DNA of 64,000 bases from positions 2,210 to 66,209 of the forward strand of contig JBDRCT010000034.1 in NCBI GenBank assembly GCA_043821445.1. The letters run 5' to 3'. Within the stretch, counting starts at the first letter, position 1, and the number at the start of each line of letters is the position of its first letter. The notes under the pieces were generated by a model, which was not told where the DNA came from, searched no databases, and worked only from the letters and a program-made list of their open reading frames with translations. The position numbers were made by a program, and so were the translations under genes. This stretch comes from Candidatus Omnitrophota bacterium (GTDB lineage: Bacteria > Omnitrophota > Omnitrophia > Omnitrophales > Aquincolibacteriaceae). This document shows, piece after piece, positions 1-64,000 of this stretch.

Positions 1-677
1 TAAGAGACCACAGGCGGGAACTCGGCGCCGGTCAGGCGAAAGAGGATCAAAACAAGAACACCGCCCACCACGACCAGGGGCAGGATGAGATTGATCCTTT
101 GGCCGGCCGGCGATCCTTCGAGCATGGCCATCGAGCGTTCCCGGCGCAGGTCGAACCCGATCTTCGATTGTGGCAAAGGGATCTCCCAGGCCGCAAAGCG
201 CGCTTCCACATAATCCCGGAAGACCCGCAAAGCAGACCGGTTGATCAGCTCATTTTCCTCGCGCACAAGCGTCAGGCTGTTTCTGTAAAATCCGGCGTAA
301 GCCCGGGCGGCCTCTTCGCGCGCGCCGGCCCTCTCAAGCGCGGCCCCGAGCAATAAATAAGCCAGCCGGTTTCCGTCGAATTTTTCCGAGGCCTCCCGGA
401 GCAGCGGGATCGCGCTGTCGATGTCCCCCCGGTCCGCCAGGAGCAGGACGGCCTCCGCGGTCAGTTGGTAGGAATCGTTGATGCTTTTGACCCTGGAAAA
501 CCGTCTCCGCGCCAGTTCCACGGCTTTCCGGGCCGAGAGGCTGAGTTCCTGGCGGAACTCGGTCTGGTCACGGTCCCATCCCGGGGCCGGCCCGTCACGG
601 AACAGCTCCGGCTCTTCGCAAGCCGCGGCCCGCGAAAGCAGCACCATGAAAAGGATCAAAAAGGAAAGTTTTTTCAT
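1..677 (-). CDS. Hypothetical exported/membrane-anchored protein, 3' end outside the window (partial)
   Basis: Minus-strand frame is open from ATG 677..675 to position 3. I checked every plus-strand triplet in this frame for TTA/CTA/TCA and found none. N-terminus MKKLSFLILFMVLLSRAAAC looks like a signal peptide; there is a hydrophobic segment INLILPLVVVGGVLVLILF near the window edge; GC-rich. Not in the ORF track because the stop is outside the window. Confidence 0.4.
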   Translation of the reverse strand, partial: MKKLSFLILFMVLLSRAAACEEPELFRDGPAPGWDRDQTEFRQELSLSARKAVELARRRFSRVKSINDSYQLTAEAVLLLADRGDIDSAIPLLREASEKFDGNRLAYLLLGAALERAGAREEAARAYAGFYRNSLTLVREENELINRSALRVFRDYVEARFAAWEIPLPQSKIGFDLRRERSMAMLEGSPAGQRINLILPLVVVGGVLVLILFRLTGAEFPPVVS

Positions 678-679
678 CA

Positions 680-706
680 AAAAGCCACCCCGCCAGAGGC
701 GGGCAA
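680..706 (-). terminator. Possible rho-independent terminator downstream of dxs
   Basis: On the minus strand: CCCGCC-tct-GGCGGG stem, then GTGGC and TTTTT. The 5-nt spacer before the U-run weakens the call. Confidence 0.3.
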
Positions 707-742
707 GCAGGTACACCAACCTGAAGGACTGCAAACGGGACA

Positions 743-2632
743 TCATTTCTTTTGGAGGTGAAGTTCTTTCAAGACCGACGCGGTGATCTTTTCGGGAGAA
801 AGGCCGAATTCGTCAAGCTGGGTGTCGCGGGAACCGTGTTCGATGAATTCATCCGGCAGGGCGAAGCGTTTGACCGGAACGTTGCGGAGGTTCTTTTCTT
901 CCAGGAACTCCAAGACCTTGGAACCGAACCCGCCCGCAGCAACATGTTCTTCCAGGGTGAAAAGGAATTTCGTTTTTTTGAGGGAGTCCAGGATCAATTG
1001 CTCGTCGAGGGGACGGGCAAAACGCATGTTCACGATCCGGGCGGAAACGCCTTCTTTCTTGAGAAGTGCATGCGCCTTGCAGGCGGTCTCCACCATGTTC
1101 CCAAGGGCAAGGATCGTCATGTCCTCGCCGTCAAAGAGCAACTCCCCTTCTCCTACCTCAAAGACTTTTTTCGGAAAAGCGTCGAACATCTTGGGGATGT
1201 TCGCCCGCGGATAACGGATCGCAAAGACCGACGCGTGGTTCAGGGCAAGCTCCATCATTTTTTCCATTTCATATTCATCGATGGGAGAAGCCAGCACGAT
1301 GCCCGGAACGGACCCGAGGTAGGCGAGATCAAAGATCCCCTGATGGGTGGCGCCGTCCGCGCCGACAAGGCCAGCGCGATCGACCCCGATCACGATGCTC
1401 TGGCGTTGCAACGCGACATCGTGCATCACGGAATCATGGGCACGTTGCAAAAAAGACGAATAGATGGCCACGACGGGTTTGAGCCCGCCCCGCGCAAGGG
1501 CTCCCGCAAAAGTGACGGCGTGCTGTTCCGCGATCCCGACGTCAAAAAAGCGCTCGGGAAATTCCTTCTGGAATTGGACGAGCCCGGTCCCCGAAGGCAT
1601 AGCCGCCGTGATCGCGACCACCTTGGGATTCCGGCGCGCGTGTTTGGAAAGAGCATCGGCAAAAGCCTGGGTGTAGGAGACGCCTGTGGCGTCGCTCTTT
1701 GATGACACGATCTCGATCTTTTCTCCGGTCTCCACGTCAAAAGGGCCGACGCCATGCCCTTTTTCCTCGTCTCTTTCCGCGAACGCACAACCCTTTCCTT
1801 TTTTTGTAAGAATATGAAGAAAACTGCAAGTGTTGAGGGCCAGCACATCGCGCAGGGTTTTGACCAAACCCACGACGTCATGCCCGTCCACAGGGCCGAA
1901 ATACCGGAACCCCAACTCCTCAAAAAGGATCCCGGGCACAAAAAGATGTTTCATGCCTTCGAGCGAAGCGTTGGAGAATCTCTTGAGACGCGGAAAACGG
2001 CTGAGTTGTTTTTCGACTTCCCCGCGAATGCGGTTGTAGAGGGGATTGGTGATGACCCGGTTGAGGTAACGGCTCATTCCTCCGACGTTCTTCGCAATCG
2101 ACATCTCGTTATCGTTCAGAATGATGAGCATGTTCTTCTTGAGATGCCCGGCGCTGTTCAGGGCCTCAAAGGAAAGTCCCGAGGTCATGGCTCCGTCTCC
2201 GACCACGGCCACGACTTTTTCATTTCCTCTTTTGATGTCACGCGCAGCGGCGAGTCCCAAAGCCTGCGAGATCGCGGTACCGGCATGGCCGACGATGAAA
2301 GGGTCATGCGCGTTTTCCCACGGGGCGGGAAAACCGCTCAGGCCTCCGGGCTGGCGCAGGGTGTTCATCCGGTCCTTGCGCCCTGTGATCATTTTATGAA
2401 CATAGGCCTGGTGGCCGACATCCCAGCAGATCTTGTCCTCGGGAGAATGAAGGACATAGTGGAGAGCGATCGAGAGCTCCAAAACACCCAGGCTCGCGCC
2501 CAGATGCCCGCCGGTCTTGGCCACGGATCCGATCAGAAATTGGCGGTACTCCTCAGCAACCTCCGGAAGTTTTTCCAGAGGCACCTGCTTCAGGTCCTGC
2601 GGGCTCTTTATTTGGTCGATCCAGTTTGTCAT
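743..2632 (-). CDS. dxs: 1-deoxy-D-xylulose-5-phosphate synthase
   Basis: 629 aa; thiamine-diphosphate/transketolase-like motifs (GDGAMTSG, typical Dxs N-terminus VGHQAYVHK); conserved position downstream of ispA. Confidence 0.95.
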   Translation of the reverse strand: MTNWIDQIKSPQDLKQVPLEKLPEVAEEYRQFLIGSVAKTGGHLGASLGVLELSIALHYVLHSPEDKICWDVGHQAYVHKMITGRKDRMNTLRQPGGLSGFPAPWENAHDPFIVGHAGTAISQALGLAAARDIKRGNEKVVAVVGDGAMTSGLSFEALNSAGHLKKNMLIILNDNEMSIAKNVGGMSRYLNRVITNPLYNRIRGEVEKQLSRFPRLKRFSNASLEGMKHLFVPGILFEELGFRYFGPVDGHDVVGLVKTLRDVLALNTCSFLHILTKKGKGCAFAERDEEKGHGVGPFDVETGEKIEIVSSKSDATGVSYTQAFADALSKHARRNPKVVAITAAMPSGTGLVQFQKEFPERFFDVGIAEQHAVTFAGALARGGLKPVVAIYSSFLQRAHDSVMHDVALQRQSIVIGVDRAGLVGADGATHQGIFDLAYLGSVPGIVLASPIDEYEMEKMMELALNHASVFAIRYPRANIPKMFDAFPKKVFEVGEGELLFDGEDMTILALGNMVETACKAHALLKKEGVSARIVNMRFARPLDEQLILDSLKKTKFLFTLEEHVAAGGFGSKVLEFLEEKNLRNVPVKRFALPDEFIEHGSRDTQLDEFGLSPEKITASVLKELHLQKK

Positions 2633-2644
2633 GGTTTTCCTATT

Positions 2645-3463
2645 TCACGGAATACGTGATCTTAAAAAATCCGCCAAAAAGATAAGTTCTTTGGCTTCAG
2701 CGCCCAATCGTTTTGCTTCTTTTTTCGCCCGGCCGATAAGACCGAGCGCTTTCTGGGTGGCCGCCTTGATGCTCATCACCTTGCAATAACCGTCTTTATC
2801 CAGGATATCATCTACGATCTGGAACGCAAGCCCCAAGCATGCTCCGTAACGGGTCATTATTTTGAGCTTGCGCGGGGCAGCGCCCGCGGCGATCGCTCCG
2901 GCCATGGCACTGACACGGATCAACGCGCCCGTCTTAGAGCGGCTGATGAAATCGTGCTCCGCGAGCGTCTTTTTCCGTGCCGGAGCTTCCAGGTCCGCGA
3001 CCTGCCCTCCGATCATCCCTTGCGTCCCGGCGGCCTTCGATATTTCGCGCAGAACGTGGACGGCCCGGTGCGCGGGTTTGATCTCCGCGATCCATTCGAA
3101 CGCCAGGGTGAGGAGCGCATCGCCGGCCAGGACCGCGTTCGCTTCGCCGAATTTTTTGTGGCAGGTGGGTTTTCCGCGCCGGGTATCGTCATTGTCCAGC
3201 GCCGGAAGATCGTCATGCACGAGTGAATAAGTATGGATGAGCTCGATCGCCAGGGCCGTCCCCATAGCGTCCCGGGGCTTTCCTCCGCACGCCTCACAAG
3301 CCGAGAGTACCAGCACCGGCCGGAACCTTTTCCCGCCCGTAAAGACCGCGTACTGCATGGCCTTGTGAATGCTGAGCGGACGGGCTTCCCGGGCGCGCAG
3401 CAGGCCTCTCAGCTTATGCTCGATCATCCCCAGATAGCATTTGTAGTATTGTTCGTAGGTCAT
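2645..3463 (-). CDS. ispA: Polyprenyl (farnesyl/geranyl) diphosphate synthase
   Basis: First aspartate-rich motif LVHDDLPALDNDDTRRGKPT and second motif region GDALLT. Start chosen at MTYEQYY (ATG 3463), which leaves 10 nt after the xseB stop. The longer ORF start at 3535 would overlap xseB by 62 nt. Confidence 0.9.
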   Translation of the reverse strand: MTYEQYYKCYLGMIEHKLRGLLRAREARPLSIHKAMQYAVFTGGKRFRPVLVLSACEACGGKPRDAMGTALAIELIHTYSLVHDDLPALDNDDTRRGKPTCHKKFGEANAVLAGDALLTLAFEWIAEIKPAHRAVHVLREISKAAGTQGMIGGQVADLEAPARKKTLAEHDFISRSKTGALIRVSAMAGAIAAGAAPRKLKIMTRYGACLGLAFQIVDDILDKDGYCKVMSIKAATQKALGLIGRAKKEAKRLGAEAKELIFLADFLRSRIP

Positions 3464-3473
3464 ATACGCTTTG

Positions 3474-3749
3474 TTAGGCCCCTTCACCAGAAACTTTTTT
3501 CTTTTTCGATCTCGGGGCCGGTTCGTCAGGGTCAAACGTCTCTTTTTTGAGCGACCCGTCCAGGGACCGGGTCAGAACCTCGATCTTCTTTTCCGTTTCG
3601 GTGAGCTTGGACTGGCAAGAGCGCACCAACCCGACACCCTCTTCGTATTTCTTGAGCGCCTGGTCAAGCGTCAGTTCCCCGCTCTCCATCGCTTCCACGA
3701 TCTTTTCAAGGTCTTCCAACGCTTTCTCAAATTGAAACTTTTCGGTCAT
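3474..3749 (-). CDS. xseB: Exodeoxyribonuclease VII small subunit
   Basis: 91 aa; XseB-like N-terminus (FEKALEDLEKIVEAMESGELTLDQALKKYEEGVGL); start overlaps the xseA stop. Confidence 0.85.
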   Translation of the reverse strand: MTEKFQFEKALEDLEKIVEAMESGELTLDQALKKYEEGVGLVRSCQSKLTETEKKIEVLTRSLDGSLKKETFDPDEPAPRSKKKKVSGEGA

Positions 3750-4996
3750 GGAATATCCCCCTTTTGGGTTATAGCAGAAACCTTCGAGACTAAAGAACCT
3801 TTATGAAGCCGGGTCCGTATCACATCCCCTTCCGAAATCTGCCGGACATTTTTGAGGATGTCGCCTTTTTCATTAAAACTCACGGAATAACCGCGCTCAA
3901 GGATCGCGAGAGGATTGAGTGCATTCAACCGGCCCATGATACCCTGAAAGACCTGGCTCTTGGAACCCATAAAGTTTGACACGCAACCTTCTATCCGCCG
4001 GCCCAGATCATCCACCCGTCCGGTAAATTGGTCCAGGAGATACCGCGGCTGCCGGAACGCCGCGCTTGAAGCAAGACCCGAAAGCCGCTCCTGATACCGC
4101 TCACAGATCCCGGTCACTATGAGATCCATTCTCTCCTTACGTTCGTGCAAACGGTCTTCAAGTTCGAAACGGCTTGAGACGATGAGCTCCGCGGCGGCTG
4201 AAGGCGTCGGGGCCCGAAGATCCGCTACAAGATCGCAGATCGTCCAATCGCTCTCATGTCCCACCGCAGAAATAACGGGGATCCTCGACCCAAAGATCGC
4301 ACGGGCGACAGGCTCCTCGTTAAAGGCCCAAAGATCTTCGAGACTTCCGCCGCCCCGTCCCACGATCAGGACATCGGCCTCTGCTTGCTCGTTCATCATT
4401 CCGACAGCAGCCGCGATCTCCGCGGCCGCGCCTTCTCCCTGCACTTTGACAGGGCAGAGCAGAACATGGGTCCCGCAGAACCGGCGGTTCACCACGTTCA
4501 AAATATCATGGATCGCGGCCCCGGTCGGCGAGGTGATCACGCCCACGATCTTCGGAAACTTCGGGACGGGCCGCTTCCGCTCTTCGGCGAACAGACCCTC
4601 CTTAGCCAATTTCTCTTTTAATTGCTGGAACGCAAGCTGGAGCGCCCCGATGCCCTGCGGTTCTACGCGTTCGATATAAAGCTGGTACTGCCCGCGCGCT
4701 TCGTAAATGGAAACACGGCAGAACGCGAGGACCTTGAGTCCGTCCTTGAGCTCGAACCGGAGTCCGCGCTGATATTGGCTGAAGAAAGCCGCCTGGATCT
4801 GTGCCGATTCGTCTTTGAGCGTCAGATAGATATGCCCGGAGCTGTGATGCTTGAAGTTCGAGATCTCCCCTTCCACCCAGACCGCGGAAATCCGGGATTC
4901 CAGGAGCAGGCGGCTCTGCCGGTTCAGCTGGCTGACCGTATAAATTTTTCTTTCCTTGCTATTCAAATCGAGATCGTGCATTTCTGCGGCTTTCAT
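3746..4996 (-). CDS. xseA: Exodeoxyribonuclease VII large subunit
   Basis: 416 aa; OB-fold N-terminus plus catalytic core (VWVEGEISNF, GRGGGSLEDLWAFNEE); GGAG ribosome-binding site 8 nt upstream of the ATG. Confidence 0.9.
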   Translation of the reverse strand: MKAAEMHDLDLNSKERKIYTVSQLNRQSRLLLESRISAVWVEGEISNFKHHSSGHIYLTLKDESAQIQAAFFSQYQRGLRFELKDGLKVLAFCRVSIYEARGQYQLYIERVEPQGIGALQLAFQQLKEKLAKEGLFAEERKRPVPKFPKIVGVITSPTGAAIHDILNVVNRRFCGTHVLLCPVKVQGEGAAAEIAAAVGMMNEQAEADVLIVGRGGGSLEDLWAFNEEPVARAIFGSRIPVISAVGHESDWTICDLVADLRAPTPSAAAELIVSSRFELEDRLHERKERMDLIVTGICERYQERLSGLASSAAFRQPRYLLDQFTGRVDDLGRRIEGCVSNFMGSKSQVFQGIMGRLNALNPLAILERGYSVSFNEKGDILKNVRQISEGDVIRTRLHKGSLVSKVSAITQKGDIP

Positions 4997-5010
4997 ACAT
5001 CACTCCAAAT

Positions 5011-5075
5011 GGCGCAACGCGCAAAGCGCAACGTGAAAGTATTCGCGTTGAGCGTTGCCCGTTGTGCGTTGAGCG
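5011..5075. repeat. REP-like imperfect palindromic element, family 1 copy A (GCGCAACG units)
   Basis: GGCGCAACGCGCAAAGCGCAACG ... CGTTGAGCGTTGCCCGTTGTGCGTTGAGCG. A second copy lies at 54748-54814. It sits between the MTHFS stop and the xseA start, 14 nt from the xseA ATG. Confidence 0.6.
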
Positions 5076-5079
5076 GATT

Positions 5080-5622
5080 TTAGTCGGTAATGACTCGATC
5101 CATCCTCACATCATGTATCTGCATCGGAACTTTTTTTACGATCTGTTCCCGGAAGCACAACCCGACTTTAACTGCTTTTTGGGCCTTCCGGAGAAGCCGG
5201 TCATAGTAAGCGCCACCCCGCCCCAGACGTCCGCCGCTTTTGTCAAAAGCCACGCCCGGGACAATAATGATATCCATTTGACGGGCCGGCCACTTCTTAC
5301 AAAATGCCCTGGGTTCCCTGATGTTGTAAGCGCCCTTTTTGAGGTCCCTGGAAAGTGAACGGACCCGGCACAATACCATGGATCTTTTCGGATCGATCCT
5401 CGGAAGATAGATCTTTTTATTTTTCAAAACCTTTTCAAGGAAGGGCCTTGTCTCAACCTCGGGTGCGATCCCATAATAAAGCGCGACATGCTCAGCTCTT
5501 TGAAAAATGGGCTCCCGGGATAATGTCCTGAGAATGCGACGGCTTTTCACATGCCGCGAGAGACGCGGAATATTTCTCCTTTTCTCAAGGAGTGCTTTTC
5601 TAAGAGAACTCTTTTCCAGCAT
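5080..5622 (-). CDS. 5-formyltetrahydrofolate cyclo-ligase
   Basis: 180 aa; MTHFS family motifs (DIIIVPGVAFD, GRGGAYYDR). Confidence 0.8.
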   Translation of the reverse strand: MLEKSSLRKALLEKRRNIPRLSRHVKSRRILRTLSREPIFQRAEHVALYYGIAPEVETRPFLEKVLKNKKIYLPRIDPKRSMVLCRVRSLSRDLKKGAYNIREPRAFCKKWPARQMDIIIVPGVAFDKSGGRLGRGGAYYDRLLRKAQKAVKVGLCFREQIVKKVPMQIHDVRMDRVITD

Positions 5623-5634
5623 GGATCAAGGGAC

Positions 5635-6093
5635 CTAGCGGGCTGCCGTCTTTTTTTCTTGTTCGAAGCGGGCTCGTTCCGCCTCGAGCTTTGCAGCTTT
5701 TTCATCAAGATCGGCTTGAAGCTGGCGAAGATTTTCTTTTTGGCGATCCATTTCCTCGGAGAACTTCTGGCGCTCGGCCTGGAAAGTCTTTTTTTGAGCC
5801 TCAAGTTCCCGGCTTTCGTCCTGAGCGGTGTCCGGACTGTTGAGGGTCTGCATCTTGGAGAAAATCTCTTCTTTGAGCTTTTCCAGCTGATCCTGTTTCT
5901 CACGGATCATCTGGACCTGCTGATCGCGAACTGCTTCCCATTCCGTCTTCAGCTTATCAAGCTCGGATTGCGGGACCGGCTCCCCGGCTTTCTCCGAAAC
6001 CTCCGCTGCGGCCTGGCCGGTTGCAAATCCCGCCGGAGACAAAAAAAGAACGGCCAAGATCCAAAAAAAAGCGGTCCTTTTAAATTTTCGCAT
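5635..6093 (-). CDS. Secreted coiled-coil protein (possibly OmpH/Skp-like), unknown function
   Basis: Start chosen at MRKFKRTAFFWILAVLFLSPAGFA (signal peptide). The rest is E/K/Q-rich with heptad-like periodicity. The longer ORF start at 6150 has no signal peptide. Confidence 0.45.
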   Translation of the reverse strand: MRKFKRTAFFWILAVLFLSPAGFATGQAAAEVSEKAGEPVPQSELDKLKTEWEAVRDQQVQMIREKQDQLEKLKEEIFSKMQTLNSPDTAQDESRELEAQKKTFQAERQKFSEEMDRQKENLRQLQADLDEKAAKLEAERARFEQEKKTAAR

Positions 6094-6105
6094 TTTCCCT
6101 TCTGC
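6079..6105. repeat. 27-bp direct repeat, left copy, flanking the low-GC island
   Basis: tttaaattttcgcattttcccttctgc. A near-identical copy (26/27, one extra t) lies at 7930-7956. The left copy contains the 5' end (RBS and ATG) of the coiled-coil gene. Confidence 0.7.
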
Positions 6106-6174
6106 TCTTTCTCTTTGATTTGTCATAGCCGGGTTCGCGACGAATGGCACCGGTACCGTTCAAATTCCTGACAT

Positions 6175-7782
6175 TTAAACCTTTTCCTTTTTTAAAAACT
6201 TGCGGATCCGGATAAGCTTCAATCCTCGCAATTCAGAATCAAGCTCGGCCTCCTGCCAACCCTCAAGACTTTCCATGTCTGACAAAATCTTTGCGGTGTT
6301 TTCATACTGCCGCCATTCGGGAACTCTTTGAAGAAAAATAATATATACTTTATTTGGTATAACTTGGTCAATAATTTGTTTCAGATCTGACATTCCTTTA
6401 AAATCGACGTATAACTCGAACACGGGCGCGTTTCCATTCGCCATGCAAATTATTTGAGGAATAAACCCCCAGTCAGCTGCTATGAAAATCGCGCTTTCGA
6501 CGTGTTGGGCAAAAAACTCCGCCATCTGGGTATATTCGGGACTCCACTCAGGCGAGGTCTTTCCAGTCAAAAGAGATCGTTCTGTCGAGCTGAAGACAAT
6601 TATGCGATATAAAAAAAATACTGAGAGAACTATCAGAAAAAGCCAGCGCAGGATTTTTGTCAAAACCGTCCGCCTACCCCCTTTGTCGTAGAGCCCTGTA
6701 AAAGTTAAAGCCATTGCAACATATTGAAAGGGCGTGCCAAGGATCCAGTGGTAAACCCAGGTTGTTTGAGGCAAAACTCGGATCGCAACAGCGATAGCCA
6801 AATAGGCCAGCAAGGAAATACCGGCCCACTTGAACCACCGGCTGCTGTTCCGCGCAAAAACCCATAGACTCGCTATTAAACTCGAAATGAGTAGAATGCA
6901 TATACCTTCTACGCAATACAAGCGCCACCCCGTCTGGACACCACATATAATAGCTTTTACCAAGGCACCATTCCCAAGACAGAGGTACTTCCAAAAATAG
7001 GAGGCATGATCGCTCCAGGATAAACGAATGGAAGAATGCGCCACTGCGCTTAAGGAGAATAGCTTGTGTTCATGAACCCACGAATAAAGATTGACCGGGA
7101 TCAGAGGGAAACAACCTAAAAAATATCCTGCAGCACAAGCAAATAGGTGCGGAATTTTTCGGCGAGGCCCAGAAAAAAACATGAACATTAACAGCGGAAC
7201 CAGCAACACAACCGAACTCAATTTTTCATAAAGCGCAACACCCGCTATAACGCCAAGCCAAAATGAATTTGCGACATGGGGGACTCCCTTTATTTCTCCG
7301 CGAAGCCACACTCCGATGAACAAAAGACGGAGGGCTAGGATCAACGCAACCGATCCCCAATCATGTCGTGTCATTAGAAGAACACTAGGATCCAGAATGA
7401 CAAAAACAAAAAAAATAACAAGTCCCAAGGGAGGCCATTCCTTTCGAAGAAGCCAGCCGAAGAGGAATATCGCCACGCTCACAAAAAACACTCCGAGCAG
7501 CCTCCAACTCACCACCGAAAAACACGCCTTGAATATCCGCAAATAAAGACCATAAATGGTACTTTTGATCGCGCCTATGTAGGAATTATTAAATAGTGGA
7601 AAGTGTTGACGACCTATGGAAATACAAAAACCACCAAATGCATCTTTTGGGCTTTTAGCTAAAGAGGCGGGGGCCTGAAAAACTTCATCGCAATAAAGTC
7701 CTTGGCGCGAAAGCGCGATGCTTCCAGCACTAAGAAATAAGCTGCACGCAATCAGGGATATTATTACGTTGATTTTGGACAC
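6175..7782 (-). CDS. Polytopic membrane protein, probable GT-C-type (ArnT/PMT-like) glycosyltransferase
   Basis: 535 aa; about 12 hydrophobic helices in the N-terminal 400 aa, then a soluble C-terminal domain; GTG start; local GC about 40% against about 56% elsewhere. Confidence 0.45.
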   Translation of the reverse strand: MSKINVIISLIACSLFLSAGSIALSRQGLYCDEVFQAPASLAKSPKDAFGGFCISIGRQHFPLFNNSYIGAIKSTIYGLYLRIFKACFSVVSWRLLGVFFVSVAIFLFGWLLRKEWPPLGLVIFFVFVILDPSVLLMTRHDWGSVALILALRLLFIGVWLRGEIKGVPHVANSFWLGVIAGVALYEKLSSVVLLVPLLMFMFFSGPRRKIPHLFACAAGYFLGCFPLIPVNLYSWVHEHKLFSLSAVAHSSIRLSWSDHASYFWKYLCLGNGALVKAIICGVQTGWRLYCVEGICILLISSLIASLWVFARNSSRWFKWAGISLLAYLAIAVAIRVLPQTTWVYHWILGTPFQYVAMALTFTGLYDKGGRRTVLTKILRWLFLIVLSVFFLYRIIVFSSTERSLLTGKTSPEWSPEYTQMAEFFAQHVESAIFIAADWGFIPQIICMANGNAPVFELYVDFKGMSDLKQIIDQVIPNKVYIIFLQRVPEWRQYENTAKILSDMESLEGWQEAELDSELRGLKLIRIRKFLKKEKV

Positions 7783-7929
7783 AAAAAAGAACCTAAGGGG
7801 GTTCGACTATATTCATGCGATCGCATTTTGCATCCCTTTACCATTTTCTGGAACACCTCCAACAACAAAAAAACAACATGCTGAACGGTAAAGATATTGT
7901 TTCCTCAAGAATTCGAAAGAAGCAGTTTA

Positions 7930-7956
7930 TTAAATTTTTCGCATTTTCCCTTCTGC
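7930..7956. repeat. 27-bp direct repeat, right copy (decayed duplicate of the coiled-coil gene 5' end)
   Basis: ttattaaatttttcgcattttcccttctgc. On the minus strand it reads ATGCGAAAAATTTAATAA (M-R-K-I-stop). Confidence 0.7.
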
Positions 7957-8125
7957 CTTCCTGCGCCTCTTGCTATAATGCCAGCCCGTAGCAGGTCTTA
8001 TGCCTCCATAGCTTCCGCCTCGCCAGGGGCGAGGATGGATCCGTCCTCCGGATTAACCGGAGGCGGACAATTGGAATAACCTAGTTTCTCTTTTTTATCA
8101 TGTTATGATTTCGCTGATGTTTCGT

Positions 8126-8199
8126 GCCCCCATAGCTCAATTGGATAGAGCATCTCCTTCCTAAGGAGAGGGTTGCATGTTCGATTCATGCTGGGGGCA
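8126..8199 (+). tRNA. tRNA-Arg (anticodon CCT)
   Basis: Cloverleaf folded by hand: acceptor GCCCCCA/TGGGGGC, D-stem GCTC/GAGC, anticodon stem TCTCC/GGAGA with loop TTCCTAA (U33, CCT, A37), T-stem GCATG/CATGC with TTCGATT loop, discriminator A. Followed by TTTTTT. Confidence 0.85.
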
Positions 8200-8203
8200 T
8201 TTT

Positions 8204-8725
8204 TTAATATTTTATGAGTGAAAACACATCGCGGTTTTTCAGTTTTTGCCGCCCTTTCAGAAACTCTAATTCGATCACGAACGCGAGTTTCGTCACTTTG
8301 CCGCCGATGGCTTCCACAAGTTTTACAGCCGCGGCAGCCGTCCCCCCCGTCGCCAAGAGGTCGTCCACGATGACCACCTTCTCCCCGCGTTTCACCGCGT
8401 CCTGATGGATCTCAAGGATCTCTTCACCGTATTCAAGTGTGCAAGCAATACTCTGGGTCTTCCAGGGAAGTTTGCCCTTTTTGCGAATGGGCACAAAACC
8501 CACCCCGAGTTTTGTCGCAAGCGCTGTCCCAAAGATAAATCCACGCGACTCGATCCCCACCACCGCGCCGATCTTTTTCCCTTTTAGAGACCTTGCCAAC
8601 CGGGCAATGATCTCCCGGAGCGACTTCGCGTCCTTCAGGAGCGGTGTGATGTCCCGGAAAAGGATCCCTTTTTTGGGAAAATCAGGAATGTTGCGGACTT
8701 TGGCTTTCAACGTTTTCAGATTCAT
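8204..8725 (-). CDS. apt: Adenine phosphoribosyltransferase
   Basis: 173 aa; PRTase motif [13 protein letters not shown] and typical Apt N-terminus. Confidence 0.9.
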
Positions 8726-8773
8726 AAAAGCTCCTTTTGAAATAGTTGAACGGCTTTGAAAAAAGCGGAATAC

Positions 8774-9943
8774 CTAGCGAGGAAGATAATTTTCGAACTG
8801 GTCGCCTTCCAAAGCAAGCTGAGCGCGGATCTTCTTAAGCACCGTGTTCTCGATCTGCCGGATACGCTCCCGCGTGACATTGAAATGGTGAGCAACCTCC
8901 GCCAACGTATGCGGGTCATGATGGACCAGCCCGAACCGGCGCTCCAGGACCTCGCGCTCCCGGTCATCCAGGACCCCCAGCAGCTTGCGGATCCGGTCGC
9001 TTTTAAGCATTTCCCCGACCTGCGAGTCCGGATTGCGCTCTTTGTCGTCTTCGAGCAGATCGATCAGTTCGGCCTTGCCGTCGAGGCTAAGCGGCGCATT
9101 GAGCGAACTCGGACGGTTTACGATACTCTCGATCTTTTTGACTTTCGAGGTGGGGATCTCAAGGACTTTTGCGATCTCGCGTCTCGTCGGCGCCCGGCTG
9201 AGACGCTGCGTTAAAGCATCCCGGATCCGTCTCCACTTGGAAATGATGTCATACATATAAACCGGGATACGGATCGTCTTCCCATGATTGGAAAGAGAGC
9301 GCATCATGCCCTGCTTGATCCACCAAGAGGCATACGTGGAAAAACGGTAGCCCCTTTTCGGATCGAATTTTTCCACCGCGCGCATGAGACCGATGTTGCC
9401 TTCTTCCACAAGATCCGAGAAAGCAAGCCCCATGTGGGCATAGCGTTTCGCAAGCGCGATCACCAAACGAAGATTCGAGCGGATCATCCGCTGCCGTGCC
9501 TCTTCGCTCCGCGCGCCGCCCGCCTGGACTTTTTGTCCTAAGGAAATCTCTTCTTCAGGGGTCAGGAGCGGGATATGCTCGATCTGGTCGAGATAAATCC
9601 TCATCGCCGTGCGGTCAAGGGTTTGATCCGTTGCGTCATCCGCATGGACATCGAGCTCTTCGTCTTCACGTTCACGTTTTCGGCGATCGAGGGTCCCATC
9701 AACTTTGAGGATATCCTCCGCCTCTTTCTGAAGCTCTCTTTCACGGCGCAGAAGCGCCTCTGTCTCTTCGAGGGAAGTGGGAAGAGCTTTCGGAGAATTT
9801 TTCTTGGACCTTGAGGGCTTACGGACGTGAGAAACCGGACGGGAACGCTCGAGGCGCCTCCGCCCGGTTTTTTTCTTGAAATGTTCCGGCTTCGTCCTGC
9901 GACCTGGACGAGCTTTCTTTTTTTTATTTTTTTTACCTGCCAT
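8774..9943 (-). CDS. rpoD: RNA polymerase sigma-70 family factor (RpoD-like)
   Basis: Regions 2-4 present (IRSNLRLVIALAKRYAHMGLAFSDLVEEGNIGLMRAVEKFD; region 4 TLAEVAHHFNVTRERIRQIE). Start at MAGKKNKKKK (ATG 9943). The longer ORF start at 10147 would overlap the ppdK 3' end. Confidence 0.8.
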   Translation of the reverse strand: MAGKKNKKKKARPGRRTKPEHFKKKTGRRRLERSRPVSHVRKPSRSKKNSPKALPTSLEETEALLRRERELQKEAEDILKVDGTLDRRKREREDEELDVHADDATDQTLDRTAMRIYLDQIEHIPLLTPEEEISLGQKVQAGGARSEEARQRMIRSNLRLVIALAKRYAHMGLAFSDLVEEGNIGLMRAVEKFDPKRGYRFSTYASWWIKQGMMRSLSNHGKTIRIPVYMYDIISKWRRIRDALTQRLSRAPTRREIAKVLEIPTSKVKKIESIVNRPSSLNAPLSLDGKAELIDLLEDDKERNPDSQVGEMLKSDRIRKLLGVLDDREREVLERRFGLVHHDPHTLAEVAHHFNVTRERIRQIENTVLKKIRAQLALEGDQFENYLPR

Positions 9944-10008
9944 AAGATCAAGGTTCCTGCGCTCCGCCGACGGCGAAGTACAGGAAAAGCTCCTAAGGGA
10001 ACGCTGGC

Positions 10009-12693
10009 CTATTTCTTCTGACGCAATACCGCTTGAGCTGCCGCGAGCCTCGCGATCGGAACGCGATAGGGCGAGCAACTGACATAATTCATCCCCACCC
10101 TGTTGCAGAGAGCGATCGAACTTGGATCGCCGCCATGTTCGCCGCAAATGCCGATCTTCAAACCCTTCTTCGTTTTACGGCCTTTTTCCACGGCAAGTTG
10201 AATCAAATATCCGACACCTTCTTCGTCAATCGACTGGAACACGTCTTTCTCGTAAATGCCCTGATCAAGATAGGCCCCCATAAAGGAACTGGAATCGTCG
10301 CGAGAAAAACCGAGTGTCATCTGCGTAAGGTCGTTCGTGCCGAATGAGAAAAATTCGGCGACCTCCGCAATGCGGTCCGCCGTGAGTGCCGCTCGAGGCA
10401 CTTCGATCATGGTCCCGATCATATATTCGACTTTGGTCCCCTTTTCCGTGAAAACCTTGTTGATGGTCTCGATGGAAAGGTCCCTCAGGATCTCGAGTTC
10501 CCTCTTGGTCCCGACGAGCGGGATCATGATCTCGGGAACGATCTTCATGCCTTTTTTCTTCAAGTTGCAAGCCGCCTCAATGATGGCACGGACCTGCATA
10601 GCATAGATCTCGGGGTACGTGATCCCGAGACGACAGCCTCGATGGCCGAGCATCGGGTTGAATTCATGAAGCGCTTCGACCTTCTTCTTAACGATCTCGA
10701 CGGATACCTTCATGACGTCCGCCATTTCCTGCTGGTTGGCGGCTTCCTGAGGAAGGAATTCGTGAAGCGGTGGGTCCAAAAGACGGATCGTCACGGGAAA
10801 ACCTTTCATCGCCTCGAAGATCCTTTCAAAGTCCCCGCGCTGCATCGGCAGAAGTTTCGCCAGAGCCTTCTCACGGCCGACTTTATCGTCCGCGAGGATC
10901 ATCTCACGGACCGCGATGATGCGATCGCCTTCAAAGAACATGTGCTCCGTACGGCAAAGTCCGATCCCTTCGGCGCCAAAACGGCGGGCCACTTCCGCAT
11001 CGTGGGGGGTATCCCCATTGGTGCGAACTTTGAGCTTACGGGTCTCATCGGCCCACTTCATCAGGGTCGCAAAATCACCGGAAAGTCTGGATTCGATGGT
11101 ACTGAGTTTGCCGAGATAGACTTGACCGAGACTGCCGTCGAGAGAAATAAACTCTCCTTCTTGCACGACCACTTTTCCGGCCGTGAACTGACGGGCCTTA
11201 TAATCGATCTGGATGTCCGTGACACCGGCCACACAGCATTTCCCCATTCCGCGAGCCACGACAGCCGCGTGCGAGGTCATGCCACCGCGCGCCGTTAGGA
11301 TACCTTTCGCGACATGCATGCCGCCAATATCCTCCGGCGAGGTCTCGATACGAACCAGGATCACCACCTCGCCCTTTTTTGCCCAAGCTTCGGCGTCCTC
11401 GGCCGTAAACACCACTTTACCGGTCGCGGCGCCCGGAGACGCGGGCAGTCCCTTAGCGATGACCTCTTTTTTCTGTTTCGGATCAAACGTCGGATGAAGC
11501 AACTGATCCAGCTGTTTGGGATCTATTCTCAAAAGAGCCTGACCCCGGGTCAGCGCTTTTTCTTTGACAAGTTCAACCGCAACACGAACGGCCGCCGCGG
11601 CAGTCCGTTTGCCGTTCCGGGTCTGAAGGATATAGAGCTTCCCTTCCTGAATCGTGAATTCAATGTCCTGCATGTCTTTGTAATGTTTTTCAAGACGCAG
11701 ACGGAGAGAATTAAGCTGTTTGTAAACTGCCGGCCATTTCTGGGCAAGCACTTCGATCGGCTCCGGCGTGCGGATACCGGCCACGACATCTTCTCCTTGG
11801 GCATTGATCAAATATTCGCCGTAGAATTTGTTCTCACCGGTCGAAGGGTTGCGCGTGAAGCAAACACCGGTTCCGGAAGTCTCTCCCATATTGCCGAACA
11901 CCATGGCCTGAATGTTCACGGCTGTGCCAAGAAGACCGCGGATCTCATTGATCTGGCGGTACTTGATCGCGCGGGGATTGTTCCATGAATTGAAGACCGC
12001 GTTTGTGGCTTTGACAAGCTGCTCGAACGGATCTTGAGGGAATTCTTCTTTCGTATGGTCTAAGTAGATCTTCTTGTACTGGCGGACCACATCCTTCAAA
12101 TCATTGGCATTGAGCTCAGTGTCGGATTTTGCACCGACCTGCTGCTTTTTCTTTTCAAGCACATGCTCAAAATCATCATGCGGTACCTCCATCACAACGT
12201 CCCCGAACATTTGGATGAAACGGCGATAGGAATCCCACGCAAAACGCTCATTCTCAGTCTTCACAATCAACCCCTGCACCACCTCCGAGTTAAGCCCGAG
12301 ATTGAGCACGGTGTCCATCATGCCAGGCATGGAAGCCGCGGCGCCCGAGCGAATGGAAACGAGGAGGGGATTATTCCGGTTACCGAGCTTGAGGCCCATG
12401 GCTTTTTCGAGTTTGGCGACATTCTCGCGGACTTGCTCCTCAAGACCCGCAGGCCATTTCTTGCCGTTTTTATTATAAAGATCGCATGTTTCGGTCGTGA
12501 TCGTAAAACCGGCCGGAACGGGAATGCCGATATTCGTCATTTCGGCGAGGTTCGCGCCTTTGCCGCCCAGAAGATCTTTCATCTTGGCGTCCCCTTCAGC
12601 CTTGCCATTGCCAAAAAAATAAACGTATTTCGAGCACTTGGATTTGGATTTAGACTTGGATTTCGAGGATCTCCTGCATGTTGCGGTACTCAT
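10009..12693 (-). CDS. ppdK: Pyruvate, phosphate dikinase
   Basis: 894 aa; ATP-grasp N-terminus KYVYFFGNGKAEG; phospho-histidine region GGMTSHAAVVARGMG; PEP-utilising C-terminal domain. It has an unusual N-terminal (SK)5 extension. Confidence 0.95.
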   Translation of the reverse strand: MSTATCRRSSKSKSKSKSKCSKYVYFFGNGKAEGDAKMKDLLGGKGANLAEMTNIGIPVPAGFTITTETCDLYNKNGKKWPAGLEEQVRENVAKLEKAMGLKLGNRNNPLLVSIRSGAAASMPGMMDTVLNLGLNSEVVQGLIVKTENERFAWDSYRRFIQMFGDVVMEVPHDDFEHVLEKKKQQVGAKSDTELNANDLKDVVRQYKKIYLDHTKEEFPQDPFEQLVKATNAVFNSWNNPRAIKYRQINEIRGLLGTAVNIQAMVFGNMGETSGTGVCFTRNPSTGENKFYGEYLINAQGEDVVAGIRTPEPIEVLAQKWPAVYKQLNSLRLRLEKHYKDMQDIEFTIQEGKLYILQTRNGKRTAAAAVRVAVELVKEKALTRGQALLRIDPKQLDQLLHPTFDPKQKKEVIAKGLPASPGAATGKVVFTAEDAEAWAKKGEVVILVRIETSPEDIGGMHVAKGILTARGGMTSHAAVVARGMGKCCVAGVTDIQIDYKARQFTAGKVVVQEGEFISLDGSLGQVYLGKLSTIESRLSGDFATLMKWADETRKLKVRTNGDTPHDAEVARRFGAEGIGLCRTEHMFFEGDRIIAVREMILADDKVGREKALAKLLPMQRGDFERIFEAMKGFPVTIRLLDPPLHEFLPQEAANQQEMADVMKVSVEIVKKKVEALHEFNPMLGHRGCRLGITYPEIYAMQVRAIIEAACNLKKKGMKIVPEIMIPLVGTKRELEILRDLSIETINKVFTEKGTKVEYMIGTMIEVPRAALTADRIAEVAEFFSFGTNDLTQMTLGFSRDDSSSFMGAYLDQGIYEKDVFQSIDEEGVGYLIQLAVEKGRKTKKGLKIGICGEHGGDPSSIALCNRVGMNYVSCSPYRVPIARLAAAQAVLRQKK

Positions 12694-12784
12694 AATTGCT
12701 CCTTTTTAATTCTTGTTGATTTTTGATGGATTACGATTAAAAAATAACCCTCCGAAGGACCTTCAGGGGTCTTAAAAGAGGTTT

Positions 12785-12831
12785 GGTCCCGATACATATC
12801 AATTTCAACGAAGTTGAAATTGGGGCCCTCC
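12785..12831. repeat. REP-like 47-bp palindromic element, family 2 copy 1
   Basis: ggtcccgatacatatcaatttcaacgaagttgaaattggggccctcc. A perfect 10-bp inverted repeat CAATTTCAAC/GTTGAAATTG with conserved flanks. It lies 92 nt upstream of the ppdK start. Confidence 0.65.
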
Positions 12832-12886
12832 ATGTCAATATCCTGGAAATGAAGCTTCAGACAAGGACGGAAGAGCGCGGATTATA

Positions 12887-14992
12887 TCACTCTTCGTCGA
12901 TTCTGGAAAGTGCCGAAAGATCGGCGATCTTTGCCGTATAAAGACGATTGATCTTTGCGACAAGCGCCATCCGATTCTCACGCAAAACCGCGTCCTCCGC
13001 ATTCACCAGAACATGGTCAAAGAAATCGTCCAGAGGCCCTGCAAAAAGATCCGCAAAAAGCCGCGTCGCTTTTTCATATGCCTCCGTTTCGAGAAACCCG
13101 ATAACGTCTTTTGCTCTCGTGTAAAATAATTCAAAAAGCCTCTTCTCCCCGGCCTCGATCAAAAGTCCCTCTTTCGGTTCCCCGGGCATTTTGCCATAAC
13201 CTTTCAATATGTTCGCCGTTCGCTGGACCACCTTGGCCGCCTTGATCAGGATTTTCTGATCCATTCCGGTCAGGACATCAAACCTTTTAAACGCGCCCGA
13301 GATATCCTCAAAGGAAGATCGCATGACCGCCTGAAGAACCTCAAAAGGCCGCGTGCCGGGTTTGACGCTCAATTCAAACGACACACGCTCCTGAAGAAAT
13401 TTTAAAAATCTCGGCTTCAAGTCTTCTTTCTCGGTCAATTTGTTGCCGTACCATTTCATATTCGTCTCGAGAACCTGCTCCAGCGAAAAGGAGATCCCAA
13501 ATGCCCGAACAAGCTTTACCACAATGCCACCGGCCCGGCGCAACGCAAAGGGATCCTGACTTCCCGTGGGTTCAATCCCTGAGCCCAGGGCCCCGATCAA
13601 AAGGTCGAGGCGATCCATGACCCCGAAGAGTGCTCCGAGGAGGCTCATGGATTTTTTGACCTTCACGTGATCTTCCGTCAGGTTCTTGGGCAGGTATTGA
13701 GTACCGATCGCTAAGGCCACTTCGTTTTTTTCTCCGGCCTCAAGGGCATATTCCCGGCCCACGATCCCTTGAAGATCCGGCATTTCATAAACCAAATGGG
13801 TCGCAAGATCGATCTTGGAAAGCGCGGCAACGCGCGCGAGGTCCCGCGCAAGCTCTTTTTGCCCTACCGCTACGGCGAACTCCGCGGCCATCTTTTCAAG
13901 TCTCTTGGTCTTGTCGAGGACCGAGCCAAGCTTGCCAAGGTAAACGAGTTCGGCGAGTTTCGGCTTTTTCTTTTCGAAGGTTTCGCGCGTGTCCATTTCA
14001 TAAAAATAACGGGCGTCCTTGAGCCGCGAGTCCAGAACATTTTCATAATCCGAACGGATCTTGGAAAGGCCCTTGTGCTTGCCGTTCATCACGGCTACAA
14101 ACCGGTTCTTCATCTTTCCTTTGGCGTCACAACAGGCAAAAACTTTCTGGTTCTTTTTCATGCAACTTGCGAGCACTTCCGCGGGAAGCTCGAGATATTC
14201 CTGCGAGAAGGTCCCCTCCAAAAAGAACGGCTCTTCCACAAGCTGGGCGTTCACGTGCGCCAATTCTTTGTCACTTTGTTTTTGTCCGAAGCGGTTTTTG
14301 AGGGCCCCGCGAATCAAGGCCTCACGCGTTCCGATCGGCAGATAAACATGTTTCTTTTTCAAAAGCGCGACATAAGCTTTCCAATCGGCTTTCGGGATCG
14401 TGAAACTTTGAGGCGAAAGAAAACGGTGGCCAAAGCTTTTATTGCCGGACTTTACATCCGCAAGCACAAGCGGCACCTTTTTGGTGTTCATCAGAACGAC
14501 CAGCCACCGGATGGGACGAGGGAAACGGAACCCCGACGCTTCCCAGCGCATGAGTTTAGGAAAGGAAAGTGAAGCAAGAAGCCCCTTGATCAGATCCGGA
14601 AGAAGGGTCGAAACGGCCCCGCCCTTTTCTTTTTTCCTCAGGAGGATGAACTTCCCCTTGGGGGTGTCCCGGATCTTGATATCTTTTTCGGTAGCCTGTT
14701 TGCTTTTGAGGAAACCCTGCAACACCATCGTGGATTTCCCCTGAGCATCATAGCATTTCTCATGGGAAGGACCCGATATCTCGAGCTCCCGGTCAGGCTG
14801 CACCGCGGCAATACCTTGGACAAAAAGCGCGATGCGGCGCGGCGTTGCTTCGACTTTCACATCCTCGAAAGCGATGCGTTCATCCACAAGCTTTTGATGC
14901 GTTCTCACGACCAACTCGTCATAAATAACATCCAAACTTCCGACGGGCAGCTCTTCAACACCGATCTCGATCAATAAATTAGGCACGGTCAT
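12887..14992 (-). CDS. glyS: Glycine--tRNA ligase beta subunit
   Basis: 701 aa; GlyS N-terminus ([11 protein letters not shown]) and length; immediately downstream of glyQ with a 4-nt overlap. Confidence 0.9.
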
Positions 14993-15876
14993 TTCTTCTT
15001 TCCGATAAGTGGAAAATCCTGCGCCTTGCGGCTTTCAAGATACCCTTCCGCGCAACGGCGGGCCAAAGCCCGGACGCGAGCGACGTAGCGGGGCCGTTCG
15101 TTCACGCTTACGGCACCACGCGCGTCCAGAAGATTGAAAATATGCGAGGTCTTGAGGCAGCAATCATAAGCCGGCAGGACCATCCCGCCTTCGAGCAAGC
15201 GTTCGGCCTGTTTTTCATAATCTTCGAAATGGCGGCGATAGATCTCGGGATCTGATCCCTCGAAATTGAATTTTGAGAATTCCCGCTCCCCTTGCAAATG
15301 GACGTCGCCATAGGTGACCTTGTCATTCCACCGGATGTCAAAAAGAGACTCTTTCTGCTGGAGGAACATGGCGATGCGCTCAAGGCCATAGGTGATCTCG
15401 CAAGAGATCACATCGAGATCGATCGAACCACATTGTTGAAAATAAGTAAATTGTGTGATCTCGAGACTGTCGAGCCATACCTCCCAGCCAAGGCCCCACG
15501 CGCCAAGTGTCGGAGATTCCCAATCGTCCTCTACAAAACGGATGTCGTGGGAAAGCGGGTCAATGCCGACCGCTCGAAGGCTATTCAGATAAAGCTCTTG
15601 GGGATCTCCCGGGGACGGCTTCAAAATAACCTGGTATTGATAATAATGCTGGGTCCTGTGCGGATTCTCGCCGTAGCGACCATCCGTGGGCCTACGGGAG
15701 GGCTCGACATAGGCGGCTTTCCAGGGCTCGGGACCCAGGGCCCGGAGAAATGTATGGGGGGAAAAAGTGCCGGCGCCAACTTCGATATCATAAGGCTGCA
15801 TCACGAGACAGCCCTGCCTCGCCCAATAGTCATTCAGTTTTTGTATTAACTCCTGGAACGTCAAAGGTTTAGGCAT
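14989..15876 (-). CDS. glyQ: Glycine--tRNA ligase alpha subunit
   Basis: 295 aa; highly conserved GlyQ core ([38 protein letters not shown]). Confidence 0.95.
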
Positions 15877-15977
15877 CGCCTTCCCTGAAAGGTCTTTAGC
15901 GGGTTAAAAACACTTCTTCAAAGAGGCGGCATTGTAACAAAAACCCACTGACGAATCAAGTTACGGAAGGAAAAACG

Positions 15978-16304
15978 TCAGGGACGGTGATGCCGGGCTT
16001 GTAGCTCCTCCAAGACCTTCAGAACTTCCTGCCGTTCGCGCCGGAGAGGATCGGCCTGAAGGGCGACAAGTGTCAAAAGCTCGCGGAGCAATTCCTGGGC
16101 CGAGATCAAGCGATCCGTTTCCATCTCCGCTTGCTCAATCGTTGCATAAAGAATGGATTTCACGGCGTGGATCTTTTCGTAGTCATGCGACACGTCATTC
16201 TCACGAAGCAGCTGCTGGGTCCTGTTCATCGCTTTCGCAAGGCATCGCCGATAACCGCTTTCCTTGTTTTCTGTTTGTTCATGTTCGACATTTCTCATTT
16301 TCAT
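15978..16304 (-). CDS. Hypothetical protein
   Basis: 108-aa ORF on the same strand as its neighbours; GGAG 5 nt upstream of the ATG; no recognisable motif. Confidence 0.35.
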   Translation of the reverse strand: MKMRNVEHEQTENKESGYRRCLAKAMNRTQQLLRENDVSHDYEKIHAVKSILYATIEQAEMETDRLISAQELLRELLTLVALQADPLRRERQEVLKVLEELQARHHRP

Positions 16305-16510
16305 GCTCCGGAACCACTGAAGGAACAGTCCTGGCTTTCGTTTTCTTTCGATCTACGACCGTCAGGACCGTCCCTTCGTTTACCCCGTAGCACCGTTAAA
16401 CATGTCCCACTCCTTATGGAAACTCTTCGAGAACATTCCCCAGGTTGATCCGTTCCCATACGCCTTATTTAACGGTTGCTTACGGGGCAAGCGGGTCTCA
16501 AGCTCCGGTA

Positions 16511-16852
16511 TTAGACCGTCACTTGATCTTTAATGCGTTGCAGCTTGTTGCCGCCGATCCCCTGGACCTGATTCAGATCATCGATCGATTTGAACATACC
16601 GTTCTTATCGCGATGTTCAATGATCCGCTTGGCCATCACGGGACCGATCCCACGGACTTTGACCAACTCCTCCGTGGTGGCCTTATTGACATTCACCATC
16701 ACCGTGGGCTGCGGCTGACCTTGAAGCTGCAAAGTCGCCTTGGGTTGGCCGGCTAGCACTTTCTCTGCGGCGATCATGGAAAGACCCCCGAAGAAAAACG
16801 TAGTGATAACCAGCACCCCCAATGCGCGTTTCACTTCTGCTCTGTACATCAT
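16511..16852 (-). CDS. comEA: ComEA-like helix-hairpin-helix DNA-binding protein
   Basis: 113 aa; N-terminal transmembrane anchor; NVNKATTEELVKVRGIGPVMAKRIIEHR...LNQVQGIGGNKL (tandem HhH motifs). Confidence 0.8.
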   Translation of the reverse strand: MMYRAEVKRALGVLVITTFFFGGLSMIAAEKVLAGQPKATLQLQGQPQPTVMVNVNKATTEELVKVRGIGPVMAKRIIEHRDKNGMFKSIDDLNQVQGIGGNKLQRIKDQVTV

Positions 16853-16965
16853 TGTGACACCTCCGTTTTTGACGTTAGCGGGAGGGTAACATAAATATGA
16901 TTATATGTCAATATCTTATTTAATAAAATGCATAAGTTATTTTATTCATTATTATTATATTCTCC

Positions 16966-16993
16966 TTGACGAACGAGGCCCTACCGCTAAAAT
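16966..16993 (+). promoter_or_regulatory. Candidate sigma-70 promoter (TTGACG, 16 nt, TAAAAT) abutting the regulator start
   Basis: TTGACG at 16966-16971 and TAAAAT at 16988-16993, inside a 130-bp region of about 25% GC between divergent comEA and the XRE gene. The -10 element ends 1 nt before the annotated ATG. Confidence 0.3.
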
Positions 16994-17554
16994 ATGCTCA
17001 TGTTGAAGAATTTAGGACAACGCATACGAACGCTTCGCAGGGAAAGAGGTCTCACCTTAGTCGAGATCTCCCAGAAGACCGGTATCGCCCAAGCCACTCT
17101 TTCCCGCATCGAAACCGGCACCATGATCGGAACGGTTGAGAGCCACGAAAAGATCGCCGAGACGCTCGGCATTGGATTGTCCGATCTTTATACGGGGGTC
17201 GACCGTCGCTACGAACAGATCAGCCATCAAGCCAAGGAAGCACGCACGGCCACGCACCATACCAAAGACGTTCATGTAGAAGTACTTACGCAAGAAAGCT
17301 CCAAAAAGAAGATCACCCCCCTCCTCCTGACCCTCCAGGGAGGCGGTAAGACAGAGAAGGAGCACAACGAACGCGGGGTAGAAAAATTCGCCTGGGTCCT
17401 TGACGGGCACGTCAAGATCAAGCTCGAGAATCAGGAATACGACCTCAGCGCGCAGGAAACCCTCTACTTCGACGCCTCTTTCCCCCATCAGATCGCCAAT
17501 GAAGGCCAGAAGACCGCCAAGGTCTTTATCGCCGTTTCACCCTCTAAGATCTAA
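16994..17554 (+). CDS. XRE-family HTH transcriptional regulator with C-terminal cupin domain
   Basis: 186 aa; HTH LTLVEISQKTGIAQATLSRIETG; C-terminal cupin-like beta region (WVLDGHVKIKLENQEYDLSAQETLYFDASFPHQIAN). Confidence 0.8.
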   Translation: MLMLKNLGQRIRTLRRERGLTLVEISQKTGIAQATLSRIETGTMIGTVESHEKIAETLGIGLSDLYTGVDRRYEQISHQAKEARTATHHTKDVHVEVLTQESSKKKITPLLLTLQGGGKTEKEHNERGVEKFAWVLDGHVKIKLENQEYDLSAQETLYFDASFPHQIANEGQKTAKVFIAVSPSKI

Positions 17555-17646
17555 TCACCTGCCCTCGTTATTGCAACTTCCACCGTCTTGCCTCGCAAAG
17601 CAAAACAACTTAGAAAAGTAATCTCAACAGCAGGACTTGCAATTCC

Positions 17647-17973
17647 CTAAAAAACGGCCGCTTCTTTTGAGATCCAATCCAGATAGGATCTGCTGCCTTG
17701 AGTAATAGGCAAACAAATGATCTCGGGAATTTCGTAGGGGTGATTTTTAAGGAGAGTCTTTTCGAGTTTTTTGTAATTCGATACCTGAGTCTTGATAAGG
17801 AGAAGAACTTCCTTGGAAGTTTCTTTCCTGCCACGCCAGCGGTAATGGGATTCAAGGCCGGGAAGGATCTGGACGCAGGCCGCAAGCCGTCTAGAAACTA
17901 AAAGGCCCGCGAGGGTGCGGGCCTTTTTAATGCTGGGAACGGTGTTGAGAACGCAACAATACTTCGCGCTCAC
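17647..17973 (-). CDS. cutA: Divalent-cation tolerance protein CutA
   Basis: 108 aa; CutA1 motifs (RLAACVQILPG, YRWRG, HPYEIPEII); GTG start. Confidence 0.8.
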   Translation of the reverse strand: MSAKYCCVLNTVPSIKKARTLAGLLVSRRLAACVQILPGLESHYRWRGRKETSKEVLLLIKTQVSNYKKLEKTLLKNHPYEIPEIICLPITQGSRSYLDWISKEAAVF

Positions 17974-17976
17974 AAA

Positions 17977-18180
17977 CTATTTTCGATTGAGCGTCGCCGA
18001 ATAACCGCTTTCGGGAGCCCCCAAAGTGATATGACCTTCGCGCGCAAGCCATCCGAGGCTCATCAACACAAGTTCGTGAGGGCGCTTTAAACTTTTGGTA
18101 AGTTCATCCGCAGTAGCATTTTTTTTATCGTCAAGGAAATGCCAAATCTCTCCGGCGACAATTCCAATTTCCATGATCAT
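17977..18180 (-). CDS. Small winged-helix (wHTH) protein, paralog of 39550-39768
   Basis: 67 aa; shares ...ELTK.LK...E..L..GWLAREG.I.. with the 72-aa ORF at 39550. Confidence 0.5.
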   Translation of the reverse strand: MIMEIGIVAGEIWHFLDDKKNATADELTKSLKRPHELVLMSLGWLAREGHITLGAPESGYSATLNRK

Positions 18181-18291
18181 GGGGGGACTCCTTTTGAGAC
18201 TGAATTTACATCAAATGGCGTGCACAATATAGCAAGAAACGATTCCATTTAAAAGAACTTTATTGTTTCCCCCTTGAGCAACCGATCACAC

Positions 18292-21246
18292 TCATCCGGC
18301 TCCCATTCCGAGAACCTTGCGGAGAAATTGTCCTGTATAGGAGCCCGGGACTCCGGCGACCTCTTCCGGAGAGCCACAAGCGACGATCCTCCCGCCATCC
18401 TTTCCGCCATCGGGCCCCAGATCAATCACATAGTCTGCCATCTTGATGACATCCAGATTGTGCTCGATCACCACGACCGTGTTACCTTGGTTCCGAAGAT
18501 CAAAGAGCGCCTTCAAAAGATGCTGGATATCCCCGAAGTGAAGCCCTGTCGTGGGTTCGTCCAAAAGATAAAGTGTTTTTCCCGTAGCTTTCTTAATAAG
18601 CTCGGAGGCGATCTTAATGCGCTGAGCTTCCCCGCCTGAAAGCGTGGTCGACGATTGTCCGAGTTTTAGATAACCCAGCCCGACCGTTTCAAGAACTTCC
18701 AATCGCTCGCGAATCATGGAAAGCCTCGCAAAAAAACCTATCGCCTCCCGGACTGAAAGGTCCAGCACTTCCGCAATATTTTTTCCTTGGTAACGGACCT
18801 CGAGCGTTGGCTCGTTGTACCGCTTGCCACGGCAGGATTCACAAACCACAAAAAGATCCGGCATAAAGCTCATCTCGAGTTTTTCGGATCCTGCTCCACG
18901 GCAATTTTCACACCGCCCGCCTTTAAGATTAAAACTGAAACGCGACTGGGAATAGCGGCGGAGTTTCGAAAGTTCCATGTCACTGTAAAGTTTGCGAATG
19001 AACCCGAAAATATCCGTATAGGTCGCGGGATTGGAGCGCGGCGTACGTCCGATCGGCGCCTGGTCGATCTCAATGATCTTATCAATATGTTCTGCACCCT
19101 CGAGCGTCCCGAACCGGCCTACTTTGTACTCTGTTTTAAAGATCCGGTTGTGAAGTTCCTTGTAGAGAATATCGTGAACAAGTGTACTTTTACCCGAACC
19201 TGAAACGCCGGTCACGCAGATAAAAAGCCCGAGCGGAAAAGTCACATCGATATTTTTCAGATTATGCTCGCAGCAGCTTTTTACGATAAGTTCCGGGACC
19301 GTACGAGCGCCTTTGCGGTCCTTGGGCACCTCGATTGAAAGCTCGCCGGAAAGATATTGGAGCGTCAGCGATTGGGGGCATTCCTTCATCTCGGCAAGCT
19401 TGCCTTGGGCCACGATCTCCCCGCCCTGAATACCCGCCCCCGGTCCGAGATCGATCACGTGCTCGGCCCTCCGGATCGTTTCCTCGTCGTGTTCAACGAC
19501 AAGTACCGTATTCTTAAGATCGCGAAGTTTTTCAAGTGAATCCAACAACTTTCCATTATCACGGGGATGAAGACCGATGCTCGGCTCATCCAGCACATAG
19601 AGCACACCGGTCAGTCCGAGTCCGATCTGCGCCGCAAGCCGGATGCGCTGGAGTTCCCCTCCGGCCAAAGTTGCGACCGTGCGATCAAGCGTCAGATACC
19701 CGAGCCCGATATCGAGAAGAAATGAAAGCCGTTCACGAACTTCCCGGAGAATGGGCTCTGCGATCACTTCCTGCGCGCCTTGAAAAAACAGATCCCGAAA
19801 GAACGGCACCGTCTCTTCGACAGATAAAGCCGTAACCTCGGTAATATTTTTCCCTTCGATCAGAACGCTGAGGCTTTCTTGGCGGAGCCGCTTGCCCGCA
19901 CATTCCGGACAGATCTCCTCACGTAGGAATTTCCGGACCTTCGCACGCACTTCCTCGGAATTCGTTTCATGGAAAAGTCGCTCCCATTCTTCCACAAGCC
20001 CGGCAATGTCCCCATCCCCGAGGAAAAACACTTCTTTGGCTTCTTCTGGCCAATCTCGATACGGCGTATCCCATTCAAAGTTATATTTCTCCGTCAGATC
20101 ATGCAAAAGATCTTCGAAAAAATACTTATTGAATGAGAAAAAAACGTCTTTGTTGAGTGCGTTCATAAGCGGTTTATGGGGCGCCAAGATCACACCCTGG
20201 GCAAAGATCTGCGAAAGTTTCCCGAGCCCTTTGCATTTCGGGCAGGCTCCGTAAGGGCTGTTGAATGAGAACATGTTGGGCGCGAGATCCGGCAGGCTGA
20301 TCTGGCATTTGGCGCAGGTTTTGGTGGTGGAAAAAAAATGAAGGACCCCCTCCCCGTTATCCTCTTTTTCCAGGATCGCAATATGTCCTTTAGTGAGATC
20401 CAACGCGCAAACGAAGGAATTCCTGAAACGTTTGTCCTGGCATCTATCCTGACTTTTATTTTCTCTCTCATTATGGTTGTCAGGATTGCCCCAATTTCCA
20501 TCATGTGGAAATTGAACAGTATTGGGACTATTTTCTTCTGACAAAGGGTTGCCAGGGCTGGTCCAATTAACCCTTGAATCTTTTGAAGGAGAATTGGGCC
20601 TGTCCTCACCCTTTAAAAGCGTCAGCTCATCGATCACGATCTCAATATCGTGGCGCACGGACTTCCGGAGCTTCATATCCTGTTTGATGAGCCTCACGCT
20701 CCCATCGATGCGCGCCCGGTCAAAACCTTTTTTAAGTGAATCCTGGAAAAGCTTCTGGAATTCTCCCTTGCGCCCTCGCGCAAGCGGTGCCAAGACCTGC
20801 ACTTCACGTCCCGCAAAACGCTCGAGAAGGTCCTTAAAAAGCTCCTCACGGGACTGGCTTCGAAGGATCTCATGACACGAGGGACAGTAAGGGATGCCGA
20901 CCTTGGCGAAAAGGAGCCTCAGATAATCATAGATCTCGGTAACGGTTGCGACCGTAGAGCGCGGATTATGCGTAACGGAACGTTGTTCGATCGCGATCGC
21001 AGGAGAAAGCCCGGAGATATGGTCCACATCCGGCTTCTTGAGCTTTTCGAGAAATTGCTTGGCGTAAGAGGAAAGACTTTCGAGATAGCGACGCTGGCCT
21101 TCGGCGTAGATCGTATCGAACGCGAGCGAGGATTTCCCGGAACCGGAGAGACCGGTTATGACCGTGATTTTGTTGCGAGGGATCTTAAGCGATAAGTTCT
21201 TGAGATTGTGTTCTCGTGCCCCGCGGACCTCGATGAATTCATCCAT
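18292..21246 (-). CDS. uvrA: Excinuclease ABC subunit A
   Basis: Two ABC ATPase modules ([20 protein letters not shown]) and zinc-finger cysteines. Start set at [17 protein letters not shown] (ATG 21246), because a conserved non-coding repeat (21270-21316) lies inside the longer ORF start at 21330. It contains an AT-rich insertion of about 65 aa. Confidence 0.93.
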
Positions 21247-21269
21247 GCACGGAATTCCTCCGGCCGGCC

Positions 21270-21316
21270 CGTCCCCATACCTGTCAATTTCAACTTCGTT
21301 GAAATGGGGGCGGTCC
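21270..21316. repeat. REP-like 47-bp palindromic element, family 2 copy 2
   Basis: cgtccccatacctgtcaatttcaacttcgttgaaatgggggcggtcc. Same arms as copy 1 with the 3-nt loop inverted (ttc vs gaa). It lies 24 nt upstream of the uvrA ATG. Confidence 0.65.
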
Positions 21317-21356
21317 TGACTGCCATTCATAAAAAGAAAACAAGAGTCAGGACCGC

Positions 21357-22172
21357 TCAGGTCCCGACGCGAACGGAGGCGAAAGCTTTTTTGAGCGTGG
21401 CGATCGCGGCAAGAATGGCCAGATAACTTGTTTTTGGATTCCCGGGTGCCGGTTTGTTCTGTGTCACCGTGGTGAATGTACCGAAGTCCCCTTCGACCAG
21501 GACCTCATGCCGGTTCCCTTTGTAGGCTCGCGAGGTCCAGATCTCCACCTGTGTACGCTCGGGCCCGATCCCTGCGAGACTCAGAACGGCGGCAACATTG
21601 ATGTTCTGCGGGAAATGCTCGATGGCCTCGATCGCCGCTCCGCGAAAAACACGTTTTTCTTCGGAAAAGGTTTTGAGGACCGGGAATTTTTTCTTGAGGA
21701 AATAGGCCGCGCCCATCAGCGCCTCCGGTGGCTTACGCGTGATCAAGCGGACCTTCCGAATCTTTCCGTTGGCTGCCGCCAAGACGCCGTCCACGCCCGT
21801 GATCGCACCGGAGGGACAAAAGATCCTGGACCGGTTCTTCTTGAGCAGTTCGACGACCTGGGGCTGAAGCAATCCTCCCACACTCATGATAAGAACTTTT
21901 TTATTCCATTCACAGGCAAGCTTCACAACTTGCGCTGCGACCTTGGGTGACGCGGCTTCGATGATCAGGTCCGAACGGCGGACCAACTCGGTCAGCGGAA
22001 CCAGACGTGCATAAAACTTATATTTTTCCTGAAGCGCTGCCGCCTTTTCCTTGTGCTTTTCGCACAAGAACTTAAGCTGCGCGAAAGCCCGGAGATCTGT
22101 CACCACCGCTTGCGCGAGCGCCGTCCCGATCGTCCCTCCTCCGATGATCCCGACCTTGATCCTTCGTTTCAT
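21357..22172 (-). CDS. nadX: L-aspartate dehydrogenase-like (NAD(P)-binding, DUF108 family)
   Basis: 271 aa; N-terminal Rossmann fold VGIIGGGTIGTALA; resembles the NadX/aspartate dehydrogenase family by recall; adjacent to panD. Confidence 0.55.
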   Translation of the reverse strand: MKRRIKVGIIGGGTIGTALAQAVVTDLRAFAQLKFLCEKHKEKAAALQEKYKFYARLVPLTELVRRSDLIIEAASPKVAAQVVKLACEWNKKVLIMSVGGLLQPQVVELLKKNRSRIFCPSGAITGVDGVLAAANGKIRKVRLITRKPPEALMGAAYFLKKKFPVLKTFSEEKRVFRGAAIEAIEHFPQNINVAAVLSLAGIGPERTQVEIWTSRAYKGNRHEVLVEGDFGTFTTVTQNKPAPGNPKTSYLAILAAIATLKKAFASVRVGT

Positions 22173-22528
22173 TTTTTCCTTCTCACGATGCGATTCTTGG
22201 AATCGACATAAACGACTTTAGGTTTGTGCTTTTTTGCCTCCGCCGCCGTAAGTACCATAAAGGTCAGGATGATTGCGATATCACCCGCTTTTCCGTGTTT
22301 GGCCGCGCCGCCGTTCAGGCAGATGACACCGGACCCCACGGGCCCAGGGATGGCATAACTTTCGATGCGAGAACCATTATTAAGATTCGCAATGAGGACT
22401 TTCTCATGCGGAAGAATGCCTGCTTCATCCATCAGTCTCTTGTCAATCGTGATACTTCCGGGATAATCGATGCACGCCTCGGTCACGGTCACACGGTGGA
22501 TCTTTCCACCCAACATTTGTTTCTGCAT
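22169..22528 (-). CDS. panD: Aspartate 1-decarboxylase
   Basis: 119 aa; MLGGKIHRVTVTEACIDYPGSITID (pyruvoyl proenzyme Gly-Ser cleavage region). Confidence 0.9.
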   Translation of the reverse strand: MQKQMLGGKIHRVTVTEACIDYPGSITIDKRLMDEAGILPHEKVLIANLNNGSRIESYAIPGPVGSGVICLNGGAAKHGKAGDIAIILTFMVLTAAEAKKHKPKVVYVDSKNRIVRRKK

Positions 22529-22572
22529 AGATCCTCGATTTTTAGATTTCGGTAGTCTGTTTTCGGTTGCTG

Positions 22573-23421
22573 TCAGTTGTGGATTATAACATTATCGATC
22601 AGTCTTGTCTTGCCGACAAAGCAAGCCGCCAGGACAATCATGTCTTTCTGGTACTTTTTGAGCGGCGCAAGCGTCCCGGGTTCCACAATCTCAAAATATT
22701 GAACCTGATCCACGTTTTTTTTCAATTCCCGGATTGCCCGAGTCCTTAAATCCGTGAACCTCCGCCGTTTTTTCCGTAAGAGGTCCTTCTTAAACATAAA
22801 AAGCACTCGTGAGATCGCAAGGGCTCGATGCCGTTCATGAGGGCTGAGATAACGGTTCCTGGAACTCATGGCAAGCCCGTCCTTTTCCCGCACCGTAGGC
22901 ATCACACGAACACGGGTTGGCAAGTTCAGATCGCGCACAAGCCGGCGGATAACGGTGGCTTGCTGAAAATCCTTGGCACCGAGATAAAGCCGGCAAGGCC
23001 CCGTGATATTAAGAAACTTCGTCACCACGGTCGCTACTCCCCGGAAATGCCCGGGACGGAATTTTCCGCAAAGAACATTCGTAAGCCTCGGGCTGACGTC
23101 CACAAAAGTCGTATAACCTTCGGGATACATGGCCGCAACGGAGGGGCAGAAAAGATAATCGACTTTGACCGGCCGGAGCTTTTTCATGTCCTCGGACAAA
23201 ACGCGTGGGTACTTCGCGTAATCTTCATTCATGACGAATTGCGTGGGATTAACGAAGATGCTAACGACCGTGATATCGTTCTCGTGATCGGAGGCGCGGA
23301 CAAGAGACAAGTGACCTTCATGCAACGCCCCCATGGTAGGAACAAAGCCCACGGTTTTTCCGCGGGCTCTTTCTTTTTCGAGTATTTGCTGAAGTTTTCC
23401 GGGATATCGGATGAGTTTCAT
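22573..23421 (-). CDS. panC: Pantoate--beta-alanine ligase
   Basis: HIGH-type motif PTMGALHEGHLSLV; start chosen at MKLIRYPG. Confidence 0.9.
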   Translation of the reverse strand: MKLIRYPGKLQQILEKERARGKTVGFVPTMGALHEGHLSLVRASDHENDITVVSIFVNPTQFVMNEDYAKYPRVLSEDMKKLRPVKVDYLFCPSVAAMYPEGYTTFVDVSPRLTNVLCGKFRPGHFRGVATVVTKFLNITGPCRLYLGAKDFQQATVIRRLVRDLNLPTRVRVMPTVREKDGLAMSSRNRYLSPHERHRALAISRVLFMFKKDLLRKKRRRFTDLRTRAIRELKKNVDQVQYFEIVEPGTLAPLKKYQKDMIVLAACFVGKTRLIDNVIIHN

Positions 23422-23451
23422 GGTTTTCTTCTCAAGATACAAAGCATAAGG

Positions 23452-23946
23452 TCAAGGGACCAACTTTGCGCCCCGAGCTTCGCCCTTTGCGTTCAGTTCA
23501 CTTAATAAGACTCGCATCGTTTTCTTCAATACCGGATGAATAAATTCGGGAGCAAGATCACAAAATGGCACAAGCACGAACGCTCTTTCATGAAGCCGTG
23601 GATGTGGAATGATACAATTTTTTCTTTCACATGTTTCATCTCCATAAAAAAGAATATCGAGGTCCAGGACCCGAGCCTCATTCTTCGTGATCCTCTGACG
23701 GCCTGCACGGGCCTCGAGTTCATGCATCTCCTGTAAAAGATCCTGCGGAGACAAATCCGTCACAAAACTCCAGACCGCGTTCCAATACCTCGGCTGCTCT
23801 TCGCCTCCGACGGGTTCTGTTTCATAGACCGGCGAACGCTTCAGCTCGCGGATCCGGTCATCGACAAGAAGCTCTTGGGCCGCAAACCCGAAATTGCTTT
23901 TCCGGTCCCCGAGATTGGATCCGATACCGAGGTAGACTCTGGTCAT
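23452..23946 (-). CDS. folK: 2-amino-4-hydroxy-6-hydroxymethyldihydropteridine diphosphokinase
   Basis: 164 aa; HPPK motifs (VYLGIGSNLGD, RVLDLDILFYGD, PHPRLHERAFVLVP). Confidence 0.9.
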   Translation of the reverse strand: MTRVYLGIGSNLGDRKSNFGFAAQELLVDDRIRELKRSPVYETEPVGGEEQPRYWNAVWSFVTDLSPQDLLQEMHELEARAGRQRITKNEARVLDLDILFYGDETCERKNCIIPHPRLHERAFVLVPFCDLAPEFIHPVLKKTMRVLLSELNAKGEARGAKLVP

Positions 23947-23978
23947 ATTCCTGCCCTGTATCGATGGACCACCTCGTT

Positions 23979-24012
23979 CCAGACCGGGTCTGTCATGACA
24001 GACCCGGTCTGG
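23979..24012. repeat. Perfect 34-bp palindrome (17-bp arms, no spacer) between dapL and folK
   Basis: CCAGACCGGGTCTGTCA|TGACAGACCCGGTCTGG, with no adjacent T/A tract. Confidence 0.8.
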
Positions 24013-24021
24013 AATAGGTAG

Positions 24022-25215
24022 TTAAATTTGAGATCTGTGCGGATGGCTTTTCTTGATACGGTCGAGGGCTTCCATGATCCGCGATTCGGCGACGGTCAAG
24101 GAGATCCGGAAATATCCTTCCCCGTTGGGTCCGAAGCCGTTCCCAGGGGTCACAACGATATTCAGCTCTTCCAGAAATTTCAAGGCCAATTCTGCGGAAG
24201 TATAGCCTGCCGGCACCGGGATCCAGACGTAAAAAGTGGCCTTCGGCGCTTCGATCTGCCAGCCAAGGTCCCGGAAACCTTGCACCAAAAGATCGCGGCG
24301 CTCCTGATAGATTTGGAGATTCTTCTCCAGTTCCTTCTGCCCGTCCTGTAGTGCTCTGATGCCCGCGATCTGGATCGCCTGAAAAATGCCGGAATCCAGG
24401 TTCGACTTCACTTTCGCGAGAAGCGAAAGCACTTGTGCATTCCCGACCGCAAAGCCCGCGCGCCAACCGGTCATGCTATAAGTTTTTGAAAGAGAGAAAA
24501 GCTCTACCGCGATCTCTTTGGCGCCGGAGATCTCCAGGATGCTCGGTGACTTAAGCCCCTCATAGCACATCTCCGAATAGGCCGCGTCATGGGCGATCAA
24601 GATCCCGTGCTTGTGTGCGAACGCCACGGCCTTTTCAAAAAAATCTTTGTCCGCCACCTGCGAGGTCGGATTATTCGGATAGTTGAGGAACATGAGCCGC
24701 GTATTCTTCAAAACATCTTCCGGGATTGCGCCAAAATCCGGAAAGTAACCGTTCTTTTCCAGAAGCGGCATCGTGTAGGGAATGCCTTCGGCAAAAAGCG
24801 TTCCCGAACGGTACACAGGATAACCGGGATCCGGGATCAAACAAACTTTCCCTGGATTCAGGACTGCGAGCGGCAAATGTCCGATACCCTCTTTGGAACC
24901 GATCAGCGGAAGAATCTCTTTGTCCGGATCAAGCCTTACACCGAAGCGGTGTTGGAACCAATCACGGATCGCATAGCGGAATTCCGGCATCCCCTGGTCG
25001 AGAGCATAACGATGGTTGCGGGGATTCTTCGCTGCAGCACTCAAAGCCTCAATGATGAAATCCGCCGTTGGAATGTCCGGATCCCCGACCCCGAGGTCGA
25101 TCACATCCTTCCCCTTGGCAATGAGCTCGCGCTTTTTTTTGTCGATCTCCGCAAAAAGGTAAGGCGGTAATTTCTGCAATCGTCCCGTCGGTTCGATCGT
25201 AAGCGGTTTAAACAT
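24022..25215 (-). CDS. dapL: LL-diaminopimelate aminotransferase-like class I aminotransferase
   Basis: 397 aa; N-terminus KLPPYLFAEID and DLGVGDPD typical of DapL; PLP lysine region SLSKTYSMTGWRAG. Confidence 0.75.
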   Translation of the reverse strand: MFKPLTIEPTGRLQKLPPYLFAEIDKKKRELIAKGKDVIDLGVGDPDIPTADFIIEALSAAAKNPRNHRYALDQGMPEFRYAIRDWFQHRFGVRLDPDKEILPLIGSKEGIGHLPLAVLNPGKVCLIPDPGYPVYRSGTLFAEGIPYTMPLLEKNGYFPDFGAIPEDVLKNTRLMFLNYPNNPTSQVADKDFFEKAVAFAHKHGILIAHDAAYSEMCYEGLKSPSILEISGAKEIAVELFSLSKTYSMTGWRAGFAVGNAQVLSLLAKVKSNLDSGIFQAIQIAGIRALQDGQKELEKNLQIYQERRDLLVQGFRDLGWQIEAPKATFYVWIPVPAGYTSAELALKFLEELNIVVTPGNGFGPNGEGYFRISLTVAESRIMEALDRIKKSHPHRSQI

Positions 25216-25319
25216 AGGATCCTTTCCTGGAGAATTTGAAGAATAATTGTACTACAAGGCCGGAATTATACCAGACTTCGGGAAGCTTGGGAACAGGGCG
25301 CAGACACGGAGGGATACTT

Positions 25320-25715
25320 TTATTTTTTGCTGTAAGGAGCGTAAGATTTGGGAGGATTCTTGACTCTTTCCGGATCCGGGATCGGCAATCCATAACCCAT
25401 GTTCGGAAAATCCACGGGAATGAAAAAAGTAGCCAGTTGGATCAACCCCCCGGCCGTGTAGACCACTCCCTCACCGATCCCTGCCGAATAACCCATCCAC
25501 TGTGCCTGGTACTTTGGATTCTTGGCTTCGGCCCAAGGCGTCATCCAGCCCAGGAGAGAATTCTTGATACCAAAACAGAATTTCCCCCAAGTCTTTCCTC
25601 CGTAGTTTTGTTTGGCCATCCAGGGAGACGCTGCGTACGCAGGCATGGCACCCAACAGAAAAAGAACGGCAAATACAACGAACGCCCAGAGGGATCTCTT
25701 ATCTTTTATATTCAT
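25320..25715 (-). CDS. Small secreted protein, tandem paralog A
   Basis: Start at MNIKDKRSLWAFVVFAVLFLLGAMPAYA (signal peptide); shares the motif TAGG(L/I)..ATF.IP.D.P with paralog B. Confidence 0.5.
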   Translation of the reverse strand: MNIKDKRSLWAFVVFAVLFLLGAMPAYAASPWMAKQNYGGKTWGKFCFGIKNSLLGWMTPWAEAKNPKYQAQWMGYSAGIGEGVVYTAGGLIQLATFFIPVDFPNMGYGLPIPDPERVKNPPKSYAPYSKK

Positions 25716-26070
25716 AAGCAATCCCGCCCTGAGGCAATGGGATATCCAGTGGAATGGGGAACGTCGCTGCATGAAGAATACCGCCTGCTGTATTCGTGAA
25801 GGTATAACCGATCCCCTTAGCCACACCTGTGAAGAAATTCTTATCTTTGGCGGGTTCAAAAAAAAGAGCGGTCCAACCGGCCGTGATATTGAGAAACCCG
25901 AATCCCAACTTCTGGGATATCTTCCCAAGATAAGTGGACTCCTGGGTCCAATCGCTGGACTGCATGGGCCCGGCATAAGCCGAACCGGCCACAGCGCAAA
26001 ACAGAACGAGGATCACGAGCGAGCGTGCCCATCCTGGTGGGGAGAAAACCTTGCACGGTTTCATAAGCAA
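25699..26070 (-). CDS. Small secreted protein, tandem paralog B
   Basis: 123 aa; signal peptide ...VLFCAVAGSAYA; its 3' end overlaps the start of paralog A by 17 nt. Confidence 0.5.
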   Translation of the reverse strand: MLMKPCKVFSPPGWARSLVILVLFCAVAGSAYAGPMQSSDWTQESTYLGKISQKLGFGFLNITAGWTALFFEPAKDKNFFTGVAKGIGYTFTNTAGGILHAATFPIPLDIPLPQGGIAYEYKR

Positions 26071-26196
26071 AAAAATACTACTGGTTTAGAACGTATAAGT
26101 CAAGAAAACGAGAAAACTTCGGTGCAAAATTCCGAGGGGCAAAGGACCGAGTTCGCGGCCTGCCTGAGCTTTGGATCTGTCTTGTCTTCAGGCTGA

Positions 26197-26994
26197 CTAG
26201 TTAAGTTTAGCAACGTCGAAGTTGAATTGGGGGTCTAATTGTTTCAGTTCCAGGACCAAATGAAGGATCGTATTCTTTAGTTCTGAGGATTTTGTCGAAA
26301 GCCATCTCTGATAAGCTTCAAGGAACTGCTCCATCTTGATGTTCCGCAGGTGGTCTTTTTCATAGCCGCTCATCTCCATAAGGAAATGCTGGAAGGCCTG
26401 CTCCCTGAAGCACTCGATAAATTTGAAATAATCTTCTTTGACGTCGGCAAGGATATGTCTGTAGACGTCGAACTGACTCGCGATTTTGCTGAGCACTTCC
26501 CCTACCCCTGTTTTTTTGTCATAAACTCCGGCATGGAAGCGCGCAGCCTGGTTGTAATAGAGGATTGCGGACAAGCGTTCTTCGCTTTTTTCATTCGGGG
26601 CGTCTTTTTTGAGCGGAAACCGCTTGGCCAATGGAGGATCGGGATTAAAGATCGTGGATTGAACGAGCAAATGGTCGGCATTGACCTTAAAAATAAAATA
26701 CCGGAGCATCGGATCGTCAGTCTCCCGGACCCATTCAAAAATCTCGTGAGTGTTGGTCGAAAGAAAGGGATCCGCCATGTCGTGGTATTCCGGAAGCGAG
26801 ACGGCGAAGAGCAGATGCGCAAGATAGATATTCACATCCTCATCGAAAGAAAGCGCCCGCGTCAAGCCACGCGCTTGGTCCTTGGCTTTCAAAATAGATT
26901 CCAAGAGAAAATAGATGGCCGACTCGCGGTCCTCGCTTGAGAGACTGAAATACAGGTAAGGTGCTTTCGAATCCAGCTCTTTCTTTTCGCTCAT
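26197..26994 (-). CDS. Hypothetical protein (orphan in a low-GC region)
   Basis: Start at MSEKKELDSK with strong ribosome-binding site AAAGGAGGGG about 9 nt upstream; about 45% GC; a 220-bp AT-rich region (26995-27220) lies upstream; no recognisable domain. Confidence 0.45.
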   Translation of the reverse strand: MSEKKELDSKAPYLYFSLSSEDRESAIYFLLESILKAKDQARGLTRALSFDEDVNIYLAHLLFAVSLPEYHDMADPFLSTNTHEIFEWVRETDDPMLRYFIFKVNADHLLVQSTIFNPDPPLAKRFPLKKDAPNEKSEERLSAILYYNQAARFHAGVYDKKTGVGEVLSKIASQFDVYRHILADVKEDYFKFIECFREQAFQHFLMEMSGYEKDHLRNIKMEQFLEAYQRWLSTKSSELKNTILHLVLELKQLDPQFNFDVAKLN

Positions 26995-27220
26995 TTCATT
27001 CCCCTCCTTTAAAATATAGCAATATATAACAACTATATACTTTTCATACTTATTATCTACAAACAGAAACATAGCATAGCAACATAGAAAAGTCAAATCC
27101 ATCAAATAAATACTTTATCATCATAACGTATTGAAAATAAAGGGGTTATAACTTCTGAAGAAAAATTAAAAATAGGTCTAGCTTGACCCTATTCTAAGGG
27201 GATATTGCAGAAGAGATGGA

Positions 27221-27982
27221 TTAGCTAGATTTCAAAACGGCACGAACAGAATCGAGGAACTTGCGGGTTTTGAGGACTTTTCCGAGGCGGTAATTGAGAA
27301 AGGTGGTGATGATAGCCTTGATCTGGCTTTCGATCACGGAGTTGTGGGACACGCGAAGGCAATCCGTCAGCGCGTCCTTACTGTAAGAACGCAGAACCGC
27401 AAGCGCACCGGGACTTACGGCCAGCGCGGCTGTATCTTTCGAACGACAACGCTCGCAGAAAAGCGCTCCATGACGGATAGAAAAAAAGCCCTTCTCAAGG
27501 GGTTTCGCGCCGCACGCCAAACAGCTTTCAAGAAAAGGGAGCCAGCCCATTTCCCTGAGAAGTTGGGTCACGAAGACAGTTTCAAGACGCGGGGGCGGGA
27601 TCACGGGCAGAAAACGGAAACTTTCCCTTAGCAGGTCAAAGATCTTCGGATGCGGATCCTGGATCTCGGTCAGCTCATCCACCAGCTCACAAAAATAACT
27701 GGCATACGCGATCCCACCCAACCGGTCGCGAAGCGCGTGATGACTTTCAAGGATCGAAGCATCCGAGATCAGATGAAGATCCGAACGTTTTTTTTCGTAG
27801 AAAAGGTACTCCGCATGAGTGAACAGCTCGAACCCCGCCTGGCGGATCTCCCCCTCCCGGTGGACGCCCTTGACCACCCCGCGCACCTTTCCGAACTGCG
27901 GCGTGAAAAACGTCACGATGAGGGAACTGGAGCGGAACGGCATCGTCTTCAGGACAAGAGCTTCGGTCTTGTGGATGCTCAT
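27221..27982 (-). CDS. recO: DNA repair protein RecO
   Basis: 253 aa; RecO N-terminal OB region (EALVLKTMPFRSSSLIVTFFTPQFGKVRGVVKG) and zinc-binding C..C...C..C region (CLACGAK...CERC). Confidence 0.85.
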   Translation of the reverse strand: MSIHKTEALVLKTMPFRSSSLIVTFFTPQFGKVRGVVKGVHREGEIRQAGFELFTHAEYLFYEKKRSDLHLISDASILESHHALRDRLGGIAYASYFCELVDELTEIQDPHPKIFDLLRESFRFLPVIPPPRLETVFVTQLLREMGWLPFLESCLACGAKPLEKGFFSIRHGALFCERCRSKDTAALAVSPGALAVLRSYSKDALTDCLRVSHNSVIESQIKAIITTFLNYRLGKVLKTRKFLDSVRAVLKSS

Positions 27983-27986
27983 AAAA

Positions 27987-28469
27987 CTAGGCTTTTTTCT
28001 TTTTCACGCACGCGAGGATTTGGCTCTGCTTGCGATGCATCTTCTTGAACGCGACGCGGCCCTTATCCTTATAGCCCATAAGATGCAGGATCCCATGACA
28101 GAGACAGTAGTGAAGTTCTTCTTCGAAAATATGCTCGTATTCCTTGGCCTGCGCACGGATCTTTGGAAGACAAAGCGCGATATCCCCAAGAAAATCGATA
28201 TTTTTGCGGCGAAAAACTTTCGAGGGAAGCATTTCCTGCAGATGCTTGGAAGATTTCTTCTGGCCGAACGCGAGCACATCTGTTGACCACGCGTGGCGGA
28301 GATAGCGGCGGTTGAGTTTACGCATCTCGGGACCGTCCACGAGAACCACGCTCAAAACCGCGTTTTTAAGACCTAAGTCTTTCAAGATATCGGTAGCGAT
28401 CTTCTTGAGTGTGACTTCCGAGACCTTGATCCGCGGGCAATCCTGTTTCAGATAAATTTCATACGCCAT
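27987..28469 (-). CDS. ybeY: rRNA maturation endoribonuclease YbeY
   Basis: 160 aa; metal-binding motif HGILHLMGYKD. Confidence 0.85.
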   Translation of the reverse strand: MAYEIYLKQDCPRIKVSEVTLKKIATDILKDLGLKNAVLSVVLVDGPEMRKLNRRYLRHAWSTDVLAFGQKKSSKHLQEMLPSKVFRRKNIDFLGDIALCLPKIRAQAKEYEHIFEEELHYCLCHGILHLMGYKDKGRVAFKKMHRKQSQILACVKKKKA

Positions 28470-28565
28470 GACAAGACCTCAATGAACACCTTGAAAGCGC
28501 CGGCACTCACGGGTGATCTGCATCCCAAACGGCATCCTTAAAATGCGGGGTTCCACAAATCAGCC

Positions 28566-29528
28566 CTAGGATTCTTCCTGGGCTTTTTTGCGTTCGTGCT
28601 TTTCATACGCCTTGATGATCTCTTGTACGAGAGGGTGGCGCACCACATCGGTCTCGTTCAAATAGATGAACTGGATGTCGGGAATATCGGCGAGAATATT
28701 ACGGATCTCGACAAGCCCGGATTTTTTCGGGGACGGCAGGTCGATCTGTGTGATATCCCCCGTGATCACGACCTTGGAAGTCTGTCCCAAACGCGTAAGG
28801 AACATCTTCATCTGGTTGTGCGTACAGTTCTGCGCTTCATCGAGGATGACATAGGAATCATTAAGCGTCCGTCCGCGCATGTAAGCGATCGGGGCGATCT
28901 CGATCGCTCCTCGCTCGGTGTACCGGGCCACTTCGTCGAATTCGAGCATGTCATAAAGTGCATCATAAAGCGGCCTGAGATAGGGGTTCACTTTCGCCGC
29001 AAGATCCCCTGGCAAAAACCCGAGATTTTCTCCGGCCTCGACCGCGGGACGCGTCAGGATGATACGAGCCACATATTTTTTCTTTAGCGCTTCAATGGCC
29101 GCGGCCATGGCCAGATAGGTCTTTCCTGTGCCCGCCGGACCGATGGAGATCACAATATCGTGTGTTTGCATGGCCTTGAGATACGCAAGCTGATTCTCAC
29201 TCCGGGCCTGGATCACTTTTCCGCGATGAAAAAAATGGATCCCTCCGCCTTGCGGAGGCTTCACGCGTGCCTCGCTCTTGGGGCCACCTTCAGCACCCGC
29301 CTTTTCCGGCAAACGGCCCCCTTTGCGGATTATCTCGAGCATCCGGACAAAAAAACGAGTGGCTTCTTCCACGTTCTTTTTGTCGCCCATGATCTTCATC
29401 CGGTCATTGCGCGCCACGATCTTGACGCGATGATCCTTTTCAGCCTGCCGGACATTCTTGTCCAGATTGCCGTAAAGAGCTTTTGCTTCCTCGTTCGAAT
29501 GCAGTTTGATCAGTTTTTGCAAGGCCAT
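28566..29528 (-). CDS. phoH: PhoH-like ATPase
   Basis: 320 aa; Walker [12 protein letters not shown] and PhoH signature ILDEAQN...[12 protein letters not shown]. Confidence 0.9.
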
Positions 29529-29536
29529 CCCCTTTT

Positions 29537-31327
29537 TTAAGCTTTAGGACGCTCGATCCACATTCGTTTTGCGTCAAGATTCAGTTCTTTGAGCTGCCGT
29601 TCAGTCGCGGGCGACGGCGCATCGGTCATAAGACAAGTGCCCTTTTGCGTCTTCGGGAACGCAATCACCTCGCGAATGGATTCCCGGCCCAGAAGCAGCG
29701 TGATCAGCCGATCCACGCCGATCGCCAAACCCCCGTGCGGCGGCGCGCCGAACGCAAGCGCCTTGAGAAGGAACCCGAACTGGGCTTCGGCCTGTTCCGG
29801 AGTAAAATTGAGAAGTTGAAAGATCTTGGACTGCACGGCCCGGTCATGGATACGGATACTGCCCCCGCCCGTTTCCGTGCCGTTGATGACCAGGTCATAA
29901 GCCCGCGCGCGCACCTTCAAAGGGTCTTTATCGAGCATCGGAACATCCTCAGGCTTGGGTGACGTGAACGGGTGATGGCAGGCATCATAGCGTTTCTCTT
30001 CCTTATTCCAATCAAAAAGCGGGAAATCCACGACCCAAAGAAGTTCGAATTTCCCCTCCGGGACCTTGCCGTATTTTTCGGCAAGGAAACATCGAAGCGC
30101 ACCGAGCGCCACAACCGCGACCTTAAACTGGTCAGCGATCACGAAAATAATGTCGCCCGGCTTCGCGCCCAAGGTTTGAACCACTTTCCCGATCCGCGTC
30201 GTATCAAAGAATTTCTGGATCGGCGATTCGACCGTATCCGGTCCCGTCACCTTGAGCCAGGCAAGTCCCTTCACACCAAAATCCTGCTGGAGCCATTTTG
30301 TCAGATCATCGAAATCCTTGCGGGAGAATTCCACGCCCGCGGGTGGTGTGAATGAAAGCCCGCGGATCTCGCCTTCACTTGCGATCGTCTCATCGAAAAC
30401 GCGGAATCCGCTCTTTTCGAAGACCGGCGTGAGATTCCGGATCTCCATCCCGTAGCGAAGGTCCGGTTTGTCGCATCCATATTTATCCATCGCGTCTTTA
30501 TAGCTCAAACGCCGAAGCGGTAACGGAATGTCGATCTTCTTTGCATGCTTGAACACATACGCGATCATCCCTTCCACAGCACCCATGATATCTTCCTCGC
30601 TGATGAACGACATCTCAAGATCGATCTGGGTATGCTCGGGTTGACGGTCCTTGCGAAGATCCTCATCGCGAAAACAGCGGGCGATCTGATAATAACGGTC
30701 ATAACCAGCGATCATCAGGATCTGTTTGAAAAGCTGCGGCGATTGCGGAAGCGCATAAAAAGTCCCGTGATTCAGACGGGACGGCACCAGAAAGTCACGC
30801 GCGCCTTCCGGCGTGCTTTTCGTCAAATAAGGCGTCTCGACTTCGATAAAACCTTGTTTATCCAAATATTCGTGCACGAGCTTGAGTACGCGATGACGAA
30901 AGGTCAGGTTTTCCACCATTTCGCGCCTCCGGAGATCGAGAAACCTGTACTGAAGACGGAGCTCCTCACCCACGCTTTTTTCTTCGAGTTCGAACGGCAG
31001 CGGCAGGCATGGGTTCAGGATCTCAAGTTCTTCCGCCTGGAGTTCGATCTCCCCGGTCGGGATCCTGGAATTGATGGTGCCGGCCGGACGAGCGGCTACC
31101 TTTCCCTTCACCCGGATCACGAATTCCGAGCGAAGCGACTCCGCTTTCTTATGCATCTCAGGGTTAGCCTGAGGATTAAGAACGATCTGCGTTATGCCCC
31201 AGCGATCGCGCAGGTCCACAAAGATCAAGTTTCCATGATCGCGGCGTGTATCCACCCATCCGGTCAAGGTCTCCTGTTTTCCGATAAAACTTTTGTTCAA
31301 CTCCCCGCACGTCACTGTCCTCAGCAT
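29537..31327 (-). CDS. aspS: Aspartate--tRNA ligase
   Basis: 596 aa; anticodon-binding OB fold ([19 protein letters not shown]) and class II motifs ([18 protein letters not shown]; GGGSIRIHD). Confidence 0.95.
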
Positions 31328-32574
31328 GAGCTCATCACCTTTTTTAAATGTGCCACGACCTGTTCGATATCCACTTCCTGCTGCTCCCTCTTTTCAAGGT
31401 CTTTCACGATTATTTTTTCCTTTTGGAGTTCCTCCGGACCGACGATCACCATGAAGCGCAGCCCCAGTTGATTCGCCTTCTTCAAATGCTGGCTCAGGGA
31501 AAAAATGCCGTGTGCAGTCTCAGGCCGAATCCCTGCTTCGCGTAACTGAAGTGCTTTTTCCCGGAAAATTCGGAGGATATCTGAATTGTCCTCAAGTGGT
31601 GCGATATAAACCTTCCGTTGTTTGAGCTCATCAAACACCTCCGGGTTTTGACTCACAAGTGTCATTAAAAGACGCTCCGTTCCAATACTAAACCCTATGC
31701 AAGGCGTCGTACTTCCGCCAAGATCGGCATACAGATTGTCATAAGAACCTCCGCCAGCTACTGCATCCTGCGCACCCAATCCTTCTGCAGTTACTTCAAA
31801 AACAGGCCCGGTGTAATAATCCAAACCACGAACAAGGCGGCGATTGATTTGATAAGGAATATCATGCTTTTTCAACCCTTCCAAAATATCCGTGCTTAAG
31901 GCATTCCAGGGAGCGTTTTCAATAACGGGTTGGCAGTTCTTGGCTTTGCAATCAAAAATCCTAAGTACGTTTTTCTCCAACCGCCACTGGCAATCTTGAC
32001 ATAGTTTATTTTTTTCTTGAGAAAAATAAGCTCTCAGCTTTTGAATCGTTTGGCTTTGCCGAACATCTCTAAGGTCATTTACGTTCAACTTAAAATTCTC
32101 AACCCCAACATAACGCAAAAAATCGCAGAGAAGCCCGATGCATTCAATATCCGCATTAACTCCAGGTTCATTAATTATTTCAATTCCGATTTGATGGAAT
32201 TGACGTTTACGACCCGCTTGAGGCCGTTCAGCGCGGAACATAGGACCCATGTAATAAAGTCTAAGGGATTTGGCTGTTTTGAGGAGGCCCTTTTCAATCA
32301 CGGAACGCGCGACTGAGGCGGTCATTTCGGGACGCATCGTCATGTCGCGTTCACCGCGATCCTTGAAGGAGTACATCTCTTTATGGACAATATCACTAGC
32401 TTGGCCGATTGAGCGGACAAAAAGTTCGGTGGGTTCGAGAAGAGGCGTACGTATTTCTTTGAATCCGGCAGCATCAAAAAAAATTCGAGCTTTTTCCTCG
32501 ATCCACTGCCATTTTTCGATCTCACCGGGAAGAATGTCGTCCATCCCGGGGAAACCCTGGTATTTTGCCGTCAT
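31321..32574 (-). CDS. hisS: Histidine--tRNA ligase
   Basis: 417 aa; class II motifs (KEMYSFKDRG, MGPMFRAERPQAGRKRQFHQIG, GGGSYDNL). Confidence 0.95.
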   Translation of the reverse strand: MTAKYQGFPGMDDILPGEIEKWQWIEEKARIFFDAAGFKEIRTPLLEPTELFVRSIGQASDIVHKEMYSFKDRGERDMTMRPEMTASVARSVIEKGLLKTAKSLRLYYMGPMFRAERPQAGRKRQFHQIGIEIINEPGVNADIECIGLLCDFLRYVGVENFKLNVNDLRDVRQSQTIQKLRAYFSQEKNKLCQDCQWRLEKNVLRIFDCKAKNCQPVIENAPWNALSTDILEGLKKHDIPYQINRRLVRGLDYYTGPVFEVTAEGLGAQDAVAGGGSYDNLYADLGGSTTPCIGFSIGTERLLMTLVSQNPEVFDELKQRKVYIAPLEDNSDILRIFREKALQLREAGIRPETAHGIFSLSQHLKKANQLGLRFMVIVGPEELQKEKIIVKDLEKREQQEVDIEQVVAHLKKVMSSC

Positions 32575-32657
32575 AAGTTATGGAGTGCCGCTGCCCTTTC
32601 GTTCTTAACCCGTCTCCAAGCCTTTACAGTCCCTGTGTTGGACTTTTGTCATACTAT

Positions 32658-32694
32658 AAAAGAAGAAGCGCATTTCCACAATATGGAAATGCGC
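32658..32694 (-). terminator. Rho-independent terminator downstream of rpsU
   Basis: Minus strand: GCGCATTTCCA-tattg-TGGAAATGCGC, followed directly by TTCTTCTTTT. Confidence 0.55.
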
Positions 32695-32815
32695 GGTCTT
32701 CACTTAGTGCTATCCATGGAAAAACTTCTGCGGAGGCGTCCCGATCTTCGATGAAAAATTGATTGGAACAGCACTGATTCCAAGTTGAAAAATCAATGAC
32801 TATCAGGCGTCCCAA

Positions 32816-32995
32816 CTAGAAGCTGAATTTACGGGATTTGGACATGCGGGACTTACGACGCCTCTTTTCGCTGGGCTTTTCGTAATTCTTCCGCGCCTTC
32901 AGGATCTTCAAAATCCCCTCGCGTTCCATCTTCTTCTTCAGGCGCTTCAAGGCCCCCTCAAGCGGCTCGTGACTTCCAACGTCTACTTTTAACAC
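32816..32995 (-). CDS. rpsU: 30S ribosomal protein S21
   Basis: Not in the ORF track because it uses a GTG start. Hand translation: VLKVDVGSHEPLEGALKRLKKKMEREGILKILKARKNYEKPSEKRRRKSRMSKSRKFSF*. GAGGGTG ribosome-binding site 8 nt upstream; TGA stop in frame just upstream. Confidence 0.8.
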   Translation of the reverse strand: MLKVDVGSHEPLEGALKRLKKKMEREGILKILKARKNYEKPSEKRRRKSRMSKSRKFSF

Positions 32996-33201
32996 TCGGT
33001 TTCACCCTCTCTCATATGTGGATTAATGGAGGCGGTATTATACGGAAAACCCGTCCTGAGGCAAAGGAAATAACGTCCTTTGTACGGTGTAAGGCGTACG
33101 GCGTTACGCGAAGTTATTTTCACCGTACTCCGTACACCGTACGCCATTCCTTGGCGAGTTTCCCGTCCCACGCTCTTATTTTTTTATGCTAGAATGCCGC
33201 C

Positions 33202-33957
33202 ATGTTCCGCCACTACCAAGAAGCTTTCATCCGTCTTTTTTATCCCGCGGCGTGCGAAGTGTGCCGTGTGAATCTTGATCTCGAAGAGAAAATCCTCTGC
33301 CAACACTGCGCCGGGGATCTGGACTCCCTCGCCTGGCCCATGGAAAAAACCGTGGTCGATGAACGTTTTGAGCACTTGGATCATGTCTGGACCGTTTATG
33401 CCTACGGCTCACCCATCAGGGAGCTGCTGCACGGCGTCAAGTACGCGCGCAAAGACTATCTTCTCAAGGTTTGCCAAAAGCGCGCCGTCGGACTTGCGCA
33501 GGCCGTCACCTCTGACTTTTGGTACGATGCCATCCTGCCTATACCGATCGATCGTATGAAACTCATGAAAAGGCATTTTAATCAAGCGGAGATCCTCGCA
33601 ACGATGCTTGAGCCTTGGCTCACACCGTCCGTCGAACGATCTCTTTTGATCAAACACCGTTCTATTCCGAGCCAAACTTCCCTGAGTCAGTGCGAGCGTG
33701 CGATCAATGTCTATGGCTCCTTCAGGCTCAAGCGGCACGCGAAGGTCCTGGGCGGATCTTTTCTTCTCCTCGACGATGTCTTGACGACCGGTGCAACCGC
33801 AAATGAAGCGGCCCGCCTTCTGAAACTCCACGGCGCCAAGCGTGTGAATTTCATGGCTCTCGCGAGAACCGTCCCCAACCTTGAGAAAATGCGTCTCCTG
33901 GAATCGCCCTCCGGATTTTCCAAGGAAGAAGGACGAACCATTCCCGCCCACCCATAA
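33202..33957 (+). CDS. comF: ComF-family phosphoribosyltransferase (competence protein ComFC-like)
   Basis: 251 aa; N-terminal zinc-binding CxxC pairs (CEVCR...CQHCAG); PRTase motif LLLDDVLTTGATANEAARLL. Confidence 0.8.
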   Translation: MFRHYQEAFIRLFYPAACEVCRVNLDLEEKILCQHCAGDLDSLAWPMEKTVVDERFEHLDHVWTVYAYGSPIRELLHGVKYARKDYLLKVCQKRAVGLAQAVTSDFWYDAILPIPIDRMKLMKRHFNQAEILATMLEPWLTPSVERSLLIKHRSIPSQTSLSQCERAINVYGSFRLKRHAKVLGGSFLLLDDVLTTGATANEAARLLKLHGAKRVNFMALARTVPNLEKMRLLESPSGFSKEEGRTIPAHP

Positions 33958-34030
33958 AAACAGTTTGAGATTCGCCCCAAGCGCGGATAAGATACTGGCT
34001 TCATAACGCAACTCCAAAGGAGAAACCATT

Positions 34031-35128
34031 TTGAAAGTCTTAGACCGGTACCTGGTGCGGGAATTGATCTTCCCGATCATTTTTTGTTCTCTCACGCTCA
34101 TTTTCCTGATCCTGGTGGCCGACCTCTTTGACAATCTCGACGAACTCCTAAAGAACAAGACGCCGATCCTGATCATCCTCCGCTATTATCTGTCGCTTAT
34201 CCCGATCTCCTTTACCCAGACCATCGCGTGGGCCATGTGGCTCGGAACCATTTTCCTATTGGTCCAATTAGGCCTTCATAACGAACTCATGGCCATGAAA
34301 GCCGTCGGCCTTAAGATCCTGACGATTGTCCGGCCGATGATTTTCCTGGGACTGTTGCTTGGCATCATTACCTTTCTCATTGCCGACCGCGTGGTGCCGA
34401 AAACTTCCCGAACGGCCAACGAACTTCTGGAGATCTACATCGAGAAGAAAAAAGACAACAAGGACCGGAAAATCTTCAAGAACGTCACGTATTACTCCGG
34501 AAGCAATACGCTTTATTATTTCCGGAAATTTTCCCCAAAATCCAAAACCGTCGAGAACGCGATCATTATCTGGCTGGATCCCACGACCCATCACACCACG
34601 CAAAAGATCTTTGCACAAAAAGGTTCCTGGGCCAACGACCAGTGGTCTTTTGAAGGGATCACTGAGTATCAAACGGATGTCCGGGGCGACATCCTCGGGA
34701 ACCCCTTGATCATCCCGAAGAAAAGTTATCCTGAGGTTACCATCACGCCGCGAGACCTGATCAACACAACAAGCGATAGCTCATTTCTCTCTTATCACGA
34801 ACTCAAATACACGATCGATAAACTCAAGGAGAACGACATCCCCGTGTATGCAGAAGAAACGGATCTTTACAGCCGCATGGCTGCACCCTGGAAAGGGCTT
34901 GTCATGCTGCTTCTCGCCATCCCTTTCCTGGGGACTGTATGCAACCGCAAGGCGATCGCTATGAGCGTTCTGGTGTGCGCAGCCCTGGTATTCGCATTCC
35001 ACGTTAGCGACGCGGTTCTGTTCGCTTTGGGAAAATCCGGAAAGTTTTTTCCATTCCTAAGTGTGTGGGGCGGGAATATCATTTTCGCGACGTTCGCGCT
35101 TCTGAAGCTGGAACGAGCAAATTATTGA
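34031..35128 (+). CDS. LptF/LptG-family lipopolysaccharide export permease (YjgP/YjgQ)
   Basis: 365 aa; N-terminus MKVLDRYLVRELIFPIIFCSLTLIFLIL typical of the family; periplasmic beta-jellyroll middle region; C-terminal transmembrane helices. Confidence 0.8.
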   Translation: MKVLDRYLVRELIFPIIFCSLTLIFLILVADLFDNLDELLKNKTPILIILRYYLSLIPISFTQTIAWAMWLGTIFLLVQLGLHNELMAMKAVGLKILTIVRPMIFLGLLLGIITFLIADRVVPKTSRTANELLEIYIEKKKDNKDRKIFKNVTYYSGSNTLYYFRKFSPKSKTVENAIIIWLDPTTHHTTQKIFAQKGSWANDQWSFEGITEYQTDVRGDILGNPLIIPKKSYPEVTITPRDLINTTSDSSFLSYHELKYTIDKLKENDIPVYAEETDLYSRMAAPWKGLVMLLLAIPFLGTVCNRKAIAMSVLVCAALVFAFHVSDAVLFALGKSGKFFPFLSVWGGNIIFATFALLKLERANY

Positions 35129-35251
35129 ACCCTAGACCAGAGACTACAGACCAAAGACTAAAATCAAAAAAATTTAAAGGTATGCGTGGCATGAGATTCT
35201 TTGGGATCATTAAAACAGGCAGTTAAAGCGGTTGCCTTCGGTCTTCGGTCC

Positions 35252-35554
35252 TCAGTCCTTGGTTTCTTGTTTTTGCCGCTGGGCGGCACGTAATATCTCT
35301 TCGTCCATCTTCATTCCCGAATTGTCAAGGACAGGAAGCGCGATCGTTCCGTTAATGCGTGGGATTGCCGTCATTTTAGCGCCCCGGCCAAAAAGAGACG
35401 CCATGGTAGCTTGGGCCTGCGATGCAGAAGCCTCTTGCACGTGTTCTTCGGGTCTAGCCTTCTGTTGAGCGGATACAAGGGGAGAAAAAGAGAGAAAAAA
35501 ACTCAGACAAAAAAAATAAAAACTTGTTGGATTCTTTAAAAGTCTGCCGTTCAT
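35252..35554 (-). CDS. Small secreted hypothetical protein
   Basis: Start at MNGRLLKNPTSFYFFCLSFFLSFSPLVSA (signal peptide); about 100 aa; no motif recognised. Confidence 0.35.
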   Translation of the reverse strand: MNGRLLKNPTSFYFFCLSFFLSFSPLVSAQQKARPEEHVQEASASQAQATMASLFGRGAKMTAIPRINGTIALPVLDNSGMKMDEEILRAAQRQKQETKD

Positions 35555-35643
35555 AATTTTCACTGCGTTAAAATACGTTTTAAATGCGTTCCGGTCAACC
35601 AAGCCCCCATTTACGGTCTATCCGATCAACGACAAGGTTCCTT

Positions 35644-36906
35644 CTAGATCTTCGTACCGGACGGAATGTGAACACCCTTTGGAATGATCACAATACCGTC
35701 GCGAATGTAATAATGGTCGCCGTCCTTCTCGTCGATCGCCTTGGCGTTCGTAATGCTGACGTCATCCCCGATCGACACGTTTTTATCGATGATACAATTC
35801 TCGATCACACAGTTCTTGCCGACCCCGATCCGGTAATCCCGGGACGAATCCGGCCACTCGTAATAGTCATTCCCCATGAGAATGCTTTTGCTGACTACGG
35901 CCCCTGGCCCTACGACCGAACGCAACCCCACGACCGATTGGTGGATCTTGGCGCCCGTCAGAATGCAGCCTTCTGACATCAAAACATGATCCAGTTCCGT
36001 CCCAAGGATCTTGGAAGGCGGCAGAAACCTGGGACGGGTAAAAATACGCCCTTCCGGAGAAAGAAAACTGAATGGCGGATTTGTGTTCGTGAGTTCGATG
36101 CTCGCTTCATAAAAACTATCGATTGTCCCGATATCACGCCAATAATCCGTGAACACATGGCCAAAAACCTTGTAGTTCTTGATCGCCTTCGGGATGATCT
36201 CTTTGCCAAAATCTTTTTCGTTCCCGGAAAGCACCTCCAAAAGCACATCGCGATTAAAAACATAGACCCCCATCGATGCGAGATACATGGGGCTTTTGGC
36301 CTTCACACGGTAAAGATCGCAAAGGGGTTTGGGCATGGCATAGGGTCCTACATCATCGTTCTTGGTGGGTTTTTCAAGAAAATCCGTGATTTGGCCGTCT
36401 TTTTGAAGCTTCATAATACCGAACCCCTTGACGACCCGCTCTGGAACAGGAACCGTCGCGACCGTCACGTCCGCCCGTTGCATTTCATGGAATCCCAGGA
36501 TTTCCTTATAATTCATCCGGTAAAGATGGTCCCCGGAAAGGATCAAAAAAACATCCGTAGCATCCGTTCGATAATGCGGTATACATTTCCGGACCGCATC
36601 CGCGGTCCCCTGGAACCAATCCGTGTTCTCGGTCGTTTGTTCGGCCGCGAGAAGCTCTACGCTCGTTTTAGTGAACGCTTCATACGGATAGGTCCGGTGG
36701 ATGTGCCGGTGAAGCGAAGCGGAATTGAATTGTGTCAGAACGAAAATGCGACGGAGACCTGAATTGATGGCATTCGAGATCGGAATATCCACTAAACGGT
36801 ATTTGCCGCCGATCGGGAGAGCGGGTTTGGAGCGGTAACTCGTAAGCGGAAATAACCTCTTCCCTTGTCCGCCGCCAAGGATCAGGGTCGTAACGCGCCG
36901 GCTCAT
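35644..36906 (-). CDS. glgC: Glucose-1-phosphate adenylyltransferase
   Basis: Start at MSRRVTTLILGGGQGKRLFPLT (ATG 36906, ATGA overlap with the upstream ORF); nucleotide-binding GGGQGKRL; left-handed beta-helix C-terminus. Confidence 0.9.
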   Translation of the reverse strand: MSRRVTTLILGGGQGKRLFPLTSYRSKPALPIGGKYRLVDIPISNAINSGLRRIFVLTQFNSASLHRHIHRTYPYEAFTKTSVELLAAEQTTENTDWFQGTADAVRKCIPHYRTDATDVFLILSGDHLYRMNYKEILGFHEMQRADVTVATVPVPERVVKGFGIMKLQKDGQITDFLEKPTKNDDVGPYAMPKPLCDLYRVKAKSPMYLASMGVYVFNRDVLLEVLSGNEKDFGKEIIPKAIKNYKVFGHVFTDYWRDIGTIDSFYEASIELTNTNPPFSFLSPEGRIFTRPRFLPPSKILGTELDHVLMSEGCILTGAKIHQSVVGLRSVVGPGAVVSKSILMGNDYYEWPDSSRDYRIGVGKNCVIENCIIDKNVSIGDDVSITNAKAIDEKDGDHYYIRDGIVIIPKGVHIPSGTKI

Positions 36907-37202
36907 GTCAGGTTCACTCCTAGGTTTTGGTATTGTTTCCACAGGACCTTGCGAAATGTATCATTCTCTTCCATCAGGACCCCAAGACGCTTTTGCAAAT
37001 GTTCGATCAATCCCACGCGCGACGCGTGACGCTCGTGATTCACAAAAAGGTCGATCCGGCGAACGTACTCATCGATCACGGCCATGTTCCTGCGGATCTG
37101 GTTTTTGACGATGCGTATCTCTTCCGAAGTGAAAGCCGGAGACTCGCAATCCAGCGCGCTCGTTTCTTTCACAGGAAGATCATGACCTAAGTGCAGGATC
37201 AT
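36903..37202 (-). CDS. Hypothetical protein, translationally coupled to glgC
   Basis: 99 aa starting MILHLGHDLPV; ATGA overlaps at both ends (with the receiver-like gene upstream and glgC downstream). Confidence 0.4.
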   Translation of the reverse strand: MILHLGHDLPVKETSALDCESPAFTSEEIRIVKNQIRRNMAVIDEYVRRIDLFVNHERHASRVGLIEHLQKRLGVLMEENDTFRKVLWKQYQNLGVNLT

Positions 37203-37612
37203 ACCGCATACCTCGCGATCAGGTCCGGCAGTTCCCTGCCGAATTCCGTTTTCAGATAGACCCGGAAGCAACCGGCCTTCTCGGCCTCGGGTTTTACCAT
37301 CACTTTCGCCTGTGTGACAAATCCCACCGCAGGGACATCCCTTAAATCGGCATTTTTATGTAATTCGTTGAGCGCCCGGAACGCCTCGGCTTCGCGTTTT
37401 TCAAGATCGAGGATCACAAGAAAAGGCCTCTCGACCGCGGCCTGCGCAACCAATTTTTCCGCACTATCGAAGTTCCTTACTCCGACATGAAGTCCTGCCG
37501 CACATTTAACGATCTGGGTTGCCGTGGTCATATCTGCCACAAGAGCGAAAACGCCCCGCCGCGTTTTTATGGTCCTCGAACCCGATGCATCGCAACTCAT
37601 GCCACTATCCAT
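37199..37612 (-). CDS. CheY-like receiver (REC) domain protein, atypical
   Basis: 137 aa; (beta-alpha)5-like pattern; LVILDLE aligns with the phospho-acceptor Asp region; the N-terminal acidic pair is degenerate (LVADM). Confidence 0.4.
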   Translation of the reverse strand: MDSGMSCDASGSRTIKTRRGVFALVADMTTATQIVKCAAGLHVGVRNFDSAEKLVAQAAVERPFLVILDLEKREAEAFRALNELHKNADLRDVPAVGFVTQAKVMVKPEAEKAGCFRVYLKTEFGRELPDLIARYAV

Positions 37613-37617
37613 GAAGC

Positions 37618-38940
37618 TTAGCTGGTTTTTCCGGACGAATCAAGTGTTCGCCCTGCTATTTTTTCAAGGATCGCCATCTTCCCGGCCGCGTCCAGCTGAA
37701 GCACTTGCGGTCCCTGGATGGATCCCAGTACCTGGACTGCTTCCTGCCACTTCTTGTCACGGATCAATTCCAAAGCCGACCCGTAGATCGCCATAGAACT
37801 CTTTAAATAGGCCTCCGTGAACGTCTCGATCACTTCTTTCTTCTCAACCAGGTCCTGTTGCAAGGGTTGGAGATCAGCTGTCGTGGAAGGGCCCGGCGAC
37901 ATCAGGTCTATTAACGGCCGCTGCAGATCCGAATCGATTGTTCCGAAGGAAGTCGGATAAGGCGGCGGCACTTCCCGAGGCATCGTATTCTTGCGCAACT
38001 GATCGACCTCTGGGATCATTTGACCGATCGTGGTCAATGCTTCTTCCCATTTCTTTTGAGCGATCAACCCGGTAAGCTTCTGATATTCCACACTCAAAGC
38101 TTGCTCTCTGAACTTTTTGCCTCTGTCCAGAAGGCTCTGGTTCATGGCGCTCACTTTAGAAAGGGTATCGTTGATAAAAGGCCGAAGCATTGTAAGCGCG
38201 ACAGCGCGATGCTTCTTCAGATCCGTGGAATAGAGAGGGAATGCCAAGGATTCTACCCAAAGATTCCGGGCCGCCAGCACATCTCCTTTTGCAAATGCGT
38301 CCACGGCCGCAAGGTATCGGGTCTTAAATAACTCCTCGAGCTTTTTCTGATAGCTTCTCGCAAAAGGCATTTTATAGAAAGCTTCTTGTTCCGCGATCAT
38401 TTTTTGGTATTGCTCAAGCGTCCACGCCGCCGAAGGCAATTTTTCGATCCACCCCGTCTGGAATGGAACGGACCGGCCAAGGATCTCCTGTTCACCCGGA
38501 TCCGGTGCCCGGTCCATCGGGATTGCTACTTCATGAGAGAGCATCGTTTTTTCCTGCGATGAAAGCAACGCCACCGGATCAGCCAACGGTTTCTCGGATC
38601 GCTTACTATTGCTTGGAGGCTTGATCGAAAATGTTTTCCAACTTCGCGGAAAAGACGAAGTGAATATCTTGTAAGCCTTATAAGCTAACAATCCGACTGC
38701 GGAAAGAATGGCGATAACGAGCAGCGTGCGAAAGAGATGTTTTAAATTTCCAGAAGAGACCTTATGGCCTGACATGGACGCAACAGCTTGGGGGGAACGG
38801 GGAGCATCTTTTTTGGGGAAAAGCGACTCATCTTCCCGTTTAACGGACGAACTCCAAAAGCAGCCGGGACATTCCTTGGTTTCGGGGGTCTCCAGTTCAA
38901 ATTTTTTTCCGCAGTGATTGCAAACAAAGCGATAAGACAT
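37618..38940 (-). CDS. Zinc-ribbon-anchored membrane protein of unknown function
   Basis: 440 aa; N-terminal C..C...C..C zinc ribbon (CNHCGKKF...CPGCFW); one transmembrane helix (LLVIAILSAVGLLAY); long alpha-helical extracytoplasmic region. Confidence 0.5.
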   Translation of the reverse strand: MSYRFVCNHCGKKFELETPETKECPGCFWSSSVKREDESLFPKKDAPRSPQAVASMSGHKVSSGNLKHLFRTLLVIAILSAVGLLAYKAYKIFTSSFPRSWKTFSIKPPSNSKRSEKPLADPVALLSSQEKTMLSHEVAIPMDRAPDPGEQEILGRSVPFQTGWIEKLPSAAWTLEQYQKMIAEQEAFYKMPFARSYQKKLEELFKTRYLAAVDAFAKGDVLAARNLWVESLAFPLYSTDLKKHRAVALTMLRPFINDTLSKVSAMNQSLLDRGKKFREQALSVEYQKLTGLIAQKKWEEALTTIGQMIPEVDQLRKNTMPREVPPPYPTSFGTIDSDLQRPLIDLMSPGPSTTADLQPLQQDLVEKKEVIETFTEAYLKSSMAIYGSALELIRDKKWQEAVQVLGSIQGPQVLQLDAAGKMAILEKIAGRTLDSSGKTS

Positions 38941-38983
38941 AGTGTGTCATTATGACTTTTTTTGCAGAAAATTCCAGCGAATC

Positions 38984-39247
38984 TTAAACGGAAGCAGAGA
39001 TCGCGCGATGAGTAAGGATGAGCTCTTCCAGACGACCCAAAATCACATCACGACGGGAAGAAAGTTTTGCCTCCACCGGGTCGAAAACGATCTTCAACTC
39101 CACGGGAGGACCCAAACGCACCGGGTCGGGAGACCCTTGAAAAGGAGAACTAAGAGGAGCAAAAACAGCACCCAGGGAAGTAAAACTCCCGCAAAAGACC
39201 GCCCCCGCAAACACCCACCGATAAAGAACCGACCGGAAAGTTGCCAT
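38984..39247 (-). CDS. Small hypothetical protein with hydrophobic N-terminus
   Basis: 87 aa; same strand as the operon, 44 nt upstream of the zinc-ribbon gene; preferred over an overlapping plus-strand ORF because of strand context. Confidence 0.3.
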   Translation of the reverse strand: MATFRSVLYRWVFAGAVFCGSFTSLGAVFAPLSSPFQGSPDPVRLGPPVELKIVFDPVEAKLSSRRDVILGRLEELILTHRAISASV

Positions 39248-39482
39248 GGCTTTTCACCCTCGTCCAAGTCTTCATGATTTTTATGGATGGCGACTTGGAC
39301 AGCTTTGATTTTCAATTGATTTTAAAAATCGATAATCAAGCGATATTAAAAGCACAGCACAATTCCAAGATTATTGTATACCTAATATCGATGGAAAACC
39401 AAAAAACTTAAGATGTCAGAAATAGTGTTCGAAACATGGCTTATTGAAAAACAGCCCGGGGTCGGCTCATTAAGTTGTGGAC

Positions 39483-39518
39483 AAAAAAAGGCGCGGGACG
39501 GCAGAACCGGCCCACGCC
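39483..39518 (-). terminator. Rho-independent terminator downstream of the wHTH gene
   Basis: Minus strand: GGCGTGGGCCGG-ttctg-CCGTCCCGCGCC (one G-U pair, one mismatch), followed by TTTTTTT. Confidence 0.55.
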
Positions 39519-39549
39519 TTGGAAAGCGTTCGTATTGCTATTCAGGAGC

Positions 39550-39768
39550 CTAGCCTTTCAAGAGAGATACCTTGACGATCCGGCCGATCTTCCCAAAGTT
39601 AATGTTATTTTCACGAGCAAGCCATCCGATAGCCTGGTTGAAAAGGGCTTCATCTGTTCCAACCTCTTTGAGGAGCTTCGTCAGAGTCATCTCCCCCTTA
39701 TGCTCCAACGTCTTATAGATCTTTCCCGCTGTTTCGCCGATTCCGTAATATTGTTCCTGCATGTTCAT
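39550..39768 (-). CDS. Small winged-helix (wHTH) protein, paralog of 17977-18180
   Basis: 72 aa; IGETAGKIYKTLEHKGEMTLTKLLKEVGTDEALFNQAIGWLARENNINF. Confidence 0.5.
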   Translation of the reverse strand: MNMQEQYYGIGETAGKIYKTLEHKGEMTLTKLLKEVGTDEALFNQAIGWLARENNINFGKIGRIVKVSLLKG

Positions 39769-39886
39769 CCCCTTTTTGATTTAAAATGATGTAAATAGGA
39801 AATCCTAGCACTGCGTTCTATTGATTTTAAGAGTTTGCAGTACTAGCACCGCCCAAACTTTATATTCTTTTCCGAAATGGTAGTTT

Positions 39887-39933
39887 GGACGGCCCCAATT
39901 TCAGCTTCGCTGAAATTGATTGGCATTGGGACC
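39887..39933. repeat. REP-like 47-bp palindromic element, family 2 copy 3 (opposite orientation)
   Basis: ggacggccccaatttcagcttcgctgaaattgattggcattgggacc. It matches the reverse complement of copies 1 and 2, with an A>G / T>C change that preserves the stem. Confidence 0.65.
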
Positions 39934-39964
39934 GTTAATCCATGAAAGCGAATAGAAAACGGTG

Positions 39965-41542
39965 CTAGAAAACCTCGTGGTCCACATCCGGAAAAATATT
40001 GTCCTTCCCTTCCAGTTCCTTGAGCCAGCCCTCATCTAAACGGTTATTCATGAGTTCCTCATAAATCCTCGTGAAATTGAGGAGATGCTCCTTTGTACGT
40101 TTCACGGCATACGGAACCACCGTGCCCGTATGCAGGATAAAAGCCCAGTCACTTGATTGCGCGAGAAAGAGCTCACGTGCAGCCTGTTTGAGCGCCCGGC
40201 CGGCAACTCCGTTCTGCCCCCTGAATTTCTGGGCCATCTCGCTCATGCGCAGTGACGCCTTGTGAAGATGGCGATAGATCCAGTCGTTGGCTCCGGAAAG
40301 CCAAGTCTCGCTGTACCCCTTCCAACCCCAGCTTGAAAAGCACGGCGTGGAAACCTGATTCACAGGATACTCTTTGAAATAATCTGAGGGCGCGATCAAA
40401 CGGAACGTCTTCTGATCAAAGGCGGTCTTACGCACAAAAAAGTTCAGGAACTCCGGGCCTTCATACCACCAATGTCCGTAGAGCTCCGCGTCATAAGGAG
40501 CTACAATGAGGGGCTTCCGGCCCATAAAATCATAAAGATATTCTGCTTGTTTCTCGCGATTAAACATAAAATTTGAGGCATGATTTGCGGCCTTTTGTAT
40601 GGCCCAACCGCGAACGTACGGCTGTTTTTCCTCCGTACTGCCCGTAATGCGGTGATATTTGATGCCGGTGTTAACACGCAGACCGTCGGGAGAAATATAG
40701 GGACGAATATAATCGAAATCCAGTTCAAAACCGATATCGCGATAAAATTCGCGGTAATCCGGATCACCCGGATATCCTTCAATGGCCGACCAGACCTGCT
40801 TGGAAGATTCCACGTCACGGCCGAACGCAGCCACCCCGCTCGGGCAAAAGATCGGTGCGAAAACTCCGTATTTCGGGCGCGGTGAGGCGTGAAGAATGCC
40901 ATGCGTATCGGTCAAAAAGTAGCGGATGCCTTGCTCTTTTAAGTATTTATCCACTCCCGGGTAATAGCCGCATTCGGGAAGCCAAATGCCGATCGGACGA
41001 CGACCGAGCACTTTTTCATAAAGCTCCGTCGCGGTCTTGATCTGACCGCGGACGGTCCCTTCGTTACGGTTGATCAAAGGAAGAAATCCATGGGTGGCTG
41101 CGCAGGTAAGGATTTCAAGATGCCCGTGATCCTGGAATTTCCGGAAAGCCTGCGTAAGGTCCTTGTGATAACGGTTCAAAAACGTGTCCTTCGCGCGCGT
41201 GAATTCCCAGTAATAATGAAGTGCTGTTTCGTGGAACTCGGACTGGAAACGCGTACGATCGATCTCTTTATTGGCCAGCTCGATCATCTTGTCCAAATGC
41301 CGTAGATAGCGATCCTGTAAAAGCTCATCCTGCAACATGGACATCAGCGAAGGCGTCAGGGACATCGTAAGCCGCCAAGGAACATGGTCCCGCTCCAAAC
41401 CTTCGAACATATGGATGAGAGGAATGTAGGTCTCAGTGATGGCTTCGTAAAGCCAGGCTTCTTCTAAGAAATATTCGTGTTCAGGATGGCGGATGAACGG
41501 CAGATGCGCGTGAAGCACTATGGAAAGAAAACCTTTTTCCAT
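39965..41542 (-). CDS. Glycoside hydrolase family 57 protein, probable 1,4-alpha-glucan branching enzyme
   Basis: 525 aa; GH57 N-terminus (FLSIVLHAHLPFIRHPEHEYFLEEAWLYEAITETYIPL) and catalytic region (IGIWLPECGY); clustered with glgC. Confidence 0.85.
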   Translation of the reverse strand: MEKGFLSIVLHAHLPFIRHPEHEYFLEEAWLYEAITETYIPLIHMFEGLERDHVPWRLTMSLTPSLMSMLQDELLQDRYLRHLDKMIELANKEIDRTRFQSEFHETALHYYWEFTRAKDTFLNRYHKDLTQAFRKFQDHGHLEILTCAATHGFLPLINRNEGTVRGQIKTATELYEKVLGRRPIGIWLPECGYYPGVDKYLKEQGIRYFLTDTHGILHASPRPKYGVFAPIFCPSGVAAFGRDVESSKQVWSAIEGYPGDPDYREFYRDIGFELDFDYIRPYISPDGLRVNTGIKYHRITGSTEEKQPYVRGWAIQKAANHASNFMFNREKQAEYLYDFMGRKPLIVAPYDAELYGHWWYEGPEFLNFFVRKTAFDQKTFRLIAPSDYFKEYPVNQVSTPCFSSWGWKGYSETWLSGANDWIYRHLHKASLRMSEMAQKFRGQNGVAGRALKQAARELFLAQSSDWAFILHTGTVVPYAVKRTKEHLLNFTRIYEELMNNRLDEGWLKELEGKDNIFPDVDHEVF

Positions 41543-41544
41543 AG

Positions 41545-42585
41545 TTACGGGTGCTTTCCTGCCTTAATGACAGGCGCGGGCCTTTCTGTGTTGCGGCTCA
41601 CGATCGGGGTAATGACCCTTTCTTCAACGCCGTCCGCGGATTTGGCGTGGCAATCAAAGATGAATTTTCCGTCCGGAAGCCCGTAGCGGAGCGTGAAGGT
41701 GCCGTCCGGCCGTAGCTGAACGGGTCTTCCCTGCATGGTGACCTTGGCATTCGGCTCCGTGCCACCATAAATGATGAGCTCACATTCAAGCCAGAAATGA
41801 AAACCACGTTGTTTGATCCTGACCGGACTGGAAAGGCTGGAAACAGCGCCAGCCCCGGAGCCTGACGTGATCGCGCTCCTGAGGCGTTCTTCCATGAGTC
41901 TGCGGAGTTCGGCAGAACTTTTGCCGACCTGGAACCCCCCCGAAAGGGCGTACATCTTGTCAAAATCGATCGACATCCACTGATCATCAATGATCTCGGA
42001 CATCCCGGACCTTGGCGTAGTCACATGATTGGAGCGGGCAAGGCAGATGAATCGACCGTCACGGTGCAGGAGTCCGATCTCGACGAAATAGCTGCGGTTC
42101 GGCTGGGTGTTGATATACCAACATCTCGCCATATCCTGGAGCACAATATCAGAAAAGGAAGGTGTCTTGCCTTTTTCTGTAACGTCATAGACACGGAGCA
42201 CAGAGACGACATTCTCCAAACTCCCGCCGAGGTTCGCAAGATGATGCCGCTGGTGACCCTCCTGGATCTCCCAGTAGGCATAGATCCAGTACGGATCCCG
42301 AACAAGAAGATAGATCTGATTGTCGCCATAGTTGTCCGGAAGTTCGCCCGGCATCTCCCGATAAGTCCGCGCCTCGACTTCCGGAGGCATGACCCAAGCC
42401 TCAGAATCAGACGCCAGAGGCTGTTTTGGGGAAGGGACCGAAGCAGATCGTTTGATGACGGGGACCCGCTTAAGAGTTGATGCGACCGGCTTGGCCGCAG
42501 TTTTTTTTATGGAGGCGTTGCCGTGCACCTTTTTAGGAGGCTCTTCACTGACTATCCTGGTTTTCTTGCGAGGCGACAAGGCCAT
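41545..42585 (-). CDS. DUF4912-like hypothetical protein (commonly adjacent to GH57 genes)
   Basis: 346 aa; basic, low-complexity N-terminus, then a conserved region (YLLVRDPYWIYAYWEI); the family assignment is by recall only. Confidence 0.45.
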   Translation of the reverse strand: MALSPRKKTRIVSEEPPKKVHGNASIKKTAAKPVASTLKRVPVIKRSASVPSPKQPLASDSEAWVMPPEVEARTYREMPGELPDNYGDNQIYLLVRDPYWIYAYWEIQEGHQRHHLANLGGSLENVVSVLRVYDVTEKGKTPSFSDIVLQDMARCWYINTQPNRSYFVEIGLLHRDGRFICLARSNHVTTPRSGMSEIIDDQWMSIDFDKMYALSGGFQVGKSSAELRRLMEERLRSAITSGSGAGAVSSLSSPVRIKQRGFHFWLECELIIYGGTEPNAKVTMQGRPVQLRPDGTFTLRYGLPDGKFIFDCHAKSADGVEERVITPIVSRNTERPAPVIKAGKHP

Positions 42586-42870
42586 CAGTCCGGTCTCTTT
42601 TTAGGATCATTTTCACGCAGTGAAAACAGCACTCTTACTTTCATGCGCTAGCTCAAGAATAAAACGGTTATAAGCAAATAGGGATAATAATAGCGTCAAA
42701 ACCCTGTCAAGTATTTACCACGACCGGATGGAATGTGTTGTAGATGATATCAAAAGAGCGGAAGTATGGCAATAGATGATTTTTTTGTGATTTTTCCAAT
42801 CCCTTCCCGGAAAATCTCCCCCCCTCCCCCTCCCTTGGGAATGCCAAACAACCCCCAAGAGCCAGGAACA

Positions 42871-43497
42871 TCAAGAAAAATTGAGCTTTTCAAAAAAGAT
42901 CAGGTAAAGAGCAACTAATACAAGCACCCCGGAAGAAATTCGGGACAGAAACGAGTGATTCTCCTCACTCCATCGTTTTAACTTCTTTAAAAAAATGAAC
43001 GCTAGCAGGACGAACCAAAACATAGCGCCGATCAGAAAGCCTCCAAGAAAAAGCTCCTTGAACCACAGCGCACGCGCCTCGGGAAAATGGGTCCTGAGAA
43101 AACCGATAATTCCAACCCACATCAGGAGAACCACGGGATTTGTGATGACTACTAAAAATCCCACGAGGAAATTCTTTGTTGGATTCCTTTTACTGACCTC
43201 CTCGCTCTGCTCGCGAGATTTGCCATGAGCCCAAAAACCACGCGCCGCCAATGACAAGATCACTCCGATCCCGACCCACCGGATAATCCCCCAATATTCC
43301 GGATGGTCCAAAAGAGGCTGCGTACCCGTAAAACCGATCGAAAGAAACATCATATCCGCCAGGATCGCCCCGCAACCTACCAAAAAGGCTGCGGTACGTC
43401 CCCGCTTGAGCCCGCGCTGGATCGCGATCAGATCGATCTGCCAGCCAAAACAGGAAGCCAGAAAACCGGCCAGGATCCCGAGGAACATTAAGTACAC
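42871..43497 (-). CDS. LysE/RhtB-family amino-acid exporter
   Basis: 208 aa; six transmembrane helices; overlaps the pssA 3' end by 10 nt. Confidence 0.75.
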   Translation of the reverse strand: MYLMFLGILAGFLASCFGWQIDLIAIQRGLKRGRTAAFLVGCGAILADMMFLSIGFTGTQPLLDHPEYWGIIRWVGIGVILSLAARGFWAHGKSREQSEEVSKRNPTKNFLVGFLVVITNPVVLLMWVGIIGFLRTHFPEARALWFKELFLGGFLIGAMFWFVLLAFIFLKKLKRWSEENHSFLSRISSGVLVLVALYLIFFEKLNFS

Positions 43498-44228
43498 CCT
43501 CCCGCGTCCGGAGTATCCCCGTCTGAAGCTTTACGAAATGATACGCAGTAGAACGGGGAAAGTACAATGAATGTCAAAAAGATCGCGGCGATTGCACTTT
43601 CAATATTGAGATAGAAAAATACCGCGAAAAACACAGCCACCTGCACGACGAACAAAGTCCGCCAGGAACGGAACTTGATGGCCGAAACCTTCGGGTAAGG
43701 AATATCACTTGCCATGAGAAAGCCAAGCGCTGTCATCAGAAATACTTCGCTGATCAGGGAGAGAGATCGATCGGCCCACAGGTTCTTGTGAAAAGCCAGT
43801 ATGGTCATCATAAGCGTCAGGCCCGCAGCCGGCGTCGGAAGTCCTTCGAAATGCCCTCCGTGGACCGGATTTACGTTAAACCGTGCTAGACGAAAAATGC
43901 CGGCACAGAGATAGAACACGATGACCAAAAGAAGCGCCATGGGCGAATTCTGAAAAAAAGCCTTGTAGACGAGCATGCAAGGAGCTACCACGAAAGAAAC
44001 CGCGTCGGCCAGCGAATCCAGTTCGCGGCCAAATTCCGTTTCATTTCCGAAGATCCGGGCCACATGACCGTCCAAGGAATCGAGGATAAGGGCGAGAAAA
44101 ACAAGCCAGACGGCAAATTCATATCTTTCCTGAACGCTCATCAAGATCGAAAAAAAACCCGAAACGAGATTGAGCATCGTGATCATGTTGGGAAAGGCGG
44201 CACTCGTAAAATAAAAACGTTTCTTCAT
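43488..44228 (-). CDS. pssA: CDP-alcohol phosphatidyltransferase, probable phosphatidylserine synthase
   Basis: Motif D-x2-DG-x2-AR-x8-G-x3-D-x3-D (DSLDGHVARIFGNETEFGRELDSLADAV); membrane protein; directly downstream of psd. Confidence 0.75.
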   Translation of the reverse strand: MKKRFYFTSAAFPNMITMLNLVSGFFSILMSVQERYEFAVWLVFLALILDSLDGHVARIFGNETEFGRELDSLADAVSFVVAPCMLVYKAFFQNSPMALLLVIVFYLCAGIFRLARFNVNPVHGGHFEGLPTPAAGLTLMMTILAFHKNLWADRSLSLISEVFLMTALGFLMASDIPYPKVSAIKFRSWRTLFVVQVAVFFAVFFYLNIESAIAAIFLTFIVLSPFYCVSFRKASDGDTPDAGGCT

Positions 44229-44231
44229 CTC

Positions 44232-44879
44232 TTAGCCCTCCTCAATCCACGCTCCAAGGAGCGTCCTTCCGCCGGTGACATGCTGTCCGACCCGGATATC
44301 CGCCCGGAACATCCGTTGTGGGACATAGATCTCGACCCCGGACCCATAGCAAATCACGCCAAGCTTTTCCCCGCGCCCCATGACCTGTCCGATGGTTACG
44401 TCAGAGTAGATGCGCCGCGCGATCGCACCGGCCAGTTGACGCACCAGGACCCGCCGTGCGCGGTTCTCGATACAGATCCAGTTGGATTCGTTATGGTCGA
44501 AAGCATCCTTGCGCAACGCGTTTAAAAACTTCCCCTTTACGTAATTCTGATATTTAACGATGCCCGCCAAAGGCGCGCGTGTGGTATGCACGTCAAAGAT
44601 CGAAAGAAAGATACGGATACGCACCGCCTGCTCATGGAGAAATTTATCTTCAAATATCTCGTCAATTTTGACCACCGTCCCGTCCGCAGGCGCAAGAGGC
44701 CCCTGTTCTCTCGGAGACTCCCGTTGGGGATCCCTGAAAAAAAGAAGCTGTGCCACAAGAAGAAACACAAGCACGGAAGCCGCGTACGGAATGGGCCAAA
44801 ACCTTTCCACAATGAGGAGGACGCCTAAAAACATGACGCCGGGCCACACCCGCCTGTCGAGAGGAATCCTATGCGTCAT
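44232..44879 (-). CDS. psd: Phosphatidylserine decarboxylase-family protein (short, archaeal-like form)
   Basis: Start at MTHRIPLDRRVW (ATG 44879, ATGA overlap with the upstream radical-SAM gene); N-terminal transmembrane helix; conserved YGSGVE region near the C-terminus. Confidence 0.65.
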   Translation of the reverse strand: MTHRIPLDRRVWPGVMFLGVLLIVERFWPIPYAASVLVFLLVAQLLFFRDPQRESPREQGPLAPADGTVVKIDEIFEDKFLHEQAVRIRIFLSIFDVHTTRAPLAGIVKYQNYVKGKFLNALRKDAFDHNESNWICIENRARRVLVRQLAGAIARRIYSDVTIGQVMGRGEKLGVICYGSGVEIYVPQRMFRADIRVGQHVTGGRTLLGAWIEEG

Positions 44880-46492
44880 AATGCGGCCACCGGAACTCCC
44901 TCCGCTTTTGCAAGTCGGGAACCTGCGTCCATGGATCCATCCGCATCTTCGAAAGGCGGTTTCTTGGGATCCTGGCCTTCCGGGATCCCCTGAGTTTCGG
45001 TCACATATTTGCGAAAGGCCCGGTGTGTCGCGATCCAACGGAAAAATTCCAGCCACTTGCTCACGGAAAAAGGTCCCCCCTTGGCGACACGCCAGAAGGT
45101 TCCGGAAAAAAATCTCATGCGCTCCAGATCCCATGTGAAGAGATAGTAAACTAAAAGTTTGAACAAAAGATAAGTAAATTTAAAGTCCAGAGACGCCCGC
45201 TTGTGCTCCGGATTGAGATTCCTGAAACGGCTCAAGGCCGTTACCAACCGGTCCCCGTAACTGTCATAGCGATAAAGACATCGGCTCAGCCAGTTGTAAC
45301 CCTGGTGGAGCTCTTCAAGGGTCATGTTCTTCGGAACGAAGTTGCAATCGGAGGAGCCATGCCCATTCATCTCAGTCCACTCCAGATCCAAGAGGCGACC
45401 TTCTGCTTCCAGCCGCCTGATCAGGGGCGTGTTGGGGAGCGCCATAAGCGTCCCGCAGGTCGTGAACGGGATCCCAAGCTCCTGCAGGAAGTCATAATGT
45501 TCTTTGAATATTTTTTTATCATCCGCATCGAACCCTACGATCATCCCGGCCACCACAGTTATGTGATAGGAATGGATGCGTTTGATATCCTCCAGGACAT
45601 TCTCACGCGTGTTCTGCACCTTGCCCGACTCCACAAGGCTCTCGCGGCGCGGCGTTTCGATCCCGACGAAGACCGAATAAAAATTCGCGGCCTGAAGCAG
45701 TTCCAGAAGATCGGGATGGTGAGCCACATTGATCGTCAACTCGCAGGAGAATTCTATGGGGTAACCGTTCTCTTTTGAATAATCCGCCAGCGCCGTAAGA
45801 AGCTCCCTGGCGAAAGGGATATTGCCGATGAAATTCGCGTCACCAAAAACAATATAGTGCGCGCCCTGTTTCACACAATGATCCACTTCCGCAAGCACTT
45901 GCGGAATGGTCTTCGTGCGCGGCACACGTCCGTCCATCACGATAATGTCGCAGAATTCACAATTAAAAGGACAGCCCCGGCTTGTTTGGAGCGAGAACAT
46001 ATTGTACCGGTCCCCACGGATAAGGTTATAGCGCGGAGCCGGACTTTTACGGATGTCCGCCTTGGCAACGGCCTTGTAAAGTTCCCGGGTTGTCCCATGC
46101 TCAAAATCACGGAGGAATTCGGGCCAGATCTCCTCAGCCTCTCCCACAATGCGGTAGTCGCACTTCCCCTCGAACGCCTCAGGGAAAAGACTGTTGTAAG
46201 GCCCGCCGACGGCGATCTTTTTCCCGCGTTTCTTGAACTCCTCAATGATCTCAAGCGACCGGTGATACTGGACATTAAAAGCGCTGATTGCGATCAAGTC
46301 TGCGGAATTTTCAAAATTAATGTCCTCGACATTTTCGTCGGCGATTTCGACTTCCCAGGGCTCAGGCGTAAGGGCAGCAACGGTGGCAAGACCGAGAGGC
46401 GTGGTAGAAAAACGGGTCCCGGTGAGCGGCTGGAGCCCCTCAAAAGACCATATGGTCGGTTGGAAACGAGGATTGATCAGATAGACTTTCAC
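44876..46492 (-). CDS. Cobalamin-binding (class B) radical SAM protein with DUF4070-like C-terminus
   Basis: 538 aa; N-terminal B12-binding Rossmann-like region (LIAISAF...IAVGGPY); radical-SAM cluster motif CPFNCEFC; long C-terminal extension. Confidence 0.85.
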   Translation of the reverse strand: MKVYLINPRFQPTIWSFEGLQPLTGTRFSTTPLGLATVAALTPEPWEVEIADENVEDINFENSADLIAISAFNVQYHRSLEIIEEFKKRGKKIAVGGPYNSLFPEAFEGKCDYRIVGEAEEIWPEFLRDFEHGTTRELYKAVAKADIRKSPAPRYNLIRGDRYNMFSLQTSRGCPFNCEFCDIIVMDGRVPRTKTIPQVLAEVDHCVKQGAHYIVFGDANFIGNIPFARELLTALADYSKENGYPIEFSCELTINVAHHPDLLELLQAANFYSVFVGIETPRRESLVESGKVQNTRENVLEDIKRIHSYHITVVAGMIVGFDADDKKIFKEHYDFLQELGIPFTTCGTLMALPNTPLIRRLEAEGRLLDLEWTEMNGHGSSDCNFVPKNMTLEELHQGYNWLSRCLYRYDSYGDRLVTALSRFRNLNPEHKRASLDFKFTYLLFKLLVYYLFTWDLERMRFFSGTFWRVAKGGPFSVSKWLEFFRWIATHRAFRKYVTETQGIPEGQDPKKPPFEDADGSMDAGSRLAKAEGVPVAAL

Positions 46493-46540
46493 GATCGGCT
46501 TGTGCTTTCTCTCATGGGAATTGTCGCCATGAACATATTT

Positions 46541-47140
46541 TTAATGCTTGCGTAAAAAAATCCCGGAAATGAGTATGGAAAGCATGAATCGGGCAAACAA
46601 GACCGCCTCCTCGATCGTCGCGAGAAAAACACGGATATAGTTGATCCTCAGCACATCTCCTCGTCGGCAGGAGACTTTGACATTTTCCCAAAATCTCTGG
46701 AGGGGTTCACGCGTGGAAGTCAGACGGAGCGAAAAAAGGTTCAGCTTGTCCACCCATATCTGGAACCGCGAAGGGATCCGGAACCGGTAAATATTCTTTT
46801 TCTCAAGCGCTGCAGCGGCTTTCTGATAAAGATGCAAAAGCTCAGAGGTCCGGAGGTCCCGCCATTCTTTCGCGCATTGGGTCAAGCGAATGATCTCGGA
46901 GACCACTTTCTCTTCAAGCGGACTACGACGGCGGGTCGCAAGCCAGACTTCTTCAAGCTCGAGCGTCAGCTTGTACCAACCTTTTATGGAGTGCAAAACG
47001 TCAGAGAATCTCCGCTTGAAATAGACCCAACGCTTCTCGATCGGATAGCCTGTCCGGCGTTCCAAACGTCCCTTCAAGCGAAAAAACCCACTGATCATGG
47101 GATGACCCCCTTCGACATCGATGGAATTCTTGTACCACAT
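46541..47140 (-). CDS. Hypothetical protein between the two radical-SAM genes
   Basis: 199 aa; basic/aromatic-rich; hydrophobic C-terminus (VFLATIEEAVLFARFMLSILISGIFL); no known motif. Confidence 0.4.
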   Translation of the reverse strand: MWYKNSIDVEGGHPMISGFFRLKGRLERRTGYPIEKRWVYFKRRFSDVLHSIKGWYKLTLELEEVWLATRRRSPLEEKVVSEIIRLTQCAKEWRDLRTSELLHLYQKAAAALEKKNIYRFRIPSRFQIWVDKLNLFSLRLTSTREPLQRFWENVKVSCRRGDVLRINYIRVFLATIEEAVLFARFMLSILISGIFLRKH

Positions 47141-47165
47141 GAAATTCGAGAAGATCCCCCAATAG

Positions 47166-48632
47166 TTATCCCCCTTGAGGTCCCCGGGCCAGGATCCTTT
47201 TCATGTTCTCGGTGCTATAGAAAGTCTGCCACGCATCTTCGTAAGCCGTGAGCCATTCCCCAGGCTTCATCCTCGGATGACGGTGCGTTTCATGGAACGT
47301 ATCATAATTATTAAGGTCCGCATCCATCAACATCTCTTTTTCCAAAGCTCTTTTGTAGTCCATGGAGCCCGGAAGCGGTGTCATCATGAAAAATGAAGCC
47401 TGTCCTGCGCCAAACGACATCAGCTTTTCGACATCCTGTTTGACGGACTCGACCGTGTCCAAGGGAAACCCGATGATGTAGGCCAAGTGGCACACAACAT
47501 CCACTTCGTGAAAAGCATCTACCAGTTTTTTAAAGTTTTCAATGTCATTCTGGTTCTTCTTTGCCGCTTTAAGATTTTCCTGATTCAAACTTTCGATGCC
47601 GATAAAGACCTGCCGGCAACCGGCCCGGGCCGCTTTCTCCACAAAATTAGGTACGAGATACGCCTGGGTATCCAACTGCATCATGTAGTGGAATGGGATC
47701 CCCTCTTTTTCTTTGAGTTCGATCACCCGGTCCAGTATCTCCTCCCAGTATTTGTTGCGGCAGAAATTATCATCCGTGAAAAAATAATGGGAGATCTGAT
47801 GCTGACGGTAATCTCTCCGGAATGTCTCGATCAAAAGGTCCACATCACGGAAACGCATCTTGCGGCCCTGAACATTAATGACGGTGCAGAAGTTGCATCC
47901 GAAGGGGCATCCCCGGCCGCAGTCAAGCGTTCCAAAATGCTCCAGCGCGTAATGGGTCTGATGTTTGGGATTGATGCGTGGAAAGGGGGCTTTGGAAATA
48001 TCCGGGATATCCTTTAAAAAATTATAAACGGGTTTGAGCCGGTCATGGATGGCATCGCTCAGCACCTGCTCCCAGTGCCCTCCCTCGGCTTCACCCGCCG
48101 TGAGGCTCACGCCGGCATTACGAAGCGTTACAAGTTCCGGGGAAAGATCGGGCAGGGTCGCCATGACGCCGCTCACATGAAAACCGCCCACCAAAACGTC
48201 GATCCCGGCCTGGCGGAACTTCATCGCAATATCCGAAGCCCGCGGCATTTGATTGGATTGGACCCCCACGAGACAGATCACGGTCTTGGTCCTGATCTGA
48301 CGACTTTCCCTTATGATCTTTCTATAGGGAATTCCCTGCACCGTATCGTCAATGAGGGTGATCTCCCAAGCCAGGTCCCTGCCCAACACACCGCGATCCC
48401 GGGCGTCTTCGCTCAACCCATTCAGGCAGGAAAGTGTATTGCTGGGAAGAACGCCCTTCCAATAGCGGATCAAATACCCCTCATCATCATATTTGGAGGG
48501 TTTGATCAGAAAAAGATGGAAACGTTTGTATTTGTGGGGACTCACTCGGAGGGACCCCTTACCTTGGGCCTCAAAAAAGGTCTCCAAAGAACAGCAAGGC
48601 GCAGGAGATTTTGGATTTTCGCAAATCTTCAT
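47166..48632 (-). CDS. Cobalamin-binding (class B) radical SAM protein, paralog
   Basis: 488 aa; B12-binding region (ICLVGVQSN...DVLVGGFH); radical-SAM motif CGRGCPFGCNFC. Confidence 0.85.
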   Translation of the reverse strand: MKICENPKSPAPCCSLETFFEAQGKGSLRVSPHKYKRFHLFLIKPSKYDDEGYLIRYWKGVLPSNTLSCLNGLSEDARDRGVLGRDLAWEITLIDDTVQGIPYRKIIRESRQIRTKTVICLVGVQSNQMPRASDIAMKFRQAGIDVLVGGFHVSGVMATLPDLSPELVTLRNAGVSLTAGEAEGGHWEQVLSDAIHDRLKPVYNFLKDIPDISKAPFPRINPKHQTHYALEHFGTLDCGRGCPFGCNFCTVINVQGRKMRFRDVDLLIETFRRDYRQHQISHYFFTDDNFCRNKYWEEILDRVIELKEKEGIPFHYMMQLDTQAYLVPNFVEKAARAGCRQVFIGIESLNQENLKAAKKNQNDIENFKKLVDAFHEVDVVCHLAYIIGFPLDTVESVKQDVEKLMSFGAGQASFFMMTPLPGSMDYKRALEKEMLMDADLNNYDTFHETHRHPRMKPGEWLTAYEDAWQTFYSTENMKRILARGPQGG

Positions 48633-48679
48633 GGGGAATAATTATACTCTATCTTTAGGATAACTGCTAGAAATGGTTT

Positions 48680-50095
48680 TTAGAGGTTCGAGAGCTGGAG
48701 ACTGGAAACAGAAATTCTGCTCTGGCGAATACAATCCGTGATGCCAAATCCGTGGAATCCATTTCCCGTAAAAAAAAGACCGGGATATTGAAAACCTTTT
48801 TTTTCGATCCGCTTCACACGATCAAAATGTCCCGTCTCATATTGGGGCAACGCGCTAGGATAGCGTTCAATATCGATAAGCAGCGGCTTGGCATGAACGC
48901 CAAAAAAATCACTCATAAAAGTCTGCATCCTTTGTTTGACTAGTGCGTCATTCTCATGAAAGACCTTGGGAAGCATTGTTTCGGACAGAAATGCGCGCAT
49001 CAAAAGGTGTTTTCCATCCGAGCTCTTACCGAGCCATTTAAAACTTGAAAAAGGACACCGCTCACCCCCCATGGGCACCAGGAATCCGAAATCCGGACCT
49101 TGAGCCAGTACATCCCCGGCCTTGTAAATAAGATTCACCGCCGCGATCGAATCGTATCGTACAGTTGAAAGTGCCAGGGAAAGTTCGGGAGCGGTTGTAA
49201 AAAGCAATTTCGAAGCATCGCAAGCGTTCATGGCAAAACCCAAGATGTCTGCGCACAATAGGGTGCCATCCTCCATAAAAATTTCCCAACCCGCGTTGTA
49301 AGCACACTGCCGGACAGGCGAGGACCTTCGCAACTCACACCTCCCTAATTCCCGCACAAGCGCGTGAACTAGTCCTTCAAGGCCCTGCCTCAAAGTAAGA
49401 AATTCTGCCGGAACCTTTTCTTTTCTCCAGCTTGTCTTGTTCAGAAAAGATCCGGCAAGACTTCCATGAGTCTTCTCGACTTGCCGCAGCCTTGGGAATA
49501 GAGCTTCCAGACTCAACCGCTCGGGATTCATCATGCAAACGCCTTGCGCCAATGGTTTTACGACTTCTTGGTAGAAGCCTTGCCCAAGACGCCGGCGAAT
49601 AAAACTCGCGAGACTTTCATCTCCATCTTCCTTCCGACGCGGAATGAACGGCTCTCCAAGCATCCGGCATTTCCCAAAAAAACTCAACCGAGGGCTATTA
49701 AGAAAACGAAAGACATCGGAAAAGGATCCAGAAAGACCTGGAATAGGATAAAGCTGTTTATTTTTCAGGCCAAAAAAACGCCGGAAGCATGGGGATGCCT
49801 CGATCACATCTTCCTGAAGACCCAGCTTGCGACAAAGGTCCAGGGTGTCATTTTGACCGGCATAGAAAGCATCCGCTCCGGCTTCCATGTGAAGGCTTTC
49901 GTGTGTCAGCGTACGAAGCACCCCACCCAAACGGTTTGAGGCTTCGAGTACGGTGATCCTAAGGGGAAAATGCTCTTCTGCGGCTCTCCGGGAAAGGAAA
50001 AAAGCGGAGCTAAGGCCTGAAATACCACCCCCGATGATCACCGCGTGGCGTCCAAGTCTTGGATTTCTTTTTTGAACGTTGACTTGAACTGTCAT
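48680..50095 (-). CDS. FAD-dependent oxidoreductase, protoporphyrinogen-oxidase / phytoene-desaturase (HemY/CrtI)-like
   Basis: 471 aa; dinucleotide motif VIIGGGISGLSSAF...VLEASNRLGGV; C-terminus FTGNGFHGFGITDCI typical of the amine-oxidase superfamily. Confidence 0.7.
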   Translation of the reverse strand: MTVQVNVQKRNPRLGRHAVIIGGGISGLSSAFFLSRRAAEEHFPLRITVLEASNRLGGVLRTLTHESLHMEAGADAFYAGQNDTLDLCRKLGLQEDVIEASPCFRRFFGLKNKQLYPIPGLSGSFSDVFRFLNSPRLSFFGKCRMLGEPFIPRRKEDGDESLASFIRRRLGQGFYQEVVKPLAQGVCMMNPERLSLEALFPRLRQVEKTHGSLAGSFLNKTSWRKEKVPAEFLTLRQGLEGLVHALVRELGRCELRRSSPVRQCAYNAGWEIFMEDGTLLCADILGFAMNACDASKLLFTTAPELSLALSTVRYDSIAAVNLIYKAGDVLAQGPDFGFLVPMGGERCPFSSFKWLGKSSDGKHLLMRAFLSETMLPKVFHENDALVKQRMQTFMSDFFGVHAKPLLIDIERYPSALPQYETGHFDRVKRIEKKGFQYPGLFFTGNGFHGFGITDCIRQSRISVSSLQLSNL

Positions 50096-50170
50096 GATTT
50101 CAAATTATTTTTTATTATTGAGAATCATGGCGTTCACTCATGGGATCCAGCAATAGGAATGGATAGGCTT

Positions 50171-51100
50171 TTAATTCTCTTGGACAAGGATGGTAAAGAT
50201 CTTGCGGGTCGGAGCCGTTTTGGTCTCCCACGGCCGCTTGTAGACAAAATCAGCCTTGGTCTCGCCGGGAATCATGGCCTTGAATCTGTAAACATCTTCA
50301 CCCGGCACGCCTGGCATCACTTCCTGCGATGTGACGTGGTCGGACCCCAAAAGCTTAACCGTCCTCTGCTCTTCCGGCAAAGTCATTTTCCAGAGAAATC
50401 CGGTCGAAGGATTGCTGCCCAAAACAATCGAAAATTCTTCCCCCGGCGGAACTTTGATAGGAACACCTGGATCTCGAAACACCAAGGGCTGGATCCCCGT
50501 TGACACTGCAGAATCGGACATTGCGGTCGGGGGCGTATCGTTTGTTTCGACCGGCATCGTCGAAGCCTGGTCAGGAGTCTGAGAAACAGCACTCTCATCG
50601 GGAAGTGACGCAGCTTCCTTCATTTCCTCGGGAACAACAACATCCATCGTGATTGGATCGCTCCAAAGAGGCTCCGCGATATCGCCATCCTCGCTCATGC
50701 GTTGGAACCCGAGCCGGAAGGTGACCGGTTCGGTCTTATCTTTGTTAGGGATATAGAGGATGATGTTCTTTTCATAAACATCACCGGGGTCAAGCGTGAT
50801 TTGTTCGAGAGTGTTTTCGTTGCAGGTCCAGGACTGAATAAGCACCTCGGCATTATCCGTGACCCAATGCTTTTCATAGGAGCAACTATTGCTCCAAAAT
50901 TCGACCGAGGTATCGGAGCTTGAATTTGTGACCTGCACATGGACAAGGAACATCATCCCGACTTTAACGGAATTCTGATCGGGAAGCACCTGGATCTTGA
51001 GGAGCGAGTCCTCAGCCCAAACGGTCGGGCCGAAAGGGCAGAGAGAGAAAAAAACGGGGAAAAGGAAAACGAAAGAAAATAAAAAAGGGTTCCTTCTCAT
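50171..51100 (-). CDS. Secreted protein with C-terminal chagasin-like (I42) peptidase-inhibitor domain
   Basis: Signal peptide MRRNPFLFSFVFLFPVFFSLCPFGPTVWA; S/T/P-rich linker; C-terminal NPSTGFLW...GVPGEDVYRFKA matches the chagasin NPTTGY.W motif. Confidence 0.55.
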   Translation of the reverse strand: MRRNPFLFSFVFLFPVFFSLCPFGPTVWAEDSLLKIQVLPDQNSVKVGMMFLVHVQVTNSSSDTSVEFWSNSCSYEKHWVTDNAEVLIQSWTCNENTLEQITLDPGDVYEKNIILYIPNKDKTEPVTFRLGFQRMSEDGDIAEPLWSDPITMDVVVPEEMKEAASLPDESAVSQTPDQASTMPVETNDTPPTAMSDSAVSTGIQPLVFRDPGVPIKVPPGEEFSIVLGSNPSTGFLWKMTLPEEQRTVKLLGSDHVTSQEVMPGVPGEDVYRFKAMIPGETKADFVYKRPWETKTAPTRKIFTILVQEN

Positions 51101-51108
51101 CGCACAGA

Positions 51109-51333
51109 TCAGTTGACCTTCACAAAGGGATATTGGGTCTTGATATATTTTTGAAAAAAAATCCCGTGCGAGGGGGCGGCCATGAGCCCGTGATAAACGC
51201 TTTCGGGCACTTCTTGGAAGCGATAGACACCGCCCGCGCGAAATACGACCTCCAGGATCGATGTCACGTTATCATAACCGATCAGCGCGAGATCGCGCGA
51301 CTGTACAGGTTTTATATCCATTTCCTTCACCAT
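51109..51333 (-). CDS. KTSC-domain protein
   Basis: 74 aa; LIGYDNVTSILEVVFRAGGVYRFQEVPESVYHGLMAAPSHG matches the KTSC consensus as I recall it. Confidence 0.6.
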   Translation of the reverse strand: MVKEMDIKPVQSRDLALIGYDNVTSILEVVFRAGGVYRFQEVPESVYHGLMAAPSHGIFFQKYIKTQYPFVKVN

Positions 51334-51348
51334 AAAAGCACCTCTCCG

Positions 51349-51798
51349 TTAGACCCGGGAAGCCAGCTCCCGCAGGGCTTCCTCAAACTCTTGGTATTTT
51401 TCCAGGATCACATCCCGGGCCGGTCGAAAACTCCCATCCTGGAACTTAAAAAGAATGATGTTGTTTCCAAAAAGCGACCGGTAGCAATGCTTCCTCGCCC
51501 AATCCTCCGGCTTTTCGTTACGGTAATTCGTCATCAAATACACTAACCCGAAAGGATACGCAGCCTGAGCTGTATAATCGATCCCTTCAAACCGGACTAC
51601 AATGGGCGCTGTCCGAAAATAATTCAAAAGACAGATCATTTTGGAAAGATCGTTCCCGGGTTTTTTAAGAAATTCTTCAAACGCCTGGGACTGCGCCACG
51701 GGCTCAAGCCCGTCCGCACCCAGGACTATCGGAACTACTCCCAAAAAAACAATGCTCAAAGAGAAAGACAAAACAACTCCGCTCAAGAATTTCCGCAT
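51349..51798 (-). CDS. Secreted hypothetical protein
   Basis: 149 aa; signal peptide MRKFLSGVVLSFSLSIVFLGVVPIVLGA. Confidence 0.4.
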   Translation of the reverse strand: MRKFLSGVVLSFSLSIVFLGVVPIVLGADGLEPVAQSQAFEEFLKKPGNDLSKMICLLNYFRTAPIVVRFEGIDYTAQAAYPFGLVYLMTNYRNEKPEDWARKHCYRSLFGNNIILFKFQDGSFRPARDVILEKYQEFEEALRELASRV

Positions 51799-51831
51799 AC
51801 TTTTATACCTTAATCTTCCAACCCACTTTAA

Positions 51832-52032
51832 TTAGGCCTCATCCATGTAAGGCGTATGCCCGACGCTTTTTCTATAATAATCGAAACACTCCCGGCAGAT
51901 CCCATCCCCGTGCACCCATTTCGGGTGCTCCTTCAGGATCACATCGATAATGTGATGGTCCGTATGTTTCAAGAAAACCATCAAATCGTGTTCTATCTCT
52001 TCCTTACAAACCGGACACACATAATTTTCCAT
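51832..52032 (-). CDS. Small zinc-ribbon protein (two CxxC pairs)
   Basis: 66 aa; CPVC...CREC. Confidence 0.45.
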   Translation of the reverse strand: MENYVCPVCKEEIEHDLMVFLKHTDHHIIDVILKEHPKWVHGDGICRECFDYYRKSVGHTPYMDEA

Positions 52033-52090
52033 AGGGGCCCTTCTCTGGGGGATGCTTCAGACCTTGTAATCAGTCTATAGCTTAGACGAA

Positions 52091-52426
52091 CTAGGCCGTT
52101 TCGTCAAAGCCCCAATTGGCATGTAAGAAATATTTTTTAATTTCCGCCTTATGCCCCTTCAACTGAAATTGAAAATTCGCGATCCCGCCCTGCGGCAGGT
52201 GGTCCGGCTCGGTCGGAACACTGGTCCCCAAAAGAGGGACCTGATTCTTATCAAAGATCACCAGTTGAGCACGAATCCCTTTAATAGGATGACCAATGTT
52301 GTTGATGACAATGCCTTGGAGGGACGCGCCTTCAGCCTCGTTGAAGTGGGTGCTGGCGCCTTTGATGATCACTTCGCGCGGCAACTTCTGAAAATTCTCG
52401 ATCTCTGGAAAGGATTCGATCCCCAT
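52091..52426 (-). CDS. Hypothetical protein
   Basis: 111-aa ORF on the operon strand; no motif recognised. Confidence 0.35.
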   Translation of the reverse strand: MGIESFPEIENFQKLPREVIIKGASTHFNEAEGASLQGIVINNIGHPIKGIRAQLVIFDKNQVPLLGTSVPTEPDHLPQGGIANFQFQLKGHKAEIKKYFLHANWGFDETA

Positions 52427-52484
52427 AGCCCCTCGGTACAGCGTTCTTTACCACCTATAAGAACGGCTAGAGAGGCCACAACCT

Positions 52485-53951
52485 TCACAGTATTTTTCGG
52501 GTCTCCGCCTCGATCTTGGAGTCCGTCTCCGGAATCAAACTCTCCAGGAACTGTTCGAATTCGTCCTCCAAAGCAAGGTAGGGTACGGGCTTGAGCCCCG
52601 TGATCCGCTCGATCGCGTCCAAAGTCCTCAAATCGAACGGATCGCACATCGCGACTCTCACCGAGCCTTCAGAAACCCCGATTGGAACCGCACGGTGGTG
52701 AAAAACGAATTCTGCGTTAAAAAGATGAAAGATCGCCGGATCCGGGGTCCACCCCTTCAGACTGAAATAAGGAACCTTGAGCTTCTTTTCAAGCATCCTT
52801 CCCACATCCTGGCTTGAGATAAGATTCATATTGATCAGAGTCTGGCCAAGGCGATGGCCTGTCTGGAGATGCTGCTTGAGGGCCTCGCTCAACTGATCTT
52901 CGGTGATCAGTCCGGTACTCACAAGGACCTGACCCAGCGGATCCACGTGTTTTTTGGGCTTGGAGGGCTTGATCTCCGGTTCCAGGATGTGGACTGCCTC
53001 ATCTAGTTTTCTGATCGGGGACGAACGTCGGTCTTGAAGATAATGGCTCCCCGGCTGACTTTTCAGGAACGTCTTGACCTCCGCGGCGTCCTCCGCGATC
53101 TCGCGAAGGTTTGCGTAATTCCGGTAAAGGTTGGTGCAACCGGCGACCGAGCAGGACATGAGCGGGAAATTCTCCATTTTGCCGCGCCGGTTCTCCACGC
53201 GAATGAATCCCGTATCCCGATCTTTTTTGCTGTAATAGGTTGGAATGATCCGGTCAAAATCATCGATAAATTGGCGCGAAAAGACCTCCTCAATTTCTGT
53301 GGGAAGCACCACGATAAAATCGTCTCCGCCGATATGCCCGATGAAACACTCCCCGTCGCTTGCCATGGCGTGACTGGTCGCCACGAGGATCCGGGCGGTC
53401 TGGAGAATGGCCTCGTCACCTTTTTGAAAACTATAGTGGTCATTGAATGCTTTAAAGTTATTGATATCGATATAAAGGACCGAGAATTTTTCTCCCGCCT
53501 GGATCTTCTTCAGAACGATTTTCTCGATAGCGTGGTTACCTGGAAGATGCGTGAGCGCGTTGGCCTCCACCCGTTCCATTGTCTTTGCAATATTAAGGTT
53601 CACACGCAATTGCAGCACGAGAGGACTGAAAGGTTTGGCCAAAAAATCGTCGAAACCTTTTTCATGGCTGAGCATGAGCTCTGTCAGTTTATGTTCCTCC
53701 GTGATCATGATCACCGGGACCGACATAAGATGAGAACGGGAACGGATGACCTGGATGAGCATTTTGCCGCCCACGGGCTCCATATCGCTTGAAAGCAGGA
53801 TCAGGTCCAGGACCTCGCGATCCAGAAATCTCAGGACCTGGCTGCTTTTCGAGGCCTCAAAAACCTTGTGGTGGCGGGAGTGAAGGCGCATCAGGATCAG
53901 CTCCCTTGTCGCATCGTCTTTTTCGGCGACTAGGATCCGCTTTCCTTTCAT
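52485..53951 (-). CDS. Response regulator with REC, GGDEF-like (GGDDF) and C-terminal MshEN/T2SSE-N c-di-GMP-binding-type domains
   Basis: 488 aa; REC domain (ILVAEKDDATREL...DLILLSSDMEP...FLAKP); GGDEF-fold region with HIGGDDFIVVL; C-terminal 110 aa resembles the N-terminal domain of T2SS/MSHA ATPases (LVSTGLITEDQLSEALKQ...LGQTLI...LISSQDV). Confidence 0.7.
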   Translation of the reverse strand: MKGKRILVAEKDDATRELILMRLHSRHHKVFEASKSSQVLRFLDREVLDLILLSSDMEPVGGKMLIQVIRSRSHLMSVPVIMITEEHKLTELMLSHEKGFDDFLAKPFSPLVLQLRVNLNIAKTMERVEANALTHLPGNHAIEKIVLKKIQAGEKFSVLYIDINNFKAFNDHYSFQKGDEAILQTARILVATSHAMASDGECFIGHIGGDDFIVVLPTEIEEVFSRQFIDDFDRIIPTYYSKKDRDTGFIRVENRRGKMENFPLMSCSVAGCTNLYRNYANLREIAEDAAEVKTFLKSQPGSHYLQDRRSSPIRKLDEAVHILEPEIKPSKPKKHVDPLGQVLVSTGLITEDQLSEALKQHLQTGHRLGQTLINMNLISSQDVGRMLEKKLKVPYFSLKGWTPDPAIFHLFNAEFVFHHRAVPIGVSEGSVRVAMCDPFDLRTLDAIERITGLKPVPYLALEDEFEQFLESLIPETDSKIEAETRKIL

Positions 53952-54739
53952 AAAAAACTTTCTTTCTTGGAAGGAAATTTCTTATTCTGAACGTCACGGC
54001 AATAATCGCCGGCCGCTTTTTTCATGATCTTTTCAAGATCTGCGTAATGTCGCACAAAACGGGGACTCACTCCGGAACGGATGCCCAGCAGATCATGAAA
54101 CACCAGCACCTGTCCGTCGGTCGCGGGTCCCGCGCCGATCCCGATCGTCGGACACCGCACGGTTTTTGTGATCTCCTCAGCAAGTTTTGCCGGCACGCAT
54201 TCCAACACGATCGCAAATGCCCCCATCCGGTCCAGCAGTTTCGCGTCCGCACGGATCGTGGTTGCTTCGTCCGGATCTTTTCCGTAAACACGGTATTTTC
54301 CGTCTCCGACACTCTGCGGAAGCATACCGATATGTCCCATCACCGAAATGCCTTCGGTCACAAGTTTCTGGATCTGAGCTTCGATCTTCACACCCCCCTC
54401 GAGTTTCACGGCATCGGCTCCAGCTTCCCGGAGCAAACGTTGCGCATTGACAAGCGCCTTCGCGGGATCGTTATAGGAATGGATCGGCATGTCCGCAACC
54501 ACAAGCGCGTGCTTTACGGCCTTGGCAACCGCCGCTGTGTGATAAAGCATGTGTTCGATCGTCATGCCAAGCGTATTTTCGTGACCCAAAAGCACCATGC
54601 CGACAGAATCGCCGACCATAACAATATCCACACCCGCCTCATCCGCGATCCTTGCGCTCGGATAGTCGTAGAGACTGAGCGAAACGATCCTCTCTCCGGC
54701 CTGCTTTTTTGAATAGATGGTCTGGGATGTGTGTTTCAT
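53948..54739 (-). CDS. panB: 3-methyl-2-oxobutanoate hydroxymethyltransferase
   Basis: 263 aa; KetoPantoate hydroxymethyltransferase motifs (DIVMVGDSVGMV, VVADMP, GAD.VKLEGG). Confidence 0.9.
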   Translation of the reverse strand: MKHTSQTIYSKKQAGERIVSLSLYDYPSARIADEAGVDIVMVGDSVGMVLLGHENTLGMTIEHMLYHTAAVAKAVKHALVVADMPIHSYNDPAKALVNAQRLLREAGADAVKLEGGVKIEAQIQKLVTEGISVMGHIGMLPQSVGDGKYRVYGKDPDEATTIRADAKLLDRMGAFAIVLECVPAKLAEEITKTVRCPTIGIGAGPATDGQVLVFHDLLGIRSGVSPRFVRHYADLEKIMKKAAGDYCRDVQNKKFPSKKESFL

Positions 54740-54747
54740 TTTTCTAG

Positions 54748-54814
54748 CTCAACGCGCAAAGCGCAACGCACAACGTAAGACTTTCCGTTGCGTGTTGTGC
54801 GTTGACCGTTGCTC
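54748..54814. repeat. REP-like palindromic element, family 1 copy B
   Basis: CTCAACGCGCAAAGCGCAACGCACAACG...CGTTGCGTGTTGTGCGTTGACCGTTGC with a 12-bp perfect stem CAACGCACAACG/CGTTGTGCGTTG. It lies between the folD stop and the panB start, 8 nt from the panB ATG. Confidence 0.6.
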
Positions 54815-54816
54815 GA

Positions 54817-55674
54817 TCATTTAGTCTGCCACTCATACGCCGTGATGAGATTTTCCATGAGCATGGTCACGGTGAGCGGTCCCACGCCGCCCGGGACCGG
54901 CGTGATAAAACTGGCCTTTTTGACCGCCTCGCCGAACTCGACGTCACCTTGAAGTTTTCCGTCGACTTCCGTGGTCCCAACATCGATCACAACCGCACCT
55001 TTCTTGATCCAGGAGCCTTTCACAAGACAGGGCTTCCCCGAACAGGCCACGACGATCTCGCTCGTACTCACGATCTTTTTCATATCCTCTTCGCCTGTCC
55101 CTGTATTACAAACAAGCGTTGTCACCCGGGCCTCGCCCAGCAAGAGCTGAAGCGGACGTCCCACGATCGCACTTTGGCCGATGATCGCCGCCTTTTTGCC
55201 GCGCAGCATGATGCCGCTTGCTTTAATAAGCGTGTAGGCCGCAAACGCCGTAGGCGGGATCAGCTTACCACGCCGCAGAACGATCAGTCCAAGACTGGTA
55301 GGATGAACGCCCTCGACATCTTTCTTGGGATCAATAGCGAGCAGGACTTGATCGGAGTCAATCCCTTGAGGAAGCGGCATTGAGATGAAAAGTCCGTGGA
55401 CCGTTTTATCAGCATTCATTTCCTGGATCTTCTGGAGCAAAGCCTTTTCGCCTTTCACTTGATCCGGCATGATGCGTTTAAAATGAATGCCAAGTCTGCC
55501 GGCCAGTTTTTCCTGGCTGTTGATGTACCAAACCGCTGACGGATCCTCACTGGTCTGGATCGCAACCAAAGAGGGGCTGGGAAGTCCCGCGCCCGTAAAA
55601 GATTCCACTTTTTTGACAATCTTTTCCTGAAGTTCCGATGCGATCGCTTTCCCTTCCAATCTTTTGGCTTCCAC
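54817..55674 (-). CDS. folD: Bifunctional 5,10-methylene-THF dehydrogenase / 5,10-methenyl-THF cyclohydrolase
   Basis: Start set at GTG 55674 (MEAKRLEGKAIAS) with GGGAG ribosome-binding site; it is 1 nt after the upstream gene's TAA; motifs GKAIA, PLP.Q, GRPL..LL, TPVPGGVGP.T. Confidence 0.88.
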   Translation of the reverse strand: MEAKRLEGKAIASELQEKIVKKVESFTGAGLPSPSLVAIQTSEDPSAVWYINSQEKLAGRLGIHFKRIMPDQVKGEKALLQKIQEMNADKTVHGLFISMPLPQGIDSDQVLLAIDPKKDVEGVHPTSLGLIVLRRGKLIPPTAFAAYTLIKASGIMLRGKKAAIIGQSAIVGRPLQLLLGEARVTTLVCNTGTGEEDMKKIVSTSEIVVACSGKPCLVKGSWIKKGAVVIDVGTTEVDGKLQGDVEFGEAVKKASFITPVPGGVGPLTVTMLMENLITAYEWQTK

Positions 55675-55675
55675 T

Positions 55676-56284
55676 TTATTCACTCCCTTTTGTGAAGCGG
55701 CCACGGAGTTCTGCCAAAGCCTTTTCGGCACGCTCTTTCCGCTCTTTGTTTTTCATATAGACCACATTGATCTGCGCGGTATGAAAAGCCCCTTCGAACG
55801 CGGCGGTCAAAAGACCATCGCTTACGATCAGATCATTAGCGACTGCGCCTTTGACAAGGGTTTTCATGTGTGCGTTCCACTCTTTCGCCATTACAAGGAT
55901 AAGCGCAAGATCCGCTTGCAGGCGAAACGCATTCTGGAGCGCGTCTTCCAGCTTCTCGGGCCCCGCGCCCTCTTTGTAGCAAGCCATTACCTCATCGTAG
56001 ACCTTAGGATCAAGCGATACCACCTGAAGCGCGTCCGCCCGGGTCTTCTCCAGGGCACTGACGATCTCCCGCATACGCTGGCGGTTGGCCTCGTCCTGGA
56101 ACTTTTGTTCCGGCGCAAGATCAGCCTTGGGTTTGCGCCTGAGCGCGATCCGCGCCACCATTTGTGTCAGGGCCATCCCCAGGGCCCCGGCATAGGCCGA
56201 AACACTGCCTCCCCCCGGCACCGGTGCATCGCTTGCGAGTTTTTCCAAATAAGTTTCGAGACTGAGATCCGTATATTTTTCCAT
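55676..56284 (-). CDS. Formiminotransferase-cyclodeaminase-like (cyclodeaminase / methenyl-THF cyclohydrolase domain) protein
   Basis: Start at MEKYTDLSLETYLEKLASDAPVPGGGSVSAYAGALGMAL (typical FTCD_C N-terminus); all-alpha. Confidence 0.6.
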   Translation of the reverse strand: MEKYTDLSLETYLEKLASDAPVPGGGSVSAYAGALGMALTQMVARIALRRKPKADLAPEQKFQDEANRQRMREIVSALEKTRADALQVVSLDPKVYDEVMACYKEGAGPEKLEDALQNAFRLQADLALILVMAKEWNAHMKTLVKGAVANDLIVSDGLLTAAFEGAFHTAQINVVYMKNKERKERAEKALAELRGRFTKGSE

Positions 56285-56347
56285 AACACCCTTTAAAAAT
56301 AAAAGAACCCCCAACGCTTTTCTACGATCGAGGATTCGATTGTTGGA

Positions 56348-56758
56348 TTATCGTTTCAGAGTAACAAGTGCTTTTTGGTTGTTATTGGTCGCGATCACGA
56401 GAGTGCACGGCCCGTAAGATACCGGCGCGCTTGCATAGACGTTGAGAATATCGATCTTTTGCGCCGCGAGTTTTCGGGTGATCCGCATCAAAACTCCCGG
56501 CCTATCCACAACCTCCAGCAACAACACCGTATTCTCTTGGGCTTTTAACCCCTTCTTGGCAAGAAGGTCTCTCGTGTGCAATGTATCGTCCGTTACAAAA
56601 TTCATCAGCGCCACACCCCCGGCCGCCTGTGCTGAAATAGCCACGATGTCGATCCCGCGATCCGCCAACAACGCCGCGACCTTTGAAAGCACGCCGACCT
56701 TGTTCTCCGAAACCACCACGAACTCTTTTCCCAACTTCACGCTTTGGATCATGGCCAT
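56348..56758 (-). CDS. Tandem ACT-domain protein
   Basis: 136 aa; two beta-alpha-beta-beta-alpha-beta units (FVVVSENKVGVLSKVAALLADRGIDI; LLEVVDRPGVLMRITRKLAAQKIDI). Confidence 0.6.
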   Translation of the reverse strand: MAMIQSVKLGKEFVVVSENKVGVLSKVAALLADRGIDIVAISAQAAGGVALMNFVTDDTLHTRDLLAKKGLKAQENTVLLLEVVDRPGVLMRITRKLAAQKIDILNVYASAPVSYGPCTLVIATNNNQKALVTLKR

Positions 56759-56893
56759 ACCCCCTTTGCTGTTTGAAGGATGTGCCCTTACAATACCTCA
56801 AGCTCACAGTTCCGACTTCCATTATACACCAAACGGATATTAAAATCAGAGCGGGAAAAAGACGCTGTGACGGAGTCCAAAAGCCCGGTATCT

Positions 56894-57433
56894 TTAAAAT
56901 TCAATCCCTTGTTGGGCGGGAGTACCACGATCGAAGGGGTGCTTTACGCATCTCATCTCGGTCACAAGGTCCGCTAGATGAATGATCGCCTGAGGCGCGC
57001 CTCTGCCGGTCAGGATCACGTGTTGACCGGACCGTTTGCGCCTGAGCGCTTTGACCACATCGAAGGCCTTGAGGAATTTGTACCGGAGGGCAATATGGAT
57101 CTCATCGAAAATGACGAGGTCATATTTCGGATCTTTCAGAAGTTCGCAACATTTCTTCCATGCCTTCTGAACGGCCTTGGTATTCTCTTCACGCGCCACG
57201 CGCCACGTAAATCCACCGCCAAAACTCCAGACGCGGAACCGGCCCGCGAATTTTTTCAAAGCACGGAACGCGCCTTCTTTATCCAAAGCCTTGCTTTGGA
57301 CGGGATATTTGAAGAATTGGACCACTCCCACTCGTCCGCCATGTCCCAAGATCCGTAGCGCCATGCCAAGCGCGGCAGTCGTCTTTCCTTTGCCGTTGCC
57401 TGTATAAACCTGGACCAAACCCTGGGTCTTCAC
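56894..57433 (-). CDS. cobO: Cob(I)yrinic acid a,c-diamide adenosyltransferase (CobA/BtuR type)
   Basis: 179 aa; P-loop VYTGNGKGKTTAALG and VIFDEI motif. Confidence 0.85.
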   Translation of the reverse strand: MKTQGLVQVYTGNGKGKTTAALGMALRILGHGGRVGVVQFFKYPVQSKALDKEGAFRALKKFAGRFRVWSFGGGFTWRVAREENTKAVQKAWKKCCELLKDPKYDLVIFDEIHIALRYKFLKAFDVVKALRRKRSGQHVILTGRGAPQAIIHLADLVTEMRCVKHPFDRGTPAQQGIEF

Positions 57434-58230
57434 CTTCCCTCCCTTTGATCGAGATCATCCGCTAAAGGCAGAATGAACGGTTTCATGGAGACCGGATTTT
57501 TTCCGGCCGAAACGCGCGCTCCGAATACCGATTCGATCGTCGCGCGTTCCAGTACCTCTTCAGGAGTGCCTATCATATGAATACGCCCGCGATCCATCAA
57601 GAGCATCTTGCGAGCGTACTCCGCAGCAAGGTTGAGGTCGTGTAGAACAGCCACCACGGTCAGGTGCCTTGCGCGATTAAGCCGGGCCAGAAGCCCGAGT
57701 ACCGTCACTTGATGCGCGATGTCTAAATGCGCGGTGGGCTCATCCAGAAAAAGCCATTCGGGTTCTTGGGCAAGGGCACGCGCGATCGCGGCCAGCTGCC
57801 GCTCCCCACCGCTTGTTTCTGTCATCAACCGGTTCCGTAAATGATCTATGCCGGCTTTTCGCATCACTTGATCGGCGATCTCAAGATCCGCCGCTGTTTC
57901 CAGGAACTGGAAGTCCCCGTAATGCGGGATACGCCCCAAAAGCACGAATTCTTCTATCGTCATTGGAATGGCCGGGACATTTTGTGACACGACCGCACAG
58001 CGTTTGGCGAAATGCTTCGGCAAAATACTCCAGAGGTTCTTTCCCTCGAAAAGAACCTCCCCGTGCGAAGGCGGAAGCGATCGGGTCAACGCCCGAACGA
58101 GCGTGGTCTTTCCGGAACCATTGGGACCGAGAATGGCAAAAAAATCGCCGCGATCGATCCCGAGATCGATCCCCTCCAGGACCATCTTTTTCCCGTACCC
58201 ACAGCTGAGTCCGTTCGCCGTGAGCGTCAT
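57430..58230 (-). CDS. btuD: ABC transporter ATP-binding protein, iron-siderophore/cobalamin family (FecE/BtuD-like)
   Basis: Start at MTLTANGLSCGYG (ATG 58230, ATGA overlap with the permease stop); Walker A GPNGSGKTTL; signature SGGERQ; Walker B LFLDEPT. Confidence 0.85.
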   Translation of the reverse strand: MTLTANGLSCGYGKKMVLEGIDLGIDRGDFFAILGPNGSGKTTLVRALTRSLPPSHGEVLFEGKNLWSILPKHFAKRCAVVSQNVPAIPMTIEEFVLLGRIPHYGDFQFLETAADLEIADQVMRKAGIDHLRNRLMTETSGGERQLAAIARALAQEPEWLFLDEPTAHLDIAHQVTVLGLLARLNRARHLTVVAVLHDLNLAAEYARKMLLMDRGRIHMIGTPEEVLERATIESVFGARVSAGKNPVSMKPFILPLADDLDQREGR

Positions 58231-59246
58231 AGAGGTTTGCCCTTTCCGCGCACGAGGACATAAATAAAAAGACATCCGCCTAAAAGCCCTGTCACAACCC
58301 CGACCGGAAGCTCTACGGGAGCGATCAGAATGCGGGCCACTGTATCGCAAAGCACAAGAAAAGTTCCGCCTCCAACAAAGGAGGTCATCAAGAGTATCCT
58401 GGCATCGCGACCCACAAGCCCCCTCATCATATGCGGTACGACAAGCCCGACAAATCCGATCACACCCGCCACCGCCACGCTCACTCCCGTCAGCACCGAA
58501 GCGATTACAAAAAGGGCGCGTTTGGTCCGCTCGACCGGGATCCCGAGATGACGCGCTTCTTCTTCTCCAAGGGCAAGCGCGTTCAGATCCGCGTGGAAGA
58601 GATAACAACTCCCGAGACCGAGCACCGAGACCGCGATCATGATACGGATCAATGCCGGGTCCGGCTCGTCAAGGGATCCCATGATCCAGAAAAGAATGCC
58701 TTGAAGATCTTCGGTCCGCGAAACGGCAAGAATGAGCAGCATGAGCGATGACGAGATAAAGGTCAACATCACACCCGTGAGCAACATCCCTTGAAGGGGA
58801 AGCTCCCGCCCACGGCGGCTTAAAAAATAAAGCAAAAAGATCACAAGGCAAGCGCCCAGGAATCCGGAAAACGGAAGGCCGAGATGCCAAACCCCGGAAA
58901 GCCCCCAGAGAATATTGAGCGACACCCCGACCGCGGCACCTCCCGAAATCCCGAGTGTATAGGGTTCGACCAAAGGGTTTCTGAACATCCCTTGCAGGAT
59001 CACGCCCGCAAGGCTCAAGGCGCCCCCGACGGCAAACCCCAAGAGAAGCCTCGGAAAACGGATGTCCCAAATGATACGGCCTTCGATGCTATCCGGAGGC
59101 CTGGAAAGGAGTTCGATCACTTTTCTGGCCGGAATGCCGGAGGAGCCTGAGATCAAAGCAAGGATCGCGGCCGCGATCGCCGCAAGCACGATCAAGCCAA
59201 GCCAACCCAGCCAACGTCTTGAACGATTATGAAGCATAGCTCGCAT
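58227..59246 (-). CDS. btuC: FecCD-family ABC permease (BtuC-like)
   Basis: 339 aa; about 9 transmembrane helices; FecCD signature region. Confidence 0.85.
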   Translation of the reverse strand: MRAMLHNRSRRWLGWLGLIVLAAIAAAILALISGSSGIPARKVIELLSRPPDSIEGRIIWDIRFPRLLLGFAVGGALSLAGVILQGMFRNPLVEPYTLGISGGAAVGVSLNILWGLSGVWHLGLPFSGFLGACLVIFLLYFLSRRGRELPLQGMLLTGVMLTFISSSLMLLILAVSRTEDLQGILFWIMGSLDEPDPALIRIMIAVSVLGLGSCYLFHADLNALALGEEEARHLGIPVERTKRALFVIASVLTGVSVAVAGVIGFVGLVVPHMMRGLVGRDARILLMTSFVGGGTFLVLCDTVARILIAPVELPVGVVTGLLGGCLFIYVLVRGKGKPL

Positions 59247-59353
59247 GGACCCCGTTAGAGACAGGAAGCGCTTTTATCGCTTCCGTGATTTATTGAAAAA
59301 TTTGACACTAATTTCATTTTTTCGTTTCTTGTAGAAAAATTTGAATTGCTTCA

Positions 59354-60202
59354 TCAATTTCTAACGGGGTGGAGGATTTGGATCATATTCTCAAGGGCCC
59401 GGGTGAAGGTCACGGGGGTCGGAGAACAGAAGAGGTCAGAATTGACGATCACAATGCGGTTTTCACGGGCCGCCTTGAGTTCGGGATATTGTTGCCACAT
59501 TTGCTTTTCCTTTTCCCCGTCAAATCCCATGCTCGAGATGATGATCATGTCGGGATTTTGCGCGAGCACTTTTTCCCGGGAATAAAGCGCCCGTTTTCCG
59601 TCCGCCGCAATGTTCTTCCCGCCCGCAAATTCGATCAGATCGTTCAAAAAGGAATCCCGCGTCACTGTCACAAGCGGTTCAGCACCTATCTCGAGAAATA
59701 CCAAAAGGACCGGACCTTGCGGGACTTTCTCCCGCAGCAACTTAACCGCCTTTTCCTGTTCTTCCGAAATGCGCACAGCCTCAGCTTCTTTGCCGATCAT
59801 CCGCGCAAGACGAAGAAAGGACCCGCTAATTCCTTTAAAATTTTTTGCAGGCGCAAACGTTTCCACATGAAGCCCGAGGGCTCGCATTTTGGCGACAGAG
59901 CGAGGATCGATCATCGGGGTTACGATTACAAGATCGGGGTCAAGAGATACGATCTTCTCGAGATTGGCATCGACGATATTCCCGACTTCAGGGATCTCTT
60001 GAGCTTCGACGGGCCGTACGCAAAAGTGCGATCTCCCGACCAAACGCTTCGCCTCGCCCAGGAGGAATATCTCTTCGGTCACCACGGTCGAAAGCGAGAC
60101 AATACGCTGAGGGGATCTTTCTTCGGCAGAAACACGGCCTGGAAGGATCATGAGGAAGGCTATCGCCCAGAGGATCGTGACCCGTCCCTGTTTGTAGTTC
60201 AC
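59354..60202 (-). CDS. btuF: Periplasmic cobalamin/iron-siderophore binding protein (BtuF-like)
   Basis: 282 aa; signal peptide; RIVSLSTVVTEEIFLLG...DLVIV pattern of the class III substrate-binding-protein fold. Confidence 0.75.
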   Translation of the reverse strand: MNYKQGRVTILWAIAFLMILPGRVSAEERSPQRIVSLSTVVTEEIFLLGEAKRLVGRSHFCVRPVEAQEIPEVGNIVDANLEKIVSLDPDLVIVTPMIDPRSVAKMRALGLHVETFAPAKNFKGISGSFLRLARMIGKEAEAVRISEEQEKAVKLLREKVPQGPVLLVFLEIGAEPLVTVTRDSFLNDLIEFAGGKNIAADGKRALYSREKVLAQNPDMIIISSMGFDGEKEKQMWQQYPELKAARENRIVIVNSDLFCSPTPVTFTRALENMIQILHPVRN

Positions 60203-60861
60203 ACGAGGCTCCCAAGCTCAAGTTTTGAAACCCAATGTTTTTCGATCGAAAGCCTCTCGGACTCATGGACCGATACGGGAGTTTTAAAGATCGGCCCGTC
60301 GTAGACGAACGTATGATACTCGCCCTTTTCACCGCACGGATCGACATGCGGCACGGTCCTTATCTTCCCCGGAAAATCCCGGTCGATCTCGCAGCCTAGC
60401 CATTCAGCGCCAAGTACCACTTCGTCCGTCACTACGATACGGCTTTTAAAACCCGCAGCGATGAATTCTTCGAGCAAAAGCTCCCGCTTTTCGTTCCAAA
60501 GCGGCAAGAAAGCTTTAAGCCCCGTCTCACGGCAGACCCGCTCGACCCATTCCCGGTGCGGCTCAAGATCAATATCGCCGAAGATCCCGGCTTCCACGCC
60601 TTTTGTTTTCAGTTCCGTCAACACCGACTTGAATTCCTTTTCGTAATCCTTCCAGGATGCGGCGCGTTGAATGAGCGGGACCCCGATCGCTGCCGCCTGG
60701 GCGCGCAGTACCGCTGCGCTCAGCCCGTGAGAACGCGAGTACTCACCGTCCTCGGTCATCATGTTCACTAGATGCGACACCTCAATCTCCGGATGTTTCA
60801 TCATCCGGTAACACGCAAGTACGCTGTCTTTACCCCCGCTCCAGGAAACAAAGACTTTCAT
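60199..60861 (-). CDS. PP-loop ATP pyrophosphatase of the MJ0570/Dph6-like family
   Basis: Start at MKVFVSWSGGKDS (PP-loop SGGKDS); ATGA-type overlaps with both neighbours. Confidence 0.55.
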   Translation of the reverse strand: MKVFVSWSGGKDSVLACYRMMKHPEIEVSHLVNMMTEDGEYSRSHGLSAAVLRAQAAAIGVPLIQRAASWKDYEKEFKSVLTELKTKGVEAGIFGDIDLEPHREWVERVCRETGLKAFLPLWNEKRELLLEEFIAAGFKSRIVVTDEVVLGAEWLGCEIDRDFPGKIRTVPHVDPCGEKGEYHTFVYDGPIFKTPVSVHESERLSIEKHWVSKLELGSLV

Positions 60862-61826
60862 ATTTTCTTGCCTTTCTTTTGGGACCTCACAGGCTTTTGA
60901 TACCGTTCCAGGAACGGAAGCACGTGCCCGCACACCTTGCAATGAAAATGGGTTCGAGGCATCCCTGCCCTGCAACTCGGACAACTTTTTTCGCTTCCCA
61001 CGGGCTGCGGGATTTCACCAATGACTTTTCTGTAAATTTTGTAATAATAAAAATGCTCCTTATTGAAGAACTTCACAGGGTAAGAATGGCCGTTGAATTC
61101 CCTGTCCGAGATCTTGTCTGTCAGGATCTGCCTTAAACGCGTCATGCCCGAACCCACTTCAAGCGGACGCTTGCTCTGCCAGGCGATCCCCGCAGGCAAA
61201 AGTTCCTCGAACGCTTTCCGCAGGATCCATTTTCCCCATCGCTTGCCGCCCGAACACCGGATTTTCCGATCGCCCGGAATATTCAATGCCATTCTGACCA
61301 CGGCGGGGTCGAGAAAAGGTTGGACGATCCCGAGCTTCAAGGCCTTGCCGATATCATTGGAGCTGAAAACCATCCGCCGGCTGACCCTCCGGATATAACC
61401 GTCCAGGTCCGCAAGGTCCGCCATGAAGGAATATCCCCCGAATAGCTCGTCGCTGCCGTCCCCTGTCCCGATATTTTTCAAGCCGAGTTCTTTGGCTTTT
61501 TTGAGACCGAAATAAGCCGCCAAATCGTTCGGAAGTGCCGAATCGAAGGATCGCAGGATCCGGATCACGTCCGGAATGCTACGAATCGCTTCCTCGATGC
61601 TTACAAAGTGGTGGACCTGACGCATCCCCAAAGTCTTCGCCAGAGCATTCGCATAAGGAAGATCTGCCGCGTTGCGCTCAAGACTGACGGTGATGCCGGT
61701 CGCTTTCGGATTGAGCACCGCTACGACCGAACTGTCCAGACCCCCGGAGAAAAGCACCCCGTCATAAGGCGCCTTTGCCGCTGCCTTAGAGATCCCTTTT
61801 CTGACGTGAGCCGCAAGAGTGGGCAC
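60858..61826 (-). CDS. Asparagine-synthetase-like PP-loop synthetase domain protein (no glutaminase domain) with C-terminal zinc ribbon
   Basis: 322 aa; PP-loop LFSGGLDSS; C-terminus CPSCRAGMPRTHFHCKVCGH. Confidence 0.55.
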   Translation of the reverse strand: MPTLAAHVRKGISKAAAKAPYDGVLFSGGLDSSVVAVLNPKATGITVSLERNAADLPYANALAKTLGMRQVHHFVSIEEAIRSIPDVIRILRSFDSALPNDLAAYFGLKKAKELGLKNIGTGDGSDELFGGYSFMADLADLDGYIRRVSRRMVFSSNDIGKALKLGIVQPFLDPAVVRMALNIPGDRKIRCSGGKRWGKWILRKAFEELLPAGIAWQSKRPLEVGSGMTRLRQILTDKISDREFNGHSYPVKFFNKEHFYYYKIYRKVIGEIPQPVGSEKSCPSCRAGMPRTHFHCKVCGHVLPFLERYQKPVRSQKKGKKI

Positions 61827-61828
61827 TT

Positions 61829-62431
61829 TTACTGGTCCGCTAATTTAAAAGTGACCGGCGTTTCTACGATGTCTTTGATCGGTTGATCGTTCTTGAGCGC
61901 CGGCTGGAATTTCCATTTTTTTATGGATTCACGGGCCGCTTCATCCAAAAGCTCGTGCCCTGAAGACTGTACGAACTCCATATGACCGACAGAGCCATCG
62001 GGAAGAACCTCGTAGGCCAGCACTACTCGTCCTTCCCATCCCCGCCGGATCGCTTTCCGCGGATAAGGCACCGCTTCCGGGACCGAAACCAACAAAGGCG
62101 GCGTCAAACCACTTGGGGCCGTTTCTTCATCCGATCGACGGCTTTCAAGACGATTCCGATCCGCACTTTGTCCCTGGCGAAAGATAGAGGGACCAACTTG
62201 ATTTCCCGTAAATCCCGCAGCCACGAACCTTGAAGATCGTGCGAACTGCTTCGGCCCCGCAGTCATGTGTTCCGGAGTTTTCACTTTCACGTTCACAGGA
62301 ATACCTTGCGAGATCACGGGCCCTGTTTCGACCGAGGGCCAGGCGCCGACATTTTCCTGTGCTTTAAGACGAACCCCGAAGAGAACCGCTAAGAGTGCGC
62401 TTACATAGATGATTTTTAACCGTTTCTTCAT
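61829..62431 (-). CDS. tonB: Energy transducer TonB
   Basis: Start at MKKRLKIIYVSALLAVLFG (transmembrane anchor); C-terminal TonB domain (PYPRKAIRRGWEGRVVLAYEVLPDGSV). Confidence 0.7.
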   Translation of the reverse strand: MKKRLKIIYVSALLAVLFGVRLKAQENVGAWPSVETGPVISQGIPVNVKVKTPEHMTAGPKQFARSSRFVAAGFTGNQVGPSIFRQGQSADRNRLESRRSDEETAPSGLTPPLLVSVPEAVPYPRKAIRRGWEGRVVLAYEVLPDGSVGHMEFVQSSGHELLDEAARESIKKWKFQPALKNDQPIKDIVETPVTFKLADQ

Positions 62432-64000
62432 AAAAATTCCCATTTGGCGCCGATCACGAATTCCCGGGAAGCTCCGGGATCCACCCATGTGTAGGTGCCG
62501 GCTGGATAGATGGCCGTACCGAAGGAGGTGGCGTTGATCGCGCGTGAATAATACTTTTCATCGAACACATTATTGACCTTGAGATAGATCTGCTTACCAC
62601 GCCAGTCATAAGAGAGAACGAGATCCCAGACCGAGTAGGGCTTGATCCAATGCCCCGCCCCGCCGGTCGCATTCAGGGTGGCTTGGGTCGCGGTTTCATA
62701 GGATGTCGGGTGCTGCCTCCCAGTGATAGTCCCGTAGAGCCCGACCTTGAATCCTTTGTAATTCTCGCCCAGACGGAGCAACGGAGAGACCATCATTCCC
62801 ACCACAAAACGATTTTCAGGGACCTGCCCAAGTGTCCGTCCGTCTTTTAAGCTCTGCGCGCCGTCCGTTTGACGAACCCAAGCCTCAGTCAACGTATAAC
62901 CTCCATAGAACTTAACCTCCTCCACGGGCGTCAGATCAAGCCGTGTTTCGATACCGTAACGGCGCGTCTTACCGACATTGATGTTTCGTCCATAAGGCGT
63001 TGCCGCGCTAATCGCCGTGCTGTCATAACGGATTTCATCCTGAACATCAATAAGAAAATAACTCGCTTTAGCTTCCGCAAACTTCCCGGCACGGACCCTG
63101 GAACCCACTTCGTAACTGTTGGAAAGTTCAGGGTTCAAAGGCGTGAGAGCGGTGCCCCCATACGGCGCCAGTTCCGTAATGGTAGGAACGCGAAACCCCT
63201 GAGAATAATTGGTAAAAAGATCTACGCTCTTGACCGGCTTGACGGTAACACCCGTCGAAACCGTCGACTTATGCCAACGGTTCGTCTGACCGGCCGCCCG
63301 GTTCAAGGCCGTATCCGAATGGAACCAATTGTAGTCATGCCGCATGCTGACATAAGGGATCACGCGATCAAAAAGCTTAAGTGTCTCACCCCAAAAGAGA
63401 GCGACATTATCCGCCTGAGCGGTCCGGTCCGTGCGGGTAACCGGTGAGGCGGGCACAGTACCGTTCGGGGCATCGCGCTGGATCGACCAATTGCGGCCCG
63501 CCCGGTACTCCATGCCGATCATACTTTCATTCCCCAACCAATCCCACGTATCTTGATAGCGCGTTTGCCAGGTAAGATCACGCTCCTGGTTTTTGGTGTT
63601 GAGGAGCGACGTGTAGGGATTGTAACCATAGGTCACAAAAGTCCCGGTGGTGTTGACAAAACTGATGTCATTCCAGCGTTCGCTCGCGAGAATTGAGGCC
63701 AGGATCCGGTCATCCCAGAATTTCTTTTCAGCTTCGAGCTGTACGATCGTGTTCTTGAATTTTCGACCATCGAGCGGCTTATTGCAGCGACGAGGATCAT
63801 CCTGATATTGTTGAAATGTCATTTCTCCAGGCATGGAGACCGCATCCTCAATGTGTTTCAGCCCGAAAGAGATCTTCCCCTGCTCATTGGGAAGCTCGTA
63901 AGCGGTCTTAATGTCAAAAGAGGTGAGACGAAATTCGCCGTTCGCACGGAACCCGTGCTCACTGTCACGCTCACCGTTGAAATAATAACCCAGCTTGCCT
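62428..64000 (-). CDS. TonB-dependent outer-membrane receptor, 5' end outside the window (partial; BtuB-like by context)
   Basis: C-terminal beta-barrel ending ...GAKWEFL with a terminal aromatic residue. The frame stays open upstream of the listed ATG to position 64000 (hand translation ...GKLGYYFNGERDSEHGF...). Confidence 0.8.
   Translation of the reverse strand, partial: GKLGYYFNGERDSEHGFRANGEFRLTSFDIKTAYELPNEQGKISFGLKHIEDAVSMPGEMTFQQYQDDPRRCNKPLDGRKFKNTIVQLEAEKKFWDDRILASILASERWNDISFVNTTGTFVTYGYNPYTSLLNTKNQERDLTWQTRYQDTWDWLGNESMIGMEYRAGRNWSIQRDAPNGTVPASPVTRTDRTAQADNVALFWGETLKLFDRVIPYVSMRHDYNWFHSDTALNRAAGQTNRWHKSTVSTGVTVKPVKSVDLFTNYSQGFRVPTITELAPYGGTALTPLNPELSNSYEVGSRVRAGKFAEAKASYFLIDVQDEIRYDSTAISAATPYGRNINVGKTRRYGIETRLDLTPVEEVKFYGGYTLTEAWVRQTDGAQSLKDGRTLGQVPENRFVVGMMVSPLLRLGENYKGFKVGLYGTITGRQHPTSYETATQATLNATGGAGHWIKPYSVWDLVLSYDWRGKQIYLKVNNVFDEKYYSRAINATSFGTAIYPAGTYTWVDPGASREFVIGAKWEFL

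What the first reader, a model, noticed from the sequence alone, without database searches (positions are those of the whole stretch)
6079..7956. Low-GC single-gene island (GT-C-like membrane protein) flanked by 27-bp direct repeats, adjacent to tRNA-Arg
The 1.6-kb gene at 6175-7782 is about 40% GC against about 56% for the rest of the window. It is bracketed by near-identical 27-bp direct repeats (6079-6105 and 7930-7956). The left repeat is the functional 5' end of the coiled-coil gene. The right repeat is a frameshifted remnant of the same sequence (M-R-K-I-stop). This is the footprint expected from insertion of foreign DNA with local duplication, next to a tRNA gene at 8126, and tRNA genes are common integration sites. 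The product resembles lipid-linked sugar transferases and could alter surface glycans.
Basis: partly seen in the sequence, partly recalled or inferred. Interest (0 to 1): 0.55.

Follow-up and report, generated by a model that had tools for sequence, protein, structure and literature searches.

The report
Old single-gene glycosyltransferase insertion
A single foreign membrane sugar-transferase gene was inserted long ago into the start of a neighbouring gene in an uncultured Omnitrophota bacterium, copying about 48 bases of that gene's start on both sides; this is a clear but ordinary case of horizontal gene gain.

Summary
The 535-aa ORF (6175-7782, minus strand) has 44.6% GC against 51.5% for the window, not 40 against 56. 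Its GC3 (0.45) is the lowest of 42 long ORFs, though hisS is equally low. The flanking direct repeat is real and longer than reported: about 48 nt, at 6065-6112 and 7916-7962 (0 of 1000 shuffles reach its score). It covers the ribosome-binding site, the ATG and the first ~10 codons of the coiled-coil gene.

Two related contigs (L087, L089) have the predicted empty site, apt - tRNA-Arg(CCT) - coiled-coil gene. There the tRNA's extended -10 box directly abuts the coiled-coil start. The closest relative (L001/L084, 72% aa identity) has the same gene at the same place, also low in GC and with the same repeat, more decayed. The insertion therefore predates that split (dS about 0.7), and the gene is under purifying selection (dN/dS 0.21).

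An AlphaFold model (pLDDT 92.5) matches only GT-C glycosyltransferases (ALG9/12, STT3, ArnT, AftA), and D32-E33 after TM1 is invariant. No integrase, transposase, inverted ends or tRNA-derived repeats are present, so a tRNA-targeted island is not supported.

Verdict: an old single-gene horizontal insertion of modest interest.

The parts
5635..6093 (-). Coiled-coil gene (152 aa; N-terminal signal-peptide-like segment MRKFKRTAFFWILAVLFLSPAGFA, then coiled coil). This is the host gene whose 5' end was duplicated.
   Evidence: ORF list. Only weak coiled-coil-type family hits. Orthologues in L001, L004 and L085-L089.
6065..6112 (-). Downstream (functional) copy of the ~48-nt direct repeat: SD GAAGGG, ATG at 6093-6091 and the first ~10 codons of the coiled-coil gene.
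6113..6174 (-). 62-nt spacer between the stop of the GT-C gene and the downstream repeat copy. It is part of the inserted segment and contains a short GGTACC-centred palindrome.
   Evidence: (I11).
6175..7782 (-). Inserted gene: 535-aa polytopic membrane protein with a GT-C glycosyltransferase fold and an invariant D32-E33 after TM1. It belongs to an uncharacterised family of about 422 50%-identity clusters.
   Evidence: dN/dS 0.21 against L001. Lowest GC3 in the window.
7783..7915 (-). 133-nt untranslated 5' part of the inserted segment, conserved with L001. It contains the 12-nt perfect palindrome ATGCGATCGCAT (7814-7825) and a hairpin followed by a T-run (7804-7789) just before the GTG start.
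7916..7962 (-). Upstream (vestigial) copy of the repeat: SD plus ATG (7944-7942), then a frameshifted remnant MRKI* (stop at 7932-7930). It occupies the position of the coiled-coil start of the empty sites. On the + strand it overlaps the -35/upstream region of the tRNA promoter.
   Evidence: In L001 the same copy still reads MRNFLRTAFFNS*.
7971..7979 (+). Putative extended -10 box TGCTATAAT of the tRNA-Arg promoter.
   Evidence: Read from the sequence. Conserved as TGnTATAAT in L001, L087 and L089, which keep this tRNA orientation. Decayed in the downstream copies and in L085/L086. The consensus scan did not list it because the -35 is poor. Its function is inferred.
7984..8124 (+). Leader between the promoter box and the tRNA, with two adjacent GC-rich hairpins (8018-8034 and 8045-8063). 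Highly conserved with L001.
   Evidence: No Rfam match. Unique in the window.
8125..8200 (+). tRNA-Arg (anticodon CCT).
   Evidence: ARAGORN; Rfam tRNA 68.8 bits.
8204..8725 (-). apt (adenine phosphoribosyltransferase-type PRTase), the conserved flank on the other side of the tRNA.

Best explanation
In the common ancestor of this Omnitrophota lineage and its closest sampled relative (L001/L084), a roughly 1.8-kb piece of foreign DNA landed inside the very start of the coiled-coil gene. It carried one gene for a GT-C-fold, lipid-linked-sugar-type membrane glycosyltransferase.

In empty-site relatives that start lies back to back with the divergent tRNA-Arg(CCT) promoter. The event left a ~48-bp direct duplication of the coiled-coil gene's ribosome-binding site, start codon and first ~10 codons.
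- The downstream copy (6065-6112) still serves as the real start of the coiled-coil gene.
- The upstream copy (7916-7962) is a decaying coding remnant: MRKI* here, MRNFLRTAFFNS* in the relative.
- I infer that the upstream copy persists because, on the other strand, it forms the -35/upstream region of the tRNA-Arg promoter.
- I also infer that the resident promoter upstream of it now reads into the new gene.

The glycosyltransferase has since been kept by purifying selection. It presumably transfers a sugar from a polyprenyl-phosphate donor to an acceptor on the outer face of the inner membrane; this is inferred from fold only.

Shown: the repeat, the empty sites, the shared insertion, the fold and the selection. 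Inferred: the promoter roles, the donor and acceptor chemistry, and the insertion mechanism. The most likely mechanism is integrase-independent, for example single-crossover (Campbell-type) integration of a circular fragment through ~50 bp of homology, or repair of staggered breaks.
For: - The repeat is real and non-random.
- Empty sites apt - tRNA-Arg - coiled-coil gene exist in L087 and L089, with only 48-127 nt between the tRNA and the coiled-coil start.
- In the alignment of all coiled-coil 5' regions, the W and L001 upstream copies continue leftwards into the same GGCATTATA(A/G)CAAG box as the empty sites. The downstream copies continue rightwards into the coiled-coil coding sequence.
- L001/L002/L003/L084 carry the gene in the same place with the same repeat, more diverged at 33/44.
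- The L001 upstream copy matches the window's downstream copy at 41/48 and still encodes MRNFLRTAFF.
- W+L001 are sisters (bootstrap 0.73). The gene-less relatives form a single clade in only 10% of bootstraps.
- A search of 5.8 billion proteins finds no homologue between 42% and 72% identity.
- GC3 is 0.45 in W and 0.52 in L001, against about 0.54-0.68 for neighbours.
- dN/dS is 0.21.
- The GT-C fold is supported by a model with pLDDT 92.5. All significant PDB hits are ALG12, ALG9, STT3, ArnT or AftA.
- D32, E33, K73, R139, D141, E186 and K187 are invariant.
- 11 of 43 family members hit PMT_2.
- No inverted ends were found. The flanks leave no room for a mobility gene.
Against: - The tree is only moderately resolved, so ancestral presence followed by repeat-mediated deletion in the other lineages is not excluded.
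- Low GC3 is not unique to this gene: hisS has the same value.
- Family members in other phyla also tend to have lower GC3 than their neighbours. That could be a family trait rather than a sign of transfer.
- No donor, vector or mobility function was found.
- The promoter and UP-element roles are read from consensus and conservation only.
- The tRNA-Arg region has been rearranged repeatedly in this group (L004, L085 and L088 have the tRNA inverted), so the history may be more complex than one event.
Confidence: 0.72

Rival explanations
1. The GT-C gene and its flanking repeats are ancestral to the whole genus-level group. The 'empty' sites in L087 and L089 arose by deletion through recombination between the two repeat copies, which would restore a single copy exactly.
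For: - Direct repeats of ~48 bp can mediate precise deletion.
- The tree support is moderate: 0.73 for W+L001, with the deeper order unresolved.
- The box TATGAC upstream of the window's downstream copy is shared with L085 and L086. This could mean that those lineages descend from a two-copy ancestor.
Against: - It needs at least two independent losses on the best tree.
- No GT orthologue or remnant was found in any other member.
- The gene's composition is atypical in both carriers.
- Even in this scenario an earlier insertion is needed to create the repeat.
Confidence: 0.15
2. This is the remnant of a tRNA-targeted, integrase-borne genomic island or prophage, like serotype-converting gtr cassettes at tRNA genes. 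It has decayed to a single cargo gene.
For: - The tRNA-Arg(CCT) neighbourhood is a genuine hotspot in relatives.
- L085 has a tyrosine integrase plus a Prim-Pol/AAA_25 element abutting the tRNA.
- L004 has a Gp49/HTH pair, DUF1016 and ORF6N genes after the tRNA, with a second copy of the tRNA 3' end.
- From memory: argW, the E. coli tRNA-Arg(CCU) gene, is a known phage attachment site.
Against: - The insert lies on the 5' side of the tRNA, beyond its promoter.
- The repeats are copies of the coiled-coil gene start, not of the tRNA.
- There is no extra tRNA fragment in the window.
- There is no integrase or remnant within the 133-nt and 62-nt flanks.
- No GtrA/GtrB-like partners are present.
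- No homologue was found in phage, plasmid or IMG/VR collections.
Confidence: 0.06
3. The repeat is not an insertion scar. It is a shared functional element, a common translation-initiation or leader region that co-regulates the two genes. The GT-C gene is native, and its low GC reflects its membrane-protein amino-acid and codon usage.
For: - The SD and ATG of the upstream copy are conserved in W and L001.
- Family members in other phyla often have lower GC3 than their neighbours.
- hisS shows that native genes can have equally low GC3.
Against: - The mini-ORF is not conserved: 4 codons in the window against 12 in L001.
- It ends about 130 nt before the GT start, so there is no translational coupling.
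- Empty-site relatives have exactly one copy, at the position of the upstream copy.
- The gene is absent from all other members of the group.
Confidence: 0.07

Closest known systems
GT-C superfamily glycosyltransferases: ArnT / PMT_2 (PF13231) and ALG9/ALG12 (Glyco_transf_22, PF03901) types
   Same: - Polytopic membrane protein of about 12 helices with a C-terminal soluble alpha/beta domain.
- Foldseek probability 1.0 and TM 0.47-0.56 to ALG12, ALG9, ArnT, STT3 and AftA.
- An invariant acidic pair, D32-E33, immediately after TM1, where GT-C enzymes carry their catalytic Asp/Glu. The comparison with the PMT 'DE' motif is from memory.
- Weak PMT_2 and Glyco_transf_22 hits in some relatives.
   Different: - The window protein hits no Pfam or NCBIfam model.
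- A family profile finds no PDB sequence, even at E<=10.
- Sequence identity to solved GT-C enzymes is 11-13%.
- Donor, acceptor and even catalytic activity are untested.
- Family members are mostly solitary genes outside glycan clusters. Two of the six other contexts sampled (L094, L095) do include glycan-type genes.
tRNA-associated genomic islands and serotype-converting gtr cassettes (knowledge from memory)
   Same: Foreign, compositionally atypical DNA next to a tRNA gene, bracketed by direct repeats and carrying a membrane glycosyltransferase. Relatives have real integrase-type elements at the same tRNA.
   Different: - No integrase.
- The repeats are not derived from the tRNA.
- The insert is at the 5' side of the tRNA.
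- It carries a single gene without GtrA/GtrB partners.
- It has no phage or plasmid homologues.
Campbell-type (single-crossover) integration or duplicative insertion, which produces flanking direct repeats of the homology segment
   Same: The inserted DNA is flanked by direct copies of a ~48-bp host segment. That is longer than transposase target-site duplications and includes functional host sequence. Both neighbouring functions, the tRNA promoter and the coiled-coil gene start, stay intact.
   Different: The mechanism is inferred only from the end product. No circular intermediate or donor carrying the homology segment was found.

Membership tests
GT-C glycosyltransferase superfamily | Polytopic integral membrane protein (at least 8 TM helices) with the conserved N-terminal GT-C helix module | tested here: met
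   The AF2 model has pLDDT 92.5 and pTM 0.92, with about 12 long helices and a C-terminal alpha/beta domain.
GT-C glycosyltransferase superfamily | Structural similarity to solved GT-C enzymes | tested here: met
GT-C glycosyltransferase superfamily | Conserved acidic catalytic residue(s) in the first extracytoplasmic loop after TM1 | tested here: met
   D32 and E33 are invariant in 43 family members. They lie in short helices directly after TM1 (residues 2-21) in the model. Membrane orientation was not tested.
GT-C glycosyltransferase superfamily | Uses a polyprenyl-phosphate-linked sugar donor | not testable with these tools
   Needs biochemistry.
Pfam PMT_2 (PF13231) | Score above the Pfam gathering threshold | tested here: not met
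   The window protein has no hit at E<=0.1. 11 of 43 relatives hit, with a best E-value of 4e-8. This points to a remote relative, not a member.
tRNA-targeted integrase-borne genomic island | Tyrosine or serine integrase gene at one end | tested here: not met
   There is only one ORF between the repeats, and the flanks of 133 nt and 62 nt leave no room.
tRNA-targeted integrase-borne genomic island | Flanking direct repeats are copies of the tRNA 3' part, and the island lies at the tRNA 3' side | tested here: not met
   The repeats are the coiled-coil gene's SD, ATG and first codons. There is no second tRNA fragment in the window. The insert is on the 5' side of the tRNA.
tRNA-targeted integrase-borne genomic island | Present or absent polymorphism among relatives, and atypical composition | tested here: met
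   Empty sites in L087 and L089. Lowest GC3 of 42 ORFs.
IS element / transposon | Transposase, terminal inverted repeats and a short (2-14 bp) target-site duplication | tested here: not met
   No transposase is present. There are no inverted repeats at the insert ends. The duplication is about 48 bp.
gtrABC-type serotype-conversion cassette | GtrA flippase and GtrB bactoprenol glycosyltransferase genes adjacent to the GT-C-type gene | tested here: not met
   The neighbours are the coiled-coil gene, the 5-FTHF cyclo-ligase gene, xseA, the tRNA and apt.

The most novel reading that the evidence does not exclude
This uncharacterised GT-C family has about 422 50%-identity clusters and no Pfam model. 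It is usually a solitary gene, often lower in GC3 than its neighbours, and twice found beside tRNA genes. It might spread between phyla as a self-sufficient single-gene cassette. Such a cassette would insert without any dedicated recombinase by capturing and duplicating the promoter, RBS and start of a resident gene. That would be a recurrent, integrase-free 'promoter-capturing' mode of gene gain, and the enzyme might perform a new envelope glycosylation in Omnitrophota.
Probability: 0.08. Interest if true: 0.55.

Novelty: new member of a known kind. Interest (0 to 1): 0.3.

Why it matters
This is a clean, datable example of how a single accessory gene can be wedged between two overlapping, divergent functions without breaking either. 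Here those functions are a tRNA promoter and the start of a protein gene. The overlap segment was duplicated, and the spare coding copy then decayed while its promoter role was presumably kept.

It also flags a sizeable GT-C-fold family that current domain databases do not name and that tends to sit alone in genomes. For Omnitrophota, an uncultured and mostly ultra-small group, an acquired periplasm-facing glycosyltransferase may change the cell surface.

None of this overturns current understanding.

Tried and rejected
- Pfam and NCBIfam on the window protein gave nothing.
- A PDB sequence search with the family profile gave nothing.
- An exact look-up of the window protein's own contig found no record.
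- Rfam on the conserved leader and on the whole window found only the tRNA.
- I considered a sigma-54 box in TGGCATTATAGCAAG by eye and rejected it because the GG-GC spacing is wrong.
- I considered whether the leader is a degenerate tRNA, since 8001-8013 resembles the tRNA 5' end (D17). ARAGORN and Rfam do not call it, and I could not draw a cloverleaf.
- I looked for homology between the two repeat copies beyond 48 nt, into the TATA(G/A)C box and the signal-peptide codons. It is suggestive by eye but not recovered by local alignment, so I do not claim it.
- I looked for flanking repeats around three homologues in other phyla and found none.
- I looked for phage, plasmid and IMG/VR carriers and found none.
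- I looked for paralogues in the window and found none.
- I tried to reconstruct how the tRNA came to be inverted in L004, L085 and L088. A single inversion does not explain the different left flanks, so this is left unresolved.
Full report
**Origin of the window.** The 535-aa product of ORF 6175-7782 (-) is identical to NCBI protein ABH891_06215 of a Candidatus Omnitrophota MAG. The gene order around it is ispA - xseB - xseA - 5-formyl-THF cyclo-ligase - coiled-coil gene - [ORF] - tRNA-Arg(CCT) - apt - sigma-70 - ppdK.

**Checking the observation.**
- The tRNA is at 8125-8200 (+).
- The two 27-nt stretches exist as described: 25/27 identical ungapped, 26/27 with one indel, with a 17-nt exact core.
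- On the minus strand the left copy is GAAGGGAAA-ATG-CGA-AAA-TTT-AAA-AGG, the Shine-Dalgarno sequence and start of the 152-aa signal-peptide/coiled-coil protein.
- The right copy has one extra A and reads MRKI-stop (7944-7930).
- A gapped local alignment extends the repeat to about 48 nt, 6065-6112 against 7916-7962. The score is 53 against a dinucleotide-shuffle maximum of 33 (0 of 1000 shuffles).
- The composition figures were overstated. The gene is 44.6% GC and the window 51.5%.
- The gene is still the lowest-GC 1.6-kb stretch of the window. Its GC3 of 0.453 is the lowest of 42 ORFs of at least 200 aa (mean 0.598, sd 0.052).
- The histidyl-tRNA synthetase gene at 31321-32574 has GC3 0.455, so composition alone proves little.

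**Relatives that carry the gene.**
- Only one other protein cluster is closely related: P0002, at 72% identity. The next best hit is at 41-42%.
- P0002 lies on contigs L001/L002/L003/L084 in exactly the same place: ppdK - sigma - apt - tRNA-Arg(CCT) - GT - coiled-coil - cyclo-ligase - xseA.
- There the gene is again lower in GC than its neighbours: 48.3% against 52.5% overall, and GC3 0.52 against about 0.53-0.66.
- The repeat is present at the same two positions but more decayed, 33/44.
- Its upstream copy still reads MRNFLRTAFFNS-stop. It matches the window's functional copy at 41/48. It is therefore plainly a copy of the coiled-coil N-terminus MRKFKRTAFF.

**Relatives with an empty site.** A metagenome scan with the coiled-coil protein and a genome scan with XseA found further members of the same genus-level group, at 82-88% identity over cyclo-ligase + XseA (+ XseB where present).
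Only 127 and 48 nt separate the tRNA from the coiled-coil gene.
- In these empty sites a box GCATTATAACAAG lies about 25 nt upstream of the coiled-coil start codon. Its reverse complement is cTTGTTATAATgc, an extended -10 pointing at the tRNA.
- In the window and in L001 the same box (TGCTATAAT, 7971-7979 on the + strand) is followed by the upstream repeat copy.
- The upstream copy is therefore the original position of the coiled-coil start. About 1.8 kb now separates it from the gene, which uses the second copy.
- L004, L085 and L088 also lack the GT gene, but their tRNA is in the opposite orientation and their left flanks differ.

**Direction and age of the event.**
- In an NJ tree of cyclo-ligase + XseA + XseB, W and L001 are sisters (bootstrap 0.73) within a 100%-supported ingroup.
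- The gene-less members form a single clade in only 10% of bootstraps.
- One gain is therefore more parsimonious than several losses, but the resolution is moderate.
- No orthologue turned up for the other members in 5.8 billion proteins. The caveat is that MAGs are incomplete.
- Between W and L001, dS is 0.73 for the GT gene and 0.31-0.64 for its neighbours. dN/dS is 0.21 for the GT gene.
- The insertion is therefore old and the gene is functional.
- The higher repeat identity in W than in L001 needs no gene conversion. L001's downstream copy has lineage-specific changes, and both upstream copies resemble W's downstream copy best.

**What the gene encodes.**
- The family has about 422 clusters at E<=1e-3 and is conserved over its full length.
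- The window protein hits no Pfam or NCBIfam model. However, 11 of 43 aligned relatives hit PMT_2 (best E-value 4e-8) and 3 hit Glyco_transf_22.
- An AlphaFold2 model built from the 43-sequence alignment has pLDDT 92.5 and pTM 0.92. It shows about 12 membrane helices and a C-terminal alpha/beta domain.
- All Foldseek PDB hits with E<=1e-3 are GT-C glycosyltransferases: ALG12, ALG9, STT3, ArnT and AftA, with TM 0.47-0.56. ALG3, EmbB and Pmt1/2 follow.
- The invariant residues include D32-E33 directly after TM1, plus K73, R139, D141, E186 and K187. That position is where GT-C enzymes carry their catalytic acidic residues; this last point is established knowledge, not tested here.
- The 'GT-C-like' call is thus supported at the fold level. 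Chemistry and acceptor are unknown.

**How it got there.**
- Nothing points to a dedicated mobility function. There is one ORF between the repeats and there are no inverted ends.
- There is no tRNA fragment besides the tRNA itself.
- No homologues exist in phage, plasmid or IMG/VR collections.
- The insert sits on the 5' side of the tRNA, beyond its promoter. Integrase-borne islands use the 3' part of tRNA genes.
- The 48-bp duplication is too long for a transposase target duplication.
- I favour an integrase-independent route: either single-crossover integration of a circular fragment through a short homology, or duplicative repair. This is inference from the end product.
- The duplication makes functional sense. 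In the empty sites the tRNA promoter's -35/upstream region and the coiled-coil RBS and start occupy the same bases on opposite strands. Only an insertion that duplicates this segment leaves both intact.
- That may also explain why the upstream copy keeps its sequence while its reading frame decays. This too is inferred.

**Controls on the 'foreign DNA' signal.** Six other family members on long contigs are mostly solitary genes with no conserved neighbours.
- In four of them (L091, L092, L094, L095) the gene has lower GC3 than most of its neighbours. L094 and L095 are compositionally mixed, and each has one or more neighbours as low or nearly so.
- In the other two (L090, L093) it does not.
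- One (L091) lies just after tRNA-Pro and tRNA-Arg(TCT).
- None of the three examined has flanking repeats.
- The family therefore seems prone to transfer, or it has intrinsically AT-shifted codon usage. The data do not separate these two possibilities.

**Neighbourhood.** The tRNA-Arg(CCT) region is a rearrangement hotspot in this group.
- L085 has a tyrosine integrase and a Prim-Pol/AAA_25 primase-helicase ending 8 nt before the tRNA.
- L004 has a Gp49/HTH pair, DUF1016 and ORF6N genes after the tRNA, plus a second copy of the tRNA 3' end 76 nt downstream.
- These are true tRNA-associated elements, but they are unrelated to the GT insertion.

**Verdict.** The event is old and shared by two lineages. 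The tRNA is a neighbour rather than the target, and the composition contrast is smaller than claimed. This is a new member of known kinds, namely a horizontally acquired islet and a remote GT-C family. Interest is modest.

Noticed in passing
window 7984-8124 (+), with L001 9698-9840 and L004 2497-2520: The ~140-nt stretch between the putative tRNA-Arg promoter box and the tRNA is more conserved between W and L001 than the flanking genes. It holds two adjacent GC-rich hairpins: CCTCGCC-AGG-GGCGAGG, and GTCCTCCGG-ATTAA-CCGGAGG(C)GGAC. The differences between W and L001 fall in the loops. The fold z-score is only about -2.4 on either strand. There is no Rfam match and the element is unique in the window. 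L004 keeps only the 3' part (CCGGAGGCGGACAAcTGGAA), while L087 has different hairpins and L089 almost none. It could be a tRNA leader or processing element, or a small inserted element.
   Followed up: partly
L085 2281-5947: A tyrosine integrase (4741-5865) and a Prim-Pol/PriCT/AAA_25 primase-helicase (2281-4029) end 8 nt before the 5' end of tRNA-Arg(CCT) (5874-5947). That tRNA lies 53 nt upstream of the coiled-coil gene, in the opposite orientation to the window. This is an integrative element at an unusual side of the tRNA.
   Followed up: partly
L004 2569-6450: After tRNA-Arg(CCT) comes a second copy of the tRNA 3' end (GATTCATGCTGGGGGCATTT, 2720-2739). It is followed by a Gp49-like/HTH_3 toxin-antitoxin-type pair, a DUF1016 protein, an ORF6N-domain protein and about 500 nt of non-coding DNA before the coiled-coil gene. 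This is an att-like scar with an accessory island at the same locus.
   Followed up: partly
window 8125-8200 versus L004, L085, L088: The tRNA-Arg(CCT) gene is adjacent to the coiled-coil gene in all relatives, but in two opposite orientations and with different genes on its far side (apt, DUF1189 or an integrase). A single inversion does not explain this.
   Followed up: no
window 31321-32574 (-): The histidyl-tRNA synthetase gene has GC 45.9% and GC3 0.455, as low as the inserted gene. An amine-oxidase-type ORF at 48680-50095 has GC3 0.477. These may be further horizontally acquired genes.
   Followed up: no
window 7789-7825 (-): A perfect 12-nt palindrome, ATGCGATCGCAT (7814-7825), and a terminator-like hairpin with a T-run (GAACCCCCTTAGGTTC TTTTTT, 7804-7789) lie immediately upstream of the GTG start of the GT-C gene. 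In W an in-frame TAG removes the upstream ATG start that is annotated in L001, so W starts 11 codons later.
   Followed up: no
L004 6498-7277: The coiled-coil protein is expanded to 259 aa in L004 by three tandem copies of a segment of about 57 aa (…ELEAQKAAFQAERQKFN.EM..QKE.LRQSQVALDGKTKSL.ASTASKDRA…).
   Followed up: no
L091 5261-7620; L090-L095: Distant homologues of the GT-C gene are mostly solitary genes among unrelated housekeeping genes. They have lower GC3 than most neighbours in 4 of 6 contigs. In L091 the gene follows tRNA-Pro(TGG) and tRNA-Arg(TCT) after a gap of about 580 nt.
   Followed up: partly

Follow-up and report, generated by a model that had tools for sequence, protein, structure and literature searches.

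REP elements are imperfect palindromes of 20-40 nt, with a GTAG head in enterobacteria and pseudomonads, and they typically occur as inverted doublets (BIMEs or REPINs). They are confined to extragenic DNA, and in a REPtron they flank a RAYT gene whose HUH motif and catalytic tyrosine are intact. In IS608, a short target is recognised through a few internal bases at the foot of a hairpin, non-canonical pairs included. Duplications of 3 bp are known in the IS5/PIF-Harbinger, IS3 and IS30 groups.

A sequence-only reading of the window (the whole 64,000-nt stretch of Omnitrophota DNA analysed here) had described a REP-like 47-bp palindrome in three full copies, at 12785-12831, 21270-21316 and 39887-39933, and a degenerate one. 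All three full copies are present at these positions. The pattern CAATTTCARC-N3-GYTGAAAT, with up to three mismatches, gave 8 matches at 4 loci over both strands of the window, against 0.32 expected from shuffles, none of which (0 of 100) reached 8. However, 47 bp is not the unit of the family: the conserved unit spans ~84-90 nt and takes in a further ~40 nt on one side, with a second hairpin. Within an 81-nt core, the palindrome forms one module beside this second, different hairpin.

The 84-nt unit (the mode of the unit sizes) consists of the 81-nt core and a 3-nt C-N-R repeat at each end, laid out as C-x-R / core / C-x-R. The left part of the core is TCC followed by helix 1, a 9-bp stem that is free in sequence yet complementary and encloses a T-rich loop of ~25-35 nt (TTTnATTTTCTTTTC..AAnGG). 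Then come a trinucleotide, Y-x'-G, and the CCC that opens hairpin 2. Hairpin 2 holds the palindrome first described, 10 bp of CAATTTCnnn / nnnGAAATTG, with a 3-nt loop that is pyrimidine-rich on one strand (41 purines among 252 loop bases), a conserved 9-nt bulge (ATAAGnATT) and GGG-A. The two hairpins differ from each other, stand in direct order and both co-vary; they are local and internal, rather than formed between the ends. The terminal inverted repeat of most copies is TCC...GGA only (3 nt); in one subfamily the left end, (T/G)CCCAAG, resembles the reverse complement of the right end, TCCCAAT, which gives a TIR-like match of ~8 nt. Most copies stand alone or belong to head-to-tail tandem arrays that repeat every 83 nt, where neighbours have one C-x-R in common, and ~6 composite forms carry an inverted helix-1 module beyond hairpin 2. 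The features of the window are as follows.

12784..12870, minus strand: copy 1, full unit; core 12787-12867; covariance-model score 77.8 bits, E 1.5e-15.
12868..12870 and 12784..12786, minus strand: left flank CCG and right flank CCA of copy 1, both given as reverse complement.
21269..21355, minus strand: copy 2, full unit; core 21272-21352; CGG on both sides; 80.1 bits.
39849..39934, plus strand: copy 3, full unit; core 39852-39931 (80 nt); CCG on both sides; 92.3 bits.
20444..20530, plus strand: copy 4, full unit; core 20447-20527; CTA on both sides; 87.9 bits.
20432..20443, plus strand: left part of an older decayed copy in uvrA, interrupted by copy 4; TTG (formerly CTG) and the helix-1 5' arm TCCTGGCAT.
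20531..20602, plus strand: right part of the same older copy; remaining helix-1 loop, 3' arm, degenerate hairpin 2 and right CTG.
39256..39349, plus strand: degenerate copy; helix 1 intact (GTCCAAGTC/GACTTGGAC), hairpin 2 decayed; 30.1 bits, E 1e-4.
50044..50126, plus strand: degenerate copy; helix 1 recognisable, hairpin 2 largely lost; 21.4 bits, E about 0.01.
16322..16430, plus strand: remnant or solo helix-1 module; inverted repeat GTCCTGGC..T-rich loop..GTCAGGAC; 18.9 bits.
26213..26240, no strand assigned: partial arm of the earlier reading, CGAAGTTG-AATTGGGG; possible remnant of one hairpin-2 arm, borderline.
18292..21246, minus strand: uvrA, host gene; 984 aa, identical to a protein of a Candidatus Omnitrophota MAG; nested units at 'site 1'.

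All four full copies reach 78-92 bits with the covariance model (E 1e-15 to 1e-18). The fourth of these (20444-20530) and three degenerate copies had escaped the earlier count. The partial arm, which had been counted as the degenerate copy, matches at 16 of 17 bases with one gap; its local score is 27, where the best of 30 shuffles gave 26, and the covariance model misses it. Copy 1, which includes 12785-12831, lies in sense orientation between ppdK and the stop codon of a 701-aa ORF, and the distance of 92 nt from its palindrome to the ppdK ORF (10009..12693, minus strand) is as first reported. Copy 2, which includes 21270-21316, was inserted into a 26-nt intergenic spacer, between the stop of a 271-aa gene, 1 nt away, and the ATG of uvrA, 22 nt away, and leaves the uvrA Shine-Dalgarno sequence undamaged. 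The longest uvrA ORF reads through copy 2 and so acquires a false N-terminal extension of 28 aa; the true start is at 21246, from which the palindrome is separated by the 24 nt given earlier. Copy 3, which includes 39887-39933, is downstream of and antisense to a 525-aa ORF (39965..41542, minus strand; GH57 in the first reading).

The compensatory pair described for copy 3 (A>G on one arm, T>C on the other) is real, and the palindrome of copy 4 (20483-20528) shows two more changes in its stem, A-T>C-G and C-G>T-G. Equally real is the loop inversion between copies 1 and 2, where one copy has its loop inverted from TTC to GAA; in work on quasipalindromes an inverted loop is a signature of template switching in DNA. 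The two parts of the older uvrA copy (20432-20443 and 20531-20602) and one CTA together make an 81-nt core, whose degenerate hairpin 2 reads GGTCCAATTAACCC..GAATTGGGC; the right part gives a weak covariance-model match at 20554-20617 (12.7 bits). The spacer orthologous to 16322-16430 holds a full copy at locus L104 and a helix-1-only remnant at L105. Subtypes flanked by CCG, CGG, CTA and CTG are all present in the window.

We scanned public genomes and found at least 103 loci, about 76 of them with the whole element. Among the matches listed, the hosts were at least 18 species-level assemblies, all named Omnitrophota/Omnitrophica or unclassified, with no other named phylum. The covariance model detected 115 copies in 644 kb of loci, and the density in loci not picked for the element was ~1 copy per 13 kb. 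Across 84 copies, 95.3% of cells were paired, compared with 82.5% in shuffles, and the covariation score was 0.379 versus 0.153, a value that none of 500 shuffles reached; helix 1 showed double-sided changes at nine of nine pairs. With all 115 copies, in an alignment fitted to the covariance model, double-sided changes were seen at 18 of 22 base pairs. The sequence-only reading had proposed an interspersed family with its hairpin under selection, and would have given this up had genomes held no further copies and no further covariation; the more than 100 further loci and the changes at 18 of 22 pairs uphold it. We found no match in 2.9 million viral contigs, no Rfam family overlapping any copy in a search of the whole window (gathering score and E up to 10), and no description of the element by full-text searching of the literature, also with the sequence motifs themselves. 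On balance, we favour a small non-coding, non-autonomous mobile DNA family that is specific to Omnitrophota and seemingly undescribed.

Closely related genomes differ in the presence or absence of the element at the same site. Seven filled/empty orthologous comparisons demonstrate insertion. Five of them were clean: the filled site was longer by 84 nt and held two C-N-R trinucleotides where the empty site held one. Upstream of uvrA, 84 nt were added and CGG duplicated, the sites in L104, L105 and L106 being empty with a single CGG. At uvrA site 1 the older copy duplicated CAG/CTG: L105 and L106 hold the empty site GGA-CAG-GCG, and in L104 the older copy is uninterrupted and scores 41.8 bits by the covariance model. 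Copy 4 sits within the helix-1 loop of this older copy and duplicated TAG/CTA; L104 has the corresponding empty site with a single TAA/TAG. Filled and empty alleles were also found at uvrA site 2 in other species (+28 aa), at two sites with in-frame copies in a helicase-nuclease gene, and upstream of a Y1_Tnp gene (see below). In-frame intragenic events therefore number three in uvrA and two in the helicase-nuclease gene. Copy 4 is antisense to the uvrA coding sequence, in frame, and encodes 28 aa; the two nested units lengthen UvrA by 168 nt (56 aa). Since the usual unit length of 84 nt equals 28 codons, and stop codons are often absent, copies in tolerant protein loops survive as in-frame 28-aa insertions.

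Insertion as a discrete 84-nt unit with a repeated C-N-R is the behaviour of a MITE or PATE. The family is below 300 bp in size, non-coding, of high copy number and polymorphic at sites with a short direct repeat, as MITEs are, and has subterminal hairpins at both ends without real TIRs, as PATEs have. We are confident that it is a mobile DNA element.

The flanking trinucleotides are identical on the left and right in most copies (CTA/CTA 27, CTG/CTG 10, CCG/CCG 7 and so on), and they follow the internal Y-x' dinucleotide by a simple code: TT-CTA, CT-CTG, CA-CAG, CG-CCG and CC-CGG. Mutual information was 0.90 bits between x_left and x_right, 0.72 between x and x' and 0.84 between R_right and Y. 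The code was obeyed in every clean filled/empty comparison; one helicase site reads CAG/CA/CAG in L032 and CGG/CC/CGG in L097. Among the exceptions, 5 of 84 copies combine a left CAG with a right CTG. Since the flanking C-x-R tracks the internal Y-x', it appears that the element, and not a protein alone, specifies the landing trinucleotide, and we regard such element-directed choice of a 3-nt target as probable. Between C-x-R and Y-x'-G, the R/Y and C/G positions are always Watson-Crick, whereas x/x' is Watson-Crick for G/C only, with T·T or A·A for A/T. The x/x' relation can instead be read as subfamily descent without pairing, which could explain part of the coupling.

How such an element might move can be sketched from its anatomy. 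The hairpins, with their conserved bulge and loops, would be recognition signals in single-stranded or extruded DNA, read by an enzyme supplied in trans. The nearest mechanistic model would be the 'peel and paste' transposition of IS200/IS605 by an HUH Y1 transposase, with its gene-less PATE derivatives. Y-x'-G between the hairpins may pair with C-x-R, lengthening helix 1 at the left end or hairpin 2 at the right end, so that a single 'guide' could serve the target/left junction as well as the right end. New copies would land 3' of, or in, a matching C-x-R, including that at the end of a resident copy; we propose that such landings give rise to the head-to-tail arrays with one shared C-x-R.

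An HUH/Y1-like enzyme is a possible but tentative assignment, and we leave a share of the probability to enzymes outside the HUH/Y1, recombinase and DDE classes. IS200/IS605 elements make no target duplications and have a guide 5' of each hairpin, whereas an exact 3-nt repeat is seen here; a trinucleotide on both sides would, however, look the same if it were the target on the left and an identical element end on the right. Single-strand transposition predicts a replication-strand bias, for which the GC-skew test was null (mean 0.0075 ± 0.0074, not significant; coding-strand skew confounds this test). No transposase or recombinase recurred among 618 ORFs from element-bearing loci, where all-against-all BLAST clusters were housekeeping only, and no autonomous parent, with split left and right halves around an ORF, was present in about 76 element-bearing loci; these enzyme searches covered 8-kb blocks around the element matches and the 64-kb window. 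A tblastn probe for Y1 genes, using an approximate query sequence, met one pseudogene and one degenerate clade; no intact TnpA or TnpB was found.

Alternatively, a site-specific recombinase of the tyrosine, serine or DEDD type could move the element as its passenger: the element would excise as a circle, and the circle junction GGGA-CxR-TCC would recombine with pseudo-attachment sites that have the 3-nt crossover core and, less strictly, the arms in common with it. This reading accounts for a core that is identical on both sides and already present in the target, and for the single core common to neighbours in head-to-tail arrays, and it needs no pairing, as the x/x' 'code' would simply be inherited. 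Some targets also mimic abutted ends: GGGGG-CAT-TCC (uvrA site 2), GGA-CAG-TCG (helicase gene) and CGC-CTG-TCC (uvrA site 1). Others, such as GCAT-CTA-TTTT and TGAG-CGG-GCC, have no similarity to the arms, 3 nt is an unusual overlap length for known recombinase classes, and no recombinase gene recurs near the copies. We consider a recombinase of this type rather unlikely, both as the class of enzyme and as an explanation of the family as a whole.

A similarly low probability attaches to an undescribed system, in which a gene-less single strand with two hairpins would use one 3-nt guide to programme both its own end and its landing site. Its enzyme would not be a recognisable IS200/IS605 TnpA, RAYT or DDE transposase, and could be a host protein or a diverged one specific to Omnitrophota.

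An ordinary MITE of a DDE transposase, which would bind the TCC...GGA ends and, by cut-and-paste or copy-paste, make a staggered 3-bp cut at a preferred C-N-R, with the flanking repeat a true target-site duplication and the hairpins incidental, also seems unlikely to us. The exact 3-nt duplication in the five clean comparisons, taken alone, is a DDE hallmark, and the discrete unit size and the TIR-like ends of one subfamily fit as well. However, the terminal inverted repeat is just 3 nt in most copies, and the hairpins are internal and yet co-vary strongly in their stems and conserve the bulge and loops. A target set by the protein would, moreover, be uniform, whereas a single genome holds several subtypes that each match a different trinucleotide, and no DDE transposase recurs near the copies. 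For the enzyme class alone, too, we think a DDE transposase unlikely.

A genuine REP/REPIN family, kept by a domesticated RAYT, is improbable. It would be an interspersed hairpin repeat with compensatory stem changes, as here, and the few composites with an inverted helix-1 module might recall it; in addition, L080 and its orthologue L108 each have a Y1_Tnp (PF01797) gene whose start is 41 nt away from a copy, on one side only. The L080 protein scores 42.9 bits with Pfam and 54.9 bits with the NCBIfam model REP_Tyr_transpos, below its 80-bit cut-off, and a sequence search of the PDB with it gave no match. In its clade, xIH replaces HUH and the position of the catalytic tyrosine is F/Y/L, so that, judged from these residues, this neighbour of the element is probably catalytically dead. 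Four of five retrieved relatives of the gene have element-free neighbourhoods, and at no locus do copies flank it on both sides. We therefore rejected this gene as the mobiliser, and no active RAYT is linked to the copies at the loci searched. Nor do the traits of the repeat support the REP label: a GTAG head is absent from the consensus of 84 copies, the arrangement is single or head-to-tail rather than in inverted doublets, copies also occur within genes, and the unit is discrete with a repeated trinucleotide.

Least probable among the graded readings is a primary role at the RNA level, as a host-conserved cis-regulatory leader, mRNA-stabilising or processing hairpin or small RNA. The downstream gene is on the same strand for 47 copies and on the opposite strand for 24, and many copies end 2-42 nt before the starts of mraY (four species), fabH, leuC, atpF, a sigma factor gene and uvrA; this 2:1 sense bias just upstream of start codons leaves room for some RNA- or promoter-level effect on neighbours. 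The pyrimidine-rich loop of hairpin 2 and the structure kept across species would also suit an RNA. On the other side, one third of the copies are antisense to the neighbouring gene, 9 of 102 lie inside long ORFs in either orientation, and presence differs at the same site between close relatives. Mismatches (G·T 33, A·C 40, other 47) show no wobble excess on either strand, Rfam gives no match, no conserved distance to gene features was noticed among the copies examined, and folding energies of single copies are unexceptional (z-scores -0.3 to -3.0). Both orientations, the lack of a G·U excess and the in-frame intragenic copies together point to a signal at the level of DNA, not RNA; single-stranded DNA, the alternative already raised in the first reading, is the better fit for the hairpin.

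Three further candidates were rejected: a small-peptide gene (ATG GTx GTx ..., translated as MVV(R/W)(T/I)APIS..KL..IGT in all but one of the four window copies), whose ATG in the loop is not conserved in the family (AGG, AAG, ACG), whose variable codons coincide exactly with compensatory stem positions, and for which the 84-nt unit offers no conserved ORF start; a mobile promoter (TTGAAA-N17-TAnAAT, formed by hairpin 2 and the flank in some copies), which is absent from the four window copies and most others; and, on anatomy, a palindromic transcription-factor operator, since a dimeric operator gives no cause for compensatory changes.

The Omnitrophota are an uncultured and much studied phylum known from MAGs only, and repeats of this kind break assemblies and mislead gene callers, as seen in the false UvrA N-terminus and in essential proteins with 'insertions' of 28 and 56 aa; the covariance model can be used to mask or type the elements in these genomes. 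The independent in-frame 28-codon insertions in UvrA and the helicase-nuclease, with their empty alleles, form a data set on the tolerance of proteins for selfish DNA, otherwise best known from Rickettsia. If the guide pairing holds, it would be a minimal, naturally diversified case of target choice directed by nucleic acid, in which subtypes with different guides home to different trinucleotides in the same cell.

Among known systems, integron attC sites are likewise recombined as a folded single strand, with free stem sequence, conserved extrahelical bases and a 3-nt core on both sides. Here, in contrast, there are no RYYYAAC/GTTRRRY cores at the stem base, no cassette arrays beside an integrase and no cargo ORF; we rejected an attC, as AAC/GTT is confined to the variable top of hairpin 2 and the copies are dispersed among housekeeping genes. 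MITEs of DDE transposases (Correia/NEMIS, ERIC, RUP, Nezha) are also small, non-coding, numerous and polymorphic in presence; they too are flanked by a short direct repeat and often lie beside gene starts. They have long TIRs matching a parent IS and a duplication fixed by the protein (TA for Correia), whereas the element described here has 3-nt inverted termini, internal structure and a flanking repeat that depends on the subtype.

Rickettsia palindromic elements (RPE), too, are selfish palindromes that survive in genes as in-frame peptides, with filled and empty alleles. They are unrelated in sequence and phylum and roughly 100-150 nt long, compared with 84 nt, and the family here differs in being mostly intergenic, with a defined 3-nt flanking repeat and an element-specific target code. 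With REPs, BIMEs and REPINs it has in common abundant short interspersed palindromes, compensatory changes, a probable single-stranded DNA hairpin and modular composites, but its unit is discrete, with two hairpins in 81 nt and a repeated trinucleotide, and it has neither GTAG nor an organisation in inverted doublets. The ends of IS200/IS605 elements and PATEs, as in IS608, come close in anatomy: two different subterminal imperfect hairpins in direct order, no real TIRs and conserved extrahelical bases. As in IS608, the target may be recognised by complementarity to a few bases internal to the element, and a single-stranded DNA form is suggested for both. Unlike in IS200/IS605, both ends would depend on one inter-hairpin trinucleotide, the sequence resembles no known ends and matches no IS605-related Rfam family, and the cleavage or target motif is 3 nt, not 4-5, and identical on both sides, so that insertions look like 3-bp duplications. 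The family is thus not a classical REP; it is a MITE/PATE-like mobile element.

The three palindromes described by the sequence-only reading lie where it had placed them (12785-12831, 21270-21316 and 39887-39933), and its distances to ppdK (92 nt) and uvrA (24 nt) agree with the longest open reading frames (ORFs). A degenerate pattern of the palindrome picks out four places (8 matches over the two strands versus 0.32 expected; at least 8 in 0 of 100 shuffles). The three full copies stand and a fourth, at 20483-20528, had been overlooked; its stem has changed at two more positions (C-G in place of A-T, T-G in place of C-G), and the repeat finder pairs it with copy 1 and copy 3 (I3 and D19). The proposed unit of 47 bp proved too short: similarity in repeat-finder pair I1 (69 nt) extends far past it, and aligning all four copies, flanks included, in a common orientation, B (GGAnnGCCCCAATTTC...GGGAC), revealed about 40 more conserved bases on the 5′ side. 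A covariance model found 4 intact, 1 interrupted and 3 degenerate copies in the 64 kb. The features concerned are:

8126-8199: tRNA gene, the sole window match to Rfam at gathering score (68.8 bits)
10009-12693, minus strand: ppdK, longest ORF
12784-12870: element copy 1
20444-20530: element copy 4
21246, minus strand: true start of uvrA; the longest ORF instead begins at 21330, passing through copy 2
21269-21355: element copy 2
39849-39934: element copy 3

Upstream of uvrA, copy 2 leaves the uvrA frame free of stops (21247-21330), so that 28 spurious residues are added to the N terminus of the longest ORF. P0028, a UvrA entry in the public databases, has an extension of the same kind, which suggests that the element gives rise to an artefact of annotation.

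Comparison of filled and empty sites showed that the element is mobile DNA. UvrA lengths among close relatives differ by multiples of 28 residues. In the protein alignment (A3), site 1 is empty (EDR|RFRNSF) in P0003, P0004, P0007 and P0009 (928 aa), holds a single 28-aa insertion in P0005, P0006 and P0021, and holds 56 aa in the window protein and P0002 (94% identical); at a second site P0011, P0016, P0025 and P0037 carry the element-encoded peptide SPNTDQSQQGCDWGCPDHHFGKEMKN. We retrieved the DNA for P0006 (L104), P0003 (L105) and P0011 (L106), all syntenic with the window, and compared these and other loci:

Spacer 5′ of uvrA (26 nt): empty GAG-CGG-(A/G)CC; filled, window, GAG-CGG-[81 nt]-CGG-GCC, +84 nt
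uvrA site 1, older copy: empty, L105, GGA-CAG-GCG; filled, L104, GGA-CAG-[81 nt]-CAG-GCG
uvrA site 1, nested copy: empty, L104, AAAA-TAA-ATGCC; filled, window, AAAA-TAG-[81 nt]-TAG-ATGCC
uvrA site 2: empty, window and L105, AAGGA-ATG-CCCCCAAT; filled, L106, AAGGA-CAG-[81 nt]-CTG-TCCCAAG
Helicase-nuclease gene, site A: empty, L076, TGGA-CAG-TCG; filled, L032, CAG-[81 nt]-CAG, and L097, CGG-[81 nt]-CGG
Helicase-nuclease gene, site B, some 100 codons 5′ of site A: empty, L032 and L097; filled, L076, with its own copy
5′ of a Y1_Tnp gene: empty, L107; filled, L080 and L108

The nested copy at site 1 lies within the helix-1 loop of the older one, the two together adding 168 nt, or 56 aa. Site 2 (after GKLAEMK) is also a hot spot for other insertions (L104:3001-5889; P0005, P0015, P0026 and P0032), including a perfect 12-bp palindrome in L104 (AAATTTGAGATT CCA AATCTCAAATTT) and, in other species, a low-complexity segment (SPPKDGSASGGKS..QISN), apparently members of further families of small repeats.

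Alignment of 84 copies (A2) defined the unit as C-x-R, TCC with a 9-bp helix 1 and T-rich loop, and Y-x′-G, followed by CCC with a 10-bp palindrome (3-nt loop), a 9-nt bulge (ATAAGnATT), GGG-A and C-x-R. The commonest length is 84 nt (39/84), then 83 nt (26/84); among the matches listed, tandem arrays have an 83-nt period, neighbours having one C-x-R in common. RNAalifold recovered helix 1 and the palindrome unaided. The specified structure pairs 95.3% of cells versus 82.5% in shuffles, with a covariation score of 0.379 versus 0.153 (reached by 0 of 500 shuffles) that drops to 0.07 or less once partners are shifted by 1-3 columns. The single compensatory pair noticed earlier is therefore genuine, with a far larger signal behind it. 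All nine helix-1 pairs and the top three of the palindrome, the lower part of which is constant by choice of search pattern, show double-sided changes; so do 18 of 22 pairs in 115 copies gathered by the covariance model, an alignment whose fitting biases it toward the structure. Some copies are composite, with an inverted helix-1 module after hairpin 2 forming a palindrome of about 125 nt (L001:1298-1425, L005:1411-1550, L050:7215-7351, L054:4517-4646, L070:1975-2101 and L079:1939-2068), and in L072 and L089 two tandem hairpin-2-like modules replace helix 1; evidently the modules can recombine.

The left and right C-x-R are identical in most copies (CTA 27, CTG 10, CCG 7, CAG 4, CGG 3), and they vary in step with Y-x′, an internal dinucleotide that lies between helix 1 and the palindrome (mutual information 0.90 bits for x left/x right, 0.72 for x/x′ and 0.84 for right R/Y):

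Y-x′ TT: flank CTA
Y-x′ CT: flank CTG
Y-x′ CA: flank CAG
Y-x′ CG: flank CCG
Y-x′ CC: flank CGG

Empty sites already contain C-x-R before insertion, and past 3 nt the flanks of different copies have nothing in common. The coupling thus cannot have come along with the flank; the insertion machinery must select targets that match the element, and the element itself likely specifies its 3-nt landing site. The R/Y and C/G positions are Watson-Crick, so C-x-R is able to pair with Y-x′-G; on the left this would lengthen helix 1 and on the right hairpin 2. The middle position x/x′ is Watson-Crick for G/C and otherwise T·T or A·A, which may reflect the descent of subfamilies or non-canonical recognition of the kind known from IS608. 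Certain targets resemble abutted ends (GGA-CxR-TCC); others bear no likeness. The target rule could, with low probability, be a sign of a new mechanism.

That the family extends beyond the window was borne out by a scan of 185,579 species-representative genomes for GCCCCNATTTC-N9-GAAATTG, which matched at least 103 loci, about 76 of them whole elements. Among the matches listed, whole elements fall in 18 assemblies, each named Omnitrophota/Omnitrophica or 'uncultured bacterium'; the remaining loci come from assorted phyla and agree only at the 17 specified bases, a pattern expected by chance about 70 times in 1.2e12 positions. The window itself was assigned to Omnitrophota by its UvrA, 100% identical to a Candidatus Omnitrophota MAG protein. 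Loci chosen without regard to the element contain about 1 copy per 13 kb, which extrapolates to a few hundred per genome; viral contigs contained none. A lone perfect palindrome in a Solibacteraceae MAG (Acidobacteriota; L051:3762-3807), GGGACAGGCCCCAATTTCTGTTGCGCAGAAATTGGGGCCTGTCCC followed by a T run, has GGGACAG and GCCCCAATTTC/GAAATTGGGGC in common with the element, and lacks helix 1 and the bulge; it could be distantly related, act as a terminator or match the element by chance. Just 3′ of an element pair, a region of about 125 nt (GGCGGGAAGTGTGTTAAGCCACGCTAAGGAGGCCGAG...AACACACTTCCCG) is near-invariant in 4-5 Omnitrophota species (L024:2838-2965, L077:~4690-4815, L020:283-410, L052 on the minus strand, and L013, where a variant element is inserted within it) and absent from the window. 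It has a long closing helix with three internal hairpins and no Rfam match at gathering score or at E up to 10, and is a candidate unannotated non-coding RNA.

The hairpin had been ascribed to either RNA or single-stranded DNA. Of 102 full copies, 47 share a strand with the gene downstream and 24 are on the opposite strand to it; 9 lie within long ORFs in either orientation. Stem mismatches (G·T 33, A·C 40, other 47, beside 1721 Watson-Crick cells) show no wobble excess on either strand, RNA folding of individual copies is unexceptional, and no Rfam family matches. The palindrome loop is pyrimidine-rich on strand B (purines 41/252 bases) and rarely flips, as to GAA in copy 2; template switching at palindromes in DNA is known to invert loops. 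The orientation mix, wobble counts, folding, Rfam result and loop flips together favour a DNA-level signal, the DNA half of the earlier proposal, over RNA. Copies could nonetheless have side effects on adjoining genes: many copies in sense orientation stop 2-42 nt short of a start codon (mraY in four species, fabH, leuC, atpF, a sigma factor and uvrA). Before mraY the copy ends 6 nt from the start in all four species (L004, L072, L089 and L099), helix-1 sequences differ and palindrome tops are AAC/GTT versus AGC/GCT; either an old insertion, retained while compensatory changes arose, or repeated use of one target would account for this. On the minus strand, consensus matches place a terminator-like hairpin and T run between copy 1 and ppdK (12752-12766) and a sigma-70-like TTTCCA-17-TATAAT with TG extension upstream of the copy (12881-12909); copy 1 may be part of a 5′ leader or separate two transcription units.

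Genes adjoining the copies are housekeeping, with no recurrent transposase among them, and no pair of separated element halves was found around a gene. A search with a probe sequence detected a Y1_Tnp gene 41 nt from a copy in L080 (Pfam PF01797, 42.9 bits; NCBIfam REP_Tyr_transpos, 54.9 bits, under the 80-bit cut-off). The REP/RAYT interpretation offered earlier is not supported, because in this clade xIH replaces HUH and the catalytic tyrosine position is F/Y/L, four of five metagenomic relatives lack the element beside them, and the second Y1_Tnp homologue is a pseudogene. The IS200-like clade is conserved in Omnitrophota (L080:3530-4183; L107-L111), some members having long C-terminal extensions, and is probably a domesticated, catalytically inactive RAYT relative. 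A possible mobiliser is an HUH enzyme whose gene lies elsewhere in the genome.

A literature search returned no paper describing the element, which we class as a small non-autonomous hairpin-forming mobile repeat. It failed the tests for REP/RAYT, integron attC and every Rfam family, and agreed in part with PATEs and DDE-type MITEs. In genomic behaviour it resembles a MITE and, like Rickettsia RPEs, it persists in frame within genes. Most alike in working are IS200/IS605 ends and their PATE derivatives, which, as the element does, have two subterminal hairpins and lack inverted termini and, as it probably does, choose the target via element bases.

Follow-up and report, generated by a model that had tools for sequence, protein, structure and literature searches.

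Does the run of closely spaced genes at positions 42871-50095 encode one dedicated pathway that tailors lipids of the phosphatidylethanolamine (PE) branch, or do separate units lie side by side here? The original prediction read these positions of the window (the whole 64,000-nucleotide stretch of Omnitrophota DNA that was analysed) as seven co-directional genes. All seven ORFs were recovered on the minus strand with the same coordinates, and gaps outside the rSAM-B/psd overlap are ≤50 nt. However, the true count is six genes, one of them frameshifted, because the ORF at 46541-47140 is part of a radical-SAM gene that is a single ORF in relatives. That the genes are co-directional and closely spaced says little about an operon in this window: the minus strand carries 56 of the 63 ORFs with a length of 100 aa or more, and the gap is ≤50 nt at 28 of 55 same-strand junctions (median 48). 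No intrinsic-terminator-like site was found in the intergenic gaps, in a scan that as a whole did not rise above shuffled sequence. With slightly better than even confidence, we read the region as three juxtaposed units in a compact, strongly strand-biased chromosome, with the second unit acting on lipid chains. The units would be a HemY-family flavoprotein grouped with its own upstream neighbours, a pair of class-B (cobalamin-type) radical-SAM paralogues whose subfamilies are uncharacterised, and a psd-pssA-LysE operon for PE synthesis.

The first radical-SAM gene, rSAM-A (46541-48632, minus strand), encodes about 695 aa and is split by a frameshift. In DNA alignments, which included L096, L003 and L004, the G-run at 47182-47185 has one surplus G relative to four orthologous loci, and in every relative rSAM-A is one ORF of similar length (655-716 aa among orthologues). 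The ORF at 46541-47140, which had been taken for a 199-aa gene of its own, aligns to residues 492-687 of the unsplit orthologue (694-696 aa) that the relatives carry; we therefore reject it as a separate gene and assign it to the C-terminal domain of rSAM-A. In the complete protein, a Rossmann domain of the cobalamin type precedes a radical-SAM barrel (PF04055; CPFGCNFC) and a helical C-terminal domain of about 200 aa, which matched no Pfam family and showed only 0.1% hhalign probability against DUF4070. Its terminal hydrophobic helix (residues 668-695, Kyte-Doolittle hydropathy up to 2.0) is a predicted membrane tail anchor. The second gene, rSAM-B (44876-46492, minus strand), has B12-binding (PF02310, 46.2 bits), radical-SAM (PF04055, 70.9 bits; CPFNCEFC) and DUF4070 (PF13282, 47.1 bits) domains, so the predicted DUF4070-like tail is present, as are the cysteine motifs predicted for both translations.

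As the original prediction held, both proteins are of the class-B type: the radical-SAM barrel comes after a Rossmann domain of cobalamin type. This follows from the CX3CX2C motif, invariant across both families, from the PF02310 and PF13282 matches of rSAM-B, from the hhalign match (97.5% probability) of the rSAM-A N-terminus to the B12 domain of rSAM-B, and from Foldseek matches of the rSAM-A AF2 model (pLDDT 74) to TokK, TsrM, AprD4, CysS and MgmA. The rSAM-B model (pLDDT 49) was too poor to use. Neither protein reached an NCBIfam equivalog, every match being far below cut-off, and in comparisons with HpnR, BzaD, TIGR04072 and the solved Tes the pair fell in no characterised family. Among the best 120 matches for each protein, every named one came from Omnitrophota, where the rSAM-B subfamily is 57-93% identical. 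Judged by these comparisons, rSAM-A and rSAM-B represent two uncharacterised class-B radical-SAM subfamilies.

The flavoprotein upstream of the pair (48680-50095, minus strand) had been described as HemY/CrtI-like and assigned to the radical-SAM system. Its HemY character holds: it scores 199.9 bits against TIGR00562 (protoporphyrinogen oxidase; cut-off 97.85) and 105 bits against PF01593, as expected of an FAD oxidase of the protoporphyrinogen/coproporphyrinogen oxidase type, and an NCBI protein 100% identical to it is named protoporphyrinogen oxidase [Ca. Omnitrophota]. The CrtI part does not hold, as CrtI and CrtD models match the FAD-binding N-terminus alone, at 16-21 bits. The flavoprotein adjoins rSAM-A in Type I genomes only; it is not beside rSAM-A in the sister genomes L004, L099 and L101, and in L166 an opposite-strand gene separates the two. 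In the distant lineage L172 it keeps its upstream partners without radical-SAM genes, and a cation-efflux gene follows. In the window these upstream neighbours are a small protein, a KTSC protein and a chagasin-I42 lipoprotein. A role as CrtI-like desaturase of the radical-SAM system was thus rejected, and the flavoprotein is best regarded as a neighbour of the unit and not a member.

The third unit consists of a short-type phosphatidylserine decarboxylase gene (psd, 44232-44879; PF02666 111.8 bits, NCBIfam Psd models 130-192 bits), pssA for CDP-diacylglycerol--serine O-phosphatidyltransferase (43488-44228; TIGR00473 137.2 bits with cut-off 107, PF01066 79 bits, with the motif DG(x)2AR...G(x)3D(x)3D) and, as the unit's conserved third gene, one for a LysE-family membrane protein (42871-43497; PF01810 77.7 bits), all on the minus strand. 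The predicted ATGA coupling of psd was confirmed as an overlap of the rSAM-B stop and psd start at 44876-44879. This overlap and the short gaps make co-transcription of the pair and psd-pssA-LysE probable in the window's lineage. The original prediction took this coupling to imply action on the PE branch, which conservation does not bear out. The pair lies next to psd-pssA-LysE in one Omnitrophota clade only, and psd/pssA do not adjoin rSAM-B in at least 12 more distant Omnitrophota loci (57-78% rSAM-B identity). In L006 the psd-pssA-LysE order is kept at 44-51% identity away from radical-SAM genes. Adjacency within the window's clade is uninformative, because about 20 unrelated genes, including folD, panB, a GGDEF protein gene, glycogen genes and a GH57 branching enzyme gene, are likewise syntenic there. 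The linkage to psd-pssA-LysE is lineage-specific and does not show a PE-branch substrate. Within this clade a genuine link in function with PE synthesis is still conceivable, because no rearrangement parts rSAM-B from psd in 13 loci despite breakpoints just upstream of rSAM-A.

More distant relatives of rSAM-B offer another route to a lipid substrate. The gene adjoins a lipid cluster in at least three divergent Omnitrophota lineages and heads a tight operon in two. In L171 the overlapping genes encode rSAM-B, a methyltransferase, ACP, an AcpS-like protein, a weakly matched FabZ-like protein, two ketosynthases (KS) and a thioester reductase, followed by a GT2 glycosyltransferase and an MMPL/HAE3 exporter. 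L086 keeps this order through GT2, with no MMPL match in the stretch fetched. Conservation of the order at 39-66% partner identity, together with overlapping genes, is characteristic of an operon kept by selection. In L007 a KS-KS-reductase-desaturase-GT2-MMPL cluster lies ≤8 kb from rSAM-B, along with a DedA-type protein and a second MMPL gene; MlaC-GT2-MMPL genes lie near rSAM-B in L089, and an AsmA-like neighbour is found in L090 and L094. A paralogous subclade in Myxococcota and Spirochaetales occurs in LuxE-LuxC clusters (acyl activation and reduction). The terminal thioester reductase and the MMPL genes nearby (L171, L007) suggest that the product of the Omnitrophota operons is a reduced, probably glycosylated and exported lipid. 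Counting against this link, no ketosynthase match was found within the window's 64 kb. Lipid genes are in rough excess near rSAM-B, but two or three clusters account for most of it.

These orthologue clusters, together with the rSAM-A tail anchor, make a lipid substrate plausible, and the pair are probably lipid-chain modifiers; this part of the original prediction is supported, although not by way of PE coupling. We infer that rSAM-B would combine SAM-derived 5'-deoxyadenosyl radical chemistry with cobalamin to modify a chain of fatty-acyl origin at an unactivated carbon, while the chain is bound to ACP or after its incorporation into a lipid. The reaction is most likely C-methylation, which most class-B members catalyse, and C-C bond or ring formation is the alternative. 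The membrane-anchored rSAM-A would perform a related step on a membrane-resident lipid.

A single operon from flavoprotein to LysE, in which the flavoprotein desaturates acyl chains of phosphatidylserine/PE-branch lipids and the two radical-SAM enzymes methylate, cyclise or cross-link them, would account for the tight packing, for an rSAM-B/psd overlap that recurs in L096 and L166-L168, and for the unbroken rSAM-B/psd linkage within the clade. The FASII clusters of anammox bacteria and Desulfotalea, described bioinformatically in 2009, also pair two radical-SAM genes with PF01593 flavoproteins (Rattray et al., PMC2649909). Gaps this short between same-strand genes are usual in this window, however, and the HemY assignment and shifting position of the flavoprotein, the breadth of the clade synteny and the distant loci lacking psd/pssA all count against such an arrangement. 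The evidence does not support an operon dedicated to PE tailoring in which the flavoprotein is a desaturase, and we regard the model as improbable.

The pair could instead modify a soluble cofactor, peptide or RNA, with the lipid neighbours as coincidental synteny. The very diverse substrates of class-B enzymes (PMC12931638) and the failure to match a characterised family would allow this. About half of the distant rSAM-B loci (L169, L085, L092, L001 and L006) have nothing lipid-related nearby, rSAM-A relatives outside the window's clade are solitary in unrelated contexts, and the lipid-gene excess is narrowly based. The gene order common to L171 and L086, the rSAM-A anchor and the LuxC/LuxE-linked subclade argue against a non-lipid role, which we consider unlikely without dismissing it. 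Remodelling or maturation of corrinoids, for instance by methylation of a lower ligand, would fit another neighbourhood. A corrinoid-type uptake locus (57430-64000, minus strand) encodes an ABC ATPase, a FecCD permease, a periplasmic binding protein, TonB and a TonB-dependent receptor that runs off the window, with two inserted genes (Diphthami_syn_2 and Asn_synthase-like), and ends in the corrinoid adenosyltransferase gene cobO/btuR (56894-57433, minus strand; PF02572 198 bits). The locus had been predicted 7 kb downstream; it is present, but transcriptionally upstream. In L101, L099 and L004, rSAM-A starts 47-149 nt after CobO, in the order riboswitch, receptor, TonB, BtuFCD-like genes, CobO, rSAM-A and rSAM-B, with Rfam cobalamin riboswitches preceding the uptake genes. 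No cobalamin riboswitch was found in the 64-kb window, where the leader would lie past position 64000. BzaD and BzaE are likewise two adjacent class-B radical-SAM paralogues. Against this, the BzaD model TIGR04385 gives the pair 37 and 20 bits (cut-off 450), no bzaA/B/F, cobT or bzaC lies nearby, and a membrane tail anchor is unexpected for benzimidazole chemistry. In the window and five other loci a 7-kb block also separates cobO from rSAM-A, and in distant lineages the two are not adjacent, making a corrinoid substrate very improbable.

Among known systems, the pair finds its best sequence and fold matches among solved class-B enzymes (TokK, TsrM, CysS, the MCR glutamine methylase 9CCB, AprD4 and OxsB), which share the Rossmann cobalamin domain followed by a CX3CX2C partial TIM barrel, yet at 14-18% identity. 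Their substrates are antibiotics or proteins, and none has the helical C-terminal domain and tail anchor of rSAM-A. Tetraether-lipid enzymes of archaea and bacteria (Tes, Mss, GrsA/B, Gms/Hbs, Gmm/Hgm) perform radical-SAM chemistry on inert lipid chains, some with B12. The solved Tes sequence gave no match to the pair at E ≤0.01, in a comparison that covers Tes. Mss and Hbs homologues are reported in some Omnitrophota MAGs; Mss was reported in 15 of 267 only (PMC11868695), whereas rSAM-A and rSAM-B returned far more matches. HpnP/HpnR and 'HpnP-like' proteins (PMC10697835) have the same B12, radical SAM and DUF4070 architecture as rSAM-B, and the characterised members methylate membrane lipids at unactivated carbons. 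However, the HpnR model gives the pair 30-46 bits (cut-off 650), hopanoid genes are not present here, and the C-terminal domain of rSAM-A is not DUF4070.

Of all known systems, the uncharacterised 'ladderane-like' FASII clusters come closest. The gene combination had been predicted to be undescribed, but these anammox/Desulfotalea clusters (PMC2649909) and the antiSMASH 'ladderane' clusters reported in Omnitrophota MAGs (PMC9902471) are precedents. They differ in that TIGR04072 ('lipid biosynthesis B12-binding/radical SAM protein') scores the window pair at 58 and 69 bits (cut-off 360), the window contains no ACP or ketosynthase genes, its PF01593 protein is HemY-family and not conserved with the pair, and a thioester reductase closes the Omnitrophota operons, with an MMPL exporter nearby in L171 and L007. 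Function is uncharacterised in both. The L171 and L086 operons resemble them in joining a B12 radical-SAM gene to a SAM methyltransferase, ACP, a FabZ-like protein, paired FabF-type ketosynthases and a glycosyltransferase, and the window shares with them two adjacent radical-SAM genes together with a PF01593 flavoprotein.

All seven open reading frames that the original prediction had placed in this region are found there, on the minus strand: the flavoprotein (48680-50095, 471 aa), a first radical-SAM ORF (47166-48632, 488 aa), a small ORF (46541-47140, 199 aa), the second radical-SAM ORF (rSAM-B, 44876-46492, 538 aa), psd (44232-44879), whose ATG overlaps the stop of rSAM-B, pssA (43488-44228), and a LysE-family gene (42871-43497), which is third after psd and pssA. 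The domain calls of the ORFs in 42871-50095 are backed by Pfam and NCBIfam, except for the flavoprotein subtype. The count of seven genes has to be lowered to six, as the 199-aa ORF is the C-terminal part of the first radical-SAM gene (rSAM-A, 46541-48632). rSAM-A is one ORF of about 655-716 aa in every relative, and the 488-aa and 199-aa ORFs of the window align with residues 20-476 and 492-687 of its orthologues, respectively. DNA alignment against three orthologous loci places one extra G in the G-run at 47182-47185, and the reading frame is otherwise intact 3' of it. The frameshift is a mistake of assembly or else a mutation of very recent date. For the flavoprotein, NCBI has a 100% identical Omnitrophota MAG protein (118-kb contig), exact look-up of the window's rSAM-B sequence gave no match, and the homologues listed for the proteins searched are from Candidatus Omnitrophota MAGs.

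Both radical-SAM proteins are of the class-B type, predicted to depend on cobalamin, with an N-terminal Rossmann-type cobalamin-binding domain and a radical-SAM core (PF04055; 62.4 bits in rSAM-A, 70.9 bits in rSAM-B) carrying an invariant CX3CX2C motif (C242/C246/C249 and C174/C178/C181, respectively). In Pfam, rSAM-B consists of B12-binding (PF02310, 46.2 bits vs. a cut-off of 32.1), radical-SAM and DUF4070 domains. The Pfam B12-binding domain had no match in rSAM-A, and the N-terminus of rSAM-A is homologous to the B12 domain of rSAM-B (hhalign, 97.5% probability). The AF2 model of rSAM-A (pLDDT 74) best matched TokK, TsrM, AprD4, CysS and the MCR glutamine methylase; Foldseek results refer to this model, the rSAM-B model (pLDDT 49) being too poor for a fold search. 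The last ~200 residues of rSAM-A form a helical domain without a family, which hhalign ruled out as a divergent DUF4070, and this domain closes with one hydrophobic helix (residues 668-695, Kyte-Doolittle 2.0) that looks like a tail anchor. Both families are highly conserved within Omnitrophota (55-93% identity). Relatives of rSAM-B at 37-49% identity occur in many phyla, and for rSAM-A the best representatives in a library clustered at 50% identity mostly share 33-55% identity with it; two relatives of rSAM-A with about 45% identity (P0243, P0245) lie by themselves, in gene contexts that give no information.

None of the NCBIfam equivalogs was reached by rSAM-A or rSAM-B, and HpnR, HpnJ, BchE, TIGR04072, PhpK, BzaD and others remained far below their cut-offs. 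For HpnR (TIGR04367), rSAM-A scored 46.3 and rSAM-B 29.7 bits vs. a cut-off of 650, for BchE (TIGR02026) the two proteins scored 61.7 and 23.8 bits vs. 481, and for TIGR04072, the "ladderane" lipid-biosynthesis B12 radical SAM, 58.2 and 68.9 bits vs. 360. PDB sequence searches with both proteins returned generic class-B enzymes only; Tes/GDGT-MAS was absent from these matches (E ≤0.01) and from the 50 best Foldseek matches. By the tests run, rSAM-A and rSAM-B are placed outside TIGR04072, HpnP/R, BchE and Tes; GrsA/GrsB and Mss were set against them only via frequency in Omnitrophota MAGs, which is an indirect argument. Literature searches covering DUF4070, methylases of brGDGTs, and B12 radical-SAM enzymes together with LuxC/LuxE brought up no characterized relative.

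Scans of genomes and metagenomes supplied 29 Omnitrophota loci for a comparison of neighborhoods, and exact look-up supplied further ones (loci from other genomes and metagenomes carry L numbers). In the clade whose rSAM-B shares 80% identity or more with that of the window, a block of rSAM-A, rSAM-B, psd, pssA, LysE, DUF4912 and GH57 branching enzyme is kept without exception, and about 20 unrelated genes are syntenic there as well. Two gene orders occur. In Type I (the window, L003, L096, L166-L168), BtuFCD-like genes, CobO, an ACT protein, FTCD_C, FolD, PanB, a GGDEF protein, several small genes, an I42 lipoprotein and HemY, the flavoprotein, precede the block, and in Type II (L004, L099, L101) the whole ACT-to-HemY segment is missing and rSAM-A lies directly behind CobO. 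Outside the clade, where rSAM-B is 57-78% identical, psd/pssA never adjoin it, and the radical-SAM/psd/pssA adjacency is absent from L001, L002, L007, L085-L092, L097 and L169-L171. In L006, psd-pssA-LysE is found 5.5 kb upstream of the radical-SAM genes. The rSAM-A/B pair persists in L001 and L006, with ilvD behind it, and the remaining loci outside the clade have rSAM-B without rSAM-A. The proposed coupling of the radical-SAM pair to the PE genes and the flavoprotein is thus not borne out, as the adjacency is not conserved beyond generally syntenic lineages. The original prediction had itself named loss of the pssA/psd adjacency in relatives as evidence against it, and for the PE and flavoprotein coupling this is largely what we find.

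Among the window's 63 ORFs with 100 aa or more, 56 are on the minus strand, as are 93% of the coding bases; GC skew is uniformly negative over 1-64000, and half of all same-strand junctions in the window are 50 nt or shorter. Because of this extreme strand bias and the commonly short junctions, tight packing does not discriminate operon membership here. A promoter and terminator scan of the window did not rise above shuffles. With the scan overall at shuffle level, the sole good sigma-70-like match (42772-42744) lies in the 285-nt gap between LysE and DUF4912. The DUF4912 protein and the GH57 glucan branching enzyme (39965-42585), which lie 3' of LysE, are 91-97% identical across the clade; in relatives they are followed by a glycogen phosphorylase and a protein of the alpha-amylase family. 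In several Omnitrophota, giant ORFs (1,395 to >3,700 aa) flank the loci (L005:about 1-7700; L167:20537-21386; L168:20576-21386; L097:16098-20285), which agrees with a report of very long proteins in the phylum (bioRxiv 10.64898/2026.06.07.730766).

The flavoprotein had been described as HemY/CrtI-like. The HemY part of this description is upheld, as TIGR00562 (protoporphyrinogen oxidase) was passed over the full length (199.9 bits vs. a cut-off of 97.85, residues 16-465 of 471), whereas the CrtI/CrtD models matched only the FAD-binding residues 17-74 with 16-21 bits vs. cut-offs of 550-640. No heme-pathway genes were seen near HemY. Three proteins consistently precede HemY (window 50171-51798; L172:232-1547; L166-L168 about 8100-9970): one of about 148 aa, one of 74 aa with a KTSC domain, and a third that differs between lineages. 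The window and L166-L168 have a chagasin-I42 inhibitor lipoprotein as this third protein, and L172 has one of 203 aa with no Pfam match. The adjacency of HemY to rSAM-A is widespread solely inside one syntenic clade, and in L166 an opposite-strand response regulator lies between the two. In L172, a distant lineage with a 42% identical HemY, the upstream partners are kept and a cation-efflux gene follows 3'; therefore, HemY belongs to another unit. HemY also changes much faster (53-82% identity) than its neighbors (80-97%).

The phospholipid genes passed their models, PssA with 137.2 bits (TIGR00473, cut-off 107) and Psd with 111.8 bits (PF02666, cut-off 22). The LysE-family membrane protein is kept third behind psd-pssA both in the window (42871-44879) and in L006 (463-2462), a distant Omnitrophota lineage with 44-51% identity. 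As this order is kept even in the distant lineage, it suggests that the role of the LysE-family protein is linked to PS/PE synthesis (e.g., serine/ethanolamine handling or lipid translocation) rather than to general amino-acid export.

Lipid genes surround rSAM-B in several of the loci outside the clade. In L171 (10001-20602), rSAM-B is followed by overlapping or at most 12-nt-spaced genes for a SAM methyltransferase (nearest family DVU_1556), an ACP, a transferase resembling AcpS, a protein with weak likeness to FabZ, a pair of FabF-type ketosynthases (KS) and a thioester reductase, and then by an HpnB/CruG-like family 2 glycosyltransferase (GT2) and an MMPL/HAE3 exporter. As far as GT2, the gene order is the same in L086 (9947-19448) and its duplicate L093, with no MMPL match in the stretch of L086 that was covered. 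Between L171 and L086 the partner proteins share only 39-66% identity, and the kept order therefore points to a selected operon rather than residual synteny. In L007 (1-7168 and 10001-11608), KS-KS-reductase-fatty-acid desaturase-GT2-MMPL is found within 8 kb of rSAM-B together with a DedA/VTT protein and a second MMPL. The product of the operon seen in L171, L086 and L007 is likely a reduced, glycosylated and exported long-chain lipid. Furthermore, rSAM-B lies near MlaC-GT2-MMPL in L089, about 2 kb from an MMPL transporter in L097, between an upstream serA and a downstream AsmA-like protein in L090 and L094, and near an LPG-synthase-type gene in L170 and L088.

Neighbor clustering of 80 rSAM-B-family loci of other phyla revealed no universal partner. 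By tblastn, a paralogue subclade of rSAM-B (42-47% identical, B12 radical-SAM/DUF4070) sits in LuxE-LuxC-rSAM-Rrf2-sufBCDS clusters of Myxococcota, Spirochaetales, Gammaproteobacteria and metagenomes (L022:4648-14368; L024:8617-17008; L103:6157-11521; L052, L106, L107, L110, L113, L114, L155, L029). The LuxE-like acyl-protein synthetase and LuxC acyl-CoA reductase of these clusters are again acyl-activating and acyl-reducing enzymes. No match for such a cluster was found in the literature.

Corrinoid-type uptake genes and cobO are present in the window (56894-64000) and directly adjoin rSAM-A in L101, L099 and L004, where Rfam cobalamin riboswitches precede TonB receptor and BtuF-like genes (L004:2050-2240 and 4961-5076; L099:1599-1783; L101:1336-1549). 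For the window itself the Rfam search gave no riboswitch, as the receptor gene extends past position 64000, where the window ends. This circumstantial uptake-cobO linkage fits cobalamin dependence of rSAM-A/B and does not thereby identify the substrate. An Asn_synthase-like protein (PP-loop ATPase type) and a Diphthami_syn_2 protein are inserted between TonB and the periplasmic binding protein at 60199-61826 in the window, and are absent there in L101.

On balance, we lean towards reading the region as a HemY unit, an uncharacterized class-B radical-SAM pair that probably modifies chains derived from fatty acyl groups, and a psd-pssA-LysE operon of the ordinary kind. In the lineage of the window these units probably share a transcript, yet they form no conserved functional module. 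That they constitute an integrated PE-tailoring operon, as originally predicted, agrees with the block kept in the closest relatives and is at odds with the loss of adjacency outside that clade, and we regard it as improbable. It is rather unlikely, though a serious contender, that the radical-SAM pair acts on a non-lipid substrate. Several other loci have nothing lipid-related beside rSAM-B, and the 64 kb of the window hold no ketosynthase or ACP match; on the other side are the ACP/FabF/methyltransferase clusters at rSAM-B in L171, L086 and L007. Remodeling of corrinoids by the pair would suit the neighboring uptake genes, but the BzaD/BzaE-type model scores and the membrane anchor of rSAM-A contradict it; this candidate was rejected and we give it very little credence.

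For a radical-SAM pair modifying fatty-acyl-derived chains, C-methylation would be the likeliest reaction, and rSAM-A would work at the membrane. A more specific and tentative proposal, which we hold to be unlikely in its entirety, is that a new cobalamin-dependent pair puts methyl branches, rings or cross-links on the acyl/alkyl membrane-lipid chains of Omnitrophota without oxygen. The substrates of rSAM-B would be chains that are bound to ACP or released by the reductase in a dedicated KS/reductase/glycosyltransferase/MMPL pathway, and those of tail-anchored rSAM-A would be membrane phospholipids; in the lineage of the window the pair would have been recruited into the PE operon and would depend on scavenged B12. 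If true, "ladderane-like" clusters outside anammox bacteria would gain their first assigned function, and branched-lipid biomarkers of anoxic settings that are so far unassigned would gain a possible source.

Omnitrophota are abundant, uncultivated nanobacteria, and we know of no description of their membrane lipids. The two radical-SAM families, apparently widespread in the phylum, linked to B12 scavenging and in one case tied to ACP/KS/reductase/exporter operons, are concrete candidates for anaerobic lipid-chain modification, and their assignment would aid the reading of branched or modified lipid biomarkers from anoxic environments. The region itself is mainly a caution that adjacency in a compact, strand-biased genome may mimic an operon.

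Genome-mining tools flag "ladderane-like" clusters in many non-anammox phyla, and assignment of the two families would also provide these clusters with a first function. The rSAM-B-methyltransferase-ACP-AcpS-like-FabZ-like-KS-KS-reductase operon is probably what antiSMASH calls "ladderane," a cluster type on record for Omnitrophota MAGs (PMC9902471). Among described systems, the nearest is an unusual FASII cluster, termed "ladderane-like," in anammox bacteria and Desulfotalea. It combines a pair of radical-SAM genes and PF01593 flavoproteins with methyltransferases, a glycosyltransferase, an ACP and FabF paralogues (PMC2649909), and is still biochemically unassigned (PMC13459092). Compared with these systems, rSAM-A and rSAM-B are new subfamilies in a new arrangement, and class-B radical-SAM enzymes linked to lipid genes are of an already known kind.
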